A stretch of DNA of 64,000 bases from a virus. The stretch covers positions 73,167 through 137,166 of IMG/VR virus record IMGVR_UViG_3300040959_000769; one strand, written 5' to 3'. The position numbers were made by a program, and so were the translations under genes. Shown piece by piece: positions 1 to 64,000 of this stretch. The notes beneath the pieces are model-generated. The model ran no database searches. It worked only from the letters and a program-made list of their open reading frames with translations, and was not told the origin of the DNA. Within the stretch, counting starts at the first letter, position 1; each line of letters opens with the position of its first letter.

Positions 1-2
1 AA

Positions 3-1901
3 ACTTGACCGATCCTCATCAGAATCAGCGGTCAAAGCCATCGCCACAATGAGAGCCGCTGCAACCTCTTCACGGGTTGACTCGTTCACCTTCTGGGAGC
101 GAGCGACCTGATTGTCAAGGTATTCCTTAACCTCATCAGCATCAGGCGTAGCGTCCATGCCTGACTCCTCAGAGATCAACCCCACAGACTCCTCTAGCAC
201 CGCACGGAAAAGCGGCTCAAGATCATCTTTCAACTGGCGATCCCAAACATCAAGATCAAAAATCTGATCCACAGTCAAAGACCCATCAGCCATAGCACGA
301 CGTGCCTTCACTCCCATGGCTTTCTCAATCACCACACGTTGCTGACGCTCAAATAGACGCTCAAACGCCCGATCAATAATGTCCGTCCAACGCTCAGTTG
401 CCTTATCCGACTTTGAATCCCAATCGGAAAGCGCTTGGGTGTTCATTTTCGTGGCGTACGATCCATGTCCAGAAGCAGAAAGTTGTCCCTCCGGAACGGG
501 CTCAACGGCAGCGACTACGCCCTCTTCGGGTGCGGCGGGTTGTTGCTCGCCAGGGGCACCAGCAGGAGCGCTCTCCGCTGGAGCACCCTGCTCAGGAGCT
601 GCACCTTCAGGTCCAGCAGGAACAGCGCCACCAGCAGCAACAGGTTGCTGTTCCTCCACAGCAAAAGGCTTCTCGGTGTTAGCAATCGGAACCAAGTTCG
701 GATTCGACAACAACTGATCGGCAATCTCGGACTCAACCTTATTGCGACCAGTCTGCTCACGGAACTCGTTGACGCTAATCAGACCTTGCTGGAACTCATC
801 CATCAAATAACGCTGACGTTCCTGCTTGGAGATAATCAGGATTGGAACCGTTGACGTATCAAAGTCCAAGTAGTACTGCGGATCAAGCTCATCCAAACCT
901 CGAGCAATTGGCTCTAAGTGGGGAAGCATTGTCTCCATCCAGAAGACACGCAGTTCTTCAGCGGCATTTGAGAAAGTTCGCCCAGCAGCATTGCCAATCA
1001 CTGACTCGGGGACACCGAAAGAGGCAAGGATTTCCTCTTTGGTCAACTGACGCATCTGAGCGTAAGCAGCATCACGAGGGTTGCTTCCGGTATCTACGAA
1101 ATCAACACCGTCATCGGCAGCAATGACACTAACAGCGCCTGCTTTGTTTAGATTTCCACGGAAACGACTACGGAGTTCGTCTTTGTCGTCGTCGTCAATC
1201 TCTCCTCGAACGACGAGCAATCCACCTGGGCGACCATCATTTAGAAGGAAATTGCGGTTGTAGACCCGAGCAAGGTTCTCAATTTCAATTGCAATACCAG
1301 CAGACTCCATCGGGGTCATTGACAAGTAAGGATCCAGAGGGTGGGGGCGTCGCAACCAGATCACGTCTTCTGGCTTCAGCCGAACAGTTTTCCCTTGGGA
1401 AAGAGAAACCTCAAAACCTGAAACAAACGTCTTTGGGTCTGGGATTGGAGCCGTGCTTTGTGGTGGAAGCAGTTGAAGGGCGATGATTCGTCCGTCCCTG
1501 CCGCGAACTTTCTCAATGAAAACACCACGGCTCGACATCAAAAGTTGGCTGGATAGACGATACCTAAACACAAAAGAGTTTTCCGCAGGGTTGCTCTTTG
1601 TATTCAGAATGTCAAGAATGCTGTTGTCCTTGTCAATAACTTGACCAACAGGACTGTTGTTGTCGCGGAGAATCATCGGGAGGCGCGCTTGGTTGCCCGA
1701 AATGGCGTCAATGCAACGGGAAACCCAAACAACACGCTGCATTCCTTCTCGGTATGCACGCTCAATATCCCATGAATCACGATATGGCTTACCGGCAACT
1801 GCCGTGTTGTAGGCGACTGGAGCCCCCGGACTCAGGGATGCGGCTTTCATATCAGGAGAACCTGATGCCAAATCCTTGGTCTGTCTAGAATTCCATGCCA
1901 T
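3..1901 (-). CDS. Phage portal protein (HK97-like) with Ala/Pro/Glu-rich linker and long C-terminal extension; 3' end outside window
   Basis: Absent from the ORF track because no stop lies in the window. Manual translation from ATG 1901: MAWNSRQTKDLASG...WVSRCIDAISGNQARLPM...FRYRLSSQLLMSSRGVFIEKVRGRDGRIIALQLLPP...YNRNFLLNDGRPGGLL...EEILASFGVPESVIG...TFSNAAEELRVFW, a typical portal motif series. Confidence 0.9.
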   Translation of the reverse strand, partial: MAWNSRQTKDLASGSPDMKAASLSPGAPVAYNTAVAGKPYRDSWDIERAYREGMQRVVWVSRCIDAISGNQARLPMILRDNNSPVGQVIDKDNSILDILNTKSNPAENSFVFRYRLSSQLLMSSRGVFIEKVRGRDGRIIALQLLPPQSTAPIPDPKTFVSGFEVSLSQGKTVRLKPEDVIWLRRPHPLDPYLSMTPMESAGIAIEIENLARVYNRNFLLNDGRPGGLLVVRGEIDDDDKDELRSRFRGNLNKAGAVSVIAADDGVDFVDTGSNPRDAAYAQMRQLTKEEILASFGVPESVIGNAAGRTFSNAAEELRVFWMETMLPHLEPIARGLDELDPQYYLDFDTSTVPILIISKQERQRYLMDEFQQGLISVNEFREQTGRNKVESEIADQLLSNPNLVPIANTEKPFAVEEQQPVAAGGAVPAGPEGAAPEQGAPAESAPAGAPGEQQPAAPEEGVVAAVEPVPEGQLSASGHGSYATKMNTQALSDWDSKSDKATERWTDIIDRAFERLFERQQRVVIEKAMGVKARRAMADGSLTVDQIFDLDVWDRQLKDDLEPLFRAVLEESVGLISEESGMDATPDADEVKEYLDNQVARSQKVNESTREEVAAALIVAMALTADSDEDRSS

Positions 1902-1903
1902 CT

Positions 1904-2083
1904 TTAATCAGACCCCAGTAGGTAGCCGAAAACACCACAGGCGACACCTGCGGTTATAAAACCAGCAGCAGGCAACAACAAAGCAGCACCTACCGATGTC
2001 AATAGTATAAATGACAGCATCATGATATTGGCGGTTGCTGCACGTAAATCTCGTGATTTCAGCCAGCTGAACAGTTTCTTCAC
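1904..2083 (-). CDS. Small membrane protein upstream of portal (59 aa)
   Basis: GTG start; MKKLFSWLKSRDLRAATANIMMLSFILLTSVGAALLLPAAGFITAGVACGVFGYLLGSD with two hydrophobic stretches; stop lies 2 nt before the portal ATG. Confidence 0.7.
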   Translation of the reverse strand: MKKLFSWLKSRDLRAATANIMMLSFILLTSVGAALLLPAAGFITAGVACGVFGYLLGSD

Positions 2084-2140
2084 ATTGACCTCTATTCCAA
2101 CAACCTATACTACTTCATAGATCAAGTAGTGGAGCACCGC

Positions 2141-3445
2141 ATGAGTGACTGGAAAAAAGTCTTAGAATACTTAGAACCAAAAATGTCGGAGTTCTGCCCA
2201 GAAGACGCCTCTGTCACTCAAAAAGTTTTCCTTCGAACCTACGCCCTTGAAGCACTTTTCGGCGGAGCCGCAGGTGGTGGCAAGTCATCCGCCCTTCTGA
2301 TGGCAGCACTTCAGTACGTTGACGTACCCAACTACTCTGCGATCCTGTTCAGGCGCACCTACGCCGACCTGGCTCTCCCCGGAGCAATCATGGACCGTTT
2401 TGTATCGTGGATGGCCCCCTACTCTGACGTTCGCTGGAACAGCAACAACTACACCGCTGTTTTCCCATCTGGTGCTCGCATATCTTTTGGATACCTCAAC
2501 AACAGCCAAGACTACTTGCGCTACAAAGGTGCCGAGTTCCAATTCATCGGGATGGACGAGGTTACCGAAATCAGAGAGTCCGATTACCGCTACCTATTCT
2601 CTCGTCTCCGTCGCCCAGCGTCTGGTCCACTGTCTCAGGTTCCTCTCCGCATGCGAGCCGCATCAAACCCAGCCCCCAACTGGGTTAGGCAACGATTCAT
2701 TGTTGAGGGAAGAGAACACGGTCGCATTTTTGTGCCGTCCAAGTTGACCGACAACCCAGGCATCGACGCCAGTTCATACCGTCAGTCGCTACAAGCACTG
2801 GATCCAGTTGAACGCCGCCGTCTTGAAGAAGGTGACTGGTGGACAACCAGTCTCGGAAGTCTCTTTGAAAGAGAATCATTCATCATCATTGACCCGCTAG
2901 ATGTACCTGAAGTCACCAACGCTGCCCGAGTCGTACGTTTCTGGGACTTAGCAGCCACGGAGCCATCTCAATCAAACCCTGACCCTGACTGGACAGTCGG
3001 AACACTAATGCTTTTTGACCAAGGCGTTGCATACATCTTGGATGTCAAAAAGGCGCGAGTTAACGGTCACCAAGTGGAGCACCTCATCTCTCAAACAGCC
3101 TACGAAGACGGACATGCGGTTGCCATCAGGATGGAGCAAGAGCCAGGTTCATCAGGCAAAGCCCTACTTGATCAATATGCCCGCTACGTACTTCCAGGAT
3201 ACGACTTCGCTGGCATCCGATCAACTGGCGACAAAGTCACACGCTCTCGCCCATTCGCCGCAGCGGTAGCAAATGGGAACGTCAGAGTTGTACGTGGATC
3301 ATGGCTAACAGAATGGTTGGACGAGTTTGCGTCATTCCCAGAGGCAGCAAACCACGACGACCAAGTTGACTCCGCCGTAGGAGCATTCACACACCTCACC
3401 GGACTAGGATTGCCTCAACGGAAAAGAGCCGCTATCATCATCTGA
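2141..3445 (+). CDS. terL: Terminase large subunit
   Basis: Walker A FGGAAGGGKS, Walker B FIGMDEVTE, coupling motif ASNP, C-terminal RNase H-like nuclease (FWDLAAT...HDDQVDS). ATG 2141 chosen for the upstream GGAG. Confidence 0.95.
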   Translation: MSDWKKVLEYLEPKMSEFCPEDASVTQKVFLRTYALEALFGGAAGGGKSSALLMAALQYVDVPNYSAILFRRTYADLALPGAIMDRFVSWMAPYSDVRWNSNNYTAVFPSGARISFGYLNNSQDYLRYKGAEFQFIGMDEVTEIRESDYRYLFSRLRRPASGPLSQVPLRMRAASNPAPNWVRQRFIVEGREHGRIFVPSKLTDNPGIDASSYRQSLQALDPVERRRLEEGDWWTTSLGSLFERESFIIIDPLDVPEVTNAARVVRFWDLAATEPSQSNPDPDWTVGTLMLFDQGVAYILDVKKARVNGHQVEHLISQTAYEDGHAVAIRMEQEPGSSGKALLDQYARYVLPGYDFAGIRSTGDKVTRSRPFAAAVANGNVRVVRGSWLTEWLDEFASFPEAANHDDQVDSAVGAFTHLTGLGLPQRKRAAIII

Positions 3446-3477
3446 CATACATGTCCACCAATTATTAAGGTGATGAG

Positions 3478-3981
3478 TTGACTACTGAAAATATCCCTAA
3501 CTGGCTACAAGAACACAAACGTCACGTGATGGCTCTCTACGATCACGTCAAGGAAGTGAACTCCGAAGACTTTGACCTTGCACAGATGTGCGAGATCTTG
3601 GTGTCGTTGAGCATTGTCCGATCAGACATGGGCATCATCTTTGAAGAGATGTCCAAGAAAACTCAAGCAGCGATGGCCGAACAGGAGATCGTTGACCTTG
3701 ATAACGGCTACACCGTTGAACGGCGATGGTCGAAGCCGAGAAAAGCATGGCAACATGACGAACTAGCAAACGTCGTAGCGTCACGCATTAGCAGATCCGC
3801 CATTGACCTAGACACTGGCGAAGTAACCATGTCAAACGAAGACATGATGAAAGAGATGCTCAAATATGTTCAACCTTCCTACTGGAGGGTCGGCGCTTTG
3901 TCTTCTCTTGGAATCCTTGCAGATGAATACTGTGAAACCGGCGAGCCGGTAGAGAAAATCAACATCCGTAATAACAAGTAG
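3478..3981 (+). CDS. Hypothetical phage protein
   Basis: 167-aa ORF tiling between terL and the annealase; no motif recognised. Confidence 0.7.
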   Translation: MTTENIPNWLQEHKRHVMALYDHVKEVNSEDFDLAQMCEILVSLSIVRSDMGIIFEEMSKKTQAAMAEQEIVDLDNGYTVERRWSKPRKAWQHDELANVVASRISRSAIDLDTGEVTMSNEDMMKEMLKYVQPSYWRVGALSSLGILADEYCETGEPVEKINIRNNK

Positions 3982-3992
3982 AAAGCAAGAAA

Positions 3993-4667
3993 ATGACTGA
4001 TTCCAGTAAGCATATCTACGAGAAACTGTCTGAACCTTTTCCCGAGGAAATGGAAAAGACACTCAGCAAGGGCGGAGCACGCCTCACCTACATTCCTGTA
4101 TCCGAAGTCATCACACGCTTGAATCGCGTGTTGGGTGTGGAGAACTGGAACAGCACAATTGTTTCCTGCTACCGCGATCAACTAGATCCCGACTACATCG
4201 TCGCCCACGTCCGGGTTGATGCCGTCATCGGTGGCCGAGTCGTGGAGAAGGACGGCATCGGTGGTCAAAAGATCAAGCGAACCAAAAGCGGTGACATCGT
4301 AGATCTCGGCGACGAAATGAAAGGTGCCGTATCTGATGCTTTGAAGAAAGCAGTTCAACAGTTCGGCGTCGGCTTGTATTTGGCTCGCGACATTGACGCC
4401 ATTGAGCTTGAGTACGCTCAAGATGAAGCAGAACAACAGCCCGCCGTCAACCCCAAGTACGAAGAGTTCCTGAAGTATCGCAACGAGTTTGATGACGACC
4501 AGGTCAGTCAGATCCGAGAATTCTGGAACGACTACAGCGGGGGCAAGCCTGTACCTAAGGCGCATGAGTTCACCGAAGAGCAACTTGACGCTCTTCTCGT
4601 TGAGTGCATCCGCATAGCGTTTGATGCAAAAATCATCATTCGAGGTGAGGAAGAGTCAGAGGCGTGA
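3993..4667 (+). CDS. Rad52/Rad22-family (Sak-like) single-strand annealing protein
   Basis: LTYIPVSEVITRLNRVLGVENW and KGAVSDALKKAVQQFGVGLYL match the Rad52/22 core. Confidence 0.85.
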   Translation: MTDSSKHIYEKLSEPFPEEMEKTLSKGGARLTYIPVSEVITRLNRVLGVENWNSTIVSCYRDQLDPDYIVAHVRVDAVIGGRVVEKDGIGGQKIKRTKSGDIVDLGDEMKGAVSDALKKAVQQFGVGLYLARDIDAIELEYAQDEAEQQPAVNPKYEEFLKYRNEFDDDQVSQIREFWNDYSGGKPVPKAHEFTEEQLDALLVECIRIAFDAKIIIRGEEESEA

Positions 4668-5422
4668 CATTCACCCCTCCCCCTCATCTCTCCCCTTCTT
4701 CAATAGGTACTTGGAAGCAGTGTCCACTGAAATTCAAGTATCAAAAGATTGACGGTCTCAGAGAACCTCCGACAGAAGCAACCCTGATGGGAAACTTCGT
4801 CCACGAGGTCTTTGAAGAACTGTATGCAACTGACCCCGATGACAGGACGCTTGACACAGCGCGCATGCTGTCACGGAAGTTATGGAACGAAAAGTACGAA
4901 GAAGAAGTTGCGTTCATCCTCAGTAAGGACAAGCACAACACCTTCCGGTGGAATTCTTGGTTTTGCATTGAAAATCTCTGGGGCATTGAAGAACCCACCG
5001 AGACGACAGTTGATGAGATCGAACTTGAACTCAACGGAAAACTAGGAGGAGTTCAACTTAAAGGTTTCATTGACCGGCTGTGCTTTGACGATGATGGTTC
5101 AATCATTATCGGCGACTACAAGACAGGAAAAGTTCCTGCACCGAAATGGGAAGACGACAAATTCTCACAGTTGTTTATTTATGCTGCGCTTTGCCGTGAG
5201 TTAGAAATAGGTGAAGCAAAACGTCTAGACCTTATCTATCTGAAAGCACCGAAAGTAATCAGTAGAAAAGTAACAGACGACAAAATTGAAGCAATCACGG
5301 CTGATGTCGTGCAAGTAAAGAAAGAAATAGATGAGTCCTGTAACAACGAACAATTTGAAGCACGAAAAGCGTTCCTATGCAACTGGTGTTACTTCAAGAA
5401 GCAGTGCCCTGCGTGGAGGTGA
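4664..5422 (+). CDS. PD-(D/E)XK RecB/AddB/Cas4-like exonuclease with Fe-S cysteine staple
   Basis: HLSPSS..W..CP, GFIDRL, IIGDYKTG, QLFIYA, C-terminal CNWCYFKKQC (1+3 Cys pattern). Confidence 0.88.
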   Translation: MTFTPPPHLSPSSIGTWKQCPLKFKYQKIDGLREPPTEATLMGNFVHEVFEELYATDPDDRTLDTARMLSRKLWNEKYEEEVAFILSKDKHNTFRWNSWFCIENLWGIEEPTETTVDEIELELNGKLGGVQLKGFIDRLCFDDDGSIIIGDYKTGKVPAPKWEDDKFSQLFIYAALCRELEIGEAKRLDLIYLKAPKVISRKVTDDKIEAITADVVQVKKEIDESCNNEQFEARKAFLCNWCYFKKQCPAWR

Positions 5423-5423
5423 A

Positions 5424-5933
5424 ATGAAAACCCTCACTGACGACGCATTCGCTAAGTTTGTTGCTGAAGAGGTCAAGAACCGAGTAAGCGCAGACGTACG
5501 GGAAACTCTTTTCCAGCAGGAAAACTGGGATCGCTGGGAGCGCGCTCTCATTGCCCTAGTCCAGAACCTTGAGAGTCAACTTGAACGCATTCAGGCGGAC
5601 ATTGACTCGGATACCGAAAGGTACTCAGCGATTGACGGCGGCGAAGCTTTGCTTAGCGAAGCGCTTGCGTATTACGAGAAGCAAACAAAGAAGATTGAGC
5701 GCTTCAAGTTCCACGTCAACTCGCGCCTAACCCAAGTCAGCAAAATGATCGTGACAGGCGCACGATTTGAAGATGACATGGCAAAGCAAATCATCATGCT
5801 AAAAAATGGCATTAAGCGACACCGAGAAATGCTTGAAGAGCACGACTTGGAAGACACAGCAATTGACCGGGCTCTCTGGGATCTCCTGGATGGCAAATGG
5901 ACATTCGACTCAATTAAAGAAAGTGACATCTGA
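5424..5933 (+). CDS. Hypothetical coiled-coil protein
   Basis: ATG 5424 after GGAGGTG; helical heptad-like composition. Confidence 0.7.
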   Translation: MKTLTDDAFAKFVAEEVKNRVSADVRETLFQQENWDRWERALIALVQNLESQLERIQADIDSDTERYSAIDGGEALLSEALAYYEKQTKKIERFKFHVNSRLTQVSKMIVTGARFEDDMAKQIIMLKNGIKRHREMLEEHDLEDTAIDRALWDLLDGKWTFDSIKESDI

Positions 5934-5934
5934 A

Positions 5935-6099
5935 ATGACTGAACCAACTAAGCACAGCCGAACCGGCTACGTACGAGGATGCCGTTGCGAAATCTGCGTT
6001 GACGCAAATAACCAGTATCAGAAGGAATACATGCGTCAGTGGCGTATTCGGAAACGGACACAACGTCGAGCATTAGCCGAGACTCCTGCTACTCAATGA
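5935..6099 (+). CDS. Small putative Zn-binding protein (H..Y..GCRC..C)
   Basis: MTEPTKHSRTGYVRGCRCEICVDANNQYQKEY; tiles exactly between its neighbours. Confidence 0.6.
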   Translation: MTEPTKHSRTGYVRGCRCEICVDANNQYQKEYMRQWRIRKRTQRRALAETPATQ

Positions 6100-6458
6100 A
6101 AAGGCGCAAACCGCTTCAGCAGAAAACTCCCCTGAAACGGTCTGGCAAACTGAATCAACGCTCCGCAAAAACAAAAAAAGTTTACGAGGAGCGACGACCT
6201 CTAGTACAACGACTGTTGCAAGAGCGTCCGGTTTGTGAAGCGTGCAGAGTTTTCGCTGTCCACGACGGCAAAGTCACGTACGTCTCAAACGCCAGCGTAG
6301 ACATACACGAAATAGTACGAAGGAGCCAAGGTGGTTCGATTCTTGAAGAAGACAATCTTATGGCTGTGTGCCGCCCTTGCCATCGGCGTATTGGGGATTA
6401 TCCTGCGCTGGCTTTCTCGCTAGGTTTAGCGAAACGGAGTTGGGAAAATGAGCAGTAA
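6096..6458 (+). CDS. HNH endonuclease-like protein
   Basis: CEAC...DIHEIVRRSQGGSILEEDNLMAVCRPCH; basic N-terminus; ATGA overlap with the previous gene. Confidence 0.8.
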   Translation: MKRRKPLQQKTPLKRSGKLNQRSAKTKKVYEERRPLVQRLLQERPVCEACRVFAVHDGKVTYVSNASVDIHEIVRRSQGGSILEEDNLMAVCRPCHRRIGDYPALAFSLGLAKRSWENEQ

Positions 6459-6978
6459 GCCAATTGCTGGTGTTGATCTGTCGTTGACTTCCACGGGTCT
6501 GTCCTGCGGAGACGACCGCACAGTAATTAACTCCAAACTCAAAGAAACGGCAAGATTATTTGAGATACAGTCATATTTCAGAACATGGATAAGCAGCAAC
6601 GACTTTCCATTTTGTGTGATTGAGGGCTACTCGTTTGCAAGCAAAAATTCGCAGGCACACAAAATTGGTGAACTGGGCGGAGTTATTCGTTTGCAATTAC
6701 ATATGTTAGGAGTTGGGTATGTCGAAGTACCACCAACAGTTCGGGCAAAGTTTGCAACAGGGAAAGGTAACGCCAGCAAAAACGAAGTTGTTTCAGCAGT
6801 ATCGGCAAGAACAGGAATCGTTTGGAGCGGAGCAGGAGCAGACGACCTTTGCGACGCATTCATCCTTGAGGAGATGGGGCGTACCGTCGTCGGTGATAAC
6901 CGATACGACTGGCCATCCGAAAACAAGAAAGCCCTTGACAAAATCAACTGGTCAGAATTGGAGAAATACTATGGCTAG
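6448..6978 (+). CDS. ruvC: RuvC-like Holliday junction resolvase
   Basis: IAGVDLSLTSTGL, VIEG, ELGGVIR, ATGKGNASKNEV, DDLCDA acidic catalytic set. Confidence 0.85.
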   Translation: MSSKPIAGVDLSLTSTGLSCGDDRTVINSKLKETARLFEIQSYFRTWISSNDFPFCVIEGYSFASKNSQAHKIGELGGVIRLQLHMLGVGYVEVPPTVRAKFATGKGNASKNEVVSAVSARTGIVWSGAGADDLCDAFILEEMGRTVVGDNRYDWPSENKKALDKINWSELEKYYG

Positions 6979-7309
6979 AAATGCGCCAATTAGTCAAGTG
7001 GAGATTGAGCAGGAAATAATCCGGCTCACATCAATGCTTGAAGACGAAACGGAAACCTTTGAAGCTCTTGCAGTTGACGCAGCGGAAAAAGAAGCCAATT
7101 ATAAAAACCTATGGGCAAGAGAGTACCTGTCGGCTAAAGGTTCAATCAAAGAACGCGAAGCCTGGTCTGACTACAAGTTGGAAGCAGAAATACATCAGCA
7201 CAAGATCGCAGAAGCCCTAGTGAAGGCTAAACGTGAACGGCTGTCCTCTTTGCGAACCTCGATTGACGCTTTGCGTACACTGGCAGCAAATGTGAGGGCG
7301 CAAACCTGA
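6971..7309 (+). CDS. Coiled-coil protein, possibly UvsY-like recombination mediator
   Basis: Helical 112-aa ORF (KEREAWSD...AKRERLSSLRTSIDALRT) in a recombination cluster; family call is weak. Confidence 0.45.
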   Translation: MARNAPISQVEIEQEIIRLTSMLEDETETFEALAVDAAEKEANYKNLWAREYLSAKGSIKEREAWSDYKLEAEIHQHKIAEALVKAKRERLSSLRTSIDALRTLAANVRAQT

Positions 7310-7311
7310 CA

Positions 7312-7398
7312 ATGATTCAGGTCAAAGAAGTTAACCTCATCAACCTCAACGCCTACTGGAGCGTCTACCACGCCCGCCCTACTCTTGAAATTGACTGA
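7312..7398 (+). CDS. Putative 28-aa small protein
   Basis: ATG...TGA giving MIQVKEVNLINLNAYWSVYHARPTLEID; fills the gap between 7309 and 7400 with 2-nt and 1-nt spacers. Confidence 0.4.
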   Translation: MIQVKEVNLINLNAYWSVYHARPTLEID

Positions 7399-7399
7399 C

Positions 7400-7900
7400 A
7401 TGAACCATGATATTGTCACTGACGTGAACCGTCGTGAGATCAAATGGCTTCAAGTATTGCCTGAGATTGCGGCGACGTTCTCGACTTGCGCTAAAAGGCA
7501 ATATGGTGCGGTGATCCTGAACGAAGAAGGCAGGGTTCTTGGATTCGGTTACAACGGTTCCCCACCCGGAATGAAGCATTGCAATGAAGGGCACTGCCCC
7601 CGACTTCATGAACAGTCACCGAATGGAGCGGTCTACGACAACTGCATTGCTCAACATGCGGAAGCGAACGCATTACTGTGGAGTGACCCTGCTCAAAGAA
7701 AAGACGCGACACTGATCGTGAATGGTCCCCCCTGTTTCGGATGCGCAAAGCAAATTGCGTCAAGTGGGATAAAAAGGGTGGTCTGCTTTTCGGACGACAG
7801 TTATGAGGACTGGTTTACCGTTAGGCAATTTTTACTTTCCGCAGGCATAAAAGTAATTGAAGTAAATAAAGAAGTGGTATTGAACAATGGAAAAAATTGA
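7400..7900 (+). CDS. dCMP deaminase (cytidine deaminase family)
   Basis: STCAKRQYGAVI, GYNGSPPGMKHC, HAEANA, PCFGC zinc motifs. Confidence 0.9.
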   Translation: MNHDIVTDVNRREIKWLQVLPEIAATFSTCAKRQYGAVILNEEGRVLGFGYNGSPPGMKHCNEGHCPRLHEQSPNGAVYDNCIAQHAEANALLWSDPAQRKDATLIVNGPPCFGCAKQIASSGIKRVVCFSDDSYEDWFTVRQFLLSAGIKVIEVNKEVVLNNGKN

Positions 7901-8681
7901 CAAGTCTCTAAAAAACCTTTTGGTCAACCTTGATGACCTGGTTCCACTTGATGGCAATCCACGTAAAGGCAACGTAGACGCCATCATGGCTTCCTACGAA
8001 CAGTTCGGACAGGTCAAGCCCGTTGTCGTTCGTCCCAATGACGACTCCACATACACCGTCATTGCTGGAAACCATCAAGTCGAAGCAGCACGACGCTTAG
8101 GATGGAGCAAAATCGCAGCAGTACAAATGAAAGTTGATGAATCAACTGCTGTCGCATTCGCTCTTGCCGACAACCGCACCACAGAGATGGGTCATACGGA
8201 TCCTGAACTTCTGAACGAACTGTTGAGCGAAGTTGTTTCTGATTTCTCCGACTTGTGGGACGGTTTGGGTTGGGACGAATTTGAACTAGCGGCTCTTGAC
8301 GAACAGGCGGCACGTCTGACAGCAATTTCTGAAGAGGAATCTGGCTACATCGCTCCTGTCATCATTAATCCCGAACTTGAGGAACCAGAACGCGACAAGC
8401 AAGCAAACCTCACCCCAACTGTTGACAATAGTTCTGGGGAGAGTAGACTTGTCCCATCTGGGGAAGTTGACCAGAAAGAAGCAGTAGTAAGCGGCAGCAC
8501 TGCAATTGGGCAATCAGGCTCAAGCAAAGCAGTCGTTCAATACACGCTTGTTTTTGATGACCCAGATCAACAAAGAAAATGGTACTCGTTTATTAGATGG
8601 CTGAGGATGGATCCAGGTTATGACGGATCCACAACGGCTGAAAGGCTCATGAGCTTCATTGATGCTCACTCAAACTTTTAA
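7887..8681 (+). CDS. ParB/Sulfiredoxin N-terminal domain protein
   Basis: NPRKGNVDAIMASYEQFGQVKPVVV...IAGNHQVEAARRLGW...ALADNRT. Confidence 0.85.
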   Translation: MEKIDKSLKNLLVNLDDLVPLDGNPRKGNVDAIMASYEQFGQVKPVVVRPNDDSTYTVIAGNHQVEAARRLGWSKIAAVQMKVDESTAVAFALADNRTTEMGHTDPELLNELLSEVVSDFSDLWDGLGWDEFELAALDEQAARLTAISEEESGYIAPVIINPELEEPERDKQANLTPTVDNSSGESRLVPSGEVDQKEAVVSGSTAIGQSGSSKAVVQYTLVFDDPDQQRKWYSFIRWLRMDPGYDGSTTAERLMSFIDAHSNF

Positions 8682-8683
8682 CT

Positions 8684-9283
8684 ATGGCTAACACAAGACC
8701 CAAATCACCACATGGAACTCACAGCAGATACTCAGGTGGTTGTAGATGCGACGAATGTAGAGAAGGTCACCGGATCTACATTCGTGAACGTAAGCGGAAA
8801 ATCAGCAGAGCGAAGCAAGGAACCGGACCTCCCGTAGAACCTCGTTTAATTTCAGCGGAAGGTTCCCGTAGACACATCAACTACCTGAGAGAACATGGAA
8901 TTGGGTATCGAGCAATTGAACAAAAGATGGGTTTCTCTCGGGCGAACCTATCGAAGATCGCAAACGGACAACAGAAAAAAGTTCTCCCCAGCACGGAGCA
9001 AAAACTTCTAGCGATCACAGCCGACTCGTACTCCAAGGATCACACTGTTCCTTCTGACTACGCCAAAGAAGTTGCCCAGGAAATATTTGACGCCGGTTAC
9101 ACACTCAGGCAGATAAACGAAATTCTCGGCAACAAAATGCCACACCAAAAACTGGTAAACGGAAAACGAATCCGCCTCAAGCAAGAACGTAAGATTGAGG
9201 CGCTCCACTTCTATTTGCTCCGTAGGCCAATCAAAGCAGAGAAGCCGAAGGGTTCACGCAGGAAGGGATACTACGCAATATGA
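8684..9283 (+). CDS. GCRC zinc-motif plus HTH DNA-binding protein
   Basis: HGTHSRYSGGCRCDEC followed by an HTH-like GIGYRAIEQKMGFSRANLSKIANG. Confidence 0.65.
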   Translation: MANTRPKSPHGTHSRYSGGCRCDECREGHRIYIRERKRKISRAKQGTGPPVEPRLISAEGSRRHINYLREHGIGYRAIEQKMGFSRANLSKIANGQQKKVLPSTEQKLLAITADSYSKDHTVPSDYAKEVAQEIFDAGYTLRQINEILGNKMPHQKLVNGKRIRLKQERKIEALHFYLLRRPIKAEKPKGSRRKGYYAI

Positions 9284-10449
9284 CACGCCAACGAATGTTT
9301 CTTGACATGACATGTGTTGACGCTGCACGCGAGCGTATCCGACACGTCTACGACACCTTTGACACAGTATGCGTCCAGTTTTCAGGAGGCAAAGATTCAA
9401 CTGCCGTCCTGTACCTAGCGAAAGAAATCCACGAAGAACGAAACCTCGGACCAGTCAAAGTCATCTTCAGAGATGAAGAAATGGTCTCACCCGTGGTGGT
9501 TAAATATCTTGAAGAAGTAAGAAATTACGACTGGGTGGACATGGAGTGGTACTGCTTGCCACAGGGTCAAGAGATCTGGGTTCTAGGTCGAAGAGAGTAC
9601 TGCTTGCTTTGGTCAGAAAAACGCGCAAAAGAAGGTCGCCTGTACCGGGAGATGCCGGATTGGGCTATCCGCGCAGAACACTTCGGTCTGGATCCGAGTA
9701 AAACCATCACTCAATCAATTGACTACTACACGATGCAGGGGAAGAAGGGAAGAACCGCATTCCTCACTGGTGTTCGTGCGAATGAGTCCATGATTAGGTA
9801 CAGGTCATGTGTTCAGAAACTCCACGAAAACTACATCAACATCCCTTACAGGATGAAAAAATCAATACCGCTTCGGTTCGCCAAAATCATTTATGACTGG
9901 ACTACAGATGATGTGTTGAAATTCATCAGTGAAGAACACAATGCTTCCTACTGCGAATACTACGACCTTGCTGCGATCACCAAATCAAATACTCGTGTTG
10001 GTATCCCTCTGCATGCAGTAGCAATCCGGCGGATAGGCGATGTGGTCGCCACCGAGCCCGAATTCTACGACCGGCTATACGAATGCTTCCCGCAAATTGA
10101 CACGCAACGTCGCTGGTGGCCAGAGTTTGACATTGAGAACATGATAAAAACGTATGCAACTCTCGGGTGGGAGGGCGTCAAGTTATGCATTGACGACAAC
10201 ATGCTCACGCCAGGCATCAGGAAACGAGCTTTAGCGTTTTCTGCCGAATTTAGAAAGAAGCACACAAAGGATCCGTACTCGTATCCGATCTCTTGGCTGA
10301 TTCGCAACCTGCTTCTCAACGAGTTCAACATCTCATCAGTGAGCCCTGTTGGACCAAAAACTCGAGCCCATACCGTACGAATCGCAGAAGAGGAAGCCAA
10401 CGAACTCGCAGCCTTGGATGCACTTGACTATCAGGATGACAGCCGATGA
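9280..10449 (+). CDS. PAPS-reductase-family (IbrA/YbdN-like) PP-loop protein
   Basis: VQFSGGKDS PP-loop, EWYCLP, GVRANES..R, IYDWTTDDV. Confidence 0.85.
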   Translation: MTRQRMFLDMTCVDAARERIRHVYDTFDTVCVQFSGGKDSTAVLYLAKEIHEERNLGPVKVIFRDEEMVSPVVVKYLEEVRNYDWVDMEWYCLPQGQEIWVLGRREYCLLWSEKRAKEGRLYREMPDWAIRAEHFGLDPSKTITQSIDYYTMQGKKGRTAFLTGVRANESMIRYRSCVQKLHENYINIPYRMKKSIPLRFAKIIYDWTTDDVLKFISEEHNASYCEYYDLAAITKSNTRVGIPLHAVAIRRIGDVVATEPEFYDRLYECFPQIDTQRRWWPEFDIENMIKTYATLGWEGVKLCIDDNMLTPGIRKRALAFSAEFRKKHTKDPYSYPISWLIRNLLLNEFNISSVSPVGPKTRAHTVRIAEEEANELAALDALDYQDDSR

Positions 10450-11003
10450 ATATGTTAGAAATTCAATGGGTTAACGGACAAGACCTTAACGCCGCAGAGT
10501 GGCGAGCAAACTACGTTTTGCAACCAGATCTTCGCGTGCTCTACCAAAGCATGAAAGATTACGGCTGGATCCAACCAATCATTGTCCAAAAGAAAACCAA
10601 CGTGATCATTGACGGTCACTACAGGTGGGAAATTGCTGGCTCCCTGAAACCGTTTGAAAAGAAATACAAGTCCCTTGTACCCGTGGTCTACGAAGACTGT
10701 AGTGACACAGAGGCAATGATGATGCACCTGCGACTCAACAGGGGTCGGGGGTCTGTTGCAGGCAAACAGATGGCACGAATCATCAGAAAAGTAAAAATGT
10801 CACGCAAGTACGATGAAAAAGATTTCAAGCGTTTACTTGCAATGCACTATGACGAAATTGACATTATGGTTGATGGAACCCTTCTGAAGAGTAGGAATAT
10901 CGCTGATCACAAGTATTCAAACGCTTGGATACCAGTTGAAGCGCCCGCAGATGCAACCGAAACGGCATCAATTATTGAACGCCCACCAAATGCGGATAGA
11001 TGA
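10446..11003 (+). CDS. ParB-like (IbrB-like) protein
   Basis: SMKDYGWIQPIIV...IIDGHYRW...LRLNRGRG; ATGA-coupled to the IbrA-like gene. Confidence 0.8.
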   Translation: MNMLEIQWVNGQDLNAAEWRANYVLQPDLRVLYQSMKDYGWIQPIIVQKKTNVIIDGHYRWEIAGSLKPFEKKYKSLVPVVYEDCSDTEAMMMHLRLNRGRGSVAGKQMARIIRKVKMSRKYDEKDFKRLLAMHYDEIDIMVDGTLLKSRNIADHKYSNAWIPVEAPADATETASIIERPPNADR

Positions 11004-11018
11004 TAAAATTTAGAAGTT

Positions 11019-11207
11019 ATGCCAACTCCATCCTTTTTACCTGACGAAGAAGTAAGCCCAGGAGATCGACGTCGTCGTCCTTCTTGGTGGCGTCGTGCCC
11101 TTGCAGCACTTCTGCGTTCACTTGGCAGAACAAGTCGCCCAGGTCAGTTCCGAGATCTCGCCCCCCGCAGATTCGGCGGTGCAGGTCGCGGTGGCGACGA
11201 AATCTGA
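11019..11207 (+). CDS. Small Arg-rich protein with amphipathic helix
   Basis: 62 aa containing RRRRPSWWRRALAALLRSLGR; preceded by TGaTAAAAT at 11001-11009. Confidence 0.5.
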   Translation: MPTPSFLPDEEVSPGDRRRRPSWWRRALAALLRSLGRTSRPGQFRDLAPRRFGGAGRGGDEI

Positions 11208-11248
11208 TGCTAAGGTGATTTGATACTCGCACCTGAAAGCATTGGTTA

Positions 11249-12316
11249 ATGAAAATTGGGATTGCATCCAACGACTGGTCGCGAACAGTCTTCAATCAGT
11301 ACGGAAACGTTCCAGGCGGAGCTAACTACATCCGCCTACAGCAATGGCAACGCCACTCTGAACACAAGTATGTCTCTGGACTTTTAGCAACTCACCCGAA
11401 CAAAGGTTTCGGAATTGTTGACCATCGAGGAACTCAGCACTACGACATTGATGTAGTGATCATGCAGCGAATCATGCATCGTCAATTGACAGAAGATCTA
11501 ATGAGCCCCAAAAACAGAAATAAATTAGTTATCAATGATTTAGATGACTGGTACTGGGGTTTGCATCGCGACAATCTTGCTTATCAAAGACTGCAAGAAA
11601 ATGCTGACAGCGACGAAACACTTGACTACTACAAAAGCAATATAAAACTCTCAGATGTAGTGGTTGTCTCAACACCTTTCCTGTTTTCAAAGATGGCACA
11701 CGAATTCAGTATTGGATCAGACAAAGTCCACATGATTGAAAACAGAGTTGATACCGACAAGTACAAGAGAAAACCAATTTCATCAAAGAAGCCAATCCTT
11801 GGATGGGTCGGGTCAACGCTACACCGTTCCATGGATCTGGAGATATTGCAGGATTCACTATCCGACGGGGAATACCGCATGCACCACACCGGCTACGCTG
11901 GTGGACCAACAATGGCAAGCAAAATAGGCATTGATCCAGGAAGAGTCACAACATCACCGATGTTCGATCCGTATCAGTATGGTCAGAAAGCCTTCACATC
12001 CTTTGATGTCGGGCTTGCACCTCTTAACGATGTTCCGTTCAATCACGCCAAGTCATGGATCAAAGCGATCGAATATGCCGCCGCAGGAATCCCATTCGTA
12101 TGTTCGGACATCAGCGAATACCGGCGTCTGCAAACCACATACGGAATAGGTCGTCTAGCTTCAACATCAGACGAGTGGAAACAACACCTCGCGGAACTAA
12201 AGAACCACTCAGTCAGGAAAGAAGAATCAGAAAAGGTCTACAAAACGGTACGTGAGCATCTTGACGTTCGTGAAATGGCCAAAGATTGGGATGCTTTAAT
12301 TAGCAACTACACGTAG
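11249..12316 (+). CDS. Glycosyltransferase, GT-B/GT4-like
   Basis: VINDLDDWYW, ILGWVGS, FDVGLAPL...FNHAKSWIKAIEYAAAGIPFVCSD. Confidence 0.85.
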   Translation: MKIGIASNDWSRTVFNQYGNVPGGANYIRLQQWQRHSEHKYVSGLLATHPNKGFGIVDHRGTQHYDIDVVIMQRIMHRQLTEDLMSPKNRNKLVINDLDDWYWGLHRDNLAYQRLQENADSDETLDYYKSNIKLSDVVVVSTPFLFSKMAHEFSIGSDKVHMIENRVDTDKYKRKPISSKKPILGWVGSTLHRSMDLEILQDSLSDGEYRMHHTGYAGGPTMASKIGIDPGRVTTSPMFDPYQYGQKAFTSFDVGLAPLNDVPFNHAKSWIKAIEYAAAGIPFVCSDISEYRRLQTTYGIGRLASTSDEWKQHLAELKNHSVRKEESEKVYKTVREHLDVREMAKDWDALISNYT

Positions 12317-12317
12317 G

Positions 12318-13070
12318 TCACAAGAAATACAAAGCCCCCGACCCGCCGTGGCGAGCATATCTATCCTTCATCGTTTCACTCTCCATCTCTGACTTCCTCA
12401 CCTCGTAAGGAGGTAAAGGTCCGCGATGAAATTCGTGAGAATAAGTCCCACAGTAATGACCGATCAAAGTTGGCCGATGTGGGTTTGATCTAACTCGAGA
12501 TCCACGGTGGTAGGTCTGGGAGTGCCAACCTACGACATCACCCTTGCTGCCTTCAAAACGATAAATCTTTGGCTTCTTCTCCGCAATTTCAACCAAGATT
12601 CTTTGATTGACAATCTCGTCCTCAGCGTCTTTGTGATTTTCTCCGTCAAAAGAAATATGTTCCCACTTGTGAGAACCAACGATCAACTCAAAAGGTCCAG
12701 ACTGGTCGTCAAGTTCACCCAAAGCGACAATCACGCCAACATAAGTTGAGTTGGCATGAGGATCAGGCAGCAAAGCGTCCTTGTGCCAGCCGCACTGGGT
12801 GGATCTCTGCATGGTCATTTCTACGTGCAGAGCTGCCGCCATCTCAATTTCTTCAAAGGCACTTTCAATGGCTTGATGGCAAAGCACGTCAAGAATTTCC
12901 GGGTGCTCCAAGTATTTCGTGCTACGTCCCCATCCGTCAAGAGATTCACCATGGTTATGTTGGTACATCTCCAAATATGAATCAATAACCTCCCCAGGGA
13001 TAGCGCTTTGCAACACAAAAAATCCGTCTTGCTCGTACTGCTCCGCAACGCTTCTTTTGTCGTTCATCAT
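12318..13070 (-). CDS. PhyH-family Fe(II)/2OG dioxygenase
   Basis: GWHKD, ALGELDDQSGPFELIVGSH, GDVVGWHSQTYHRG. Confidence 0.85.
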   Translation of the reverse strand: MMNDKRSVAEQYEQDGFFVLQSAIPGEVIDSYLEMYQHNHGESLDGWGRSTKYLEHPEILDVLCHQAIESAFEEIEMAAALHVEMTMQRSTQCGWHKDALLPDPHANSTYVGVIVALGELDDQSGPFELIVGSHKWEHISFDGENHKDAEDEIVNQRILVEIAEKKPKIYRFEGSKGDVVGWHSQTYHRGSRVRSNPHRPTLIGHYCGTYSHEFHRGPLPPYEVRKSEMESETMKDRYARHGGSGALYFL

Positions 13071-13852
13071 TCTCCCGAGTTATGCATGTTGGCTCGATAC
13101 CAGCCGGAACCGTGCCACCGCATATCTGGATCGCGTTCCATTGATTCGACTACTTCACTAAGTTGTGGTCGTTCTGTTGACTCTGACCAAGTCCAATGAT
13201 TGGAAAAATGCCCAATCAATGCTGGTCTCGGAATGTTCCTACGTGGCGGAGAACCGCGATGAATTACCCTGCTGTTCCAGAACAGTGCATCGCCCTTCTT
13301 CGGCATGAAAGTTGTGACCTCATGTTCGTTATTATCCATCGCCATTTGACACATGTGGAGCATCCCCAAGCGATTGTCTTTGCCGAACGATATGTCAAGA
13401 TCCCAGCGATGAGAACCCTTCAGGTATTGGAATGGACCTGAACCCTCATCAATGTCAGCCAAAGCGATCCACACTCCAAGATATTGATCTGCACCGTTGG
13501 GATTGTCGTTGAGTTCATCAACGTGCCATCCGGTGTTTGACGATCTCCAGTAGGTCAGATCGGAGTGCAAGGCAAGGCACATGTCAAGTTTTGTGAAGGT
13601 GTCCGAAATTGACTGATGAAGAAGCAGATCTCGAATCTCCGGATACTCCAAGTACATCTGGTCAATGCCGGTGAAGCGCTGATGGTTATCGTCAAAGGTG
13701 AAGGTTTTGTGCCAAAAGTTGTTGACGTAGTCATCAATGACCGCATGCGGCACCAAACCAGGGCATTCAACTACCCCGTTTTTTTGAAATGTTTGGAGAA
13801 GTGTTTCAGTTTTGCCTGTCAAGGTGGACGATTGCGACAATTTTTTCTCCAT
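13067..13852 (-). CDS. PhyH-family Fe(II)/2OG dioxygenase (paralog of neighbour); start uncertain
   Basis: GWHVD, WIALADIDEGSGPFQYLKGSH, GDALFWNSRVIHRG. Confidence 0.85.
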   Translation of the reverse strand: MEKKLSQSSTLTGKTETLLQTFQKNGVVECPGLVPHAVIDDYVNNFWHKTFTFDDNHQRFTGIDQMYLEYPEIRDLLLHQSISDTFTKLDMCLALHSDLTYWRSSNTGWHVDELNDNPNGADQYLGVWIALADIDEGSGPFQYLKGSHRWDLDISFGKDNRLGMLHMCQMAMDNNEHEVTTFMPKKGDALFWNSRVIHRGSPPRRNIPRPALIGHFSNHWTWSESTERPQLSEVVESMERDPDMRWHGSGWYRANMHNSGE

Positions 13853-15371
13853 CGGTGCATGCGAGAGATTCGTACACGAGACTACCATCAATCAACATTG
13901 CATCCCCAGAGCAGGGCTTATCTAAAATTGTTGTGCCTTCTTTTTCGCGTATCACAATGTTTCCATTTTTGTAATCGTCGTTCAAGAAGAAAATCAGTGT
14001 CGTCGTTCCCGCCATCTCAACGTTATATGTTTCACCTTCTGGCGCACCAGCACCAGATCCTTCAACGAACTTCATGTGCGACAAGGAATTACCCAGGTCG
14101 TAAGCAAGATGCCTACATCCAAAGAATTCATCTGCATGTTTGATTACTTGAGCTATTGAATCGCCGATGTTTTCATACAAAACATTTGAGTAATGCGCTT
14201 CGTTTACGAGGTGTAGATGTGTTGACTCGGGAGGTGAGTCCGGACGCAGATTTTGCCATTCTGCTGATTTTAGGTTTGGGTAAATCTCTGAAGAGTCAAA
14301 GCATTCCTCAATGATGAGTACGCCTTCAACTTCAGGTGTCTTTAAACGCATTGTTTTGTCTTTCTTCACAAGAGATGAATCAACAAGTCGTCTTTCCATC
14401 GGATCCGCCTGTGTGCCAACAGCGAAACACCAGTTTCCACGGAAGCGTCGTTGCCCCTCCTGCATTCCACCCCTGACTCCGTGAGCCATTCGGAACAGGT
14501 CAGGCAACGCAAAATCACCTTCATCCCATTTATGCCACATCTGGATGTCGTTGTTGTAAGTAATTTCTTCAGTGATCTTCACCATCAGGCGATCGAAAAA
14601 TTCAATTTCTTCTTTTGTGGGTTGCCTGCCGTCAAAGAGAACTAGATGATCTTGGATGCCCCAAGGCGCACTACATGGGCAAACGCGCAGCGTGTCTCTG
14701 CCTGATGCGGGGTGAGGGTCTACGGCTTGCCTGGAGTAAGAATTGATGTAAGAGTCGCCATCAATCATGGTGACTTTGTCGCGTTTTGCCTGCACAAAAA
14801 GATCTGCCATGGACAGGTTTTCGTCATAGGGGGCTTCATAAATTGCCTCTATGAATTTTCGACTCAGTTTGTAGGGGTCGCCTTGTTGCCAGTTGGGAAC
14901 GTGAATGATCCTGGACTTTTTTAGGAATTCTTTTTCCGGCTCAGCAAGATCGTCGTACATCTTGCACATATCAACGAGCCCGGTTTTCCCGAATTCGCTA
15001 CTGCACGCAAAAAGCTCCATGTTCCACCCGGCGGCATACTGTGGCCACCGCATAGCAACGCCTTCTACATGCCATTGGATTAGATCTTTTTCAGGTGAGT
15101 TGACGCCATCCTCTTCGTCCTGCCTGATCGCCTTATCGTGATCCTGCATGTATGGCCAACTAAGAGTGTCTTCGCGAGGTCCGTTGTCATCAGTTGCGAA
15201 AGCAGTGAAGTTCAACTCGGGGCCAAGCGCTCTAAAGATTTTCACTACTTCAGCGTCAGAGAAGTACGCTTTTTTGAAAACGATCATTCCATGCTGCTTG
15301 TAAGCAGCGGCGTACAAAGATGGGTTTTCAACTACTTGCTCAACTGTGTGTTGATCAAATTCAACAATCAT
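13806..15371 (-). CDS. TauD/TfdA-family dioxygenase fused to a degenerate P4H-like domain
   Basis: N-terminal part: HGMIVFK, WHVEG, TGLVDM..MYDDL, HKWDEGDFAL...AHG..RR. C-terminal part: LIFFLNDDYKNG...PCSGDAML without the HxD/H ligands. Confidence 0.75.
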   Translation of the reverse strand: MIVEFDQHTVEQVVENPSLYAAAYKQHGMIVFKKAYFSDAEVVKIFRALGPELNFTAFATDDNGPREDTLSWPYMQDHDKAIRQDEEDGVNSPEKDLIQWHVEGVAMRWPQYAAGWNMELFACSSEFGKTGLVDMCKMYDDLAEPEKEFLKKSRIIHVPNWQQGDPYKLSRKFIEAIYEAPYDENLSMADLFVQAKRDKVTMIDGDSYINSYSRQAVDPHPASGRDTLRVCPCSAPWGIQDHLVLFDGRQPTKEEIEFFDRLMVKITEEITYNNDIQMWHKWDEGDFALPDLFRMAHGVRGGMQEGQRRFRGNWCFAVGTQADPMERRLVDSSLVKKDKTMRLKTPEVEGVLIIEECFDSSEIYPNLKSAEWQNLRPDSPPESTHLHLVNEAHYSNVLYENIGDSIAQVIKHADEFFGCRHLAYDLGNSLSHMKFVEGSGAGAPEGETYNVEMAGTTTLIFFLNDDYKNGNIVIREKEGTTILDKPCSGDAMLIDGSLVYESLACTDGEKIVAIVHLDRQN

Positions 15372-16036
15372 TTTTCGTCGTCGTATTCCTCAGCCAAGAA
15401 GTACTCAATCGCTGCTCGAATACGTTTCAACCCTTCTTTTGGACCGTATTCGTCGTAGCCGGTCTCAAAGTTTGCTGGCAGCAGGCACCCGTTAGTGAAT
15501 CGTGCTCGCCGCTTGCCGTCACGGGAAACAATAAACTTCTCAAAGTTGCCCAAAATCAACGAACCTGGATCAATACCAAGCCTCTTATAGATGGGGTGTG
15601 GCTCAAATGAGCGGTCGTCGTCTTCTCGGCTGTAACGAGATTTAACCAACTCGGTGAACGGTAGACGGACTCGGTAGTTGTAAAAGGCGTAGTTGTAAGC
15701 CTCTTCAGCCGTGCTCGTCGAGTTGTTTGCAAAGTCGCCATACGCGAACTCGCAATAGTCGTTAGTTGGCACGCAAACAATTTGAAAACCCTGATCTTCA
15801 TAGTCGTATTGCAGAACCTGAAGCATCGGATACTGCATTGAGTTTCCGCACTCTCCTGTCACGTTGACAATCATGGTGACGTTACCGCGTTGATTAGTGA
15901 TCAGATCGCCTTCTTCGCTGTCAAAAGGCAAAAGCGGAATGTCGTAAACGCTTTCCCCGTCAGCAGTTGGGCCAAGATCATGTTCGGAGACGAGTAGATC
16001 CATCATTTCTTGTGAAATTGACTCAATTTTCGCCAT
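15368..16036 (-). CDS. Glutathione peroxidase-family protein (Cys type)
   Basis: IVNVTGECGNSMQY (active-site codon TGC), GFQIVCVPTNDY, NFEKFIVSRDG. Confidence 0.8.
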   Translation of the reverse strand: MAKIESISQEMMDLLVSEHDLGPTADGESVYDIPLLPFDSEEGDLITNQRGNVTMIVNVTGECGNSMQYPMLQVLQYDYEDQGFQIVCVPTNDYCEFAYGDFANNSTSTAEEAYNYAFYNYRVRLPFTELVKSRYSREDDDRSFEPHPIYKRLGIDPGSLILGNFEKFIVSRDGKRRARFTNGCLLPANFETGYDEYGPKEGLKRIRAAIEYFLAEEYDDEK

Positions 16037-16085
16037 GCAGGGATAATACCATTCCCTTGCTCCTCGGCGATAAAACCCCAAAATA

Positions 16086-16094
16086 TGCTACAAT
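16086..16094 (+). promoter_or_regulatory. Extended -10 promoter (TGcTACAAT) for the plus-strand small-gene operon
   Basis: TGCTACAAT 33 nt upstream of ATG 16128, with AGGAG SD. Confidence 0.55.
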
Positions 16095-16127
16095 CGGTGT
16101 TGCACCAGTGTTCTGTAGGAGACGAAG

Positions 16128-16379
16128 ATGGTAGCTCTCAACAATATCAACAATGACCAAAAACTCTATCATTTGAATCTTATCAAAGAGTCTGCTGAAG
16201 AGTTGATTATCGTTGCAGCGCTTCACGCTGGAGTAAACCCAGAAACCATTGACACTGGCACGCACCCACTGCCCGACAGTTTTGACACAGAGGCAGAAGA
16301 CTTCAACCAACTGGACGTCAACCTGGCGGAACGGGTCAAGCAGTACAACGATCTCGTCACGCGAATCAACTCACTCTGA
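16128..16379 (+). CDS. Small acidic helical protein, paralog 1
   Basis: 83 aa; gapless match to the next two ORFs (E..[IV]...[AL].[VI][ND]P). Confidence 0.75.
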   Translation: MVALNNINNDQKLYHLNLIKESAEELIIVAALHAGVNPETIDTGTHPLPDSFDTEAEDFNQLDVNLAERVKQYNDLVTRINSL

Positions 16380-16386
16380 GGTCAAA

Positions 16387-16599
16387 ATGATTTTCTCAAT
16401 CTCCAACGAAAAGAAAAGAAGCGCCGCACTCAATGGTGTTGCCGCATGCGAAGAAGACGTATTCATGGCTTGCATGTCACTCAACATCGATCCAGTATCA
16501 GTTGCTGACGACTATTCCAGCGATGACCCCTCCTACGAAGTATTGTCAGATGCAATGCAAAAACTCCGAGACGCAAAGGCGTACTTGGCAGCACTCTGA
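16387..16599 (+). CDS. Small acidic helical protein, paralog 2
   Basis: MIFSISNEKK...CEEDVFMACMSLNIDPVSV; GAGG SD. Confidence 0.75.
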   Translation: MIFSISNEKKRSAALNGVAACEEDVFMACMSLNIDPVSVADDYSSDDPSYEVLSDAMQKLRDAKAYLAAL

Positions 16600-16614
16600 C
16601 GCTAGGAGCACAAA

Positions 16615-16827
16615 ATGGCATTGTCAGCAGCTCAAATCGCTCAAGCGAGAAGCGAAGCCCAAGACTTCTTGGAGTACTCAATCTTCGTGCTTTGCACGTT
16701 TCTGGAAGTTGACCCAGAAACAGCAACGTCCGCAATGGAAATCCCCGTTTCCGAAGCAGATCTAAACTATTACAACTACGTCTCGCTGAAGCGACAATTG
16801 TCGGCATTTGAGGCTCTAACGGCATGA
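16615..16827 (+). CDS. Small acidic helical protein, paralog 3
   Basis: MALSAAQ...LEYSIFVLCTFLEVDPETA; AGGAG SD. Confidence 0.75.
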   Translation: MALSAAQIAQARSEAQDFLEYSIFVLCTFLEVDPETATSAMEIPVSEADLNYYNYVSLKRQLSAFEALTA

Positions 16828-17054
16828 AGTTTTCGTCACCTCACCTTCGAGCCGTTCTGGATGGGGATGATCGACATCCAAGCGAAATCGCTACATCAAC
16901 TGGACGCTTCGTGCCTGAGGAAGAAACACCCGAATCGGAAAGCGTCAACAACAACATGGGAGCCGCAATCACCTTCAACCCTTCCGTTGGAGCGCTTGAA
17001 CTTGCCGAAGAAGGTGCAGTCATCATCTGCGAAAAAGTTAGAAAAGACACCTAA
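16824..17054 (+). CDS. Small acidic hypothetical protein
   Basis: 76 aa, ATGA-coupled to the previous gene. Confidence 0.65.
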   Translation: MKFSSPHLRAVLDGDDRHPSEIATSTGRFVPEEETPESESVNNNMGAAITFNPSVGALELAEEGAVIICEKVRKDT

Positions 17055-17389
17055 TGGCCATCAGGACCTCAACTCCAACATCAGGCAAGGTTTATAGCCC
17101 TCAGGCGGAACTTGACTGGACAAGCACACACTTGCTGTCATGCTTCTACATCTTGGGTCTCACAGAAGATGATATGGATACATACACCATTGACGACCTG
17201 GTTGATCGTTGCACTTGGATGTTTGAGCCACACACCCTTGAGGCTTACCTGACTGTCTTAGGTAAAGAAAGATCATACGACCCCGGATTTTCTTTCGGCA
17301 GAAAACAGCGCAGTTGGATGGTTCTCCTAGTCAGAAGGTTCTGGCGTCGTCGCCATATTTCGCAGTACGAGGTGAACAGCGGTGTCTAG
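17054..17389 (+). CDS. Hypothetical protein with basic C-terminus
   Basis: 111 aa, TAATG-coupled to the previous gene. Confidence 0.65.
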   Translation: MAIRTSTPTSGKVYSPQAELDWTSTHLLSCFYILGLTEDDMDTYTIDDLVDRCTWMFEPHTLEAYLTVLGKERSYDPGFSFGRKQRSWMVLLVRRFWRRRHISQYEVNSGV

Positions 17390-18155
17390 CAGCATTTTCC
17401 ATAAAGGCGTCGTTGCTCGAAGCCTTTCCACTAACCAAACTGGAACCACTTGGGAAGACGAGTTGAGCGTTGTGCGCGACTACTCCCGCCTCGCCGATGC
17501 GGCAATTACTGCCGCCAACGCTGACATGCGACAAGCTGCCGTTGGTCGAGACTGGTACTTCTGGAAATATTCCACGTGGCTAGGTGAACAAGACAACACA
17601 TGGCTTGAATACGCTTGGCGCAACTACGTAGCAGTTAAATCTCTATATGGCGTTCTGAAGCCAAGAGACTTGGAAACAACTGAGAAAATTCTCATCTCTG
17701 GATCTTTCCCCATCCAGATGCACACGGCACACATGCAGGCAGGGACAAAAGATTATTACTGGTTGAACTCACTTGAAACCAGAATCATGGAAGACACGCT
17801 GAACGAGAACGGAACCATCCCCAATCAACCAGAGTGCTCCTACAAAATCATTGACTTTGAAGACTTTGAGCAAGGCACAGTAACGGAATTTTTTGATTCA
17901 GCCCGCCTGCACACCCATGACTTCCTGACCCCGAACCTAAATCTGGTTGACAACATGCTTGACTCAATCAGGGTAGGCGGAATCATGATGATTTACGATC
18001 TTGCTGAATTCGGCGCTTTGTACGAAGACGGCATGCGCGCCCACGAAGAGCGAATGCACCGGATCAACCGCCGTATTGCCCAACGTGAAGACTACGAGGT
18101 GTATCACTTGGCACACGACGAGATCGGTACAGTTCTTGCCTACCGCATCGGCTAA
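17382..18155 (+). CDS. Hypothetical protein, possibly class I methyltransferase-like fold
   Basis: C-terminal LVDNMLDSIRVGGIMMIYD resembles the end of O-methyltransferase folds; no clear GxGxG motif I. Confidence 0.35.
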   Translation: MSSSIFHKGVVARSLSTNQTGTTWEDELSVVRDYSRLADAAITAANADMRQAAVGRDWYFWKYSTWLGEQDNTWLEYAWRNYVAVKSLYGVLKPRDLETTEKILISGSFPIQMHTAHMQAGTKDYYWLNSLETRIMEDTLNENGTIPNQPECSYKIIDFEDFEQGTVTEFFDSARLHTHDFLTPNLNLVDNMLDSIRVGGIMMIYDLAEFGALYEDGMRAHEERMHRINRRIAQREDYEVYHLAHDEIGTVLAYRIG

Positions 18156-18164
18156 TATAAATAC

Positions 18165-19163
18165 ATGCCCGCAAGATTCGGACCTCCAACTCGAGACAAG
18201 TACGCCTATTACAGTCTTGACGAAAACGACTGCAAAACTGTCAACGAGATTGAGTACACAAATTACAAAGGTGGAGTAATCCACTTCCACAACGTTTTCA
18301 ACGTTGACCGAGACGTAATTTTGCCATACATTGACGAAATGGCATACGTGCCATCATGTGGTCTTGAAATCATCAAAGACGACGAAGGCAACATGCTCCA
18401 CGGCGAAACTTTTGACGGCAAAATCGTGGACATGAAAGATCTACTCGCACTACCAATGCGGGTCGGCGGTATGGGGATGCCTGAACCAGTCAACCCAAGC
18501 ACGCCACACGACGTCAGAAACTTTTTTGAGGGTGTTGAGGAAAGTTTGTATCACTGCCTAATCAGGTACTGTGATATTTACCCACTTATCGTCAACTCAA
18601 TTTGGTGGCGAATGAGAGGACACTGTCTCAAGTACATGCCAGGAGCGAATCTGGGTCTCCACAACGACAACGACACCAACACCTTCACCATTGATGGGCA
18701 GAGGTACTACAGCGAACGAGAGATCGCTATGTACCAAGTCGTGAACGGTCTGGCTTATTTCAACGATGACTATGAAGGTGGAGAAATGCACTTCCCCTAC
18801 TTAGACATCACGGTAAAACCAAAAACCGGAGACATCATTCTTTTCCCTGCCAACTATGTTGGAACTCATGGAGTGGCGCAAGTTGGAGAAGGAGCACCTC
18901 GATACACCTACCTGACGCAGTTCGGTCATGGCGGAGAGCACAAATACGAAGTACTGGAGCCTCAGGAAAGCGACATGTGGCTAGCTCCGGTGTATGTGCC
19001 TTACCTGTACCAAGATCACGTCAAGTTCTCCCATTCGGGCTACTCGCACCTGGACACGTCAAAAGACTCAGCGTTAGGTTTCCACGCCTCAACTATTGAG
19101 ACGCAGCAACGCTCAAAAGAGGGCGCTCCAGTCGGAACTAAGATTCCGTACGAAGAGGAGTGA
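18165..19163 (+). CDS. 2OG-Fe(II) oxygenase, prolyl-4-hydroxylase-like
   Basis: LKYMPG..LGLHND, YFNDDYEGGEMHFP, THGV, RY. Confidence 0.85.
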   Translation: MPARFGPPTRDKYAYYSLDENDCKTVNEIEYTNYKGGVIHFHNVFNVDRDVILPYIDEMAYVPSCGLEIIKDDEGNMLHGETFDGKIVDMKDLLALPMRVGGMGMPEPVNPSTPHDVRNFFEGVEESLYHCLIRYCDIYPLIVNSIWWRMRGHCLKYMPGANLGLHNDNDTNTFTIDGQRYYSEREIAMYQVVNGLAYFNDDYEGGEMHFPYLDITVKPKTGDIILFPANYVGTHGVAQVGEGAPRYTYLTQFGHGGEHKYEVLEPQESDMWLAPVYVPYLYQDHVKFSHSGYSHLDTSKDSALGFHASTIETQQRSKEGAPVGTKIPYEEE

Positions 19164-19809
19164 AAGGAATAGTTCCTATCAGAGTTCCATGACCAAAGAA
19201 CTCCAGATAGGAAATACGTTCCCCTGACGTTACTGGCACAACTTCGTGAGTGCCTAAGAAACCGGCAGGATAAACAAATGCTGTTCCCGCTTCGGGGGCG
19301 AAATGCTTGTCGATGTATTTGAATCCAAGATCGCCACCGACGCAATCATCTTTCAGAATCAGAGATCCGGTCAGGACGCTGTAGATCGCTTTTTCGCTTT
19401 CCGAACCAGCACCAACTAAGTTGTCGTTGTGATATCCCATGTATCCACCCGGTTTGTAGGTAGCGACATGAGGCACGGCTCTCCACCAAATGTTTTCTTT
19501 TGCGTCAGGGAAGAAATTGAAATATTTGGTGACACATTCACCCATTGATTTTTCAAGAAGTTCTGCAAACTTCAGATCGTCGTCAGTGGTGTTCACTTTA
19601 AGTTGCAGAAGACGACCTGGGGAAGCATTGACCTGCTCCTCTGTGAAGATGTAGCCACCCCTATTCATGTACGTGCCATCATCCTGCAAGGTGTAGTCGC
19701 TTGGTTCTTGTTCGCGACGGCGTTCAAGCCATCCTTCAAAAAACGAAGCATCAATGTCTAGGACATTTCGATACTCAACGATCCCAAAGCCGTGATGGAT
19801 TGCTTCCAT
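19138..19809 (-). CDS. 2OG-Fe(II) oxygenase, P4H-like
   Basis: TYKPGGYMGYHND, GGDLGF, GTHEVVPVTSGERISY. Confidence 0.85.
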   Translation of the reverse strand: MEAIHHGFGIVEYRNVLDIDASFFEGWLERRREQEPSDYTLQDDGTYMNRGGYIFTEEQVNASPGRLLQLKVNTTDDDLKFAELLEKSMGECVTKYFNFFPDAKENIWWRAVPHVATYKPGGYMGYHNDNLVGAGSESEKAIYSVLTGSLILKDDCVGGDLGFKYIDKHFAPEAGTAFVYPAGFLGTHEVVPVTSGERISYLEFFGHGTLIGTIPFTPLRTES

Positions 19810-20390
19810 TACTTCTCGTCAGGGAATTCGGTTCCACGCTCGCGGTCATTGCGGAGACGCTTCACCTCTTTGGCTGAGGTTTCATGAACCTCGGGTGTCC
19901 AGTACCCGTCAGTGAAAAGATCAGCAACCTCCTGAGCCCTATCTCCTGACAGGTACAGGGTGTGCTCATTTGTGTAGCCTTCACGACCGGGATATGGCCA
20001 TCCATAAAGTCCGGCTTCAACATAATCAATGCCTGCTCCGGTGATGATGGATGCAATTTCCTGTTCGGACTCTTCGCCCCAGAGACCGTTGGCGTCAACG
20101 TAAAGTCCGTTGTAGCCACGAGATGCAACATAGTTCGCAATCTCAAGTGGAGCGCCACCAAAAGCAATGCAGAAAATGATGTCGCATTTTGCGAGCATCG
20201 CATCAAGGGTCACGAGATCAGTGAGATCAAACTCTGCTGCACGTTCGTGTGTTGCCTCAGAGCGATCAGCCGATGCCCAGACAACCCTGTGCCCGCTCTT
20301 ACACAAAGCATAGGCAAGGGTGCCGCCCATCTTTCCTGGGTGGGCAATTCCAATTGTTTTATCCGACTGGGGGGAGTATTGAGTATCCAT
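19809..20390 (-). CDS. NAD(P)-binding 6-phosphogluconate/3-hydroxyisobutyrate dehydrogenase-like protein
   Basis: IGIAHPGKMG Rossmann motif, CDIIFC, LYVDAN, YVEAG. Confidence 0.75.
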   Translation of the reverse strand: MDTQYSPQSDKTIGIAHPGKMGGTLAYALCKSGHRVVWASADRSEATHERAAEFDLTDLVTLDAMLAKCDIIFCIAFGGAPLEIANYVASRGYNGLYVDANGLWGEESEQEIASIITGAGIDYVEAGLYGWPYPGREGYTNEHTLYLSGDRAQEVADLFTDGYWTPEVHETSAKEVKRLRNDRERGTEFPDEK

Positions 20391-21189
20391 CTTCCATGTA
20401 CACATTCGTTGAGATTCGGGCAAGGGTAGGGTGTTCTTGTGGGTCAACCACATTTTCGCAAACATCAGGGTTTGGCGTACCTTGACAATACCACCCCAAG
20501 TAAGAGTAGCGCCACCCGCCAGTCACGGGCTGCACTTCATGCGCTGCAACATAATTAGACGGGAAGAAAAGCATGTCGCCTTTCTTTATGTCTTCGTGTT
20601 TGATATCTAGGTATTCGAAGTTATGAGCACCACCAGTGAAGTTCGTTCCGTCAAGCTCATCCTCCGACTTGACGTTGTCGTTCAGGTAAGCCACAACCGA
20701 AACGCTGTTGCGAGTGGCCAACTGATCACGAGGATGAGGCTTGCCGTACTCGTAGTCAGTACTCACATCTGCGTGCATTCCTAAAAACCCGCCAACCGGA
20801 TAAGCAACAATGTGGCTTTTGATCTTCCACCAAATGCACTTACCGGCAATTGGGAACATTTCTAGATACGAGAGAAGACACGCATCTCGGCGCTCCTCAA
20901 TGTAGTCAAGGACATCAATTACTTCAGAGCGGCTGTCCTGATGAACGAAACTCCCACGCCACGGCATCTCATCCAACGAATCTTTCTTAAAGAAATATCC
21001 GCTCCGATTGATGTAGCCGTCCTCACCAGTAATCGGGTCAACACCTGGCGTGTACATGGTCTCGCGCTCTGCCTGCAAAACGTCCTTGCAGTATTCACGC
21101 ATCCAATCCCAGTCAAGGTTGAACACGTTCTCAAAGAGGACGACACCACCACCGAGGTGTGTACCAACAGGATTATCGCTCATATTCAT
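20359..21189 (-). CDS. 2OG-Fe(II) oxygenase, P4H-like
   Basis: VAYPVGGFLGMHAD, VAYLND, FTGG, AHEVQPVTGGWRYSY. Confidence 0.85.
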   Translation of the reverse strand: MNMSDNPVGTHLGGGVVLFENVFNLDWDWMREYCKDVLQAERETMYTPGVDPITGEDGYINRSGYFFKKDSLDEMPWRGSFVHQDSRSEVIDVLDYIEERRDACLLSYLEMFPIAGKCIWWKIKSHIVAYPVGGFLGMHADVSTDYEYGKPHPRDQLATRNSVSVVAYLNDNVKSEDELDGTNFTGGAHNFEYLDIKHEDIKKGDMLFFPSNYVAAHEVQPVTGGWRYSYLGWYCQGTPNPDVCENVVDPQEHPTLARISTNVYMEDGYSILPPVG

Positions 21190-22741
21190 GTTCCCCCAGT
21201 TCAAGCATGTATCCAACATAGTCGTGGATGCGCTCAATGATCCGCTTCCGGTCATCGTTATCTCGAAGATGATTGAAACAACCGTAGATGGTGTCAATAG
21301 CAAACTGAACCAAGAAATCCTCGGGAGGATCGTGACCCCTGAAGCCTTCGTATGTCATGAAAGACAAATTATGGAAGTCCCATGGGCGAAACTGCAAAGG
21401 CTGGTGTGGGAACCAATCGGGATAATGCCATGCATGTCCGGCGTGCCGCATGTCTGGATGCCAACGCAGATACGCACGAACCTTCTCAATGACTGTCAAC
21501 GTGTCGTCGTCATTTGGTGCTTGCTTCATGAAGTCTTGATGCGGAGGGAACCCGCCATGCATGTCCCCGTTGCGAGAAAACAGGAACGACTGACCCTCAA
21601 GATCAAACCCTTCCATGTGGGCTTTGCTGTAACGCATCAAGTTAGCGAAAATTCGATCCTCCGGATCCATCTTCACTGGGTAGACATGGAAGTCCTCGCC
21701 AAACGGTTCATTGTCAAAAAACTCTTTCAACTTGACGCCACGCTCAGGAATGTTCCCATCCTTGGTGAAGATGAAAAGCGTTACCTTCTGAAATAGACAC
21801 TCAAGTCCCTCAAGGGCATAGATTCCCTTTGTGAAGACAAGAGGAATGTGGTCAGGGTTCGGACCTTTTGACTTGTCCTTATCAACGCCAGGGTATGACT
21901 GTACGTCACCAAAGTTCTCGTTACCATCAACCTTGTACTCGGGATCGTAGAAAGGCTTCTCCTTCCCTACCTCTACCCGCTGGAAGACCCTATCCTCTCG
22001 CTCCCAGCCATTGTAAAAACCGTGCATTACGGCACGATTGTCCCAGATGACTACGTCGCCTTCTTGCCACGTCCACTTGTAACGATTAGCTTCTGTTCGG
22101 CAATACTCCTCAACCCAGTCGTAGAGTTCTTCAAACCATGGGGTGCTCCCCCCGTCAAGTTGGGTGCCTGGTCCGGTCCAGTAAAGAAGAGTTTCTCCAG
22201 TATCCGGATGTGTTCGCAAGGCGGGATGGCTGACAACGTCACGTCCTGCGGCTCCAGTCTCCGCCACGAAACGAGCCGTCGGCAGGTGTTCCTTAATGTG
22301 CTCAGGACACTCTTCGTACAGATTTACAAGACTCACCCAGAATGTGTGACCGAAATCTTTATCAACACGGTAGGTCGTCATATGGATGGAAGTAACCGCA
22401 GGAGGAGCTTCCAAGAACGGGTTATCTACATGCCAGTTCTCTTTCAGAAACTGTTCAGGATCCGTTTTATCTTCAACATTCTTGACCGTTGGGTGATTTA
22501 CGCCCGCAAGAAGACCACCGTTGAAATCTTCATCAACTTCGCCTGTGTAGATAGCGTTGACCAGTTTCATGTGCTCCTGGTCGGTTGGGTTCATGCCGAT
22601 GAAACCAACCATCTTGTTCTTGTTGAAAATCAACTTGAAATACTCTGGGTCATCAAGAACTTGCCGGGCAGTGATGCCTCTCATCTTGAAACCGAGGTTG
22701 CCTAGTTTCAGTCCTAAGGCGATTCCGCCAAAACCTTTCAT
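21173..22741 (-). CDS. TauD/TfdA-family dioxygenase with unknown C-terminal domain
   Basis: WHVD, GHTFWVSLVNLYE, HPALRTHPDTGETLLY, WQEGDVVIWDNRAVMHG..R. Confidence 0.85.
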   Translation of the reverse strand: MKGFGGIALGLKLGNLGFKMRGITARQVLDDPEYFKLIFNKNKMVGFIGMNPTDQEHMKLVNAIYTGEVDEDFNGGLLAGVNHPTVKNVEDKTDPEQFLKENWHVDNPFLEAPPAVTSIHMTTYRVDKDFGHTFWVSLVNLYEECPEHIKEHLPTARFVAETGAAGRDVVSHPALRTHPDTGETLLYWTGPGTQLDGGSTPWFEELYDWVEEYCRTEANRYKWTWQEGDVVIWDNRAVMHGFYNGWEREDRVFQRVEVGKEKPFYDPEYKVDGNENFGDVQSYPGVDKDKSKGPNPDHIPLVFTKGIYALEGLECLFQKVTLFIFTKDGNIPERGVKLKEFFDNEPFGEDFHVYPVKMDPEDRIFANLMRYSKAHMEGFDLEGQSFLFSRNGDMHGGFPPHQDFMKQAPNDDDTLTVIEKVRAYLRWHPDMRHAGHAWHYPDWFPHQPLQFRPWDFHNLSFMTYEGFRGHDPPEDFLVQFAIDTIYGCFNHLRDNDDRKRIIERIHDYVGYMLELGEHEYER

Positions 22742-23463
22742 GAAGGCTCCTTCAGTTGTGGGTGACCCTCAAATGCGGGGCCAATACGATTACCGTTTTC
22801 GTCTAGCCCAGTTCGGATGCCACCCATCCAAGTCCAAGGCTGTTCTTGCAACTTCTTCATCTTTGCATCACCGTACGACTGTCGAGCAGCAGACAAATCT
22901 GGCTTGTCCCAGTAGTTCTCAACTGTGAACTCAACGCTTGGCATCAGAGAGTTGTCGTAAAACTGGAAAAACATAAAAGGTGAACCAGCAGGAAAAATAA
23001 CTGGCTGACCAATTTTTGTGATCTTCCAGTTCATGTTGAACTCGTCTGGCCACCAGTCAGATGGAATGTGCGCCGTTAAAGGAACAGCCCCATCAACAAA
23101 ATAGTTAGGTGACCCGCTTATCCACGTGGACACTCCTGGAGGCGTTGAGAACGTCCACCCAACAGTGAACGACATAATCCCAACAATGCTGGGCATAACA
23201 ATGTCACGTTCGTAAGTCTGACCATTTGTCTCAAACGTCATCTTCTCGCCGGACAGGACACGAGGAACAGTCAGCCCCCCGTCCCATTGAATAACAACAT
23301 CTTGTTGGAGAAGAACCTCCCAACCGTTGACGTTTGCTTCAGTCAGGGGAAGACACTTGTATGCATGCTTCTTGTAGGTGTCATCCATCCAGTCGCGTCG
23401 AACTGACGCTTGCTTTATCTCAGGTGGATTTTGATGTGTTCTAGTGAGAGTTACATCCATCAC
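22738..23463 (-). CDS. DUF6065-like protein
   Basis: AYKCLPLTEANVNGWEV, TPPG..TWISGSPN, SDWWP..F.MNWKIT, FPAGSPF resemble DUF6065 as recalled; needs HMM confirmation. Confidence 0.65.
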   Translation of the reverse strand: MMDVTLTRTHQNPPEIKQASVRRDWMDDTYKKHAYKCLPLTEANVNGWEVLLQQDVVIQWDGGLTVPRVLSGEKMTFETNGQTYERDIVMPSIVGIMSFTVGWTFSTPPGVSTWISGSPNYFVDGAVPLTAHIPSDWWPDEFNMNWKITKIGQPVIFPAGSPFMFFQFYDNSLMPSVEFTVENYWDKPDLSAARQSYGDAKMKKLQEQPWTWMGGIRTGLDENGNRIGPAFEGHPQLKEPS

Positions 23464-24161
23464 TGAATAGCCATCGTCTGACCGCTGGCAACAGGAATTC
23501 CCATTGTCGTATCTTGCTGCGCCGAGTACCCACCTCCGCCGTGGCTCTGGTGGTTACGGTCGTTGTAGTCATACATGGTGACGGCAGAATACTTGATTCC
23601 ACTCTTTACAGGCTGAGAAGCATGAGCGTAAATGAAATCACTTGGATGGACAATGACATCACCTGCTTCGGGGACAAACTGAAGGTTTTTGTACGGCATG
23701 ATGTACTCGCCGCCTTCGTAGTCGTCATTCAAATACCCAATAGCAGACACGGCGCAAGAATAAGAAAACCCAGAGTCAGGATGAACTGAGAAATGCTGCC
23801 CCTCGCCATAGCGAACGAAGTTGGTGGCTTCTTCATAGTCAAGTTGCAAGTTGTACATTGACGAGTAGTGCTGCACGCACTGGCGTACACCAGAAATAAC
23901 TTCCTCGTACACCCGTCCAAGATCTGCGAACTCTTCAGGAACAGGGATGTCTGCTTGACGCAACTTGAAGTCAACGCAATCTCTGTAATCCTTCATCACC
24001 TCGTAGTCTCCAACTGTCGCCTGCTTCCATGAGAAGTATTCGTGGGTGCTCTCAGCGAGACCGGTTTCAAGTCGAGCGATGAAGTTTGAGTCAGGTGCCC
24101 AAACGTCTTTGTACAGCATGATGCCGTCGGTCGGGTTGCCCAAGTATCCGCCAATTCTCAT
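23460..24161 (-). CDS. 2OG-Fe(II) oxygenase, P4H-like
   Basis: FVRYGEGQHFSVHPD, YLNDDYEGGE, YAHASQPVKSGIKYS (Lys at the 2OG-binding position). Confidence 0.88.
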   Translation of the reverse strand: MRIGGYLGNPTDGIMLYKDVWAPDSNFIARLETGLAESTHEYFSWKQATVGDYEVMKDYRDCVDFKLRQADIPVPEEFADLGRVYEEVISGVRQCVQHYSSMYNLQLDYEEATNFVRYGEGQHFSVHPDSGFSYSCAVSAIGYLNDDYEGGEYIMPYKNLQFVPEAGDVIVHPSDFIYAHASQPVKSGIKYSAVTMYDYNDRNHQSHGGGGYSAQQDTTMGIPVASGQTMAIQ

Positions 24162-24164
24162 TAT

Positions 24165-24797
24165 TTACCTCAGTTCAGTGATTGTGTAGAAAGAAGGGGT
24201 AGTCCATCTTTCTCCACGGGTAATTTGTTTTACACCATGAAGATAGTGGACATCACCTGGATGTGCTACCGCTAAGCCTGGTTTTATCGGAATTTCAATA
24301 TCGAACTCAGGGTAATAAAACTCGCCACCATCAAAATCTTCGTTCCAGTAAATGATTGAGTTCAGGTCATACAGAGGGAAAGGATTTGGCTTTCCGTCAT
24401 TCAACTGTTTATCCGCGTGTGGTTGCTGCTCATTGCCTGGAAGCCATCTGATAAGTACTGGCGGGCGCTTGTATAGAGCAACGTTGAATTTGTCCTCCAA
24501 CACTTTTTGCATCTTGTCAATATATTTATCAATCAGATTAAATATATCTGGGGAGATGCGTTTGAGGATTTCGCCACTACACATTCGATCCCACCAATAG
24601 GAGGCGTCGTAAATACACGTGCCATCTTCATCAAATTCGTCACCCATAGGATTTTCCCACTCTTCAATAGTCGGGAAAAACTTTTGCAGGGTTTTCAGAT
24701 CATCTAGATCTACGAAGTTTTCAATGACTGTGATGTTCTCTGCTGTTGTTCCGAAGTGACCTGGTTCAACTAGCGATTTTTCTTCAACTTGTTCCAT
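24165..24797 (-). CDS. 2OG-Fe(II) oxygenase, P4H-like
   Basis: IRWLPGNEQQPHAD, YWNEDFDGGEFYY, YLHGVKQITRGERWT. Confidence 0.88.
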   Translation of the reverse strand: MEQVEEKSLVEPGHFGTTAENITVIENFVDLDDLKTLQKFFPTIEEWENPMGDEFDEDGTCIYDASYWWDRMCSGEILKRISPDIFNLIDKYIDKMQKVLEDKFNVALYKRPPVLIRWLPGNEQQPHADKQLNDGKPNPFPLYDLNSIIYWNEDFDGGEFYYPEFDIEIPIKPGLAVAHPGDVHYLHGVKQITRGERWTTPSFYTITELR

Positions 24798-24799
24798 CA

Positions 24800-24863
24800 G
24801 GTAAGCGAACTTACCATAAACATAGATCCCTCGTCCACCACGTTGGCAGTCAAGGGATCTATG
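24800..24863 (-). promoter_or_regulatory. Two intergenic hairpins between the repeat gene and the first oxygenase
   Basis: Plus strand CATAGATCCCT (24821-24831) pairs with AGGGATCTATG (24853-24863). On the minus strand GGTAAG-TTCG-CTTACC (24800-24815) lies 2 nt before ATG 24797. Confidence 0.55.
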
Positions 24864-24881
24864 TCACTCCTCTTGTTTTTC

Positions 24882-25469
24882 CTACTTAAAGCTCGGCGGG
24901 AAGAAAGGCGGGAAGTGTGGTGGGAAGTGAGGCGGGAACCACGGTGGGAAGTGTGGTGGGAAGAACGGTGGGAAATGTGGTGGGAAGTGTGGAGGGAAGA
25001 ACGGCGGGAAATGTGGCGGGAAGTGAGGTGGGAAGTGTGGAGGGAAGTGAGGTGGGAAAAACGGTGGGAAGTGCGGAGGGAAGTGAGGAGGGAAAAATGG
25101 TGGAAAATGCGGAGGGAAATGGGGAGGGAAAAACGGCGGGAAGTGGGGTGGAAAGTGCGGAGGGAAGAATGGCGGAAAGTGTGGCGGAAAGTGAGGCGGG
25201 AAAAACGGTCCGATTGCGCGAACAGAAATAGTTGTTCCCAAAGGAATTTCAGTGAAAGTGGTTGTGAGGTTGTATTCCTGACCGTCAACAATGATGTCAT
25301 GCGCTTTACCGACATCACCTAAAACACTCGTGTTTAGCGTATCGACAGCTTCAGAAACGGCGGAAAACCCGAGATTCTGCAACGACACCACGAAATTGCC
25401 AGCGTCTGTGAGATCGGTATACGTGAACGTACCTAAAGGTAGTCCGCTTCCGCCTTTGTTACCTGCCAT
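24882..25469 (-). CDS. Pro-Pro-(His/Phe)-Phe tandem-repeat protein (86-aa N-terminal domain plus repeat tail)
   Basis: 195 aa; starts 6 nt after the fibre stop; synonymous Pro/His/Phe codons vary between units, favouring this frame. Confidence 0.85.
   Translation of the reverse strand: MAGNKGGSGLPLGTFTYTDLTDAGNFVVSLQNLGFSAVSEAVDTLNTSVLGDVGKAHDIIVDGQEYNLTTTFTEIPLGTTISVRAIGPFFPPHFPPHFPPFFPPHFPPHFPPFFPPHFPPHFPPFFPPHFPPHFPPFFPPHFPPHFPPHFPPHFPPFFPPHFPPHFPPFFPPHFPPWFPPHFPPHFPPFFPPSFK
24885..25211 (-). repeat. Coding 12-nt tandem repeat: GPFF + 26 x PPxF (17 His, 7 Phe, 1 Trp, 1 Ser) + K
   Basis: Counted from the translation; higher-order PPHF-PPHF-PPFF (36-nt) period. Confidence 0.95.
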
Positions 25470-25475
25470 CAGTCA

Positions 25476-28400
25476 TCACGCCTTTGCATCACCAGTTACG
25501 AGCCATGTGTCAGTGCCTCGCTTATGCAACGTTATCATAGACCATTGTTCGCGGGTTTTAAGACCAACCGCAGCGTTAATTGTTACCCCTGAGAGTGCGT
25601 TAACTGTTGCGGTGCCTGTGCCTGTCTGCACAATATTGATAACTGTTCCGATAGGGAATGCGACACTGGCGTTTGTTGGAACATTAATGGTTCCCGTCGA
25701 TGAAAATTCCAAGGTGTGACCTTCGTGGGCGGCATTTAGAGTCATGTTTGAACTGTAAGTGTCATAATCGTGGAGAACACTTGTACCAGCAGGCAATGTA
25801 ACCGTGCCGGTAAATGTCGGCGAAGCCAACGGAGCTTTCAACGCCAACGAGTTCGTGACCGTCGTCGAGAAGTTAGCGTCATCACCCAGAGCCGCAGCCA
25901 ACTCATTCAACGTATCCAAAGTTGCCGGAGCAGAATCAACCAAAGCGGACAATTCCTGCTGAACAAACGCAGTCGTCGCCAACTGTGTGGTGTTCGTTGT
26001 TGTAGCCGCCGTAGGTGCGGTAGGTGTGCCAGTCAAAGCAGGGCTAGCCAACGGGTCATAGTTAACCCAGTTCGCTCCGTCATACCTGATTGCTTCACCG
26101 CTGGAAAGAGAAGTAAATGAAACGTCGCCAATATCTTCAAGAGCGGAAATAATCGGAACGTTCGCGTTCACCCAGTTAGTTCCGTTGTACTTCAAGAACT
26201 CGCCATCAGCCTCAGATGTCAGCGTTACATTGGTGATGTTTGCCAGAGTGTGCGCCGTGTTGACGTAGTTCGTTCCGTTGTAGAGAAGAATGTCGCCGGA
26301 CGTTTCACTTGATGTTGAAACACCACCAGAGTTCTGGATTGTAAGCGGATAGGGAACCCAATTAGTTCCATCAAAGTAGGCAACGTCACCCTCTGAAGGA
26401 GCGAGAGTTGTCATATCAACATCGCTCAATCCACCAATACTGTGATTAGACACGTCCGAAACCGTGCCTGTCACATCACCGGTTACATCACCGGTCACAT
26501 TGCCAGTCAAAGATGCCGTGATGGTTCCCGCAGAGAAGTTGCCCGTTCCATCACGAGCAACAATCGTCCCTGCGGTATTCAGGTTCGTGGCATTAGAAGT
26601 GACCGTGACCGCAGCGCCCTCACCTGTTCCAACGACAGTCAGACCAGTTCCAGAAACACCGACAGATGCGACATAGTCGCCCGTGGTATGCGTTCCCAGA
26701 TCAACACTGTCGTTAGCCATTGCCGTCGTCAGAGTGATGTTCCCGGAACCATCAAACGAAACACCAGCAGCAGTCACATCGCCACTCAAAGCGATGGTGC
26801 GGGCATTTTGCAGAGTCGTAGCCGTTGTTGCATTTCCTGACAAAGCAGCAGTGACCGTCACGAACGTTGGTGAATCCGTCGTGGCAAGACCCTGAATAAG
26901 ATCAGAGGTTTCAACGCTGGTGACACGACCGTACGAATCAGTCGTAACACTTGACACGAATGTTGAGGTAGCGGAACCGGATGTGGAACCAACTGAAACA
27001 GTAGCCAAGTCAATATCGTCGGCATTGACGACAATTCGAGAAACATCGGCTGTTCCAACATTCAGTGTGTTGCCTGTCTGGGCAAGACCCGTACCGGCAG
27101 TGAATGCTTGGGTTCCAGTGAACTGGGTGAACGAAAGTGCATCCGACCCAATTGAATGCGGCGACGATGTTGACGTAACAACGAAGCCCTGTCGGACATT
27201 CGTGCTACCGGCAAGAACGAAAACGGCTTCACCAGGGTTAACGTCGGCGTCGCTACCGTCAAAATCATCTGCCCTTGTAAGAATCCAGTACGCAGTGCCT
27301 GATGCCCCTTGATTCGTTACGACATAGATGCCGTTATGAGAACTTGTTGCTTGATCTTTAACAAGAACACGGTCCCCAGTGTTTGCGTTAGCTCCGTCAA
27401 TGACCAGACGGACCTGGCTTGTTGCGGTAAGCGTCGCCCCCACACCACTTGATCCGTTGTCGTAAGATGGCGTGTCGGGAAGGGTTGTTGCAGTAGCCAA
27501 ACGAACCGCTTCATGCCAGTCAATGCCAGCAGCAATGTTGTCCACGTAAGATTTAGTTACCGCATGACCTGCTTGAGTTGGTGCCGTGCCAAGGCTGACC
27601 GTGTTGAACGTAACGTCATCTGACGTTCCCACCGCCTGACCAATAGCAACGGATGGGGTATTGCCTTCGCCAGTTCCGCCAGTAACTGTGACACCTGTAC
27701 CCCCAGAAACACTGACGGTGTAATTACCTGTCGTGTCGGTTCCAAGAGCCACACTGTCGGCTTGAACTGTTGCGCTGATGTTGATATCGCCAGTTCCGTC
27801 AAATGAGGCAGAACCAGCAACGTCGCCAGAAATCTGAATGGTGCGAGCAGTCGCAAGAGCAGTAGCGGTGTCAGCGTTCCCAGTGACATTGCCGGTTAGG
27901 TTTCCTGTGACGTTACCGGTAAGAGCAGCCGTGACGGTGTTGAAAGTGACGTCATCTGTGGTGCCAACAGCCTGCCCGATTGCGATAGTGGCAGTTTGAC
28001 CTTCTCCCGTAGGATTGGTGATTGTTACACCGGTGCTTTCAGCCAACTCGGCAACATAGTTACCTGTCGTGTCAGTTCCAAGTGCGACCGAATCTGCTTG
28101 GATAGTCGTTGAAATTGAGACATCACCAGAACCGTTGAAACTGACAGAACCAGCCACGTCGCCAGTAAGCGAAATTGTCCGAGGAGTCTGCAATGTTGAA
28201 GCAGTAGTAGCATTACCACTTAAAGCTCCGTAGAAGGTGCTTGCTTGAACATCTGCTAATTCAAACGATGCGTCGCTAGTGTTAACGTTCCCTGAGAGTT
28301 CTGGGTCGTAAGCATTGAAGAACTTCCATCGAGCGTCATCGGTGTCGCGGAAAAGACCAGTGTGGTTGTAGCCGCTGTCGTTGTAGTTGCCAGCGAAACC

Positions 28401-31400
28401 AATATCAACGTTTACCGGTGAAGCGGTACCCGACCATGTGTCCCCACTTGTGTGACCAGTCGCGGCAATAAATGTGATTGAAATGCCGTTATCAAGCGTT
28501 ACACCGTCAGTGTCAATATCAACGCCAGTGGCTTCTGTTGTTGAGAAGTTGTCCTTTGACCATTCAAAGGTGTCCACCCCGCCGGTTCCAGCACCAACCC
28601 CGTCAATCCTGACGTAATAGGTTGTGCTACCAGTTCCAGAGTAGTGACCGGTCAACGTTCCGTCATTAAGACCCGTACCCGAGAATGACGTTGTGGCGAT
28701 GGTGTCGCCGCCATTCAGATAGATCCACGAGTCATCAACACTCAGGTTGTTGACAGAAACTTCTGACTGTGTTCCAAGGATTGTCAGGTTGCCAGCAACA
28801 GTAAGATCTCCGCTGATACGCGCATCGTTACGAACACGAATATCATCAAATACCTCTGAAACAACTTTGACCCGGAAACAACCTGGATCCTGAGCGAGAA
28901 GCACCTCAGCAATCCCAATTGCATAGTTCGGGTAGGTCGGAACAGCCGTGGTTAAAGCACCTGGTGTTGTTGCTGATAGGTGAAGCCTGTCCCCGACGGA
29001 GAAACCGCTGAGGTCAACACCGAGCAAAACACCAGATTCAATAATGAATCCGTAAGCGCCATCAGCGATAGTGCTTTTGGCGACACCACCAACGTTGACT
29101 TTATCTCCATCGCTAGCATCAGCCAGAGCGATGGTTGGGATAGCCGCCGTTTCACCAGTGAAATAGACAGCCGAACCTGCCGGAATACTTACACCTGAAT
29201 CGTTATGAACGTACAACGCCTGCTCTTGACCGAGAGCAATATCAACACCAGTCGTGCTCGTAAATGCACGTAGCGCTTTGTTAGCCGAGTCGTACCAGAT
29301 TCGACCTTCTTCATATGTTGGCGTTGAATCAGGAGTGTAGGTTGAAGCCGCAACGTCGTAATACGACGCATAAACCCGAACGGCTTCAATATCGTTCGGC
29401 GTGTCGTTTGCGCGTCCTGCACCGAGGATAAGAATTTCGCCAGTAGATGCATCCTTACGGATGACTCGACCGATGGCTTGAACTTTTGACCCGATAGCCG
29501 TCGGACGGGTACGTGTCAGTCCGCCACCTTCATCAACATACAGAACATCGTTGACGTCGTACGACGACGTATTCATGTGTTTGATAACGCCGAGGATGAC
29601 GGCGTGACCTTCTGCGTTTGCTGTCAGTTCAGCGGTCGTGATTCCCAGTGCGGGCATTGTTGAAGATGTTGCCGCATCCGAAGGCGACACTTCTGTTTTG
29701 CCACTCGCACCAACCGAACCTGTCGCATAAACAGGCGTACCTTTAGCAATGGTGGAACCCGATGTGTTCTTAACATGAACATATACAGGTCCAGCAAGTT
29801 CACCGTGAATATGGCCAGCGTCAAGAAGACCGTTTACCGTCACATCTTCAAAAGTTACGCTTGCCGTACTGTCAAGAGTGATGGTTGGAGTTGCGCCTTC
29901 TCCAGAGTTATTGGTGAGCGTGACCCCGTTGCCTGCAACCAGGTTCTGAACATAGTCGCCGGTCGTATCAGTACCAAGAGTGACAGAATCAGGCTGAATT
30001 GTCGCCGCAATATTTATATTTGCTGTGCCATCAAATGATGCAGAACCAACCACATCACCAGAAACTTGGATCGTTCGAGCCGTTTCCAACGCTGTTGCCG
30101 TATCAGCATTACCAACCAAATCGCCTGTAACAGTGTTGAAAGTTACGTCATCAGTTGTTCCAACCGACTGGCCGATTTCAATAGTGGGAGTTGCTTTTTC
30201 TCCTGAATTATTGCTGAGCGTGATACCAGTGCCAGCAACGAGATTCTGCACAAACGACCCAACAGTGTGATCACCAAGAGTGATCGCAGCATTGATCCAC
30301 TCCGCTCCGTTGTAGCGAAGAAAGTCGTTAGATGCTGGAGTTGCGACCGTGGTATCTGTCAGACCAGCGACAGTTGGTGCAATGTTGCGCCACTCTCCCG
30401 CCGTTGAATCCCACGCAATAATGTCATCGTTAGAAACAGAAACAATGTTTACGCCAGGAATGTCATCAATTTCTGTCGGCAGCGGGTAGTACGTGACCCC
30501 GTCGTTGGTGAACTCCCAAACATCTTGCGTTTCATCCCAACGAACAGAAACGTTGTTAGAGGTTCCACGTGTGACCTCAATGCCAGCATTCAGCGATGGG
30601 GCGCCAGTAACACCGCTGTTAAGGTTGATGATGTTGTCTTCAACGTACAGGTTTGCGGTGTTCAGAGTTGTTGTTGTTCCGTTGACCGTGAGGTTACCGC
30701 CGACAGTTAGATCAGCAGTTGTCGCAACAGAGTTGAAAGTCACGTTTGACGTTGTTGAAACGTCTTGACCAATAGCGATAGAAGGCGTGTTTCCTTCTCC
30801 GGAACCACCAGTAACAGTTACACCTGTTCCGCCGCTAACACCTTCGGTGTAATCCCCAGTTGTGTCCGTCCCAAGAGCAACACTGTCAGGTTGCACCGTG
30901 GTCGTGATCGTGACATCGGCAGATCCATCAAAAGAAACCGAACCAGCAACGTCTCCGTCAACAGTGAAAACTCGAGGTGTCTGCAAGGCGGAAGCCGTTC
31001 CAGCGTTGCCAGACACATCACCCGTAACATTGCCTGTCAGAGAAGCAGTGACAGAATTGAAAGTGACATCATCGCCAGTCCCAACCGACTGACCAATAGC
31101 AATCGTCGGGGTTGAACCCTCACCAGAATTGTCTGCCAGGTTTACACCGGTACCAGCAACCAAATTCTGGACATAGTCACCAGTTGTGTCAGCACCCAAA
31201 GCCACCGAGTCAGGCTGAACTGTCGCCGCGATATTGACATCCGTGGACCCGTCAAAACTTACAGATCCCGCCACATCTCCAGAGAGTTGAATGATTCGAG
31301 CGGTTTCAAGGATGCTTGCCGAATCAGCATTACCGACAATGTCTGCCGTCACAGTGTTGAACGTGACATCTGACGTGGTTTCAACTTCCTGACCGATTGA

Positions 31401-31760
31401 AACTGACGCTGCTGCGCCTTCACCGGTTCCACCCAAAATGGTGACTCCGGTACCTGCGGTAACGCTCTCAACGTAGTCACCAACCGAGTCGGTGCCAAGA
31501 TTTACAGCGTCATTGATCCACGCAACACCATTCCAACGCAAGAAATCGCCATCAGCAGCAGATGTGATGGTTACATCAGAAATTTCGTCAAGTGTTGCCG
31601 TTGTGTAGTAATAGTCAAGCGAAGTCCATGCAGTAAGACCATCACCAAGTTTGAGTTTCCCAGTGTCCGTCTCGTACCCAAGTTCGCCTTGAGCAAGAGT
31701 TGGATCTTCACTTGTCCAATTCGCCGCTGTATCTCGGCGTAGCTGAATTCTTGTTGCCAT
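25476..31760 (-). CDS. Giant modular tail fibre protein (2094 aa)
   Basis: N-terminal RIQLRRDTAANW...GELGYETDT.KLK.GDG..AW (Mtd_N-like), six ARTI..SGDV.GS.SFDG...DSV.LG.DTTG.Y modules, seven L.D+.DV...G..L.YNG..W.N units, typical fibre C-terminal domain. Confidence 0.85.
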   Translation of the reverse strand: MATRIQLRRDTAANWTSEDPTLAQGELGYETDTGKLKLGDGLTAWTSLDYYYTTATLDEISDVTITSAADGDFLRWNGVAWINDAVNLGTDSVGDYVESVTAGTGVTILGGTGEGAAASVSIGQEVETTSDVTFNTVTADIVGNADSASILETARIIQLSGDVAGSVSFDGSTDVNIAATVQPDSVALGADTTGDYVQNLVAGTGVNLADNSGEGSTPTIAIGQSVGTGDDVTFNSVTASLTGNVTGDVSGNAGTASALQTPRVFTVDGDVAGSVSFDGSADVTITTTVQPDSVALGTDTTGDYTEGVSGGTGVTVTGGSGEGNTPSIAIGQDVSTTSNVTFNSVATTADLTVGGNLTVNGTTTTLNTANLYVEDNIINLNSGVTGAPSLNAGIEVTRGTSNNVSVRWDETQDVWEFTNDGVTYYPLPTEIDDIPGVNIVSVSNDDIIAWDSTAGEWRNIAPTVAGLTDTTVATPASNDFLRYNGAEWINAAITLGDHTVGSFVQNLVAGTGITLSNNSGEKATPTIEIGQSVGTTDDVTFNTVTGDLVGNADTATALETARTIQVSGDVVGSASFDGTANINIAATIQPDSVTLGTDTTGDYVQNLVAGNGVTLTNNSGEGATPTITLDSTASVTFEDVTVNGLLDAGHIHGELAGPVYVHVKNTSGSTIAKGTPVYATGSVGASGKTEVSPSDAATSSTMPALGITTAELTANAEGHAVILGVIKHMNTSSYDVNDVLYVDEGGGLTRTRPTAIGSKVQAIGRVIRKDASTGEILILGAGRANDTPNDIEAVRVYASYYDVAASTYTPDSTPTYEEGRIWYDSANKALRAFTSTTGVDIALGQEQALYVHNDSGVSIPAGSAVYFTGETAAIPTIALADASDGDKVNVGGVAKSTIADGAYGFIIESGVLLGVDLSGFSVGDRLHLSATTPGALTTAVPTYPNYAIGIAEVLLAQDPGCFRVKVVSEVFDDIRVRNDARISGDLTVAGNLTILGTQSEVSVNNLSVDDSWIYLNGGDTIATTSFSGTGLNDGTLTGHYSGTGSTTYYVRIDGVGAGTGGVDTFEWSKDNFSTTEATGVDIDTDGVTLDNGISITFIAATGHTSGDTWSGTASPVNVDIGFAGNYNDSGYNHTGLFRDTDDARWKFFNAYDPELSGNVNTSDASFELADVQASTFYGALSGNATTASTLQTPRTISLTGDVAGSVSFNGSGDVSISTTIQADSVALGTDTTGNYVAELAESTGVTITNPTGEGQTATIAIGQAVGTTDDVTFNTVTAALTGNVTGNLTGNVTGNADTATALATARTIQISGDVAGSASFDGTGDINISATVQADSVALGTDTTGNYTVSVSGGTGVTVTGGTGEGNTPSVAIGQAVGTSDDVTFNTVSLGTAPTQAGHAVTKSYVDNIAAGIDWHEAVRLATATTLPDTPSYDNGSSGVGATLTATSQVRLVIDGANANTGDRVLVKDQATSSHNGIYVVTNQGASGTAYWILTRADDFDGSDADVNPGEAVFVLAGSTNVRQGFVVTSTSSPHSIGSDALSFTQFTGTQAFTAGTGLAQTGNTLNVGTADVSRIVVNADDIDLATVSVGSTSGSATSTFVSSVTTDSYGRVTSVETSDLIQGLATTDSPTFVTVTAALSGNATTATTLQNARTIALSGDVTAAGVSFDGSGNITLTTAMANDSVDLGTHTTGDYVASVGVSGTGLTVVGTGEGAAVTVTSNATNLNTAGTIVARDGTGNFSAGTITASLTGNVTGDVTGDVTGTVSDVSNHSIGGLSDVDMTTLAPSEGDVAYFDGTNWVPYPLTIQNSGGVSTSSETSGDILLYNGTNYVNTAHTLANITNVTLTSEADGEFLKYNGTNWVNANVPIISALEDIGDVSFTSLSSGEAIRYDGANWVNYDPLASPALTGTPTAPTAATTTNTTQLATTAFVQQELSALVDSAPATLDTLNELAAALGDDANFSTTVTNSLALKAPLASPTFTGTVTLPAGTSVLHDYDTYSSNMTLNAAHEGHTLEFSSTGTINVPTNASVAFPIGTVINIVQTGTGTATVNALSGVTINAAVGLKTREQWSMITLHKRGTDTWLVTGDAKA

Positions 31761-32287
31761 TAGCCTGCTGCTCCTCCACCGCTAATGGCTACAATTCCTC
31801 CATACACGGAGTCTGCCAAGCCACCATCAATGTTATGTGGAATTTCGTACTCGTTGTACCATTCACTGGCACTTGAGTCATATTTTAGTATTTGACCGTC
31901 CTGTAAAGATGTAAGGTTCACATCTTCCAAACCTGACAAAACTGCTGTCAGTGTGCGCCAAGTGCTTCCCGATCTGAAGTAAAACGAATCATTAGTTGTG
32001 TCAACAGCCAAAGCGCCGTCTGCCAGCACATCGGTCGGAATACCATTAGTGGTAAGAGTTACAAGACCGGAAGCAGCCTCAAAAATGTCATCGGTCTTCA
32101 GAGAGTCAGAACCAGAACGGTAAAGATTTGTATCAGTTGAAGTTGATCCAGAACCCCAAGAGATTCGACCGCCTGCTTCAACCTTGATACGAACGTCAGA
32201 ATCACCATCAACGGCTACGCTGATGCCATCAGAACCGGCAGATGATAACTGCCGTACTGAAATTGGTACGGTGAATTTCTGAGCCAC
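31760..32287 (-). CDS. Virion/fibre-associated protein
   Basis: TAATG-coupled to the fibre; shares the LEDVNLTSLQDGQILKYD...W.N repeat. Confidence 0.65.
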   Translation of the reverse strand: MAQKFTVPISVRQLSSAGSDGISVAVDGDSDVRIKVEAGGRISWGSGSTSTDTNLYRSGSDSLKTDDIFEAASGLVTLTTNGIPTDVLADGALAVDTTNDSFYFRSGSTWRTLTAVLSGLEDVNLTSLQDGQILKYDSSASEWYNEYEIPHNIDGGLADSVYGGIVAISGGGAAG

Positions 32288-32327
32288 GACTCGTTCCTTG
32301 TTGTTACCCCTCGGGGTTTTTGTTTAC

Positions 32328-33521
32328 CTAGCCAGTAACTACGATTCTGTAGTCCCCGGATGAAATACTGGCACCGTTTATCGTGACGGTGACAACGTCA
32401 ATTGAGGTGCGAACCACATCCGCCACAACGGTTGCGTTTGTTGCTGCCTCAAAAACTTGCACGATCACATCAGAGCTACCCATATTGTGAGTGACCGTTG
32501 TCGTGCTGGTGCTACCCGCAGATGCCGCGCAGTCCTGCGCAGCGACACGGGCAAGAGTTGGCGTGCTGGTCGTTAGACCACTTGAACTTGTTTCAGCCAG
32601 ATTGTCACGAGCATTTGCCGCTGTGCTGGCTCCAGTACCGCCGTAAGCAACGGGAAGGTCAACGGTGTCACTAAGGACTTCAGTTCCGTTGACGTAGTAG
32701 GCGCTGAAATCAACGTCGCCCAGCGTCCCCGAGAAAACTTCGGATGTGTTCGTGGAATCCGGAATAAACGTGAAACGTCCGGTTGAGTCGTCGTACCCGA
32801 AGAAACCGACTTTCGCGCTGGCTCCGTCATGCCACTTGAACTCAATACCGCGATCTTTGTCGTCATCAGACGACGGAGTTGAGTCGCCGCCCAGCGTGAA
32901 GATCGGGTCATCAATCGTGACGGTAGTCGAGTTGACGGTCGTTGTCGTCCCATTGACCGTAAGATCGCCACCGATAGTGACATTTCCAGTTGTTTCAACT
33001 TCTGCAAACGTGACACTCGCGGAAGTTCCAACGTCTTGCCCGATATAGATCTCAATGTCATTATCGGAAGCAACAGTCGTTACCCCTACGCCACCAGTAA
33101 AGTTCAGTGTGTCGCTAAGGAGGCTGACGCCATCTGTTCCCGTGTCAGCAGAGATGTTGAGGATCGTGGCAACGCTTACTTCGCTTGCCGCTGTCAGGCG
33201 ACCCTGCTGATCAACAGTGAAACTTGGGATCGCAGTAGCGGAACCGTATGAGCCAGGTGTTACCGAAGTATCAGCAAGATCAATAGTGACGTCGCCATCA
33301 TTACCGCCACCGTCTAAACCTGTTCCAGCAATGATTGACTGAATGTCACCACTTAAATCTGTCCACGAAGTTCCGTTGTACAGGAAAAGCGTGTCATTTG
33401 AAGTGTTGTAATAGATTTGACCCGTTGTTGGGCTGACAGGGGCAGAAGCCAGGTTCTGGATAGCAGCATTTTGGAGTTCATTCTGATTGAGATCCAAATT
33501 TGTCACAAATTTAGTTGCCAT
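32328..33521 (-). CDS. Tail fibre/virion structural protein
   Basis: Thr/Gly/Ser-rich beta-type sequence; shares LTVNGTTTT.N...+DPI..L...DRGIE module with the giant fibre. Confidence 0.7.
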   Translation of the reverse strand: MATKFVTNLDLNQNELQNAAIQNLASAPVSPTTGQIYYNTSNDTLFLYNGTSWTDLSGDIQSIIAGTGLDGGGNDGDVTIDLADTSVTPGSYGSATAIPSFTVDQQGRLTAASEVSVATILNISADTGTDGVSLLSDTLNFTGGVGVTTVASDNDIEIYIGQDVGTSASVTFAEVETTGNVTIGGDLTVNGTTTTVNSTTVTIDDPIFTLGGDSTPSSDDDKDRGIEFKWHDGASAKVGFFGYDDSTGRFTFIPDSTNTSEVFSGTLGDVDFSAYYVNGTEVLSDTVDLPVAYGGTGASTAANARDNLAETSSSGLTTSTPTLARVAAQDCAASAGSTSTTTVTHNMGSSDVIVQVFEAATNATVVADVVRTSIDVVTVTINGASISSGDYRIVVTG

Positions 33522-33534
33522 TTAGATCCCTCGA

Positions 33535-34017
33535 TCAGGTAAGATACGCTTTCCCGGAAAAAGCCCCAGAAAACTCGACTACTACGTTTTCGTCGTCAAT
33601 ATATGTTACATCACCAATAACCACAGAGTTCGCACTATCCACAATGGTTACAGAGGGAAAACCGCCTAATGGATGGGTAATTTCCCAGGACGCGCTAGGC
33701 GAAACTTGATTAAACACGTAACGTCTACTGGTCGTGAGCGTGAAGAACGGGCTTTCTGGCCAATCAGCGTCACCTTTAGGTCCCCAGAAACGTGCTGGAG
33801 CCTCGGTATCAATGTAAATATCGCCAGCGTTACCTAGCAACGAAGTGGGATCTCCAGTGCCGGAAATAATTGTTCCACCGGCAGAACCCTGAGCACCCAG
33901 TAGAGAAACGACAACACTAAGTTGATCTTCTGAGATACTTACTTTGTTTCGAAGTTCATCTACCTCAAGAGTTACTTTGTCTGGTTCAGTTACCTTGACG
34001 TAAACCTCATCGCTCAC
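33535..34017 (-). CDS. Virion structural protein
   Basis: GTGDPTSLLGNAGDIYID and C-terminal W.ITHPLG..PSVT+VD...V...F...SGKAYL motif seen in tail proteins. Confidence 0.6.
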   Translation of the reverse strand: MSDEVYVKVTEPDKVTLEVDELRNKVSISEDQLSVVVSLLGAQGSAGGTIISGTGDPTSLLGNAGDIYIDTEAPARFWGPKGDADWPESPFFTLTTSRRYVFNQVSPSASWEITHPLGGFPSVTIVDSANSVVIGDVTYIDDENVVVEFSGAFSGKAYLT

Positions 34018-34361
34018 CGGGTCACCTCAAGATCTAATGTCACCGCACCCTTCAAGAGCCGATCTACACGCCCCCCGTTGTTGATGATTTCCAAGTCATA
34101 GACACCATCAGTTGACATTGATGCGGTATCGGCGGATGAAATAGTCAGAGTGACAGTCCCATCAGTTCCACCCAGCTCAATCATTCCGTTTTCGGTTGTT
34201 AATTCAACCATTGTTTCAGTGCTGTCAATTTCGGCTCGAATGTGCATTCTTGCCGTGTAATTAGTGAAATCAAAAAGATCGTTATCTGAATCCCGGACAG
34301 TGATTTCCCTACTGAACGTAGCGCCCTGATAAATTGTGAAGTTATAGACGCCTGCGATCAC
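34014..34361 (-). CDS. Virion structural protein (BppU-N-like)
   Basis: YNFTIYQGATF...FTNYTARMHIR...G.YDLEI..RLLKG pattern; GTG start after GGAGG. Confidence 0.6.
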   Translation of the reverse strand: MIAGVYNFTIYQGATFSREITVRDSDNDLFDFTNYTARMHIRAEIDSTETMVELTTENGMIELGGTDGTVTLTISSADTASMSTDGVYDLEIINNGGRVDRLLKGAVTLDLEVTR

Positions 34362-34434
34362 GATTCCGCCTCCGAACAACAAGAACTACCACGATTTTAG
34401 CGCATATCTTGCCGCTGTCGGGGTCTGGAATGCA

Positions 34435-34463
34435 AAGTGGGGCGGCTCAACACCGCCCCACTT
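34435..34463 (-). terminator. Probable intrinsic terminator
   Basis: 11-bp perfect stem AAGTGGGGCGG / CCGCCCCACTT with 7-nt loop, downstream of gene 34491..34700. Confidence 0.65.
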
Positions 34464-34490
34464 CACTCCTTGTCGGGAGGAACTAAAGAA

Positions 34491-34700
34491 TCAGTCCTCG
34501 CTATCGGTGTCGAAGAAAGAGGCAATCGTCGGATCGCCAATCTTCTGTGAAGCAACGGCTAGAACAGCACCGATCATCGGCAGCAGGATTGCCACCAAGC
34601 CCGGATCCATGTTCCACTTGTTTGCTGCGTAGACGAAAAGACCCATGATGCCGCCTTTGGCAACTTGATCACTCGTCTGCTTCTTGTTGACCTTCTTCAT
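34491..34700 (-). CDS. Small membrane protein, possible holin
   Basis: Basic N-terminus, two hydrophobic segments, acidic C-terminus; GGAG SD. Confidence 0.5.
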   Translation of the reverse strand: MKKVNKKQTSDQVAKGGIMGLFVYAANKWNMDPGLVAILLPMIGAVLAVASQKIGDPTIASFFDTDSED

Positions 34701-34926
34701 CTGTTTCTCCCTGATAGGTCGAATAACTGTTAGTGAGAATAATATCTCCTGCACAGTTTATCATTCCTTGAGCCAGCCACGAGCTCATACCCGGACTCGA
34801 CACCACATGCAGGTCCTGGCCAGACGAATCAGCAGACTCAGCAACAATGATCCAATTGGTGATTAGACGCTGCGGAAGAGCCTCTTCCACCATCTTCGCG
34901 AAGTCAAACTCGTCGTCTTTATCCAC
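34669..34926 (-). CDS. Small acidic hypothetical protein
   Basis: GTG start 2 nt after the previous stop; NWIIVAE...MSSWLAQGMI. Confidence 0.6.
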   Translation of the reverse strand: MDKDDEFDFAKMVEEALPQRLITNWIIVAESADSSGQDLHVVSSPGMSSWLAQGMINCAGDIILTNSYSTYQGETDEEGQQEADE

Positions 34927-34928
34927 GT

Positions 34929-35942
34929 CTATACCGTGTAGTGAATATAAATACGCCAAGGGTCAGTATCATAGGTGGTATCCCCCGGAGGAGCCGTCTG
35001 CCGATATGTAGAACCACCCGCACAAGAAGTAGATTGCAGGCTGCTGTTCGGGTAAATAAGCAACCCAAAACCAGAATTAGTTCCCACAGCAGAACGCGCC
35101 CCAGAACTGAAAGCAACAGTTTCGTGACCGCCAAAATTGATAATTCCGCTAGAAAAACCATTAGGAGTAGCAAGATCAGGTGTCGTTGGTCGAGTGCCAT
35201 AGTTATGGGTGGCAAAAGTAAGGACACCACCACAACCACTTGAAGACGACTTACTGACACTCACAGTCGCAGAATCCGGCGCATACCCGCGAGAAGACCC
35301 AGACGCACCCCCAATAGTGTTGTTGCCATAAAACACGTACCCGTACTGGTAGCTAGAAGAACTGCCAATCCACCCCGAGATAACATCTGAAATGCCTGTA
35401 CGCCAAGGGGTGTTAAATCCTGTAGCCCACGTACCCCAACCGACGTTCAAAGAAGTGCTGATCGGATCAGCGGAAAAAGATCCCCAAGGTTTCGTCGTAT
35501 ACGCCTGAGGCGTCGTGTAACTCGGGTTACCTAAACTGTCAATGTACATAGTTCGATACCAAGCAGTGCTGTAATTCTGTCTATCGCTCGTGCTTACGGT
35601 GTGAGGGGCGGTTCCTCCAGAAATTGAGATATCTGCAACGTCTGTAAAAGCCCAAGGATAATAAGGTGAGTACTGTAGTTTTGCGACCGCAATTCCGCTC
35701 GGGTCAGACGCAGCATTGTAAGAAACGTTGAACCCTCGAACAGAGTCACTCCAAGTGGCAGCGTAAACTGATCCACCTGTCGGACCGCTAACATCGTTCA
35801 CCCAAGCGGTCTGCCAGCCACCTGAATAATATTTCACTCGTTGAGGCACAACCCAACTAGAACCGTTGTAGTACTTGATTTTCTGTTGACCATCAAGAAT
35901 GGTCACCCAGCCAGAACCATTATGGTACTTAATAGCAGCCAT
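34929..35942 (-). CDS. Tail-tip/minor virion protein
   Basis: KYHNGSGW/KYYNGSSW repeats, Gly/Ser/Thr/Tyr-rich; lies in the tail operon. Confidence 0.6.
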   Translation of the reverse strand: MAAIKYHNGSGWVTILDGQQKIKYYNGSSWVVPQRVKYYSGGWQTAWVNDVSGPTGGSVYAATWSDSVRGFNVSYNAASDPSGIAVAKLQYSPYYPWAFTDVADISISGGTAPHTVSTSDRQNYSTAWYRTMYIDSLGNPSYTTPQAYTTKPWGSFSADPISTSLNVGWGTWATGFNTPWRTGISDVISGWIGSSSSYQYGYVFYGNNTIGGASGSSRGYAPDSATVSVSKSSSSGCGGVLTFATHNYGTRPTTPDLATPNGFSSGIINFGGHETVAFSSGARSAVGTNSGFGLLIYPNSSLQSTSCAGGSTYRQTAPPGDTTYDTDPWRIYIHYTV

Positions 35943-35944
35943 GA

Positions 35945-37066
35945 TCAGCCGTCCGTATCAATCCAAAGAGCGTTCGTATCGCTGGGAGCGCTCGTTGAAA
36001 TATGGATACGCCTCAACCCCAGATCGTTAATTTCGGTCTCTGTATAGTATCTGCCGTCATGAGTGTGACTATCGTCTTTCACGGTCAGGGTGACGGTTTT
36101 GTTGGCACTACCATCAAAAGTGAAACTCCCACTAACATCACCCGAGGTCGGGAACGTGATCGTTCTGGCAGTTTCCAACTTGGTTGCCGTAGACGCATTG
36201 CCAGTCACAGCACCAGTCAAAGGGCCAGCAAACGCTGTAGCGGTGACCGTTCCAGAAACATCCAATGCCGTTGACGGATTGCTTTTATTGATGCCCACGC
36301 GATCCGCAGAAACATCAACAAACAACGTGTCAGAATCAACAGCCAAATCACCAGCAACAGACATCGTGCCACTAGCCGTAACATTCCCAGTAAGAGTGGA
36401 AGGGCCAGCAATCGTAAGTGAACCAGTACCAGTCGTGGACAAGTTTCCGGCAACAGACAACTGGGTCAAACTCAACTTGTCGTACGTGATTGTACTAGAT
36501 GCAATGTTTGCACCCTTGACCTGATCCCACTTCAAACCCGTAGAAGTTGAACTGTCAGCGACCAACACATAGTTGTTTGAGCCAACAGACAAGTTCCCTG
36601 GCGTGGAAGCTCCAGTAGCAGCATAAATTGAACCCTTCCCAGTGAGCGTGCTCTTAGCGGCAACGCCACTCAAGTCAGGTGCGGGAAGTTCATGCTGGTG
36701 GTCAATGCGAGCAAACTCGTCACGGGTACCAGCAGAATTAGTTTGACGCAAAGTTCCAGACAGATATCCAACAATGGAACCCGAAGTCGTAGACATTTGG
36801 GCGGCGGTGCCGTAAAGGTTTAAGGGTTTCCAAGAACCGTTCTCATCTTCGGCGGTATAAAAATAAACAACATTGGTTGTTTGATCTAGCCAAAAAGATC
36901 GAGCCCATTCGTTAGCAACAGCGACCGGCTGACTATCCGAACGCACATACCGAGCAACACGATCCTCAAGGTTCTCGTGAGACTCGTCCATCTGGAGACG
37001 AGTAAACGCATCGGTGTCCTGAGTCCACCGATAAATTTGTAAGCGTTCTGTTTGAGATACCGTCAT
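35945..37066 (-). CDS. Tail fibre protein
   Basis: FARIDHQH, DTLFVD..DRVGIN..NPSTALDVSG, GNASTATKLETARTI, HTHDGRYYTETE. Confidence 0.75.
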   Translation of the reverse strand: MTVSQTERLQIYRWTQDTDAFTRLQMDESHENLEDRVARYVRSDSQPVAVANEWARSFWLDQTTNVVYFYTAEDENGSWKPLNLYGTAAQMSTTSGSIVGYLSGTLRQTNSAGTRDEFARIDHQHELPAPDLSGVAAKSTLTGKGSIYAATGASTPGNLSVGSNNYVLVADSSTSTGLKWDQVKGANIASSTITYDKLSLTQLSVAGNLSTTGTGSLTIAGPSTLTGNVTASGTMSVAGDLAVDSDTLFVDVSADRVGINKSNPSTALDVSGTVTATAFAGPLTGAVTGNASTATKLETARTITFPTSGDVSGSFTFDGSANKTVTLTVKDDSHTHDGRYYTETEINDLGLRRIHISTSAPSDTNALWIDTDG

Positions 37067-37110
37067 GACAACTCCAAAGTCAGGTCAACACTAATTGTAC
37101 TACGTCACCA

Positions 37111-38832
37111 TCACAGCGATGCTCTACAAAAATGTGTAACAACATAGCCAGCAGGTTTACTAAGGTCAATCAAATCTGTCACAACTTCAGCAGCGGTATC
37201 GTCCAAACCATTAGGTGTTTCCGCAGTCAAAGTCTCAACAAGTATCGCCCACTCGTCGCCACCATAATGCTGAGTGATCTCAACAGTCTTCGTGTCACGC
37301 AAAAACTGCTTCACCGCCTGCGTCAAAGAATCTAAAGACCCGCCCTTAAAACCACCATATGCATACTTGATTTGATCTCTATGGAACTCCACCAACGACG
37401 AAGTAGCCAAGTCATACAACTCAAGATCAAGCCAAGATGAATCAACCTGAGTGATCGAACCAGTCGCCGCTTCAGAAACCACGTATGAGCCATACCCAGT
37501 TGAATCACTAGCAGCAGACGTCTGCCCGTCATTCCACTCAATCGTGTTAGCAGAATCGTTCACAGCGGTAATAGTGAACGTTCCATTGAATGATGTATCC
37601 GCGACGCCAGAAATCGTGATTAACGTTCCCACCTGAGCCCAATTCGGAGGATACCCAAGATACTTAGTCGCCCCATCAGACTTTATGTAGCCGACAACGT
37701 CACCTGAAGCATCTCGTGTCAAGGATCCCCACTCAACACCATCGTTAAACACAACCTCGTAGGTGCCAGCAGAAACAGAATTTATTTCATACTGGCCATC
37801 AAAACTTGTCGTGCCAGCAATAATCACCGTGTCACCAACTTCAGGAGCAGGACTTGGCCAATCACCAGATGCAACGGTCGCCGTAACATCACCACCAGCA
37901 ACACGATCAATATCAGTCAGATCAATTGAATCAAAACCATCAGTATCTGCTTCCGCCATCAAATCAGCCCAAGTGGTCAACGCCGTATCACTTGTACCAA
38001 CCAAGTTGTCCCATGGCGTAGTACCAGACTTTGCGCCAGTCAAATTCACTCCAACAAACTGAGACAACCAAGGCAAATAATCACCATCAGAAACATCAAC
38101 ATCAACGAGACCACTCAACGTCTCCTGATCATTCACATTCTTCCCAGAAGCCAAATCACGATAGCGAAAATGTAAAAACTGCTCAAAAGCTAATCCTGAA
38201 TACGTTGCACCTACATCAGCAAGTCGTGACATTGGAAAAGAAGGGAACGTCTGTTCGGAATCCTTTACAACCAGAACTTCAGGCAACAACGGAATGGACT
38301 CCCGAACAAACAAATTGTCCATAAACGCAAAATCAGGCATAACGGTCGGATATGCCAAATAGATAGGAGTGGAAGAAGAATGATCCGAAAAAGTCAAACT
38401 GAATGACAAATCAAAGTTCTGACCTTCAGTATCAGGAATGTCAATACCTAAACTTCGGACAGTAACCCAACGACCCGCAGGGACGCTTACTGTCCGAGAA
38501 ACATCAGTCAAACCAGAACTAGAAATATCTATTTGCACCCGAAACGGAGAATTTGATTTAAACAAAGCGTGAAACATGATGTCATCACGCCTATCGTCCA
38601 AATCAGTTGTCACATCGTCAAAGACAACGGTGAAATCTGAAGTATTTGCTGGAACGATACGTAAAGAGTTCTGACCACCAGAATACGGAATCTCCTCGGC
38701 ATCAACAGAAATCGTTGCGCTACCAGCAGACACAGCCCAAGACCCAGGCGAAGACGCAAACATGTAGTCCGCATCCGGCAACTTGTTTACAGCAAAGTAA
38801 GCAAGATTCCTGAGTTCTTCACCATGAGCCAT
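37111..38832 (-). CDS. Baseplate wedge/tail protein (gpI-like) with inserted beta modules
   Basis: YLPWLSQFVGV and GS..SL.QAVK motifs typical of P2 gpI-like proteins; follows baseplate J. Confidence 0.6.
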   Translation of the reverse strand: MAHGEELRNLAYFAVNKLPDADYMFASSPGSWAVSAGSATISVDAEEIPYSGGQNSLRIVPANTSDFTVVFDDVTTDLDDRRDDIMFHALFKSNSPFRVQIDISSSGLTDVSRTVSVPAGRWVTVRSLGIDIPDTEGQNFDLSFSLTFSDHSSSTPIYLAYPTVMPDFAFMDNLFVRESIPLLPEVLVVKDSEQTFPSFPMSRLADVGATYSGLAFEQFLHFRYRDLASGKNVNDQETLSGLVDVDVSDGDYLPWLSQFVGVNLTGAKSGTTPWDNLVGTSDTALTTWADLMAEADTDGFDSIDLTDIDRVAGGDVTATVASGDWPSPAPEVGDTVIIAGTTSFDGQYEINSVSAGTYEVVFNDGVEWGSLTRDASGDVVGYIKSDGATKYLGYPPNWAQVGTLITISGVADTSFNGTFTITAVNDSANTIEWNDGQTSAASDSTGYGSYVVSEAATGSITQVDSSWLDLELYDLATSSLVEFHRDQIKYAYGGFKGGSLDSLTQAVKQFLRDTKTVEITQHYGGDEWAILVETLTAETPNGLDDTAAEVVTDLIDLSKPAGYVVTHFCRASL

Positions 38833-40262
38833 CAGATGGCTCCTACCGTCACAGTTGCCTCAGGCAGAATCCCCCGATAGTTGAAAACAATGTCACCAGT
38901 TCCGCCGTCCACCACAGCAAGAAGTTCACCACTCTCAAGAGCCAACGTAACGCTGTCAACATATTCAACGCCAGCAACCTGTGATGCCCGGCTCAAAACA
39001 GAGTTTGCTCGAATTCTGCTACCCCAATCCCAAACATCTGGACTCAGCATGCTCGTCACCGCAGTATCAACAGCGGCTCGGACACTAACTTCTTCAAAAT
39101 CTGCAAGAACGGAAATATCAATCGTTGCCTCAACAGGAACAATCAAAGCATCCGTGGTGTCAAAAATTAGACCCGCAACAACTTTCCCGCTGACGTCCAA
39201 CTCAATTGCAACACGGTCAGTGCCATCAACAGCCGCCCCTTCTTCGCCAGCCACAACACAAGTGACATAACCACCGGTCGCAGAAGCAGACGTAGCCAAA
39301 CTGTCCAAAAATTCAACAGTGAAAGAGTCCCCAGTCACGCTAGCTCCACCGGTGACACTTGTAGGAGTGCCTACAACCACCGTGGATGACGTAGTAGACG
39401 TCACGTTGTAGTTCGTGTTGAATTGTGTTTCCGAACAACCATACACACGGATGATGTCACCAGACTGTGGTGCAGGGACGAGTGCAGTTGGGTCAAAATC
39501 AAGATCAAACGTTATAGACCCGCTGCTTTCCGTTGCAGCGTTCGCCAAACCAGACAACAAGAACGTGGTATCTAGCGTTTTCGCTCTGAACACATCCGGA
39601 TAATTCACCAAAACGTAGTTAGTGATCTGAGAAGCCGTAGCAAGCGACGAGTTGAGAGTTGCCAAATATGCTCGACCACGGGTGAAATAGTCGGCATCAG
39701 ACTCGCTTGCTCCACCTTGGGTGAGCGTGCCGCTGAACTGGGCTGACAGCAAACGGTTGCTGGCGGTGGCAATCAGTAGCGTGTCACCATTAGATATGGT
39801 CGGTTTCTGGCCTGACAACGCTGCCGTCATTGCTACAGCCGCTGACTGCGTGTTGCCAGAAGTGATAGTTATCGCAGTGTCGGTTGAAAACACGTGGTTA
39901 ATCGTTCCAGTGTCAACAACCTCGCGGTACACGACCTGTGTTCCGGCAGGAATAGTGACACCAGCATCGTCAATGGCTGTGAAAATTACTGCACCAGTAG
40001 CAAAAGTGGCTTCTGTTCGTTCAAATTCAAGTAGACGGAGGATACCCTCCATCAGACCGTCGGGCAAACGGTTAATAGCACCACTCATCACCCCGCCGAC
40101 ATATGAAAACGCCTGCAACAGAGCATCTTCAACCGTTCCGGTTCGAGGAGAAAACTCAGGCAACGCCGTACGGGCATATGTCACCGCTCCCTGATAAATA
40201 TCGTCAGGTTGAACGTCATTAATCGTCAAATCAACGAAGTCGCTGAAATCTGGAGATGCCAT
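38832..40262 (-). CDS. Baseplate J-like protein
   Basis: FERTEATFATG.V.F...VTIPAGTQV, GGASESDADYFTRGR, position after the gp25-like gene. Confidence 0.85.
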   Translation of the reverse strand: MASPDFSDFVDLTINDVQPDDIYQGAVTYARTALPEFSPRTGTVEDALLQAFSYVGGVMSGAINRLPDGLMEGILRLLEFERTEATFATGAVIFTAIDDAGVTIPAGTQVVYREVVDTGTINHVFSTDTAITITSGNTQSAAVAMTAALSGQKPTISNGDTLLIATASNRLLSAQFSGTLTQGGASESDADYFTRGRAYLATLNSSLATASQITNYVLVNYPDVFRAKTLDTTFLLSGLANAATESSGSITFDLDFDPTALVPAPQSGDIIRVYGCSETQFNTNYNVTSTTSSTVVVGTPTSVTGGASVTGDSFTVEFLDSLATSASATGGYVTCVVAGEEGAAVDGTDRVAIELDVSGKVVAGLIFDTTDALIVPVEATIDISVLADFEEVSVRAAVDTAVTSMLSPDVWDWGSRIRANSVLSRASQVAGVEYVDSVTLALESGELLAVVDGGTGDIVFNYRGILPEATVTVGAI

Positions 40263-40263
40263 C

Positions 40264-40563
40264 TTAGTTCCTCACTCCGAATTGGATGTCAACTTGGGTT
40301 TCCCCGTTTTCAGACACCCTAACTTCAGACGTTCTGATAAAGATCTCTGGGATCTGAGTCGCGGCGTTCAAAGCCAGTTGTCGAGTCAAACTTTCCGAAA
40401 ATGTTGCGTCAGTCACCCCATAAGTTGGCGTCAGCGGCAACTCACCAGGCTGAATCTGTGCTGTCAACGCCAAAATTTGGGCATAGTACTCATCACTACC
40501 GTCAACAAGCTTGCTGATTTCACCGTTTTTCTCAAACCGGATAGGGAAACGCAATGAGTCCAT
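40264..40563 (-). CDS. Baseplate wedge gp25/GpW-like protein
   Basis: 99 aa; LRFP..F...T..GE.P..P.YGV motif. Confidence 0.7.
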   Translation of the reverse strand: MDSLRFPIRFEKNGEISKLVDGSDEYYAQILALTAQIQPGELPLTPTYGVTDATFSESLTRQLALNAATQIPEIFIRTSEVRVSENGETQVDIQFGVRN

Positions 40564-40592
40564 TGTTATATTTTGCCACGCTTACAGGCGCA

Positions 40593-40910
40593 TCAGAGGA
40601 TGGCACCAAGAACAACAACCTCATCTAAAGAATTGTTAATAAAGGCGCATAGGACATTTCTTCCTACTGCTGGAACCTGATCAATGTCAGTCACTACGGG
40701 AGAAGAATCTCCAGTTAGGGCGGTCGTTGAACTGTAGGAAGCAACCCCGGCGAGAACCGATGAAGGTCCGAAAGCGAAACCTGGAGAAACCGCAGGGATC
40801 TCCACCCAAACCTGCTTGCCATCAACTTTTCGGACAATGCCCACATAAAAGCCGTTTGTCGTAAGAGACGTTGACGCAGTCCTATTTCTGGAGGTGTAAG
40901 AATTAGCCAT
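40593..40910 (-). CDS. Baseplate spike/gpV-like OB-fold protein
   Basis: YVGIVRKVDG..V.VEIP...PAVG..VLCAF....VVVLG. Confidence 0.6.
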   Translation of the reverse strand: MANSYTSRNRTASTSLTTNGFYVGIVRKVDGKQVWVEIPAVSPGFAFGPSSVLAGVASYSSTTALTGDSSPVVTDIDQVPAVGRNVLCAFINNSLDEVVVLGAIL

Positions 40911-40916
40911 AGTTTA

Positions 40917-42470
40917 TCAAATCGGGGTAGAAGGAAAATACTGACCGTCGAACACGGCGAGTGATGACGGAATGATACGCGACCTGAAATAGGTGAGAAC
41001 CCGGTACTCAATGCTGCTTGAACCATAATCAGCAAGAGCCTTATCCATCGCCTTATTTTTGGCTGACGTATTGTTCAGATTGTAAACCGCTAAAGCAGTC
41101 TCATAAATCTTATTCAAACTGCTGTCAACGCCAACAATGCTAACTCCAAGTAATTGAATGTAATAATTCCGCATGTCGGTCTTGAGTTTTGACGGCAACG
41201 ACAAACCTCTAATCAACCCCTGCTTTGCTTTCAAATCAGCCCTCACGTGACCTAACGCCCTGCCAGGAATGTACTTGTACCCCTTGTTGGTCGAATTGCT
41301 AACTACAGCAGCGATCATTTCGTCAACCTGCTGCTCAGTTGTTGCTGTCTGCCAAATACTGTCCGCCTGACGCAGGGTGTAATCAATAACGTTCTTTGTC
41401 TCTTTCATCTGATACTCGGCTCGCGAAACGTTGGCAGCAGAAGGCGGAGGGGCAGACGGAGAGTAATATTTCTTGACGTAGTCAGAAATCTTGTTCTTGA
41501 TTGAATCAGGCAAACCAAGATTGTTGTTGTAATCGGAAGGACTACTATTGCCACCAACCCCAGAACCAGACTGAGGAGGATCAGGATCATCAGGGCTTCT
41601 AAATTGAACCCGTACAGGATCAGGTACACCCTCATCAAACTCAACAGCAGTGATCAAATACAAAGCTTCAAAATCAGGTATACCCAGCAAAGAAATAGTC
41701 ATACCTGGTCGCAACTTCACACCGTTGACACGCTCAATTTCAAAAGAGCCCTCTCCAAGTTTCCAATCATCATCAGACTTGGACACCGAAGGCATACCAA
41801 TCAACCGGTAACGAGAAGATGCACCAGGAAATTTTGATTCTGGAGGTGATGGCCACTGAATCGGTATGAACTGGTTATCACCATAAACGTACGACGGATC
41901 ACCCCACTTGCCAAGCAAATGTTCCTGCGACGTGAAAAATAAAATGTTTTGTGTCTCAAAGACGGTGAACTGGTTTTCTCCAGCGACACGGTTCAACACG
42001 TCCCAAACCGACTCGTCAACCCTGCTACTTGAGCCTTTAACAATGTTTTTCGCCTCGTTCGTTTCCTGACCAAAAAATTCCATGTTGAAACGAGCAGCAA
42101 TCGTGCTTGCAAACTCGGTAGGTGACAATCCAGAAAAAGCCTCCGGATCTTTGTCACGCTTCATCAACTGGATATTCTTAGAACGAGCAGCAATCGTGTA
42201 AACCGGATACGAGCTCTGATCTTGAGAAACCTCAACTCGAGAAATCTCAAACATGAGATCGCGGTAGTAAACGTTCCTACGCAACTGGAAATAGTTGTTA
42301 GCACCAAAACCGAAATCTTTGTCAATGACAGTGAACTGAATTTCACTTGACGCATCCATCGTCAAAGAAACAGACATCTGAGTAATGAACGGCGAGATGT
42401 CACCAGCGTTCTGCGTGGAGGTCTCACCAATTGAAATGATGTCGGAATCAATAAGGTCAAACGTCGCCAT
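40917..42470 (-). CDS. Baseplate hub (gpD/XkdQ-like) with C-terminal extension
   Basis: ESVWDVLNRVAGE..F..FE..N.L.F, LRPGMTI.L.G...YLIT.V; position after the tube initiator. Confidence 0.65.
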   Translation of the reverse strand: MATFDLIDSDIISIGETSTQNAGDISPFITQMSVSLTMDASSEIQFTVIDKDFGFGANNYFQLRRNVYYRDLMFEISRVEVSQDQSSYPVYTIAARSKNIQLMKRDKDPEAFSGLSPTEFASTIAARFNMEFFGQETNEAKNIVKGSSSRVDESVWDVLNRVAGENQFTVFETQNILFFTSQEHLLGKWGDPSYVYGDNQFIPIQWPSPPESKFPGASSRYRLIGMPSVSKSDDDWKLGEGSFEIERVNGVKLRPGMTISLLGIPDFEALYLITAVEFDEGVPDPVRVQFRSPDDPDPPQSGSGVGGNSSPSDYNNNLGLPDSIKNKISDYVKKYYSPSAPPPSAANVSRAEYQMKETKNVIDYTLRQADSIWQTATTEQQVDEMIAAVVSNSTNKGYKYIPGRALGHVRADLKAKQGLIRGLSLPSKLKTDMRNYYIQLLGVSIVGVDSSLNKIYETALAVYNLNNTSAKNKAMDKALADYGSSSIEYRVLTYFRSRIIPSSLAVFDGQYFPSTPI

Positions 42471-43186
42471 TACTGATCACCGATCAAAGGACCACCCTGT
42501 TCCGCCCACGCATCAGTCCACTTAATGAAATCTTCTTCCTTGCTACCGCCACTGCCGTCAGGATTCTGAGGCTTAGGATCATCCGTGTATTCAATCGGAG
42601 GGAGTTCAACAATTGAAATGTCAGGGTTGATGTTCTCAACCAAACTCATACTTACCTGAGCAGAAACAATCTTTCCAGCAGCATTGCGGCGCATAGATTC
42701 AAACGATAGATCAGTGATTGACCAGAACGGCGCAGACTCAGAAACAGTCTCAGCGAACTCGCTACCCAAAAACTGATCGGCGTACACAAACGTTACAGGT
42801 CGCCCACTCTGAGAAATACGACGCACCAAATCCAAATCGCCTTCAACATCCAAAAACATTCCATCAAACGGAACAGCAATCAAAAACTCAATAGACACCT
42901 GACGAGAACGGTACGCAGAGAAAGCAACCAAAGGCTTCCTGCCAGGACGACGAATCTGAGTGATCTCCGGAGACATCTCCGAATACGAAATCTGTTGAGG
43001 CGGAAACGCAAACTTGAACTCAAGCGGCTGATCAGTCAACGAACCAAACGCCGCAATCATCTCCAAATATCGAACATCATCACTACGAGTAACTGTTGAG
43101 CCACTAGGAGTAATAGCCGCACCAGCCGCAGACGAATTACGCGCAGCAGGAGTCAAACGTAACGAACGAGTATCAGACCTAGCCAT
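42470..43186 (-). CDS. Tail tube initiator/centre-hub-like protein
   Basis: Immediately after the tape measure; F.FPPQ.I...WSITDLSF...A.VSMSLVE. Confidence 0.55.
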   Translation of the reverse strand: MARSDTRSLRLTPAARNSSAAGAAITPSGSTVTRSDDVRYLEMIAAFGSLTDQPLEFKFAFPPQQISYSEMSPEITQIRRPGRKPLVAFSAYRSRQVSIEFLIAVPFDGMFLDVEGDLDLVRRISQSGRPVTFVYADQFLGSEFAETVSESAPFWSITDLSFESMRRNAAGKIVSAQVSMSLVENINPDISIVELPPIEYTDDPKPQNPDGSGGSKEEDFIKWTDAWAEQGGPLIGDQ

Positions 43187-46100
43187 CAGGAACGCTCCCT
43201 CATCATCTGCGCCTGACGCTCAATCCGTCGAGCAACAGCCATCGCAACCGCTTCCTCATTCATGCCCGGTGCAGCATTCACAGTCACGTTGATAGTTGAC
43301 GCACCACCACCCATGCCGGAAGAAACATTTGCAGGTGAATACGTATCGCCGTGAGGTGGCACGACGTGAAGATGACGGTTAGTTGTTCCACCGTGGAACT
43401 CTGCGTATCCGCCAGCGTTCTTCATCGCCTGCTGATACAAACCAAGGTTATTACCCACCATGTCAATGGCATTACCTGTTGCATGATCGGATGACATGGA
43501 GCCAAGGTTGAATGAACGCAAACCAGAAGTGATCGTTCTCTTGCCTGCAATCCCACCGGAGAGACGATTGTGAGTGCTTAGTGTTTGATCGTAACGCGAT
43601 GTAGCGGTGTCACCCCAGTTGAATGGGTTTGCCCAGCCAAGCCAGTTGCCGTCGTCAAACCACGTATCGCCATCAAATGGGTTCAGGAAACTACCGATTT
43701 TCCCTAGACCATTACCGAAAGATGACCAGAAACCGCCGTTACTTCCAAACTCCTGCTGGATAGTGGTGCGGAACTCGTTGATTGAATCGTTGAAGTTCTG
43801 AACTGCTTGATCAAACGGTTCAATCATGTCCTTGCCGAGCAGTTCAGCCATGTTGTCCAGAAATATTTGTTCCTGCTCTTTTTGGGTTTCAAGCAACTCC
43901 AGATTGTCTACGTTCAATCCAGCACTTTCAAGCACATTGCTAACTGCGAATTGTGGACTAGCGACACCCAAAGCCCTCTCCGTCGCAAAATTCTCCTGAA
44001 TTTGTTGTTCCCTGAGGATATTCCCGGCTTGAACCAACTCACTTACACTCATGGCTTCCAACTGGGATCGAATAGACCCGGCATCAACAGCAACACCGAT
44101 AGCCGTAGCTTCGGTAATAACATTTGCCAGCAACTGATCAATAACAGCGCCGGACGTTCCACCGATCACATCTTGGATTGCTTGACCACCTACACCAGCG
44201 AGCAAATCTCCTTGCATTCCGGCAAGAGCGCCACCTTGTCCAAACTGGACACCACCTTCACCGATGTTGGCAGCAAAGTACTGGAGTGCCCGCAACGGAT
44301 CACCTTCACCGACCAAAGAAGCCTGCACACCAGCAGCCTCAATAACAGCCAGGCGATCTGCGTCAGTAACAGCACCAGCAGCAACCTTTTCAGCAAATGT
44401 GCGAGTTACCTCATCAATTGCCGCTTCGCTCTCAATGAGCGCGCTACGTTGACGCACACTTGATAAAGAACTTGCGAAAGCGTTTGAAATTGAAGCATTA
44501 AACTCGTCACCCCACTTGCCAACAACCAAGCCGGTTTCAATCATGATTTCTTGCAACGAAATGAACTTGTCACTCAGATCAACGTCGGCTGCTCGAGCAA
44601 CTGCCTGTATCTCGCCTTCTGTCATGCCGAGCATTTTTGCGAGATCTCTTGATCGGCGACGACCCAAATCAATTGACTCATTCAACTTGCCGCTCTCTTC
44701 AAGCCACGCCCTGGCACCCTCCTGAGTAAACAACTCACTTTCAGAAAGCCCATTAGCAACTTCATAAGCGATCTGACTGAACTCGCCCATCCGATCTTCG
44801 GCGGCATCAAAATAGTTACGAGAAACAAAAACATCCTGAACTTGTTCCCCATACCCCTTAGCAAAATTAGACGCAGCGTCCTTAATATCATTCTTGAAAC
44901 TTTGACCGCCAAAATATCCAGCGATTCCACCAACTATCGCACCACCAATAGCACCAACAGCAGTACCCAAACCAGGGATAACCGAACCAAGAGCAGCACC
45001 AGTCAAAGCACCGCCACCTGCGCCACCCAAAACTGCGCCAGTTGTTCCGCCACCAGATCGCATAAAGAAATTACCGATAGCCGAACCAGCCATATACGAA
45101 CCGGCACCAACAGCCAAAGCACCAGTGGCTCTTCCCGCTGCGCCAGTCCTCATCGCCTGACCCAGACGTCCACTACCAGAAGCCGCTCTACCTACAAACG
45201 GAAGAGCAAAACCAGCGGCAGCACCAGCCGGACCAAGAGCACCTAAAGTGCCAATTAAGTTAGACAAACCGGCAACAAGCGAAGAGATGACATCAACAAT
45301 CTGAGTGAGAATAGGAAGAACTTTGAAGAACGCTTCACGAATAGCACGGAATAACTCAAAGATGTTGTCAATAAGGCCACCTAGAGCAGAACCGAACTCC
45401 AGCAACTGCTCTTTATTGTCCACCACCAGATCAGCGAAGTTTTCAAAGCCTTGAGACAACCCGCCACCAATAGCGCGAAGGATCTCGCCGAAGAATTCAT
45501 TGATGACACTTGACGCTTCACTGAACTCGTTCAAAAACTTGCTGAAACGCTCAGATGTGTCAGAGAAAAAACCAGTGAATCTGCGCCAGCCGTTAACGAA
45601 GTTAGTCATAACTTCTTCAGTTTTAGGTAGATACTCGTTGAACAACTTGGCGGTGAACAAACCAAGTTTGTCAATCGCTCCCACAAGTGTCTCAACAAAC
45701 GGACCAGACGCAAACGCCTGCAAATTGCCAGTGATTGAAACAACTGTCCGGAAAATTATCCGGCGAATATCCTCAAACGCCTCCTGCACCTGAGGCAAAA
45801 AGTTATTACCAATGTCACCAAACAGCACTTGTATCTCAGTGCCGAAAGACTTCAACTGTCCAATCAGCGTGCCTGAAACAGTGCCCGCAGCACCCTCAAT
45901 ACCAGCCTGACGAGCCAACTCGCCAGAAGAAATAGCAGCAATGATTTCCTCGTTGGACTTCTTGCCGCCCTCAATCATCGCCTTATAAGACTTTTCAAAC
46001 TCTGGCCCCAACTCTCGAGCAGCAGTCAACATCTGCTCGCCACCAGAAGCCTTACCAGCCTGCAACAAAGAAATAACCTGAGCAGCCGCTTGCAAACCCT

Positions 46101-46860
46101 TCTCCATGTCACCTGACGTAGCAGCAAAGTCAGCCAAACCACGCAAACCAGTAACCGTCTGACCCGTAACTCGAGCATTCTTGGAAGCAGCAGCAAAAGC
46201 ACCTGTCAAAGCCTGGACACCAAAAACAGCCAACTGAGCGTCACCCTGCATCGCCCGCAAACCACGGCTAGCAGACGCAAACTGACCGCCATACGAACCG
46301 ACACTCTGAGCGGCAGCGAACTGACGCATAGCCGCAGCAAACGTTGCAGCCAAAGCAGCAACCCCAGCGGCAGCGTTAGCAGCAGCAACACCGACACCAC
46401 GAACAGACGCCTGATAGCCCCTTGACAAGAGCTGACCTGTCTTCAACAGCAAGTTCACCGAAGACAAAGCCGCAGCATAAGCAAGAGTTTCAATACCAGC
46501 AGCCTTGAACGCGAACGTCAACAACTTCATCATGCCTTGTAAGCCCTTGGCTCCCTTTTTACCGGCACCAAAAGTTCGGTTCAGGCGATTGTGAGAACGG
46601 TTATACCTATCCGTGTCGCGCTCGGCATCTTTAGTTGTCTTATTGTATTTACGTAACTCTTTGTCGTTATCGCTAATGGATTTATTCAGACTTCGCTGAC
46701 GCTTCTCCATAGCGTCAAACCGGTCATTCAAATCGCTAAACGTTTTCTCACACGCCTCAGCCTGAGCGCACATCGCAGCAAGTTTGCGTTGAACCCGATC
46801 AATAGCAGAAGTATCAGCCCTGACATTGATCTTAATTGTTACACGTTCTTGGTCCGCCAT
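43186..46860 (-). CDS. Tape measure protein with C-terminal peptidase M15-like domain
   Basis: 1224 aa, Ala/Gly-rich helical, follows the chaperones; C-terminal SGLR...SDHATGNAID...HLHV. Confidence 0.9.
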   Translation of the reverse strand: MADQERVTIKINVRADTSAIDRVQRKLAAMCAQAEACEKTFSDLNDRFDAMEKRQRSLNKSISDNDKELRKYNKTTKDAERDTDRYNRSHNRLNRTFGAGKKGAKGLQGMMKLLTFAFKAAGIETLAYAAALSSVNLLLKTGQLLSRGYQASVRGVGVAAANAAAGVAALAATFAAAMRQFAAAQSVGSYGGQFASASRGLRAMQGDAQLAVFGVQALTGAFAAASKNARVTGQTVTGLRGLADFAATSGDMEKGLQAAAQVISLLQAGKASGGEQMLTAARELGPEFEKSYKAMIEGGKKSNEEIIAAISSGELARQAGIEGAAGTVSGTLIGQLKSFGTEIQVLFGDIGNNFLPQVQEAFEDIRRIIFRTVVSITGNLQAFASGPFVETLVGAIDKLGLFTAKLFNEYLPKTEEVMTNFVNGWRRFTGFFSDTSERFSKFLNEFSEASSVINEFFGEILRAIGGGLSQGFENFADLVVDNKEQLLEFGSALGGLIDNIFELFRAIREAFFKVLPILTQIVDVISSLVAGLSNLIGTLGALGPAGAAAGFALPFVGRAASGSGRLGQAMRTGAAGRATGALAVGAGSYMAGSAIGNFFMRSGGGTTGAVLGGAGGGALTGAALGSVIPGLGTAVGAIGGAIVGGIAGYFGGQSFKNDIKDAASNFAKGYGEQVQDVFVSRNYFDAAEDRMGEFSQIAYEVANGLSESELFTQEGARAWLEESGKLNESIDLGRRRSRDLAKMLGMTEGEIQAVARAADVDLSDKFISLQEIMIETGLVVGKWGDEFNASISNAFASSLSSVRQRSALIESEAAIDEVTRTFAEKVAAGAVTDADRLAVIEAAGVQASLVGEGDPLRALQYFAANIGEGGVQFGQGGALAGMQGDLLAGVGGQAIQDVIGGTSGAVIDQLLANVITEATAIGVAVDAGSIRSQLEAMSVSELVQAGNILREQQIQENFATERALGVASPQFAVSNVLESAGLNVDNLELLETQKEQEQIFLDNMAELLGKDMIEPFDQAVQNFNDSINEFRTTIQQEFGSNGGFWSSFGNGLGKIGSFLNPFDGDTWFDDGNWLGWANPFNWGDTATSRYDQTLSTHNRLSGGIAGKRTITSGLRSFNLGSMSSDHATGNAIDMVGNNLGLYQQAMKNAGGYAEFHGGTTNRHLHVVPPHGDTYSPANVSSGMGGGASTINVTVNAAPGMNEEAVAMAVARRIERQAQMMRERS

Positions 46861-46894
46861 GAACGGGCTCCATCAGGGCTACAGGTGTCGATTA

Positions 46895-47098
46895 CTAAGA
46901 CCGATTTTGAGCACGTTTGCGCTCAATTTCCTCACGATCTTCCTGTATAACTTTAGCACACGCATACCTGAGCAACCATTCCTCATCGCTACTATCTAAA
47001 ATGCGAATTGGGTCTGTGCCAAACAACTCCCCTAAACGTGCCGCGCTTTTAATGCGCGGATCATCGACCAGTTCGTCTAGGAGATCTTCGTAGGGTCC
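46895..47098 (-). CDS. Tail assembly chaperone frameshift extension (gpT-like)
   Basis: Start-less open frame GPYEDLLDELVDDPRIKSAARLGELFGTDP...QNRS* in the -1 frame, overlapping the end of the chaperone gene. Confidence 0.7.
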   Translation of the reverse strand, partial: GPYEDLLDELVDDPRIKSAARLGELFGTDPIRILDSSDEEWLLRYACAKVIQEDREEIERKRAQNRS

Positions 47099-47592
47099 AC
47101 AGTCTCAACTGTGTCCCCAAACCCTGCTGCATCAAGGATCGCCAAAGCAGCAGACTCAACATGAGGTTCAATACCGAAAAACGCCAACACGCCATCCGGA
47201 ATCGGTCGAGAAGCACCCACCATTTCCAAAATCGCAGATGAACCAAACGTGTAAGGACGTCCCTGCTCATCCTCTGCAATCTCGTTATTGAAAGCAATAC
47301 CGGTGCAAGTGTGCCCAACAACGCAAGCAGCGAACTTCGTCGCATCCATGCCGTTCTTAGTGTCCTCACCAGACTGCTTACGCCATGCACGCATCTGCCC
47401 CTGAGTCACATTCGGAGAAACCCGAACAGTCACACCAGGACGCTCCGGAACCTCAATGAAAACCTCAGGGCGCTCAATCTTCTTGCTCAGTGTTTCTTTC
47501 AACTGATCAAGAACCGAAGCAGAACCAGACGTTGCCGCACTTGACGACGAATCCGAAGAACCGCTGTTCATTTCGTAAAGTTCATCACTCAT
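47077..47592 (-). CDS. Tail assembly chaperone (gpG-like)
   Basis: Between tube and tape measure; ends VDPTKIS. Confidence 0.75.
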   Translation of the reverse strand: MSDELYEMNSGSSDSSSSAATSGSASVLDQLKETLSKKIERPEVFIEVPERPGVTVRVSPNVTQGQMRAWRKQSGEDTKNGMDATKFAACVVGHTCTGIAFNNEIAEDEQGRPYTFGSSAILEMVGASRPIPDGVLAFFGIEPHVESAALAILDAAGFGDTVETVDPTKIS

Positions 47593-47614
47593 AAGAAAGC
47601 ACGCTAGCACAGCA

Positions 47615-47647
47615 AAAGAGACGCCAGTGGAACACCGACGCCTCTTT
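47615..47647 (-). terminator. Intrinsic terminator after tail tube gene
   Basis: Minus strand AAAGAGGCGTCGGTG-TTC-CACTGGCGTCTCTTT: 15-bp stem with three G-U pairs, ending in a U run. Confidence 0.65.
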
Positions 47648-47682
47648 CACCAACTGTGGGTTGTCTGATTTAAAAAGAACTA

Positions 47683-48150
47683 TCAGGCAGGGCTGACAGT
47701 GGAAACGCTGAAAGTCAGCGAATAGGTGGCGGGAGCCCCTGAAGCAGCGTCACCCTCAGGCTCGGTCAAACCAACGAGCAGACACTGAGCGTAACCACGG
47801 TGCGACTGAGGGTCGCGAACTTCGCAGTTCAACTCGTAAATGTCCACGTCGTAGTACGCACGACCAACCATCTGACGAAGATTGTTCAGGAACGGCTTGT
47901 CCTGAGCATCGTCATAATGGCGAGTCAACGTAATGTCACCGATCTCCGAAGGAGCGCAAAGAATCTCAGGGAACAATTTTCCACCGATATAGATTTTCTC
48001 AACGCTTGCCGTGATCTCACCACCGCTCACCTGAGCAAAGTAAGCGAAACCAGAACCCGCATCCGCCGTAACGGTAGGAGGGGTTTCAATGTTGCCGTCC
48101 GCTGACGGTGTGATCTCAGCGACAATCTGCCTCTGTGCAACTTTTGCCAT
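47683..48150 (-). CDS. Tail tube protein
   Basis: 155 aa after the sheath; F.QVSGGEIT...GDITLTR...DA.SG....TFSV (T4 gp19-like pattern). Confidence 0.8.
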   Translation of the reverse strand: MAKVAQRQIVAEITPSADGNIETPPTVTADAGSGFAYFAQVSGGEITASVEKIYIGGKLFPEILCAPSEIGDITLTRHYDDAQDKPFLNNLRQMVGRAYYDVDIYELNCEVRDPQSHRGYAQCLLVGLTEPEGDAASGAPATYSLTFSVSTVSPA

Positions 48151-48167
48151 GGTTACTTACTCCTGAA

Positions 48168-49694
48168 TCAGACAACTGATGCTGTTAGGTTGGACTTGGT
48201 GACATCGACCTCAATCTGGTCGGCAACGCTAGACACCCGGATGCCAACCTTGGCCTTGACGAGACCACCAGCCAGCTGAGACAGCGGGTTGATTGCCTCA
48301 TCGACCTGGACTGAATATCCGTAGTCAATGCGCTTTCCAGTGTTGTCGAACGACTCGAACAGACCGCCAGCAGTGCGGATCGGCTCAAGAATTGCGACGA
48401 GGCGAGCCTGAACCTTTGAGAACAGGCTGTTGCGACCGTCAATCGGTGAGAACACAAGATCCTCAAGAGCGGTCTCTGCACGGTCAACCACGTAGTTCAG
48501 CATCTCCCGAGCGGTGATGAAACGGTAGTTGTCCTCGTCGGTAGAGAGTGAACGAGCGCCATAGATGCGGGCTGCACCGTTAATGATGCGGATGCCGTTC
48601 ACGCGGTGCTCATCAAGCGAATCGCTCTGCGACTTGCTGATTGCCTGCTGAACACCACTCACGAAGTTTGCGGTGGTGTCCGAACCGGCGTATGCACGCC
48701 ACGGACCAGTGCCATTGTGCGCAACCGCACGCTTAGCGGCAACAAAACCCTCAGGGGAGATGGCTTCCACAGCGCCAGTGTCATTGGTGATTTTCACCCA
48801 CGGGTAGTACAGTGCGCCGTACTCGGAGTGGGTATAGGCAGAGGCGTCGTCGCCATCTTCTTCAGCGCCAGCCAAGCTAATTCCATCATCAATTGACAGC
48901 AGAGCGACACGCTGGTTGTTGTACGAATGGTTCAACAGATCCTTCTGAATGGTTGAAGCCGAAGAATCGGAAGGATCAGTGGTTGAAGCGTTGCCTTGAC
49001 CAGGGATCGCCACCGCGCCCGGACCAAGTTCAGCACCAAACGCCGTCAAACCCTTCGTAATCGCATAGGTTGATGAAACGTCTGTCTCGTCCGTACCAAA
49101 AGAGTACGATGAAGCGTTAATCGACGCTGAGTTCTCGTCACCGCCAGCGAAAGAGGTTGCAGCAACTACAATCAAAGCAGTGATGCCGCTGTCATAGCTC
49201 GACGTAACGTACTTGGCAGCAACAGCAGAGTTATTGATCTTGTTGTTCATCGTCGCAACGTCAGCACACTCACCGGTTGAATAAACCAGAACGTCAGAGA
49301 GATAAACCTTCAATGCGTGACCGCTTCCCAGCGAAACAATTTCGGCTTCCAAGTTGTCATCAGCCCAATCGCCAGCACCGACCGCCGTCAACGTGATGTC
49401 TCCACCCGTGACCGACAGGGTCGCCTCAGCCGTGGTTGCGCTTGCCCCCACAACACGCGACACGTAAACCTGCGCTCCGCCCTCTTCAAAGAACGTTTGA
49501 ACCTGCTGATGCGTGTAAGCACCAGAAACGAATCCGCCGTACCGTGACTCGTAGTCAGCAAGACTGGTCACCAACTTCGCCGCGTCCGAAGGGCCACGCT
49601 CGGTGCGACCCACGATAAAGAACGTGGCGGTAGGTGAGATATTCGTGGTGGATGGTCCCGTGCGAACCGATGTGTTTACGACAATGCCTGGCAT
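48168..49694 (-). CDS. Contractile tail sheath protein
   Basis: MPG+.V, F.VG..ERGP, FFEEGG...YV.RV, LYYPWV, VNGIR...IYGARSL...YRFI..R. Confidence 0.92.
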   Translation of the reverse strand: MPGIVVNTSVRTGPSTTNISPTATFFIVGRTERGPSDAAKLVTSLADYESRYGGFVSGAYTHQQVQTFFEEGGAQVYVSRVVGASATTAEATLSVTGGDITLTAVGAGDWADDNLEAEIVSLGSGHALKVYLSDVLVYSTGECADVATMNNKINNSAVAAKYVTSSYDSGITALIVVAATSFAGGDENSASINASSYSFGTDETDVSSTYAITKGLTAFGAELGPGAVAIPGQGNASTTDPSDSSASTIQKDLLNHSYNNQRVALLSIDDGISLAGAEEDGDDASAYTHSEYGALYYPWVKITNDTGAVEAISPEGFVAAKRAVAHNGTGPWRAYAGSDTTANFVSGVQQAISKSQSDSLDEHRVNGIRIINGAARIYGARSLSTDEDNYRFITAREMLNYVVDRAETALEDLVFSPIDGRNSLFSKVQARLVAILEPIRTAGGLFESFDNTGKRIDYGYSVQVDEAINPLSQLAGGLVKAKVGIRVSSVADQIEVDVTKSNLTASVV

Positions 49695-49739
49695 TTGTCT
49701 TCCTCCGCTGTGACGCTTTTGTCCCTAGTGGCTTATGAA

Positions 49740-49745
49740 ATTATA
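49740..49745 (-). promoter_or_regulatory. Putative -10 (TATAAT) for sheath/tube
   Basis: Perfect TATAAT 45 nt upstream of the sheath ATG, which has a GGAGG SD; no clear -35. Confidence 0.45.
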
Positions 49746-49832
49746 CCGAACGACTTTCGTACCTCTAGGAACTTTCATCGTCCGCTCCTTTATTGTCTCT
49801 TATTTTTGCTCTCCGTAGGGGAAGTACGGTGA

Positions 49833-50429
49833 TTATAAGTCTTTCAGTAAGGGGAGCAGAGGATTCACTGTTGTACGGATCTCATCTGCCGAATCGGCAA
49901 TATTCGCAACAGTGATCTGCTCGTTGATCTGGAGAGTGTAAGAAATATACGCTCCTGCCATGACTCGCTCGCCCTTGAGGAACGTCAGTTCTGAATACTC
50001 TTCACGAATTGAAGCCTCATCGATCATGACAAACAAGTTGTTATCGCCAGATTTTTTATCCAGACATGGAGAATCCAGCAAAGCCGCACGAACGACAGTG
50101 CTCAACCTGTCACGTTTCGCAGTGCATTGATCCGAGTCATCATCCTTGACCCAAACATATGTACGCATCGTGTAATTAACCTGATACTGCGGGTCAAAAA
50201 TGGCGCTGTAATTTTCCCGTTCCAACCCATTCATTGAAATGGCAACCGTGATCAGAGTTGGCCACGAATCAATCGCAACCGGTTCGTACACCAAATACTT
50301 CACGGGATCAGGAAGATTTTCATCATCCAAATTCCACTCGTTACGGTACGTTCGCAGGCGAGAAGGCAAATCATTCTTCAAATACTCATTGACAAACGAC
50401 TTAGCGTTGTAAGCACCCTGCATAGTCAT
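49833..50429 (-). CDS. Tail terminator/completion protein
   Basis: Synteny (neck genes before sheath); ..WP.L..V....RD.LST.VR..L. Confidence 0.6.
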   Translation of the reverse strand: MTMQGAYNAKSFVNEYLKNDLPSRLRTYRNEWNLDDENLPDPVKYLVYEPVAIDSWPTLITVAISMNGLERENYSAIFDPQYQVNYTMRTYVWVKDDDSDQCTAKRDRLSTVVRAALLDSPCLDKKSGDNNLFVMIDEASIREEYSELTFLKGERVMAGAYISYTLQINEQITVANIADSADEIRTTVNPLLPLLKDL

Positions 50430-50857
50430 CAGGTATCACCCCGAGAAACATACCGAGCCGACATTTCAGCCAGATCCCTAGAAAAACCTGGCGGATCATA
50501 AACAACCCTACGCGCAGGCATAAACCGCGTCCCATACTGATGGAACTTTGCGTACTCAACATCTGTTCCGAACTCAGCCGACAACGGGGTAATCGTGTTG
50601 GGAGCGCCACGCATGTTCGTCAAACTTGAGAACAACTTCCCTGTCCGACGCATAATTGGCCACGCATAGTCGCGCTTACGTGGATCCCAGCCGCCAGAAG
50701 GTAAACCGTTGGCCGTGAAGTTCTCAGCGTTTGCCTTTTCAAGCATCCCTCGAGCTTCACGAAACACAGGAGTGAAGTTCTTAGATCTGCGTGACATAGC
50801 ACCCAGCCGAGCCATCACCTTCTTGGCATCACAACTGATGTCTAACTCAACGGACAT
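50429..50857 (-). CDS. Phage virion morphogenesis (Mu gpG/P2 gpS-like) protein
   Basis: RTGKLFSSL...FGTDVEYAKFHQYGTRFMPARR. Confidence 0.8.
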   Translation of the reverse strand: MSVELDISCDAKKVMARLGAMSRRSKNFTPVFREARGMLEKANAENFTANGLPSGGWDPRKRDYAWPIMRRTGKLFSSLTNMRGAPNTITPLSAEFGTDVEYAKFHQYGTRFMPARRVVYDPPGFSRDLAEMSARYVSRGDT

Positions 50858-51495
50858 TATGAAACCCGAACCCTCCGATGACGGCGAATTGATTGGATTT
50901 CTTCAGGAGTGAAACCTGTCGTCAGAGGAGCAACGTTCCTTGTCTCCAAATCCTTCAAGCCAACAACATCGTCATGCATGTTTTGCATCTCCCGAGCAGC
51001 GGCTCGCAGAATAAGCAACTTGAAGTGCTTCACATTCGGTCCGTCAAGACCAGCCGTGTAAGTGATGTCAATCCGGTCATTGGCAAACGTCCGGTAAATA
51101 TCAATCCCGTAACGCTGAACAATGAAATCTCGCCCCTCGGTCAAAGTCTCGCTAGCAGACCCCGGAGTTGGGGCGGTGACCGTCAACGACGTAACAGACA
51201 CAATAGGGGAATTGCGAACATACAACGTGTATGGCGGTTGCAGGAACGACATGACTTCGCCAGCCATTGTCTTGTCCATTGAGTAGTCGTAGAAAAACGA
51301 AGAGTTCGGGATTCCCAAGTTTGAAGGGGCAACCGTGTATTCCTCGGTGAACGACGTCTGTTCAATCGGTCGCCGAAGAATCGACTCCATTTCGCTTTGC
51401 AGACCATCCAGCACAAACTCGCAGGCATGCGACTGCCTGTTTGAAAACTTGATATCCATGTACCGCTCTACGTCGGTCTGCGTTACTAAAGCCAT
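50857..51495 (-). CDS. Head-tail adaptor/connector protein
   Basis: MALVTQTDVERY, PIVSVTS+, ITYTAG, I...L..HRRVRV. Confidence 0.75.
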   Translation of the reverse strand: MALVTQTDVERYMDIKFSNRQSHACEFVLDGLQSEMESILRRPIEQTSFTEEYTVAPSNLGIPNSSFFYDYSMDKTMAGEVMSFLQPPYTLYVRNSPIVSVTSLTVTAPTPGSASETLTEGRDFIVQRYGIDIYRTFANDRIDITYTAGLDGPNVKHFKLLILRAAAREMQNMHDDVVGLKDLETRNVAPLTTGFTPEEIQSIRRHRRVRVS

Positions 51496-51554
51496 TTTGC
51501 CACCTCGGTAGGGCGCGACGATTACCCACACCGATTTTACATGGTGGAATGGTT

Positions 51555-53129
51555 TTAGACAGGCAAAGACGTAAAGTCGTCAAGGAATTTAGTGAAGTCA
51601 GTATTTCCAAACTGATCGTAAAGCTTCCAACGATCAGCCAACCAAATATGCGCCTCAGCGTGCGATACACCGTAACGACGCATATACCACGCTTTCAAGA
51701 TGAACCCAGTTCGGCTACGTCCAGCATGACAATGCACAACAACTTTTTTACCTGAATCAAGCCAAGCGTCAATCGTGTCTACCGCATCCTTGACCGTGGT
51801 CTCTAGATGAGGGTTCGCCCCAACTGTGTCAATAATAAAATAGTTGCGCCGATTCTTGAACCTCTTCGTCAAAGAGCCCGTACGGCATAGGGAGATGAGA
51901 TGGAAAGAATCATCATCGCACGACGCCACACCGGGAAGATTCGCAGCATACAACTCAAAGTTTTCGTCAAGCAGTTGAGGACCAGCAGCGGGTTCAAATC
52001 GAGTCAACTCATCAGGATTGGTGAACAAAACCCAATCATGAATAACGGAGTTGAGTTCGTCGTACCCCATGTGACCGAATTCTGTTCCAGGAATAACCCC
52101 GTTGACATTCGTGATCCACCTGGAAGGGATGGAATCAACCCCGTACAACGCGCCAGCGATAGCACCAGCAACAGCAGCGACAGTGTCTGTGTCTCCACCA
52201 ATGTTGATGGTCTTGACGATTGCATCCTCAAACGATGACGTTGAACAAACAGCCCAAACCGCTTGAGCCAAACATGTGATGGCTTTCCCGTTCGTAGGTC
52301 CGTTCAACACAACTCCAGAGTCACGGAATCCAAAAACCATCCCAAGAGCCTCGTTGTGAAACTCACCAGAAAGATCATCAACAATACTGGCTAACAGTTC
52401 AGCCTCCGTTCCAACAGGAAAACTGTCGTTCTGCACCGAATCGTAAATCTTGTACATGATTGACGCCATCAGTAAAGATGCATCAACCGCATCGTCGTCC
52501 CAGTGAGTAAGTCGTGTCTGGGACTCCGAAAACCTCAAAACATCTTCAAGATTGAGTTCATCAAAATTACCTACAAAAGAAGCAATCATTGGACCAAGCC
52601 GCATAATGCAACCATTGCTTGCGCTGAAACCAGTTCTCTCGTGCTGAGCCTTGGCACCCAATCGGTAGTCGTGGTGAGACAGCGAGCCCCTCGTGGTGCT
52701 ACCAACATCGGCTGCGGTCTTAGCCCAAGTTCTGTACATGTCGTAGAGGTGCGACAAGAAGTGATCGTAAGCATCGTCAATCTTGTTCTTAGTGCCAATG
52801 GCAAACGCTTCCGAAAACCTGTCATAGTTTTCGACAATTGCAGATATCCCGATTAGAGCCATCTGCGTGTCGTCGGTGAATTCGCCAGGACGCCAATTGA
52901 AAGCTCCGCCACCAATCATCTCGCCAGTTCCCGTCAGGACAGGCTCGCCCCCGAAACATTCCGAGTAGCGGTTAGCGGCACCAAACTCAAACGGTGCCCC
53001 TAAAGCATCGGCTACAGCCTGACCAAAAACAGTGCCAAGCAAAGCCTTCTCTTTGTCTCGTCTGCCAAAGAGTGTCTGCATGCTCTCCTCGTAGAAAAAG
53101 TCGTCGTAGTAATAACCAGTTGATGTCAT
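51555..53129 (-). CDS. ADP-ribosylglycohydrolase (DraG/ARH family) fused to dual-specificity phosphatase
   Basis: GQAVADALG, FTDDTQMAL, SNGCIMR, GGDTDTVAAVAGAIAGALYG; C-terminal VVVHCHAGRSRT (CX5R). Confidence 0.9.
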   Translation of the reverse strand: MTSTGYYYDDFFYEESMQTLFGRRDKEKALLGTVFGQAVADALGAPFEFGAANRYSECFGGEPVLTGTGEMIGGGAFNWRPGEFTDDTQMALIGISAIVENYDRFSEAFAIGTKNKIDDAYDHFLSHLYDMYRTWAKTAADVGSTTRGSLSHHDYRLGAKAQHERTGFSASNGCIMRLGPMIASFVGNFDELNLEDVLRFSESQTRLTHWDDDAVDASLLMASIMYKIYDSVQNDSFPVGTEAELLASIVDDLSGEFHNEALGMVFGFRDSGVVLNGPTNGKAITCLAQAVWAVCSTSSFEDAIVKTINIGGDTDTVAAVAGAIAGALYGVDSIPSRWITNVNGVIPGTEFGHMGYDELNSVIHDWVLFTNPDELTRFEPAAGPQLLDENFELYAANLPGVASCDDDSFHLISLCRTGSLTKRFKNRRNYFIIDTVGANPHLETTVKDAVDTIDAWLDSGKKVVVHCHAGRSRTGFILKAWYMRRYGVSHAEAHIWLADRWKLYDQFGNTDFTKFLDDFTSLPV

Positions 53130-53135
53130 GTCCCC

Positions 53136-53164
53136 ATCATAGGGTGCGTTGACATTTTTTGCAA
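53136..53164 (-). promoter_or_regulatory. Sigma-70-type leaderless promoter
   Basis: TTGCAA - 17 nt - TATGAT - 6 nt - ATG 53129. Confidence 0.65.
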
Positions 53165-53246
53165 CCTCAGTAAATGTACGGAGGCTTATATTTCTTTGTG
53201 ATTTTTTTCCAAACGTGCTTCAAGCGCAGTTTTAAAATTTTCAACT

Positions 53247-54212
53247 TCACACTATTCTGCTTCCTAGATGGGCTTCAGCCAAATGGATATGAGAGTGAAA
53301 CCCTGGATGCACGCCATCAAAAGCGTATGTCCAGACTTCCTCCCGCCAACAAAAATCCTCCGGAGTTGCCATACAACAATCAGTCGGATGCCCCACAGGA
53401 TGAGGCTTTGAATCCAACATGCTCTTATGCAGCGGAGCATAACCAGGATACCTAACACCATTAGCCAGCATCATCTTATGAGTAGACGCTGCATACGTGG
53501 AAAGAACCAGAGGGATCCCCGTAGCCCACGAAACCAGACTCAACATGTCCAACGCCATCATGTTCTCACGAACAATCATTGCCAACGGAGGCTGACGATC
53601 AGTGCCATCAGGAGACTCAATCCGCACGCCATTCCTCTTCGCCTCATGCGTAAAAAAGTTCGCGGTGTCAGGGTCGTACCAAATAGCAGACTCCTCATAA
53701 TCGTCACCACCTCGACGCACTTGAACCCACCCACGATGAATATCAGGCAAGCACAAATGAATTTCCTTAGGCCACCCAAACCTGTCAATGTGCGAAAACA
53801 CCATGTAGACAATCTTTGAGATACTTGCGCCCGGTTCACCAACGACATTCACGTACTCTGTGTCGTAACGGTTGTCCCTCAAGATATGTGGCCAAGTTTC
53901 CCTGAAGCTCAATCCAAACCCAACAGTCACAGAGCAGCCTGCACAAAGAAGGTCAGGGTTCTGAACGAACTCCGTCCCATGGAAGCCGTGCGAATTGACC
54001 CGATAAGACAGGTCGCCCATCGGCGCATGCCAATCTTCTCCATTAGTGAACTTCTCATCTCCAATGAAGTAGCAATTTTCCTCTTTGAAGTGACGCTGCT
54101 CGTCGTGTTGAGGAAAAAAGAACGAACCAGCCAAACGTGTTGCCCCATAATCAACACCGTCAACATCTGTTGGGTCAACAAATGGAAATTTGCGTAAGAA
54201 TTCTGAAATCAT
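53247..54212 (-). CDS. SGNH-hydrolase-like protein, paralog A
   Basis: GCSVT.G.GL, N..G.PG.S, C-terminal DGVHPG. Confidence 0.6.
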   Translation of the reverse strand: MISEFLRKFPFVDPTDVDGVDYGATRLAGSFFFPQHDEQRHFKEENCYFIGDEKFTNGEDWHAPMGDLSYRVNSHGFHGTEFVQNPDLLCAGCSVTVGFGLSFRETWPHILRDNRYDTEYVNVVGEPGASISKIVYMVFSHIDRFGWPKEIHLCLPDIHRGWVQVRRGGDDYEESAIWYDPDTANFFTHEAKRNGVRIESPDGTDRQPPLAMIVRENMMALDMLSLVSWATGIPLVLSTYAASTHKMMLANGVRYPGYAPLHKSMLDSKPHPVGHPTDCCMATPEDFCWREEVWTYAFDGVHPGFHSHIHLAEAHLGSRIV

Positions 54213-55441
54213 ATTTTCCGATCTGGTCGAGTAACGGCATCCAAATCCGTCGGCTCAAACTTTGTTCCCTCATGCCAAGCACTTATGTCTCCGTACTGAC
54301 TATCAGATATCTCTTCACCGGTCAACAACTCAGCCAAATGTAGATGCATGTGAAAACCTGGGTGCGGGTAAAACCGATCCCACTTGATGTCAAGCCCGTA
54401 GTCCCACATTTCGTCCTGCCACTTTGACTGTGGTTTTTTATCGCAACACTTTGTTCGGGAACCGATAGGAGTTATCTCTCCGGGGTACCCCCAGTTTGCG
54501 TAGCAACGCTCATTTTCTTCATGAGCAATGTCACCCCAAGTCCTACTTGGCTTCATCAAAAACAGCGGAGGTGGAACAACCTCCGGATAGTCAATCAGCC
54601 TTAGAGTTTTAAAAGTGTGAGACTCCCAACTTGAGAGACGCAACTCAATGCCCATAGCGTCACACAACATCGCTAGCACTTCAATCATGGACAAGTTGTA
54701 GTTGGCAACAATGTCTAGCGGGATGATTGACTTGTTCTGGTCAATTGATAGGTACGAAAAAACTTTGTTATTGAAGTCGATGTAGTAACCGTTCTCGGCG
54801 TAGTAAGTGACTTTTCCGCCGATCCATTCACGATTCCTTTTATTGCTGACTTTTTCAGGAGCAGGAAGTGGGCCAGTATAACGGTCAAGGGGTGGCACTA
54901 AGAAATATATTGACCTTGGAAAACCGTACTTACGGATGTGATCCATGGCTGCGTAAACCATGAACGCTGCCGATTCTCCAGGAGTCCCAATATTGTTCAC
55001 GCTTTTACCAAAAACGTGACTAACTATGTTTGGCCAAGAAAAATTATGTGCCAAACCAATACCGCTAGTAACGGAACAACCCAAAGTCAAAACATCTGGG
55101 TTTGAGACAAAATCCTCGCCATGCATGTTGTCTGAATTGACTTTGTAAATCAAACCTGGAAGTCGATTATCGGGATTGCCGTCAGACGGAAACCCTCTGT
55201 GCCATTCACCTCCCCAACTCCACCTGATGCCAGTTTCCTCGTCCAACACGACATCATCACCAAAGTGGGAGTTGGAAAAATTCGGATACCCGTGAAACCG
55301 AGTTCTACGCAGTAAGTGCAACGGCGCAGAAAAATGGCGGTCGTCTCCTAAAACAAAATCTTCGTAAGCGTCCCAAGAAGATTTGTCATTCGCATCAAGA
55401 AAAAAGTATTCGTGCGGATACCTGCCAGACGACTCACTCAC
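54209..55441 (-). CDS. SGNH-hydrolase-like protein, paralog B
   Basis: GCSVTSGIGL, NNIGTPGES, YPHPGFH; aligns with paralog A. Confidence 0.6.
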   Translation of the reverse strand: MSESSGRYPHEYFFLDANDKSSWDAYEDFVLGDDRHFSAPLHLLRRTRFHGYPNFSNSHFGDDVVLDEETGIRWSWGGEWHRGFPSDGNPDNRLPGLIYKVNSDNMHGEDFVSNPDVLTLGCSVTSGIGLAHNFSWPNIVSHVFGKSVNNIGTPGESAAFMVYAAMDHIRKYGFPRSIYFLVPPLDRYTGPLPAPEKVSNKRNREWIGGKVTYYAENGYYIDFNNKVFSYLSIDQNKSIIPLDIVANYNLSMIEVLAMLCDAMGIELRLSSWESHTFKTLRLIDYPEVVPPPLFLMKPSRTWGDIAHEENERCYANWGYPGEITPIGSRTKCCDKKPQSKWQDEMWDYGLDIKWDRFYPHPGFHMHLHLAELLTGEEISDSQYGDISAWHEGTKFEPTDLDAVTRPDRKI

Positions 55442-56894
55442 GGCAAAACCCAGTCACAATAGAAACTGAAGGATTATTTATCTTCCACTGCTCAACATCC
55501 GCAAGATCGTTTATCAACGGCTGATCGCGGACATTGAGACTTGTGTTCAATAAAACAGGAACCCCAGTGTGCTCGTACCACCGAGTCAACAACTCATACA
55601 ACTCAAAGTGCTGATACGGGTTTACAGTCTGCACACGAGACGTTCCATCAACATGGACAACAGCAGGAATCAAATTAGGTCTCTTGCACTTGACGGCATA
55701 CTGCATGTAAGGCGAAGGTCTATCTAAATCAAACCAATCGTACGCATAATCCTCCAACACAATCGGAGCAAAAGGTCGGAACTGCTCACGGAGCTTCACC
55801 TCATTAACCTTCTCCTTCATTTCTAATGTTCGAGGATCAGCAAGCAGACTTCTGTTTCCGAATGCGCGTGGACCAAACTCTGCCCTCCCGGCAGCAACCC
55901 CAACCACACCCTCATCGCGCAACTTCTCAAAAGTTGAATTGATAGGTAAAGCAGAACCTATCTGATGCCCCAGATAAGGACCCTTCCATCGCACGTGGTC
56001 ATTGTGAACCGCCAACGCAGCACCCAAACTTGAACCAGCGTCACCAGGGTTTGGCATTATCCAAATGTTTTCCCACATTCCCAATAACTTGGTGTTGGCT
56101 GAACAGTTGAGGGCGCATCCACCCATGAAAACAAGATTTTGAGATCTGCTTTCACGTCGAACTCGCTGCATGAAACCGACCATGCGCTGCTCGTAAACAG
56201 CCTGCACTGCGGCAGCAAGATCAAACCTGTCTTGTTCGCTCTCTAACGGGTAATTCCAACCCTCAACACCAGCATGAAAACTTTTGACCTGGATTTCCGG
56301 GTCAGGAAAATATTCGGCTACCGCATCAAAAAACCTGTCCTTGTCTCCATACCCAGCCATACCCATCAGGATGTATTCATCAAAACCTGGCTTCAACCCG
56401 ACAAGAGCAGTGAAAGCCGAATAAAAAAGACCGAAACTAAACGGAACTTTGTATGCCATTTTTTTCCTGATGACACCATCACTCGCATGCCAAACTGTCG
56501 CCGTATCAAATTCGCCAATCGCATCCAGCACAACAATTGTTGCATCGTTGAACGGCGAGGTGAAATAGCCAGCGCAAGCATGGCTGTAGTGGTGAGAGAT
56601 TTGGATCTCTTTGGGTAATGAGTTCTTAAACTTTCTTTTGTACAAATGCTTGTACTCGCCGTTGATTCCGCCGTACAGCATTCGGCGTAACCGCTTCCTG
56701 TTTCGACGCTCAAAGTAAGCCACTACGTCAGGGTTGCCATACGACAGAGCTTCTTCAATCAACTCTGGAGCTAACTCAAACGTATTTTTTTGTTTGTTGT
56801 ATCTCTCACTATGAGCAGCGAAAACTATTTCACCGTTATCAACAACGCTGACGGCAGCATCGTGACTTGAATCATTGATACCTAAGATCCTCAT
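55434..56894 (-). CDS. Carbamoyltransferase (NodU/CmcH family)
   Basis: ILGIN..HDAA, HH.SHA, GGCALN..AN, GDAGSSLGAA, EFGPRAFGNRS, REQFRPFAP, HVDGTSRVQTV, LLNTSLN. Confidence 0.93.
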   Translation of the reverse strand: MRILGINDSSHDAAVSVVDNGEIVFAAHSERYNKQKNTFELAPELIEEALSYGNPDVVAYFERRNRKRLRRMLYGGINGEYKHLYKRKFKNSLPKEIQISHHYSHACAGYFTSPFNDATIVVLDAIGEFDTATVWHASDGVIRKKMAYKVPFSFGLFYSAFTALVGLKPGFDEYILMGMAGYGDKDRFFDAVAEYFPDPEIQVKSFHAGVEGWNYPLESEQDRFDLAAAVQAVYEQRMVGFMQRVRRESRSQNLVFMGGCALNCSANTKLLGMWENIWIMPNPGDAGSSLGAALAVHNDHVRWKGPYLGHQIGSALPINSTFEKLRDEGVVGVAAGRAEFGPRAFGNRSLLADPRTLEMKEKVNEVKLREQFRPFAPIVLEDYAYDWFDLDRPSPYMQYAVKCKRPNLIPAVVHVDGTSRVQTVNPYQHFELYELLTRWYEHTGVPVLLNTSLNVRDQPLINDLADVEQWKINNPSVSIVTGFCRE

Positions 56895-57625
56895 CGGTAG
56901 TCCGGAGGGAGGAAGTCTGAGTCAAGTTCGGACATGACTTCTTCAGGCAAGAAGTCCAAAATTTCACTTGAATTTGCGAACCTCTTCCACCAGTCTCGGG
57001 GAATCTGTGGAACCAAGTTATGGACAATCGTTCGCGAGTATGGCCAGAACGAAGTCTGTACGTACCTAGCGCCAGATCGGACTGTCGCCACGCCGTGCAA
57101 ATAGTGATGAGAAGCAGGAAAAGCTACAAACATTCCAGGTTCAGGATTAATATCTTTCTTGAAGTGCGGAAAATAAATCTCTCCACCTTCAAATTCGTCG
57201 TTGAAGTAAAGAACAGCCGCGACGTCATACTGGTGAAGACTCAAAGGTCCAGTCTCAACAGCCGCCGGTCGAATAATCAGTTTCCCATCTGGATGCCCAA
57301 CATCCGAATGCGCAGACTGGTAGTCACCAACAACCCACTTACGCAACGCCATATTTACAGGCTGGGCAAGAGTCTCCCCAAAGAAACCTTCAAGTGTTTC
57401 TTTCTTTCGTAAAGCAATACGTTCGTACGCCTCATAAATGTCCGCATACTCGGGCGAACCTTTAAACTCCGTTATGTCACGAGCGTAGTGCTGACGCTCG
57501 GTAAAATCGGCATGAGCAACCTGTTCCCACTCGCACCGATTCTCAAAAAAATTTTTGAAAAGAGATAGTTCTTCTGGTGTCAGGAAGTCTCGCACCACAA
57601 GCAATTGAGGTGCGTCGCTCATCAA
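56891..57625 (-). CDS. 2OG-Fe(II) oxygenase, P4H-like
   Basis: RKW..G.YQSAHSD, YFNDEFEGGEIYF, YLHGV..GARY. Confidence 0.88.
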   Translation of the reverse strand: MMSDAPQLLVVRDFLTPEELSLFKNFFENRCEWEQVAHADFTERQHYARDITEFKGSPEYADIYEAYERIALRKKETLEGFFGETLAQPVNMALRKWVVGDYQSAHSDVGHPDGKLIIRPAAVETGPLSLHQYDVAAVLYFNDEFEGGEIYFPHFKKDINPEPGMFVAFPASHHYLHGVATVRSGARYVQTSFWPYSRTIVHNLVPQIPRDWWKRFANSSEILDFLPEEVMSELDSDFLPPDYR

Positions 57626-57948
57626 TCGTCCTCTGAACCTTCTTCAGATTCGGTCAATCCGTCCTTGTAGGCGTGGATCAAGAACTGTGCCTGACGCTCA
57701 AAAGTGACTGGATCAAGAGGGAACGGCAAATCGACCTCAATGTGTCCCAAAATTTTGTACACCATCAGACTGTTTTCAATATCTGCCTTGAAAGGCAGCA
57801 TCAGCCGAAGATAGGTGCCGTCCCACATCGCCATATAAGTCTCGTCCTCGTCCATCGTGAGAACAACTGTCTGGGCATGCTTGGCACTACTCAGAGCAGA
57901 GACTTGATCGGTGTCTACAACTGGAATTTCTGAACCGGTATCACTCAT
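57622..57948 (-). CDS. Small acidic hypothetical protein
   Basis: ATG 57948 preceded by TATGCT at 7 nt; ATGA-coupled to the downstream gene. Confidence 0.6.
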   Translation of the reverse strand: MSDTGSEIPVVDTDQVSALSSAKHAQTVVLTMDEDETYMAMWDGTYLRLMLPFKADIENSLMVYKILGHIEVDLPFPLDPVTFERQAQFLIHAYKDGLTESEEGSEDD

Positions 57949-57974
57949 AGTGGTGAGCATACAACACCGACGAG

Positions 57975-58700
57975 TCAAGAAGCGTCATTGACCAAGTGAC
58001 GGTCAACTTTTTCTCGCCATCTAACCTTACGACTCCACGATTCACCAAGAATTCCCCCATGAGTATCCATGACAATTGTTTTGGCTCGAGTCCAAAAGTG
58101 CGCCGACATGTATCTTTCACCCGCCAAAATCTCGTTGACGCCGTGACCGTAAAACTCTGTGCAAGGAAAAACTGCGAGCATCCCTGGTGTCGGTTTGATT
58201 GACACGTCACCATCCAGGAAAGTTATTTCACCACCGTCAAAATCATCGTTGTAGTACAGAACAGTAGCGACGTCATGAAACGCGATAGGCATAGCTGACT
58301 CTGGCTCGTCGCCGTGCGAACGAATATCAACGACGCCGTCACTGTTGGCGTGGTCAAAATGCGTGTGCTGAAAATACCCTTTCACCCACTTCCGAAAAAA
58401 TAATTGCGAACCGACGACGAAATCTTCCGCAAAGAAATCCTCCACAACATCGCAGATTGAAGACACCAAAAATTCTTCCCTCTTGTAGAAACCTTCAACA
58501 CCACGAAGAAACTCCTCATTCATTACGAAATGAGGGGGCTGATATCCGACAGCGCTGTCCTCCTCGTGCCTGAATGCCCCTGTCTGCACCCAAAACTCGT
58601 CTCTGCGCACCATCCCCGACCAGAAATCAAGTTCATCTCCCGACAAAAAGTTCGGGTACACCCTCAACAGGGGCAAACGGTCGTCAACGACTTCACTCAT
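57975..58700 (-). CDS. 2OG-Fe(II) oxygenase, P4H-like
   Basis: RKW.KG.FQHTHFD, YYNDDFDGGEI, GHGV..GERY. Confidence 0.88.
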   Translation of the reverse strand: MSEVVDDRLPLLRVYPNFLSGDELDFWSGMVRRDEFWVQTGAFRHEEDSAVGYQPPHFVMNEEFLRGVEGFYKREEFLVSSICDVVEDFFAEDFVVGSQLFFRKWVKGYFQHTHFDHANSDGVVDIRSHGDEPESAMPIAFHDVATVLYYNDDFDGGEITFLDGDVSIKPTPGMLAVFPCTEFYGHGVNEILAGERYMSAHFWTRAKTIVMDTHGGILGESWSRKVRWREKVDRHLVNDAS

Positions 58701-59370
58701 AAAAAAACTCGCTCGTCTGCAAGGCAACTGGAGGAGAACTCTTCAACCAAACATTCACCACCATAACCTGCTTCACTCCATCAGTGACAGGAGTTGTCTC
58801 ATGCAGGCGGTGACCAGCATCAAACACAACCAACCGATTAGGTTTGTAAGCAATTCTTTCACGGTTCTCAATGGGAGAAGTTAGAGCGTCAACAACCTCA
58901 CGCTCCAGTTGATTCTCTCCTTCCGCTAAACCCTTTTCGTGGATCTCCAAATACCCGCCACGCGCTTCAGAGAACCCGTACCAAACACAGCCGATAGCAG
59001 GGCCATGGAAGTACTTCTCGGCACTGTAACGAAACGTGTCCTCGTCAACATGGATGCCTAGCCACTGCCCTGGGCTGAACGATCGAGTCCAGTATTCAAA
59101 ACCAGCGACGTCCTTCTCGTCAAAACCCAGATACTCAGAATTACGCCAAATCTTTTCAATAACTCTTTTCTTCAGGGTGTCAGCCCTGCTGTTCTCCCAC
59201 CCATCCCAAAACATGTACGGCGCGTAGCAGTCTGCCTGCTCGTAATGAAATTCGTTGAGCGTCGCACCCAGATTCCCCCCACCCATCGCTTCAGGGAAGA
59301 AAGATGAGTCACCCAAGATTTGTGCCGTCAAGTCTGGGTCAGTGATGAAATTGTCCTTGACGAAAAGCAT
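58693..59370 (-). CDS. 2OG-Fe(II) oxygenase-like protein
   Basis: EYW.R..PGQ.LGIHVD, GGYL, NRLVVFD..LHETTPV..GVK. Confidence 0.75.
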   Translation of the reverse strand: MLFVKDNFITDPDLTAQILGDSSFFPEAMGGGNLGATLNEFHYEQADCYAPYMFWDGWENSRADTLKKRVIEKIWRNSEYLGFDEKDVAGFEYWTRSFSPGQWLGIHVDEDTFRYSAEKYFHGPAIGCVWYGFSEARGGYLEIHEKGLAEGENQLEREVVDALTSPIENRERIAYKPNRLVVFDAGHRLHETTPVTDGVKQVMVVNVWLKSSPPVALQTSEFFYE

Positions 59371-59427
59371 TCACCCATCTTATTGCAGTTCCGACAGAGC
59401 CTCAATGAAGTTGCTATGATCTGCCTC

Positions 59428-59610
59428 ATGACGAACATCAACATTGAAGCAGTGATCAATGACCTCGCAGAGCAGGTGAAGAAGCTCACCGTTGATAACG
59501 CAGTGCTTCGCGCCGCCCTGTCTCAGATGCAAGAGCAGGCTGCACAAGCGGCTACCATGCCTGAGCCTTCCCTGCCTGAACCTCAAGAAGACCTGTCTCA
59601 AATTCCCTGA
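59428..59610 (+). CDS. Small coiled-coil protein
   Basis: NIEAVINDLAEQVKKLTVDNAVLRA; TGcTATGAT 7 nt before ATG. Confidence 0.6.
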   Translation: MTNINIEAVINDLAEQVKKLTVDNAVLRAALSQMQEQAAQAATMPEPSLPEPQEDLSQIP

Positions 59611-59684
59611 GACTGAATAGGTCGTTCGGTCGAGCGAAGATGCGGGAGTTGTTGCTTTCTCTAACAGCAACAACCTTTATCGGC

Positions 59685-59912
59685 ATGCCCGACAATCAGA
59701 AGATATTTGGTTGCGAACCCTGCATGTCGGTGTGGTCTGGCGAACCGCTGTGTTTCCTTTGTGGCGCAAAATCAATAACCATCGCTAAACCGTTAAATGT
59801 GAATGGGATGATTATTCAAACGCCTAGAAACAGCATGATGCTAAACGGCACCCACTACATTGACGACTCACAAATTATTGACTTAGTTAAAAACGCTCTA
59901 AAATACATCTAA
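59685..59912 (+). CDS. Small Zn-ribbon-like protein
   Basis: CEPC...CFLC. Confidence 0.5.
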   Translation: MPDNQKIFGCEPCMSVWSGEPLCFLCGAKSITIAKPLNVNGMIIQTPRNSMMLNGTHYIDDSQIIDLVKNALKYI

Positions 59913-59947
59913 CCCTACAAAAAACAAGGGCGACATAAACTTGGTGC

Positions 59948-60640
59948 ATGATCGTCGTCGGCACAACACTCACAACCTTTGCAATGAGCAAAGAACCAAC
60001 ATGGTCGTCATGGCTCAAAAACGCTGAAAAACTCGTAGCCAACAGTCCAGAAAAACTTCAGTTCTTCGCATCAATTGAAATTGACGCACGAGGAATTGAC
60101 TTCTTCTCCCCCCTCACAAAACGACTTGAAGAAATAGGTGGAGAACACTGGACATTCACACTCGACGACAAACGAACAGAGGTAACCGGAGCTAACCGAA
60201 TCAGACACATCACAACCGGCAGAAACATCGTTCACGATTACGCCATTGAACAAGACGCAACACACATCCTGTTCCTTGACGCCGACATGATGCCACCCGA
60301 CGACACCCTGCCCAAGCTCCTAGAGATGGAACACCCAATCGTCGGAGGGGAAGTCCCCACCTACTGCCTCAACGGTCCAGTCGTAGACAAATACCCATAC
60401 CCAGTTCAATCCCACATGAACACCGCCGGATTCCTGCTTCTTGAAAAACAAGTATTTGAGCGCATCAAATGGCGTGGAGACATAAACCTCACAGACGACC
60501 CATGCTTCCATCGTGATGTAGTTGACTTCTTAGGCTTTGACACCTACGTACGAAAAGACCTTGTTGGGCAGCACTACCCTCGCCACGTCCCCTCAATAAC
60601 CAGGCGTGGCTACGACATGACAGTAGTCAGAAACGCTTAG
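59948..60640 (+). CDS. Glycosyltransferase GT-A/GT2-like
   Basis: ITTGRN...THILFLDADM (DxD), GFLLL...VF, DD..F. Confidence 0.75.
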   Translation: MIVVGTTLTTFAMSKEPTWSSWLKNAEKLVANSPEKLQFFASIEIDARGIDFFSPLTKRLEEIGGEHWTFTLDDKRTEVTGANRIRHITTGRNIVHDYAIEQDATHILFLDADMMPPDDTLPKLLEMEHPIVGGEVPTYCLNGPVVDKYPYPVQSHMNTAGFLLLEKQVFERIKWRGDINLTDDPCFHRDVVDFLGFDTYVRKDLVGQHYPRHVPSITRRGYDMTVVRNA

Positions 60641-61286
60641 ATTCAAATAACTTTCGGTCTTCGTCAGTCAAAGCAATCAACTCAGGAAACATATTTGTAG
60701 TTGCCGAACCCTCATGCAGCACCGGAGCACCAACTGCAATCCCAGTCTTGTAACCACATTTGTTCATGCTTTTGAATAACTCGTCATCCCCGTACCACAA
60801 GTTGTAGCGCTCATCAATGTACGGAACCGTATCCATGCATGACGTTCGGACAATAAACGCGCAACCCCAAATTCCGCCATCCTTGTAAGTGCCTTTCGTC
60901 TGCCTAAACCCGGCACCCCTATCAACACCGTCTTCAAGGCGACGCCGGTAATTGAGACCCACCACTCCAATAGAGTCATCACCACTAAGAACATCCAAAG
61001 CCACATCAATTGACTCCGAGTGCAACTCAATGTCGTCATTCAGCAAAACAACTGCATCAAATTGTTCATCCTTCGCGATCCTCAAAGCGTCGTTCCACAT
61101 CCTGTAGAACTTCCACCCTCTGGCATCAACCACATTGGCTAGACCAGACAACTGTCCAGACTCGTCAACCGGGTACCCATTGTCATGAACCACGATGTCG
61201 CCATGCCCATACAACCTCAGACCCTCAACAAGCGTCAAGAGTTCAGCGATTCGAGATCTACTAGGGATTGCTACAAGATGACGCAT
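60627..61286 (-). CDS. Glycosyltransferase GT2-like
   Basis: VAIPSR, IVVHDNG, VVLLNDD, GCAFIVR, DERY..WYGDDEL. Confidence 0.8.
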   Translation of the reverse strand: MRHLVAIPSRSRIAELLTLVEGLRLYGHGDIVVHDNGYPVDESGQLSGLANVVDARGWKFYRMWNDALRIAKDEQFDAVVLLNDDIELHSESIDVALDVLSGDDSIGVVGLNYRRRLEDGVDRGAGFRQTKGTYKDGGIWGCAFIVRTSCMDTVPYIDERYNLWYGDDELFKSMNKCGYKTGIAVGAPVLHEGSATTNMFPELIALTDEDRKLFESKRF

Positions 61287-61294
61287 TATATGAA

Positions 61295-61801
61295 TTAAGA
61301 CAGTTTTATTGCACGGACATAAACATCGCCATGACGTCGATCAACAACCAACTCATCCATAAACCAGCGCGATGCTCGCATGTCTAACTTCAACTTTTCA
61401 ACGTCAACGTTTTCGTAGAACTCTTCAGGTCCCGGATCGGGAGCGCCCCACGCGCTATGAGGTCGCCGAGGATCAGTAGCAGCAGTGAAAAGCAGCACCC
61501 CGTTCGCCCTCACAGCCATGTTGATATTTGACAAAATTGGTTTGTACTTATCTGGCGGCAAATGTTCAAACATCTCAGTACAGATCGCCATATCCCACTC
61601 ACGATCAGGAACCCACTCGGCAGCGTCGCAAACGATGTCCACGTCATCGCCTTCTACGAAATCAACTGCCGTGTACTCGACTCCAGGGAACAGGTCACGA
61701 GGTGTGCCGTTATTGTTTCGTCCCCCTATATCAACAATTGACGATACTTTTCCCACCTTGCCAACTTGTTTTGACAGCCACGACCAAGCTTCGGGATGCA
61801 T
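61295..61801 (-). CDS. Class I SAM-dependent methyltransferase
   Basis: IVDIGG, Y.AVD..EG..VDIVCDA, WDMAICTEMFEHL, NGVLLFT. Confidence 0.85.
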   Translation of the reverse strand: MHPEAWSWLSKQVGKVGKVSSIVDIGGRNNNGTPRDLFPGVEYTAVDFVEGDDVDIVCDAAEWVPDREWDMAICTEMFEHLPPDKYKPILSNINMAVRANGVLLFTAATDPRRPHSAWGAPDPGPEEFYENVDVEKLKLDMRASRWFMDELVVDRRHGDVYVRAIKLS

Positions 61802-62457
61802 TACTCGCCTTTCCAGACAGTCGTGTTCGGACCTGAATATTCGGCAGGTGCATTAGGTGAATAAAAATACACTGCGAGACTTCGACGTGGGGAGTCAGCG
61901 TTCCATGGCACCGGATGACCATGCGATGACACAGCAGACGTAGCAAAACAGCCCAGTTGATTGAAAACTGGTGGAACCACAACTTCCATATCGTCACCCA
62001 AGTACAAGGCTCCACCGTGACTTTCTTCCCATCCTTTATTCAAAAAAAGCAACATATTGATGCGTCGATACAAGCCCGTGTCTGGATGATGCGTGAAATC
62101 CGTGTGCATTGCGAGACGAGCACCTCGGGGGGAGCAATGCAGTCCACCGCCATATGTTGAACCAATCAAGTCAGGGATGCCGAAACTGTCACCAACAATT
62201 TTTGCCATTTCGTCTGAGGTCATCACCTCAAGAACCTCGGCTATCAGTTCTGGCCATCCGCTCGGATCAGACATCTCCATTTTGCCTGCTTCATGGGATT
62301 CACTGTACCTACGCCAATGTTTGTCTGAATTTGCGGGAAAACAATCCAATACGGCGTCAAGAACAGATTCTGAAAAAAGACCATTAGCGGAAATGTGCGG
62401 AAAAGGATCGTTTCCGACCACCGGCATTTCACCAACGAAGAAATCTTTTATTTCCAT
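61801..62457 (-). CDS. 2OG-Fe(II) oxygenase
   Basis: GGGLH..G..LAMHTDF..HP.TGLYRRIN.L.FLN..W..GG.L, HGHP..RRSLA.YFY. Confidence 0.88.
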   Translation of the reverse strand: MEIKDFFVGEMPVVGNDPFPHISANGLFSESVLDAVLDCFPANSDKHWRRYSESHEAGKMEMSDPSGWPELIAEVLEVMTSDEMAKIVGDSFGIPDLIGSTYGGGLHCSPRGARLAMHTDFTHHPDTGLYRRINMLLFLNKGWEESHGGALYLGDDMEVVVPPVFNQLGCFATSAVSSHGHPVPWNADSPRRSLAVYFYSPNAPAEYSGPNTTVWKGE

Positions 62458-62506
62458 GCCACAAGAGTAGCGCATAAAGTAACTGCCCCTGAACTAAAAT
62501 GGTGCA

Positions 62507-64000
62507 ATGGCTGTGCCCTATCCTGCAAACCCGAGCGCTGGTGACATTTTCACTATCAGCAACGTGTCTTACTACTACAACGGGTCTGATTGGGTTCTTC
62601 TAGGTTCAATAACCATTGACCCTGCGCTTACTGCTGTCCAGTCAACTGGAACAGTGACAATTGACAATCTGGTTGTTACAGGAACTCTCACCGCAGATGT
62701 TGACGTCACATTTGACACCGACACCTTTTTTGTTGACTCAGACCTAAACAGGGTGGGCATTAACCAGCAAAACCCCTCATACGAACTCGATGTCACTGGA
62801 ACCGGACGGTTTACCAGTGGAATAATTGGAAACCTGACCGGAAACGCAAGCACGGCAACAACTCTAGAAACTGCTAGAACAATAAATTTAACCGGCGTCG
62901 TATCTGGATCCGTATCTTTTGACGGATCATCAAACGTTTCTATTTCAACATCTTTAGAAACCATTACAAGCGATGTCACTATTTCTGGTAGTGATCCGCA
63001 AATAAAATTCAACGACACCACAAGTGGCGCAGACGACTTCTGGATTCACATCAACTCAAATAACTTTTACATATTAGCCGACCGTGGTGACGATGACGCT
63101 TGGGAAACCCCTCACCCACTACAGCTTGAAGCAGATACCAACCGCTCATACACATTCGGGAATCGTATTCTGACTGTTGCAGACGAAGGCACGGGAAATG
63201 GTCTTGACGCCGACACCGTAGATGGGGTTCACGCATCAAGTTTTGTAAGCACGACGTATAACTCAACTTTGAACAGCGACAGTCGTAACAGTCGCGGTCC
63301 AACCCGCCTTTTCCGGCGAGACGAAAACAGCGATTTTTCCGTACAAACATATTGGACTGGATCTAGATGGCGTTTGTACGGATACAACGGTGACACACCT
63401 TATGCCGACACACACGTCGGCTATGCCGATTCCGCTGGTAACGCCGACACCACGGACGGGCTTCATGTTCACGGTGGTAGGAATAACGAGGCGAACAAGA
63501 TTGTCCGTACAGATGGTAATGGTTACATCCAAGCAGGGTGGATCAACACCACCTCTGGCTCAACGACTAACACACTCACCCGTATCTACGCATCGAATGA
63601 TTCGTATGTGAGGTATGTCACCCCAGCGACGCTTAGGTCGCAGGTGGTAGATGGGCAAGCGATTTACCCGTCTGGTGTGGGAACCAACCAGATGACATCA
63701 ACAAGGGTTGTCAACAATTCAGCGTACGACTATATGCCGATCCAGGCATTCAATAGCGCCACTAGCGGGGGCGCAACTACTGGTGTGGCTTTCCATATCG
63801 CTAGCCGCATGGCTCCAGTTATTAGAGCTTGGACGGGGGCAGGTACTGGACTTGATGTAGGTAATTTTGATGGTAGTGGATATGAGTACATTGGTGCATC
63901 ATCATTCCCTGTTCGATCTTCTGAACGGTACAAGAAAAATATTGCGGCTCAGCCGGATGAAGAGATCATCCCTAACTCTTTGTCACTCCTGTCCTGTAGG
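62507..64000 (+). CDS. Second tail fibre/receptor-binding protein with start of a peptidase S74-like chaperone domain; 3' end outside window
   Basis: Absent from the ORF track (no stop). Read manually: MAVPYPANPSAGD...DTFFVD..NRVGIN..NPSYELDVTG...GNASTATTLETARTI...GLDADTVDG..ASSF...NEANKIVRTD.NG...RSSERYKKNI. Confidence 0.8.
   Translation, partial: MAVPYPANPSAGDIFTISNVSYYYNGSDWVLLGSITIDPALTAVQSTGTVTIDNLVVTGTLTADVDVTFDTDTFFVDSDLNRVGINQQNPSYELDVTGTGRFTSGIIGNLTGNASTATTLETARTINLTGVVSGSVSFDGSSNVSISTSLETITSDVTISGSDPQIKFNDTTSGADDFWIHINSNNFYILADRGDDDAWETPHPLQLEADTNRSYTFGNRILTVADEGTGNGLDADTVDGVHASSFVSTTYNSTLNSDSRNSRGPTRLFRRDENSDFSVQTYWTGSRWRLYGYNGDTPYADTHVGYADSAGNADTTDGLHVHGGRNNEANKIVRTDGNGYIQAGWINTTSGSTTNTLTRIYASNDSYVRYVTPATLRSQVVDGQAIYPSGVGTNQMTSTRVVNNSAYDYMPIQAFNSATSGGATTGVAFHIASRMAPVIRAWTGAGTGLDVGNFDGSGYEYIGASSFPVRSSERYKKNIAAQPDEEIIPNSLSLLSCR

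What the first reader, a model, noticed from the sequence alone, without database searches (positions are those of the whole stretch)
12318..25469. Candidate undescribed phage tailoring system: PPxF-repeat protein heading an oxygenase cluster
Seen: in minus-strand transcription order the giant fibre is followed by the PPxF-repeat gene, two P4H-like oxygenases, a DUF6065-like gene, TauD, P4H-like, a Rossmann dehydrogenase and P4H-like. The enzyme genes overlap or lie within 3 nt of each other. GPx, TauD and two PhyH genes form a second minus-strand block. That is nine Fe/2OG oxygenases next to a protein whose tail is half proline. Established: P4H-type enzymes hydroxylate Pro-rich peptides (the chlorovirus PBCV-1 encodes one), TauD-family enzymes beta-hydroxylate His/Asp in siderophore pathways, and T4-like cyanophages carry many 2OG oxygenases without known substrates. 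Inference: the repeat is the dedicated substrate, either a hydroxylated and possibly glycosylated virion-tip decoration or a multi-core RiPP-like precursor.
Basis: partly seen in the sequence, partly recalled or inferred. Interest (0 to 1): 0.9.

Follow-up and report, generated by a model that had tools for sequence, protein, structure and literature searches.

The report
Phage proline-repeat protein beside hydroxylase array
An uncultured phage of actinobacteria encodes, right after its giant tail fibre, a small protein with a cell-wall-binding head and a tail of 26 Pro-Pro-x-Phe repeats, followed by collagen-type proline-hydroxylase-like enzymes; this gene order recurs in hundreds of phage contigs, so the repeat is a testable candidate substrate, but no chemistry has been shown.

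Summary
On the minus strand a 2094-aa Mtd_N tail fibre is followed 6 nt later by a 195-aa protein made of a PASTA-fold head and 26 PP[H/F/W/S]F units. After a strong hairpin come P3H-like and P4H-like oxygenases, DUF6065, TauD-like and further enzymes. Nine 2OG oxygenases lie in 12318-25469, and all keep the iron-binding triad.

- Forward: 41 of 45 repeat-anchored viral loci have an oxygenase within 5 kb downstream, and 0 of 23 have one upstream.
- Reverse: in two DUF6065 clades only about 25% identical, 22/24 and 22/22 loci carry an aromatic-proline repeat gene upstream.
- Control: about 70 fibre-anchored loci without the repeat have no DUF6065 and no array.

The stated context was wrong. The phage is an actinophage (two WhiB genes, actinophage-like sheath), not a T4-like cyanophage. 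The RiPP reading is unlikely.

DUF6065 has a dUTPase-like fold and matches the "dUTPase-fold cysteine protein" of the Syn9 dioxygenase array (Iyer et al. 2010). Elsewhere it is fused to P4H-like and JmjC oxygenases.

That the repeat is the substrate remains an inference (about 0.5). Two arrays lack the repeat.

This scan had already noted the same system in at least 17 other genomes. I found no paper describing the repeat.

The parts
25476..31760 (-). Giant tail fibre, 2094 aa, with an Mtd_N N-terminal domain. Its stop lies 6 nt before the repeat gene.
   Evidence: PF18454, E 7.8e-17. Mtd_N fibres also precede the repeat genes in other clades.
24882..25469 (-). 195-aa PASTA-(PPxF)26 protein, the candidate substrate or fibre-associated rod.
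25206..25442 (-). PASTA-fold head, residues 10-88.
   Evidence: AF2 pLDDT about 90. The top 15 VIA hits are all PASTA domains, Z 5.3-7.9, rmsd about 2.1-2.9 over 57-71 residues for 14 of the 15; the next hit has Z 3.8. No Pfam hit for this copy.
24888..25199 (-). 26 PP[H/F/W/S]F units, residues 91-194, followed by a terminal Lys.
   Evidence: AF2 gives no regular secondary structure, pLDDT about 50.
24819..24865 (-). Stem-loop of 15+6 bp in the 84-nt spacer after the repeat gene's stop. It may act as a transcript attenuator or stabiliser.
   Evidence: MFE -38.9 kcal/mol, z -3.97 against shuffles. Function is inferred.
24165..24797 (-). 2OG/Fe oxygenase, 210 aa ('ox210' family), prolyl-3-hydroxylase-like.
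   Evidence: Family profile against PDB: P3H1 (8k0e) 1e-18, B. anthracis P4H 1e-11, PBCV-1 P4H 8e-7. H127, D129, H187 and R197 are invariant. Found in 155 loci.
23460..24161 (-). 2OG/Fe oxygenase, 233 aa ('ox233' family), prolyl-4-hydroxylase-like. It overlaps DUF6065 by 4 nt.
   Evidence: PF13640, 37.8 bits. Profile against PDB: B. anthracis P4H 1e-7, LH3, PBCV-1 P4H 3e-3. H127, D129 and H180 are invariant and K190 is nearly invariant. It lies directly before DUF6065 in 110 of 143 loci.
22738..23463 (-). DUF6065, 241 aa, with a dUTPase-like fold and an invariant Cys. It is the constant partner of the P4H-like gene.
   Evidence: Z 10.5; the 11 best hits, and 12 of the 13 at Z 8 or more, are dUTPases. 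Fused elsewhere to PF13640, JmjC/Cupin_8 and Stf0 sulfotransferase.
21173..22741 (-). TauD-like dioxygenase, 522 aa, with a C-terminal extension of about 230 aa of unknown family.
20359..21303 (-). PF13640 oxygenase. The ORF is listed as 314 aa; the true start is probably near 21183-21189.
   Evidence: The ortholog in L003 is 280 aa.
19809..20465 (-). Small Rossmann NAD(P)-binding protein.
   Evidence: weak 2-Hacid_dh_C, NAD_binding_2 and F420_oxidored hits
19138..19809 (-). PF13640 oxygenase, 223 aa.
18165..19163 (+). PF13640 oxygenase, 332 aa, convergent with the minus-strand block.
   Evidence: Syntenic in L003.
15368..16081 (-). Glutathione-peroxidase-like thiol peroxidase that keeps the NVTGEC Cys.
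   Evidence: The GPx family occurs in 84 related loci and often lies directly after the repeat gene.
13806..15371 (-). Second TauD-like dioxygenase, 521 aa.
12318..13891 (-). Two PhyH-family dioxygenases (13067-13891 and 12318-13070).
11249..12316 (+). Glycosyltransferase abutting the island.
   Evidence: phrog_7162, E 3.9e-37. Not conserved in the related loci.

Best explanation
The 195-aa gene encodes a tail-fibre-module protein of an aquatic actinophage. It has a PASTA-type head, which would bind peptidoglycan, and a rod of about 104 residues made of Pro-Pro-(His/Phe)-Phe units.

The protein is made together with the Mtd_N fibre. The enzymes downstream are expressed by read-through past a hairpin.

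The two universally conserved oxygenases are P3H-like ox210 and P4H-like ox233; the latter works with its dUTPase-fold partner DUF6065. They most likely hydroxylate the paired prolines of the rod before or during virion assembly, as collagen P3H and P4H do on Pro-Pro-Gly and as the PBCV-1 enzyme does on viral Pro-rich repeats.

The lineage-specific extras (TauD-like, PhyH, further PF13640 paralogs, GPx, Rossmann protein, glycosyltransferase) would add or support further modifications.

Shown here:
- the gene content
- the PASTA and dUTPase-like folds
- intact catalytic residues
- the conserved, polar gene linkage

Inferred:
- that the repeat is the substrate
- the type and site of modification
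- that the protein is in the virion
For: (1) Forward linkage. Of the loci fetched with a repeat DNA pattern, 41/45 have a 2OG oxygenase within 5 kb downstream and 28/33 have DUF6065 within 8 kb. Upstream the counts are 0/23 and 0/13. The median gap to the first oxygenase is 142 nt, and there are typically 4-9 oxygenases per 8 kb.

(2) Reverse linkage. Among loci fetched through DUF6065 alone, 22/24 in the window's clade have the repeat upstream when at least 8 kb of flank is held. In a clade only 22-31% identical the count is 20/22, or 22/22 once PFFP-type variants are counted.

(3) Control. In 80 loci anchored on a neighbouring fibre protein, DUF6065 and arrays appear only where the repeat is present (4 loci). 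About 70 loci without the repeat have none, and 3 of them have a single oxygenase.

(4) The linkage survives domain shuffling. The heads are PASTA, fn3, He_PIG or none. The tails end in K, in Cys-rich knots or in Hint domains.

(5) Four of five contigs in which adjacency is broken still carry 5-11 PF13640 genes elsewhere.

(6) Enzyme type. The ox210 profile matches P3H1 at 1e-18 and the ox233 profile matches bacterial P4H at 1e-7. Both also match PBCV-1 P4H and collagen lysyl hydroxylase. The triad and the 2OG-binding R/K are conserved.

(7) DUF6065 is fused to PF13640 and JmjC hydroxylases in other proteins and overlaps ox233 by 1 or 4 nt in most loci.

(8) The repeat is under selection at the peptide level.

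(9) The enzymes lie in the late structural module, on the same strand as the fibre.
Against: - No chemistry, proteomics or expression data exist.
- Arrays occur without the repeat: L162 and L174, and Syn9, whose array follows Gly-rich fibre proteins.
- A DUF6065-P4H fusion sits in a bacterial chromosomal context with no repeat gene.
- This genome has at least five further PF13640 genes far from the repeat gene.
- The number of oxygenases does not track the number of repeat units (rho 0.01).
- The TauD-like domains resemble small-molecule enzymes.
- All loci may descend from one broad phage lineage, so the counts are not independent events.
- Pro flanked by bulky aromatic residues is an untested P4H substrate.
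Confidence: 0.5

Rival explanations
1. The oxygenase array modifies other targets: other fibre or baseplate proteins such as collagen-like segments, or host envelope or host proteins. On this view the PPxF protein is only a structural neighbour in the same tail-fibre module.
For: - Arrays persist where the repeat is missing. In L162 and L174 a 272-aa short fibre with a G-P-X segment precedes the enzymes.
- The Syn9 array follows Gly-rich fibre proteins.
- More PF13640 genes sit near baseplate genes in this genome and in phages without the repeat.
- The number of enzymes does not scale with the number of repeat units.
- A bacterial DUF6065-P4H fusion has no repeat gene nearby.
Against: - Fibre homologs without the repeat almost never have the array.
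- The repeat gene is typically the gene directly upstream of the first oxygenase, with a median gap of 142 nt.
- The repeat is the only Pro-rich sequence in the island.
Confidence: 0.25
2. The island is a small-molecule tailoring or metabolic set, that is secondary-metabolite or auxiliary metabolic genes, as was proposed for the Syn9 array. It would be unrelated to any phage protein.
For: - Iyer et al. 2010 (PMC2938197) proposed secondary-metabolite roles for the cyanophage array.
- The TauD-like domains are nearest to taurine, alkylsulfate and phenoxypropionate dioxygenases.
- PhyH enzymes, a carbamoyltransferase, a methyltransferase and a glycosyltransferase are in the genome.
Against: - There is no scaffold-building enzyme (NRPS, PKS or ATP-grasp) among the ORFs scanned.
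- The island sits in the late structural module.
- The core enzymes match protein hydroxylases.
- The link to the repeat gene is tight and polar.
Confidence: 0.12
3. The repeat protein is a RiPP-like multi-core precursor that is hydroxylated, cut and released as small peptides.
For: - Many identical short cores are followed by tailoring enzymes.
- A hairpin after the 'precursor' gene would give a high precursor-to-enzyme ratio.
Against: - The N-terminus is a folded PASTA domain, or fn3 in relatives, not a leader peptide.
- The same repeats end fibre-type proteins of 700-1561 aa.
- No protease, cyclase, exporter or recognition element was found.
- There are no cleavage motifs between the units.
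Confidence: 0.05
4. The oxygenases and the dUTPase-fold protein act on nucleotides or phage DNA bases.
For: - DUF6065 has a dUTPase/dCTP-deaminase-like fold.
- Some 2OG oxygenases (TET/JBP, AlkB) modify nucleic acids. PHROG labels such as 'DNA endonuclease V' are attached to related families.
Against: - DUF6065 does not match any dUTPase by sequence profile, and its invariant residues are unlike dUTPase motifs.
- The core enzymes match P3H and P4H far better than TET.
- The island lies in the late tail-fibre module.
- DUF6065 is fused to JmjC-type protein hydroxylases and to a sulfotransferase.
Confidence: 0.05

Closest known systems
Tandem dioxygenase array of Synechococcus phage Syn9 (gp41-gp54), described by Iyer, Abhiman, de Souza and Aravind 2010, NAR 38:5261 (PMC2938197)
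   Same: - Many tandem classical 2OG dioxygenases of several families.
- A protein with the dUTPase fold and a conserved Cys. Syn9 gp43 matches the DUF6065 profile at E 1e-6.
- The array lies directly after the tail-fibre genes.
   Different: - Syn9 is a T4-like cyanophage with tryptophan halogenases and a JmjC/MINA member. None of these was seen here.
- Syn9 has no PPxF protein; its neighbours are Gly-rich.
- That paper proposed secondary-metabolite synthesis and named no protein substrate.
Chlorovirus PBCV-1 prolyl 4-hydroxylase acting on virus-encoded Pro-rich repeats (PDB 5c5t; the biochemistry is recalled from my own knowledge: Eriksson et al. 1999)
   Same: A virus encodes both a P4H-type enzyme and proline-rich repeat proteins. 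The ox210 and ox233 profiles match 5c5t at 8e-7 and 3e-3.
   Different: - PBCV-1 is a eukaryotic virus with a single enzyme and PAPK-type repeats that are not adjacent to the enzyme gene.
- Here there is a bank of 4-9 enzymes, a DUF6065 partner, aromatic PPxF units and strict gene adjacency in phages.
Collagen prolyl 3-hydroxylase 1 / prolyl 4-hydroxylase pair of animals, and B. anthracis P4H
   Same: The best solved relatives are P3H1 (1e-18) and B. anthracis P4H (1e-7 and 1e-11). A P3H-like enzyme and a P4H-like enzyme lie beside a substrate with paired prolines, as in Pro-Pro-Gly giving 3Hyp-4Hyp-Gly (the collagen chemistry is from my own knowledge).
   Different: - There is no Gly-X-Y periodicity, so no collagen triple helix is expected.
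- There is no PDI subunit or peptide-substrate-binding domain.
- Regiochemistry has not been tested.
Plant extensins and hydroxyproline-rich glycoproteins (from my own knowledge)
   Same: Short Pro-rich units with aromatic residues form extended rods that are hydroxylated and then glycosylated. A glycosyltransferase abuts this island.
   Different: There is no Ser-Pro4 motif. The glycosyltransferase is not conserved with the repeat. The comparison is an analogy only.
PASTA domains of PknB/StkP kinases and class B PBPs
   Same: The head has the PASTA fold, and relatives pass the Pfam PASTA threshold. PASTA occurs in Gram-positive envelopes, which fits an actinobacterial host.
   Different: Here there is a single phage-borne domain, without signal peptide or membrane anchor, fused to a proline-aromatic rod. 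Binding has not been tested.

Membership tests
P4H/P3H-type 2OG-Fe(II) oxygenases (PF13640 group) | HxD...H iron-binding triad on a double-stranded beta-helix | tested here: met
   H127, D129 and H180 are invariant in 31 ox233-family sequences. H127, D129 and H187 are invariant in 31 ox210-family sequences.
P4H/P3H-type 2OG-Fe(II) oxygenases (PF13640 group) | Basic residue that binds the 2OG C5 carboxylate | tested here: met
   K190 is nearly invariant in ox233. R197 is invariant in ox210.
P4H/P3H-type 2OG-Fe(II) oxygenases (PF13640 group) | Score above the Pfam gathering threshold of 27 bits | tested here: met
   ox233 scores 37.8, ox314 45.1, ox223 30.0 and ox332 32.4 bits. ox210 alone scores only 20.6 bits, but its family profile matches P3H1 at 71 bits.
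P4H/P3H-type 2OG-Fe(II) oxygenases (PF13640 group) | Hydroxylation of peptidyl proline | not testable with these tools
   Needs an enzyme assay or MS.
Syn9-type tandem dioxygenase array (Iyer et al. 2010) | Several tandem 2OG dioxygenases of different families | tested here: met
   Nine in 13 kb: PF13640 x5, TauD x2, PhyH x2.
Syn9-type tandem dioxygenase array (Iyer et al. 2010) | Co-encoded dUTPase-fold protein with a conserved cysteine | tested here: met
   DUF6065 fold Z 10.5 to dUTPases. C37 is invariant in 34 sequences. Syn9 gp43 matches the DUF6065 profile.
Syn9-type tandem dioxygenase array (Iyer et al. 2010) | Tryptophan halogenases and a JmjC/MINA member in the array | tested here: not met
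   No such Pfam family among the island ORFs scanned.
PASTA domain | Small alpha/beta fold of PknB/PBP2x PASTA units | tested here: met
   The top 15 hits are all PASTA, Z up to 7.9, rmsd 2.1 over 66 residues covering the whole domain.
PASTA domain | Pfam PF03793 sequence match | tested here: inconclusive
   The window's copy has no hit and hhalign to the PASTA-type heads is weak. Relatives with the same tail pass: P0006 scores 25.8 and P0103 26.4 bits.
Trimeric dUTPase (for DUF6065) | dUTPase fold | tested here: met
Trimeric dUTPase (for DUF6065) | Sequence kinship with dUTPases and their catalytic motifs | tested here: not met
   The profile search of PDB finds no dUTPase. The invariant residues R23, W25, M26, H33, A34, Y35, C37, P39, N44, G47, N120 and G228 are unlike dUTPase motifs (the motifs are recalled from my own knowledge).
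RiPP precursor with tailoring enzymes | Short unstructured leader plus core(s), with a protease, recognition element or exporter nearby | tested here: not met
   The N-terminus is a folded PASTA head. No such genes were found. The repeats also end large fibre-type proteins.
Collagen-like protein | Gly at every third residue | tested here: not met
   The tail is PPxF with a period of 4 and contains no Gly.

The most novel reading that the evidence does not exclude
Aquatic actinophages build an extensin- or collagen-like element on their tail fibres. It is a PASTA-headed aromatic-polyproline rod about 30 nm long whose paired prolines become 3-Hyp/4-Hyp, through a P3H-like enzyme and a P4H-like enzyme that needs a dUTPase-fold partner. 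In some lineages the His/Phe side chains or the new hydroxyls are further modified (TauD-like, glycosyl, carbamoyl). This would be the first enzymatic hydroxylation of a bacteriophage virion protein. It would also supply the long-missing substrate class for phage 2OG-oxygenase arrays.
Probability: 0.35. Interest if true: 0.85.

Novelty: new variant of a known kind. Interest (0 to 1): 0.72.

Why it matters
Banks of 2OG/Fe oxygenases in phages have been known since about 2007-2010. They have been explained only by guesses: DNA repair, 2OG balance, secondary metabolites.

Here, and in hundreds of uncultured phage contigs, such a bank is tied to one unusual and easily synthesised peptide motif. 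That turns the open question into a simple experiment: co-expression or peptide assays read out by mass spectrometry.

If the inference holds, four things follow.
- Collagen-type proline hydroxylation would extend to bacteriophage virions.
- DUF6065, a family of more than 2000 sequence clusters, would gain a function.
- A new kind of adhesin stalk for thick Gram-positive walls would be revealed.
- Abundant freshwater actinobacteria, whose phages are almost uncultured, would gain a host-recognition module to study.

Tried and rejected
- GenBank phage records. The island DNA, the repeat protein, its head, the repeat DNA and DUF6065 found nothing. ox233 found only distant (27-32%) cyanophage oxygenases.
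- hhalign of the window's head against the PASTA-type heads was weak, probability 5.6%. The fold search settled the question.
- Promoter and terminator consensus scans were at chance level.
- Dose relation. There is no correlation between repeat number, or kinds of x residue, and oxygenase number.
- His-rich repeats go with TauD-like genes: 10/15 against 4/33, p 3e-4. These loci are one clade, and His-rich fn3-type repeats lack TauD, so I do not count this as evidence.
- T4-like cyanophage context: rejected.
- RiPP and DNA-modification readings: kept only as low-probability rivals.
- Genome contigs gave only 4 DUF6065 loci, all phage-like MAG contigs.
- Literature searches for DUF6065, prolyl hydroxylase/PASTA/hydroxyproline with phage, and freshwater actinophages found no description of the repeat.

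Full report
**What is there.** The window is the right-hand 64 kb of a 137-kb IMG/VR virus record that is 92% complete. It has a contractile-tail module (sheath at 48168-49694).

On the minus strand a 2094-aa fibre (25476-31760) with an Mtd_N N-terminus is followed 6 nt later by a 195-aa ORF (24882-25469). Residues 91-194 of that ORF are 26 units of PP[H/F/W/S]F, and the last residue is Lys. Tandem Repeats Finder sees periods of 12 and 36 nt.

The repeat is maintained as a peptide, not as DNA. 23 of the 26 12-nt units differ. Differences between units fall 716 times on third codon positions, against 161 and 167 on positions 1 and 2.

After the stop codon there is an 84-nt spacer with a strong stem-loop (-38.9 kcal/mol, z -3.97). 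Then come the enzyme genes, which are tightly packed:
- two PF13640 oxygenases
- DUF6065
- a TauD-like protein with an unknown C-terminal half
- a third PF13640
- a small Rossmann protein
- a fourth PF13640
- a convergent fifth PF13640 on the + strand

A second block holds GPx, TauD-like and two PhyH genes.

**What the phage is.** It is not a T4-like cyanophage.
- The sheath's best relatives are Gordonia, Brevibacterium and Arthrobacter myoviruses, at 32-37% identity.
- The genome has two WhiB genes.
- Three of four other large contigs that carry the repeat have WhiB too.
- No GenBank phage record matched the island, the repeat gene or DUF6065.
- ox233 matches cyanophage oxygenases only at 27-32% identity.

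**The repeat protein.** AlphaFold2 models residues 10-88 with pLDDT of about 90. The repeat comes out without regular secondary structure at pLDDT of about 50.

The head is a PASTA domain. The 15 best of 48,161 chains are all PASTA units of PknB, StkP, PrkC and PBPs (Z 5.3-7.9, whole domain aligned). The next chain scores Z 3.8. The best viral model is an uncultured-phage 'PASTA_pknB' protein.

A protein search found 156 relatives of the tail. Their heads are PASTA, fn3, He_PIG or none. The repeat either runs to a terminal Lys or is followed by a Cys-rich knot, an fn3 domain or a Hint/intein-like domain. The same tract also ends fibre-type proteins of 725-1561 aa. This architecture is that of a virion adhesin or decoration, not of a RiPP precursor.

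**Linkage, forward.** Gene maps of these loci show one recurrent order: Mtd_N-type fibre, then repeat protein, then 1-10 PF13640 paralogs with DUF6065, often GPx, and sometimes TauD-like or Rossmann genes.

| Measure | Downstream of the repeat gene | Upstream |
|---|---|---|
| Oxygenase within 5 kb | 41/45 | 0/23 |
| Oxygenase within 8 kb | 30/33 | 0/13 |
| DUF6065 within 8 kb | 28/33 | 0/13 |

Only loci with enough flank are counted. The median distance to the first oxygenase is 142 nt.

Four of five contigs where adjacency fails carry 5-11 PF13640 genes elsewhere on the fragment.

**Linkage, reverse.** DUF6065 alone retrieves more than 575 viral contigs.
- Among the 80 closest to the window's copy, 22 of 24 loci with at least 8 kb of upstream flank have the repeat on the same strand, 1.4-7.8 kb upstream. 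With at least 6 kb of flank the count is 38 of 40.
- In a second clade whose DUF6065 is only 22-31% identical, the strict count is 20 of 22. All three apparent exceptions carry PFFP-type variants of the repeat, so the count becomes 22 of 22.
- L162 and L174 are true exceptions. They keep ox210, ox233, DUF6065 and TauD after a 272-aa short fibre with a G-P-X segment, and they have no aromatic-proline tract.

**Linkage, control.** I examined 80 loci anchored on the fibre-like protein at 32328-33521.
- Four have the repeat, and all four have DUF6065 and an array.
- Six are cut before the relevant region.
- The remaining roughly 70 have neither the repeat nor DUF6065. Three of them have a single oxygenase next to a protein of about 500 aa.

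The counts are not phylogenetically independent. They do span deep divergence and shuffled domain architectures.

**The enzymes.** Clustering over about 195 loci gives three near-universal families: ox210 (155 loci), ox233 (158 loci) and DUF6065 (144 loci).
- Family profiles against PDB sequences put ox210 nearest prolyl 3-hydroxylase 1 (1e-18).
- They put ox233 nearest B. anthracis P4H (1e-7).
- Both also match PBCV-1 P4H, collagen lysyl hydroxylase and PKHD enzymes; ox210 also clearly matches PHD2, which ox233 matches only marginally (E 0.12-0.8). TET matches only ox210, and far more weakly than the P3H/P4H hits.
- The iron triad and the 2OG-binding Lys/Arg are conserved.
- The TauD-like domain is nearest small-molecule enzymes.

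**DUF6065.** The model is confident (pLDDT 89.8) and has a dUTPase/dCTP-deaminase-like fold. The 11 best hits are dUTPases, and 12 of the 13 hits at Z 8 or more are (the other is a herpesvirus dUTPase-related tegument protein); the best has Z 10.5. There is no sequence kinship to dUTPases, and the family has its own invariant KRDWMD...HAYxCxP motif.

In 110 of 143 loci it is directly preceded by ox233, mostly with a 1- or 4-nt overlap.

A full-library profile search finds 2131 clusters. Among them are fusions of DUF6065 to PF13640, to JmjC/Cupin_8 hydroxylases and to an Stf0 sulfotransferase. So it is a partner of peptide-type hydroxylases.

One such fusion lies in an ordinary bacterial chromosomal context without any repeat gene. 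The module is therefore not intrinsically tied to PPxF.

**Relation to the literature.** Iyer et al. 2010 described ten tandem dioxygenases in phage Syn9. [quoted passage not shown] They proposed secondary-metabolite synthesis.

I checked Syn9. Its array lies right after the tail-fibre genes, and gp43 matches my DUF6065 profile (E 1e-6). There is no PPxF protein; the neighbours are Gly-rich.

Sullivan et al. 2010 suggested DNA repair or 2OG balancing.

None of my searches found a paper describing the aromatic-proline repeat or its linkage to the array.

Earlier notes of this scan report the same system in at least 17 other genomes, with the same reading. One note's claim that enzyme number follows the tract was not reproduced here (rho 0.01).

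The best reading is a fibre-associated rod with a PASTA head, whose paired prolines are hydroxylated by the co-encoded P3H-like and P4H-like enzymes. I put this at 0.5.

It remains an inference because:
- no chemistry or expression data exist
- arrays can exist without the repeat
- further oxygenase clusters lie elsewhere in the genome

The system is a new variant of known kinds, namely viral P4H with Pro-rich repeats and Syn9-type arrays. It is of fairly high interest because it gives these arrays a concrete, easily tested substrate.

Noticed in passing
window 55434-62475 (-): A third enzyme cluster, far from the repeat gene: a carbamoyltransferase (55434-56894), four PF13640-type oxygenases (56891-57625, 57975-58727, 58693-59370, 61801-62475) and a methyltransferase (61295-61801).
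   Followed up: partly
window 11249-12316 (+): A glycosyltransferase (phrog_7162, E 3.9e-37) abuts the PhyH end of the island. It has no Pfam hit and no homolog in the related loci.
   Followed up: partly
relatives: P0103; L125:7848-9227, L103, L073, L053, L013, L076: In several clades the repeat tract is followed directly by a Hint/intein-like domain that begins with Cys (Intein_splicing, E 3.9e-6 in P0103). In other clades 20-70-aa Cys-rich knots follow. The window's clade ends in ...FK. This suggests C-terminal processing or attachment of the rod.
   Followed up: partly
proteins P0192, P0232, P0260, P0205, P0212, P0190, P0207: DUF6065 occurs fused to JmjC/Cupin_8, to PF13640 oxygenase and to Stf0 sulfotransferase domains. 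P0197 is fused to an Arm DNA-binding domain. P0205 lies in a bacterial context next to FUR, an aminotransferase and cobalamin genes.
   Followed up: partly
L162:6494-7312, L174:6465-7283: The two array-bearing loci without a PPxF gene have, just before the enzymes, a 272-aa short fibre with an N-terminal collagen-like G-P-X segment. Its C-terminal domain is homologous to that of the giant fibre.
   Followed up: partly
L225, L230, L296, and upstream in L256, L277, L288: A separate conserved pair, an oxygenase of about 200 aa followed by a protein of about 500 aa, sits in the baseplate region of phages with and without the repeat.
   Followed up: no
window 7887-11003 (+): A ParB-like protein (7887-8681), a 199-aa protein, a PAPS-reductase-domain protein (9280-10449) and a ParB_N protein (10446-11003) stand in a row. 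Their function here is unknown.
   Followed up: no
window 51555-53129 (-): A 524-aa protein with an ADP-ribosylglycohydrolase match (phrog_6572, E 4.8e-38) lies between tail genes.
   Followed up: no
window 21176-21874 and 13809-14414 (-): Both TauD-like proteins carry C-terminal extensions of about 200-230 aa with no Pfam match.
   Followed up: partly
G000:C1:5089-5295 (+) and 43902-44093 (-), outside the window: Two WhiB-family genes. They mark the phage as an actinophage.
   Followed up: yes

What the first reader, a model, noticed from the sequence alone, without database searches (positions are those of the whole stretch)
24882..25469. 26 x Pro-Pro-(His/Phe)-Phe repeat protein with a 12-residue super-period
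Seen: an 86-aa N-terminal domain, then GPFF and 26 PPxF units (17 H, 7 F, 1 W, 1 S) mostly ordered PPHF-PPHF-PPFF. Pro codons differ between units (CCG/CCA/CCT/CCC), which points to selection on the peptide rather than recent slippage. It starts 6 nt after the fibre stop, so it is probably virion-linked. Inference: a polyproline-II rod displaying 17 regularly spaced His could chelate Fe/Cu/Ni, in line with the proposed iron-carrying phage tails. PPFF also recurs in fungal and plant cyclic peptides (antamanide, cyclolinopeptide A), but no protease or cyclase gene is visible here. The N-domain looks faintly PASTA-like (weak).
Basis: partly seen in the sequence, partly recalled or inferred. Interest (0 to 1): 0.85.

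Follow-up and report, generated by a model that had tools for sequence, protein, structure and literature searches.

The report
Aromatic-proline rod protein behind phage fibre
An uncultured phage of actinobacteria encodes, right after its giant tail-fibre gene, a small cell-wall-binding-type (PASTA-fold) head carrying a rod of 26 Pro-Pro-x-Phe units; it belongs to a large, undescribed, phage-only family that nearly always follows one type of fibre gene and usually precedes a bank of prolyl-hydroxylase-like enzymes, so it is a testable candidate substrate for them.

Summary
ORF 24882-25469 (-) encodes 86 aa, then GPFF, then 26 PPxF units (17 H, 7 F, 1 W, 1 S), then K, and starts 6 nt after the fibre stop. 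The peptide is under strong purifying selection.

New here:
- The head has a PASTA fold (Z up to 8.0).
- 115 of 120 distinct family members directly follow a gene ending in the same fibre C-terminal domain.
- 91 of 124 are followed within 1.5 kb by a P4H/P3H-like 2OG oxygenase. Starting instead from the oxygenase, 46 of 52 loci hold an array upstream.
- The arrays are essentially phage-only.
- Two WhiB genes point to an actinobacterial host.

Best reading: a fibre-partnered accessory protein with a swappable binding head on a stiff polyproline-II-like stalk (about 0.6). The stalk is the best candidate substrate of the adjacent hydroxylases (about 0.35, inference only).

The metal-chelation idea is weak, because His is not conserved across the family. 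The cyclic-peptide idea has no support.

The scan had already noted this family on other DNA (e1-3484603, e1-5951424).

The parts
24882..25469 (-). PPxF-repeat protein gene (195 aa plus stop)
   Evidence: orthologues in the same frame; purifying selection
25212..25469 (-). N-terminal head, aa 1-86, PASTA fold
   Evidence: AF2 pLDDT about 85-90 for residues 11-86. VIA-align top 15 hits are all PASTA domains of PknB, PrkC, StkP and PBP2x, Z 8.0-5.3, rmsd 2.0-2.8 A over 57-71 residues. No Pfam hit by sequence.
24885..25211 (-). Tail, aa 87-195: GPFF, 26 PPxF units, terminal K
   Evidence: AF2 shows no secondary structure, pLDDT 47-57
25470..25475 (-). 6-nt spacer between fibre stop and ATG (second in-frame TGA, then CTG)
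25476..31760 (-). 2094-aa tail fibre. Its last 100-190 residues are the domain that precedes nearly all family members.
   Evidence: PHROG tail-fibre families. C-terminal region matches Bxb1 tail collar fibre gp4 (PDB 9D93), E 1.6e-12, and the C-termini of Gordonia phage minor tail proteins. 115 of 120 pairing.
24819..24865 (-). 21-bp RNA hairpin in the 84-nt spacer between the repeat gene and the first oxygenase
   Evidence: MFE -36.9 kcal/mol for the 101-nt stretch, z -5.5, 0 of 200 shuffles as stable. A like hairpin sits right after the stop in L003.
24165..24797 (-). 2OG-Fe(II) oxygenase, P3H/P4H-like (210 aa)
   Evidence: PF13640 below cut-off. Family profile A3 hits prolyl 3-hydroxylase 1 at 1.7e-8 and B. 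anthracis P4H at 5.6e-6. Invariant H127, D129, H187, R197.
23460..24161 (-). 2OG-Fe(II) oxygenase, P4H-like (233 aa)
   Evidence: PF13640 at 37.8 bits, cut-off 27. Profile A2 hits B. anthracis P4H at 1.6e-4, LH3 at 1e-3, PBCV-1 P4H at 0.02. Invariant H127, D129, H180, K190.
22738..23463 (-). DUF6065 protein, dUTPase-like fold
   Evidence: PF19541 at 2e-43. AF2 pLDDT 82.8. Top 22 structural hits are dUTPase or dCTP deaminase, Z 10.3-5.7.
21173..22741 (-). TauD-family oxygenase with C-terminal extension (522 aa)
   Evidence: PF02668 at 4.9e-30
20359..21303 (-). 2OG-Fe(II) oxygenase (PF13640), 314-aa ORF
19809..20465 (-). NAD-binding Rossmann protein
19138..19809 (-). 2OG-Fe(II) oxygenase (PF13640)
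18165..19163 (+). 2OG-Fe(II) oxygenase (PF13640), opposite strand

Best explanation
The gene is real and selected, and is the last gene of the tail-fibre block of a roughly 137-kb myovirus of actinobacteria. Its product most likely works together with the fibre as an accessory appendage. It has a small PASTA-fold head of the kind that binds peptidoglycan precursors in Gram-positive kinases and PBPs. The head sits on a stiff, hydrophobic polyproline-II-like stalk of 26 PPxF units, about 32 nm if fully extended (104 residues at 3.1 A per residue).

Shown:
- the anatomy;
- selection on the peptide;
- the fold of the head;
- the near-universal pairing of family members with one fibre C-terminal domain;
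- swapping of the head (PASTA-like, PASTA, FN3, He_PIG) while the array is kept;
- the frequent neighbourhood of P4H/P3H-like oxygenases.

Inferred:
- The protein is in the virion and binds the fibre through its conserved part (about 0.6).
- The stalk is PPII, and the H-H-F order places all x = Phe residues on one face (12 residues = 4 turns).
- The prolines of the stalk, and perhaps its aromatic residues, are hydroxylated by the adjacent enzymes. This would stiffen and solubilise the stalk, as in plant and algal Hyp-rich proteins and the PBCV-1 P4H substrates (about 0.35).
For: - Anatomy and selection.
- Family: 185 homologues whose arrays follow PASTA, FN3 or He_PIG heads. Orthologues keep the frame with 9-34 units.
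- Head: PASTA fold.
- Fibre link: 115 of 120 distinct array ORFs start a median of 17 nt after a gene that ends in the window fibre's C-terminal domain, at 29-81% identity. That domain is related to a solved virion fibre of mycobacteriophage Bxb1 and to Gordonia phage minor tail proteins, whose next gene is also annotated as a minor tail protein.
- Arrays also occur inside or at the end of larger fibre-region proteins.
- Oxygenase link: 91 of 124 arrays have a P4H-like gene within 1.5 kb downstream on the same strand. The reverse search from the oxygenase profile gives 46 of 52. The enzymes carry HxD...H plus K or R at +10 and match P4H, P3H and LH structures.
- The arrays are phage-only: 3 contigs in 185,579 prokaryote genomes, all carrying the same phage module.
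- Host: two WhiB genes; sheath closest to Gordonia and Arthrobacter myophages.
- PBCV-1 P4H hydroxylates Pro-rich viral repeats (PMC3634087).
Against: - No proteomic or structural evidence places the protein in virions.
- All loci come from one broad group of related phages, so conserved gene order may reflect ancestry rather than function.
- Second copies of array genes in one phage follow a fibre gene but not an oxygenase, so the fibre is the tighter partner.
- A very stable hairpin separates the gene from the first oxygenase, and relatives have spacers of about 300 nt. The enzymes may therefore be a separate transcription unit.
- In cyanophage S-RIM2 a related oxygenase sits after fibre genes with no Pro array nearby.
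- The bank also holds TauD, PhyH, GPx-like and NAD-binding genes, which looks like a metabolic island.
- A 5-unit period is common in other arrays, and this does not fit a single-face PPII register.
- The head does not reach Pfam PASTA by sequence.
Confidence: 0.55

Rival explanations
1. Fibre assembly chaperone. The protein helps the trimeric fibre fold or attach and is not kept in the virion, like Tfa or T4 gp38-type helpers encoded right after fibre genes.
For: Position directly after the fibre gene with a 6-nt spacer. Pairing with one fibre C-terminal domain in 115 of 120 cases.
Against: No match to known Tfa families. The heads are extracellular binding-type domains (PASTA, FN3, He_PIG), which suit a displayed protein better than a cytoplasmic chaperone. 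Array length varies freely from 6 to 38 units. Some relatives carry Cys-rich or Hint caps.
Confidence: 0.15
2. Unmodified structural rod. The neighbouring oxygenases act on other targets (fibre residues, small molecules, nucleic acids, 2OG balance), and their adjacency is only a conserved module boundary.
For: Hairpin and long spacers between the genes. Second array copies lie away from oxygenases. S-RIM2 has the enzyme after fibre genes without an array. The literature proposes DNA repair or 2OG modulation for the cyanophage enzymes (PMC3037559).
Against: The enzymes nearest the array fall in the peptidyl prolyl/lysyl hydroxylase group. The array offers 52 prolines in Pro-Pro pairs, the classic substrate type. 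Co-occurrence holds in both directions, 91 of 124 and 46 of 52, down to 40% enzyme identity.
Confidence: 0.35
3. Metal-carrying rod. Regularly spaced His chelate Fe, Cu or Ni on the tail fibre.
For: 17 His in this array. His-rich arrays are common in the closest subfamily.
Against: 34 of 166 arrays lack His, and Phe is the commonest x. His and Phe swap between orthologues. On a PPII helix neighbouring His are about 12 A apart and rotated by 120 degrees, so a single chain cannot form a chelate (established PPII geometry; inference).
Confidence: 0.07
4. Precursor of a bioactive Pro-rich peptide (cyclic PPFF-type peptide or a PrAMP-like ribosome binder).
For: PPFF occurs in antamanide-type peptides, and PPxF-like units occur in PR-39 and Bac5 (papers listed; own knowledge).
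Against: No S9 prolyl oligopeptidase in the genome. There are no Arg and no cleavage motifs between units. The tail is always fused to folded heads and paired with fibres.
Confidence: 0.03

Closest known systems
PBCV-1 (Chlorella virus) prolyl 4-hydroxylase and its Pro-rich repeat proteins, e.g. (Pro-Ala-Pro-Lys)n
   Same: A virus encodes both P4H-type 2OG oxygenases and proteins with long Pro-rich tandem repeats expected to be PPII (PMC3634087). The ox233 profile weakly matches the PBCV-1 P4H structure 5C5T (E 0.02).
   Different: That is a eukaryotic virus. Its repeats are charged and non-aromatic, and hydroxylation was shown in vitro. Here the repeats are aromatic (PP[HFY]F), sit on fibre-linked proteins of a bacteriophage, and no modification has been shown.
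Plant and algal hydroxyproline-rich glycoproteins (extensins) with algal P4H
   Same: Contiguous Pro runs form PPII rods, aromatic residues are interspersed, and hydroxylation by monomeric P4Hs stiffens the rod (established knowledge).
   Different: No Ser-Pro4 motif, no signal peptide, and no confident glycosyltransferase in the phage genome.
T-even gp38 adhesin (phage S16) at the long tail-fibre tip
   Same: A small protein encoded right after the distal fibre gene, which attaches to the fibre tip and is built of PPII-type helices (10.1101/2023.11.25.568672).
   Different: gp38 helices are Gly-rich, short and packed into a bundle with receptor-binding loops. Here there is one uninterrupted Pro/aromatic array without Gly, and the binding-type domain is a separate head.
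PASTA domains of PknB, PrkC, StkP and PBP2x
   Same: Same fold for residues 11-88 (Z 8.0-5.3). Sister subfamilies hit Pfam PF03793. The host phylum (Actinobacteria) uses PASTA sensors.
   Different: No sequence-level Pfam match for this head. It is a single copy, has no kinase or PBP partner domain, and its ligand is unknown.
2OG-Fe(II) oxygenase expansions of T4-like cyanophages
   Same: The closest cultured-phage relatives of ox233 and ox210 (27-32% identity). Their substrates are unknown (PMC3037559). In S-RIM2 one lies after fibre genes.
   Different: No aromatic-proline array near the enzyme in the two cyanophage loci inspected.

Membership tests
PASTA domain (PF03793) | Sequence match to the Pfam profile | tested here: not met
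   0 Pfam families at E <= 0.1. Sister subfamilies of the array family do carry PF03793.
PASTA domain (PF03793) | About 65-70-residue alpha/beta fold: one helix packed on a small sheet | tested here: met
   The top 15 of 48,161 chains are all PASTA, Z 8.0-5.3, rmsd 2.0-2.8 A, 57-71 residues aligned. The next unrelated hit is Z 3.8.
PASTA domain (PF03793) | Binding of muropeptide, lipid II or beta-lactam | not testable with these tools
   Needs a binding assay.
Peptidyl prolyl 4-hydroxylase (P4Hc / PF13640) for the 23460-24161 product | HxD...H iron triad plus basic 2OG-binding residue 10 positions after the distal His; profile match | tested here: met
   H127, D129, H180 and K190 are invariant in 21 sequences. 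PF13640 at 37.8 bits against a cut-off of 27. Best solved relatives are B. anthracis P4H, LH3 and PBCV-1 P4H.
Peptidyl prolyl 4-hydroxylase (P4Hc / PF13640) for the 23460-24161 product | Hydroxylation of peptidyl proline | not testable with these tools
   Needs an enzyme assay or mass spectrometry.
Viral/plant-type P4H substrate (Pro-rich PPII repeat protein) | Tandem Pro-rich repeats encoded by the same genome as the P4H | tested here: met
   52 Pro in 26 Pro-Pro pairs. At least 9 PF13640 matches in the genome, two of them directly downstream.
Viral/plant-type P4H substrate (Pro-rich PPII repeat protein) | Hydroxyproline present in the mature protein | not testable with these tools
   Needs mass spectrometry.
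Collagen-like triple helix | Gly at every third residue | tested here: not met
   No Gly in the 104-residue array.
gp38-type polyglycine-II adhesin | Gly-rich motifs forming a PPII bundle with variable loops | tested here: not met
   No Gly and no loops in the array. No PHROG hit.
Tail fibre assembly protein (Tfa) | Profile match to known Tfa families | tested here: not met
   No Pfam, PHROG or NCBIfam family for the whole protein or the head.
Proline-rich antimicrobial peptides (Bac5 / PR-39 type) | Cationic, Arg-rich PRP-type motifs | tested here: not met
   No Arg in the tail; the only Lys is the last residue.
RiPP / MSDIN-type cyclic peptide precursor | Short core peptides with a dedicated prolyl oligopeptidase or macrocyclase | tested here: not met
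   No PF00326 match in the 137-kb genome. The record is 92% complete, so absence is not absolute.

The most novel reading that the evidence does not exclude
The PP[HFY]F arrays are the protein substrates of the unexplained banks of 2OG-Fe(II) oxygenases in aquatic phages. Several paralogous hydroxylases (P4H-like, P3H-like, perhaps TauD/PhyH-like on aromatic residues) would convert a greasy Pro/Phe/His rod on the tail fibre into a hydroxylated, stiff or adhesive stalk. This would be the first enzymatically hydroxylated structural protein of a bacteriophage, and a prokaryotic-virus counterpart of extensins or mussel foot proteins.
Probability: 0.3. Interest if true: 0.85.

Novelty: new variant of a known kind. 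Interest (0 to 1): 0.68.

Why it matters
Marine and freshwater phages carry many 2OG-Fe(II) oxygenase genes whose substrates have been guessed at but never identified (PMC3037559). This family offers a concrete, cheap test: co-express one small protein with its neighbouring enzymes and look for +16 Da steps.

The family is also a large, phage-only class of fibre-linked proteins with an unusual uninterrupted aromatic-polyproline rod and interchangeable binding heads. It bears on how phages of Gram-positive aquatic actinobacteria reach or hold the cell wall, and it could serve as a natural rigid-spacer scaffold.

Tried and rejected
- Searches of cultured phages (INPHARED) with the protein and with 10 kb of DNA gave nothing. 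The protein search is uninformative for the repeat because BLAST masks low complexity.
- The N-domain alone against 1.8 billion representatives gave only 5 hits. Of these, P0121 and P0122 are repeat-rich proteins with no clean domain match.
- ESM Atlas: no usable hit.
- Foldseek PDB on the full model: no hit at E <= 0.001. PASTA ranked first, but weakly.
- The DUF6065 profile against PDB sequences gave nothing. I had expected a cupin or JmjC oxygenase, but the model shows a dUTPase-like barrel instead.
- Glycosyltransferase family 2: no match over the cut-off.
- The simple terminator scan found no classical terminator after the gene. Folding did find a U-poor hairpin.
- Literature searches for PPHF, PPFF, FFPP and FPPF, for PASTA with phage tails, and for polyproline II with tail fibres found no description of this family.
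- A strict single-face PPII reading for the whole family was rejected, because a 5-unit period is also common.

Full report
**Observation.**
The minus-strand ORF 24882-25469 encodes 195 residues: 86 residues, then GPFF, then 26 uninterrupted PPxF units, then Lys. The x residues are 17 His, 7 Phe, 1 Trp and 1 Ser, in the order HHF HHF HHF HHF HHHHF HHF HW HHF S. The 2094-aa fibre ORF upstream (25476-31760) ends in TGA. A second in-frame TGA and CTG form the 6-nt spacer before the ATG. TRF reports 12-nt and 36-nt periods.

**Selection on the peptide.**
- 23 of 26 DNA units differ.
- All variation lies at third codon positions and in the x codon.
- Against orthologues, the first 40 tail codons carry 21 synonymous and 0 non-synonymous differences with L003 and with L007. 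The few replacements elsewhere are mostly His/Phe/Trp swaps at x.
- The x residue is periodic at 3 units (identity 0.74; 15 of 5000 shuffles reach it), while synonymous sites show no such memory.

The super-period is therefore maintained at the protein level.

**The phage.**
The window is the right-hand 64 kb of a 137-kb IMG/VR virus record estimated to be 92% complete. It is a contractile-tailed phage with a sheath and a tape measure. The sheath is closest to Gordonia and Arthrobacter myophages, at 37% identity. The genome carries two WhiB genes. An actinobacterial host is therefore likely.

**The head.**
An AF2 model built from ten orthologues gives residues 11-86 a confident fold (pLDDT about 85-90). 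The tail has no secondary structure and pLDDT about 50. An exhaustive structural comparison puts 15 PASTA domains (PknB, PrkC, StkP, PBP2x, PonA2) on top, at Z 8.0-5.3 and rmsd 2.0-2.8 A over 57-71 residues. The first unrelated chain is at Z 3.8. Pfam does not see the domain by sequence, but sister subfamilies of the same array family carry PF03793. The head is a divergent PASTA-fold domain.

**The family.**
A search of 5.8 billion proteins found 185 relatives. All share PP[H/F/Y]F arrays but have different heads: this PASTA-like domain, canonical PASTA, two FN3 domains, or He_PIG. Some carry C-terminal additions, either Cys-rich tails or a Hint domain. IMG/VR scans gave 161 loci. Over 166 arrays with at least six strict units:
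- array length ranges from 6 to 38 units;
- x is Phe 56%, His 27%, Tyr 14%;
- 34 arrays have no His;
- x identity peaks at lag 3 (0.63) and lag 5 (0.56).

A DNA pattern for PPHF-PPFF-PPxF-PP occurs in only three contigs among 185,579 prokaryote genomes. All three are MAG contigs carrying the same phage module. The arrays are in practice phage-specific.

**Two neighbourhood rules.**
1. *Fibre rule.* Of 120 distinct array ORFs with upstream DNA, 115 begin a median of 17 nt after a gene whose end is homologous to the last 100-190 residues of the window's fibre (29-81% identity; the match always runs to the fibre's last residues). This also holds for second copies within one phage. That C-terminal region matches the tail collar fibre gp4 of mycobacteriophage Bxb1 (PDB 9D93, E 1.6e-12) and the C-termini of Gordonia phage minor tail proteins (49-51%). 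In Gordonia phage Jabberwocky the next gene is a 199-aa annotated minor tail protein without an array.
2. *Oxygenase rule.* 91 of 124 array ORFs are followed within 1.5 kb, on the same strand, by a PF13640-type oxygenase (77 of the ox233 type, 14 of the ox210 type). This is usually followed by DUF6065 and further oxygenases. Most exceptions are second copies. In the reverse direction, loci fetched with an ox233 profile alone hold an array ORF upstream on the same strand in 46 of 52 cases. The pattern persists where the enzymes are only about 40% identical and DUF6065 about 25% identical to the window's copies.

**The enzymes.**
- The ox233 family keeps H127, D129, H180 and K190. The ox210 family keeps H127, D129, H187 and R197. 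This is the iron triad plus a basic residue ten positions after the distal His, as in collagen-type P4H and in P3H/LH (own knowledge of these families).
- Profile searches of solved structures give B. anthracis P4H (1.6e-4), LH3 and PBCV-1 P4H for ox233. For ox210 they give prolyl 3-hydroxylase 1 (1.7e-8) and B. anthracis P4H (5.6e-6).
- The genome has at least nine PF13640 matches, plus two TauD, two PhyH, a GPx-like gene and a Rossmann protein nearby.
- DUF6065 is not an oxygenase. Its model (pLDDT 82.8) has a dUTPase-like barrel, Z about 10.
- The closest cultured-phage relatives of the enzymes are the cyanophage 2OG oxygenases, whose substrates are unknown (PMC3037559).

**Cautions.**
- The 84-nt spacer after the array gene forms a 21-bp hairpin (-36.9 kcal/mol, z -5.5). 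L003 has one in the same place, and other relatives have spacers of about 300 nt. The oxygenase bank may therefore be a separate transcription unit that merely abuts the fibre operon.
- All loci belong to one broad group of related phages, so the counts are not independent events.
- In cyanophage S-RIM2 a related oxygenase also lies just after fibre genes, with no Pro-rich array.
- The tighter and more general partner of the array protein is the fibre, not the enzymes.

**Mechanism.**
I commit to a fibre-partnered accessory protein. The array and the fibre C-terminal domain stay constant while the head is exchanged. This fits a conserved docking or stalk part carrying a variable binding head. 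For a Gram-positive host, a PASTA head suggests contact with peptidoglycan or its precursors.

Pro-Pro pairs exclude helix and sheet, so an extended PPII rod of about 32 nm is the natural conformation. With three residues per turn, each 4-residue unit turns the pattern by 120 degrees. The H-H-F order then puts every x = Phe on one face, giving one purely Pro/Phe stripe and two stripes with His. Such a stripe could pack against a partner chain or the trimeric fibre. This step is inference, and the 5-unit periods elsewhere show it is not general.

Hydroxylation by the adjacent P4H/P3H-like enzymes is plausible by analogy with PBCV-1 P4H and its Pro-rich viral repeats (PMC3634087) and with plant Hyp-rich rods. 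It rests only on gene neighbourhood and enzyme family. I put it at about 0.35.

- Virion linkage and PPII are reasonable.
- The PASTA hint is confirmed at fold level.
- Metal chelation by His is weak, since His is dispensable in the family and not positionally conserved.
- The cyclic-peptide link has no support (no S9 peptidase).

**Novelty.**
No paper describing these arrays was found. Earlier notes of this scan on other genomes reached a similar reading (e1-3484603, e1-5951424). I tested their main claims independently here.

Noticed in passing
window 22738-23463 (-): The DUF6065 protein, conserved inside every oxygenase bank, is predicted to have a dUTPase/dCTP-deaminase-like beta-barrel (Z about 10) rather than an oxygenase fold. 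Its role is unknown.
   Followed up: partly
window 24819-24865 (-): A 21-bp RNA hairpin (z -5.5) lies between the repeat gene and the first oxygenase, followed by a small hairpin over the region just before the oxygenase start codon. It could be a U-poor terminator, a 3' stabiliser or a translational control element.
   Followed up: partly
window 12318-24797, both strands: Island of about ten oxygenase-type genes (six PF13640-like, two TauD, two PhyH) plus a GPx-like and an NAD-binding gene. It resembles the cyanophage oxygenase expansions but sits in an actinophage-like genome.
   Followed up: partly
window 25470-25478 (-): The fibre gene ends with two in-frame TGA codons, then CTG ATG. The repeat gene is in the same frame as the fibre, so read-through fusion would need two stops to be bypassed.
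   Followed up: no
G000:C1:5089-5295 (+) and 43902-44093 (-), outside the window: Two WhiB-family genes in the phage genome, a hallmark of actinobacterial phages.
   Followed up: partly
window 51555-53129 (-): 524-aa ADP-ribosylglycohydrolase-like protein inside the structural gene block. Its relatives are in Streptomyces phages and jumbo phages at about 30% identity.
   Followed up: no
L029:1813-4614, L154:3935-5584, L036:1182-2723 and the P0100/P0103 type: In related phages the array is capped by a Hint (intein-like) domain that begins with Cys right after the array. Others end in Cys-rich tails. Arrays also occur at the end of roughly 800-aa Cys-rich proteins.
   Followed up: partly
L254 (Verrucomicrobiales MAG), L255 and L256 (Gammaproteobacteria MAG): The only array hits in prokaryote genomes are MAG contigs carrying the whole phage module (fibre, PASTA-array protein, ox210, ox233, DUF6065, TauD). 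They are probably phage contigs binned into MAGs, so they say nothing about the host.
   Followed up: partly
L267 (Synechococcus phage S-RIM2, HQ317291.1 22077-34598): An ox233-like 2OG oxygenase sits directly after two fibre genes and small fibre-like ORFs. This suggests a wider link between phage fibre regions and these enzymes, independent of Pro arrays.
   Followed up: partly
window 20359-21303 and 21173-22741 (-): The listed 314-aa oxygenase ORF overlaps the TauD gene by 131 nt. Its true start is probably further downstream than the first TTG.
   Followed up: no
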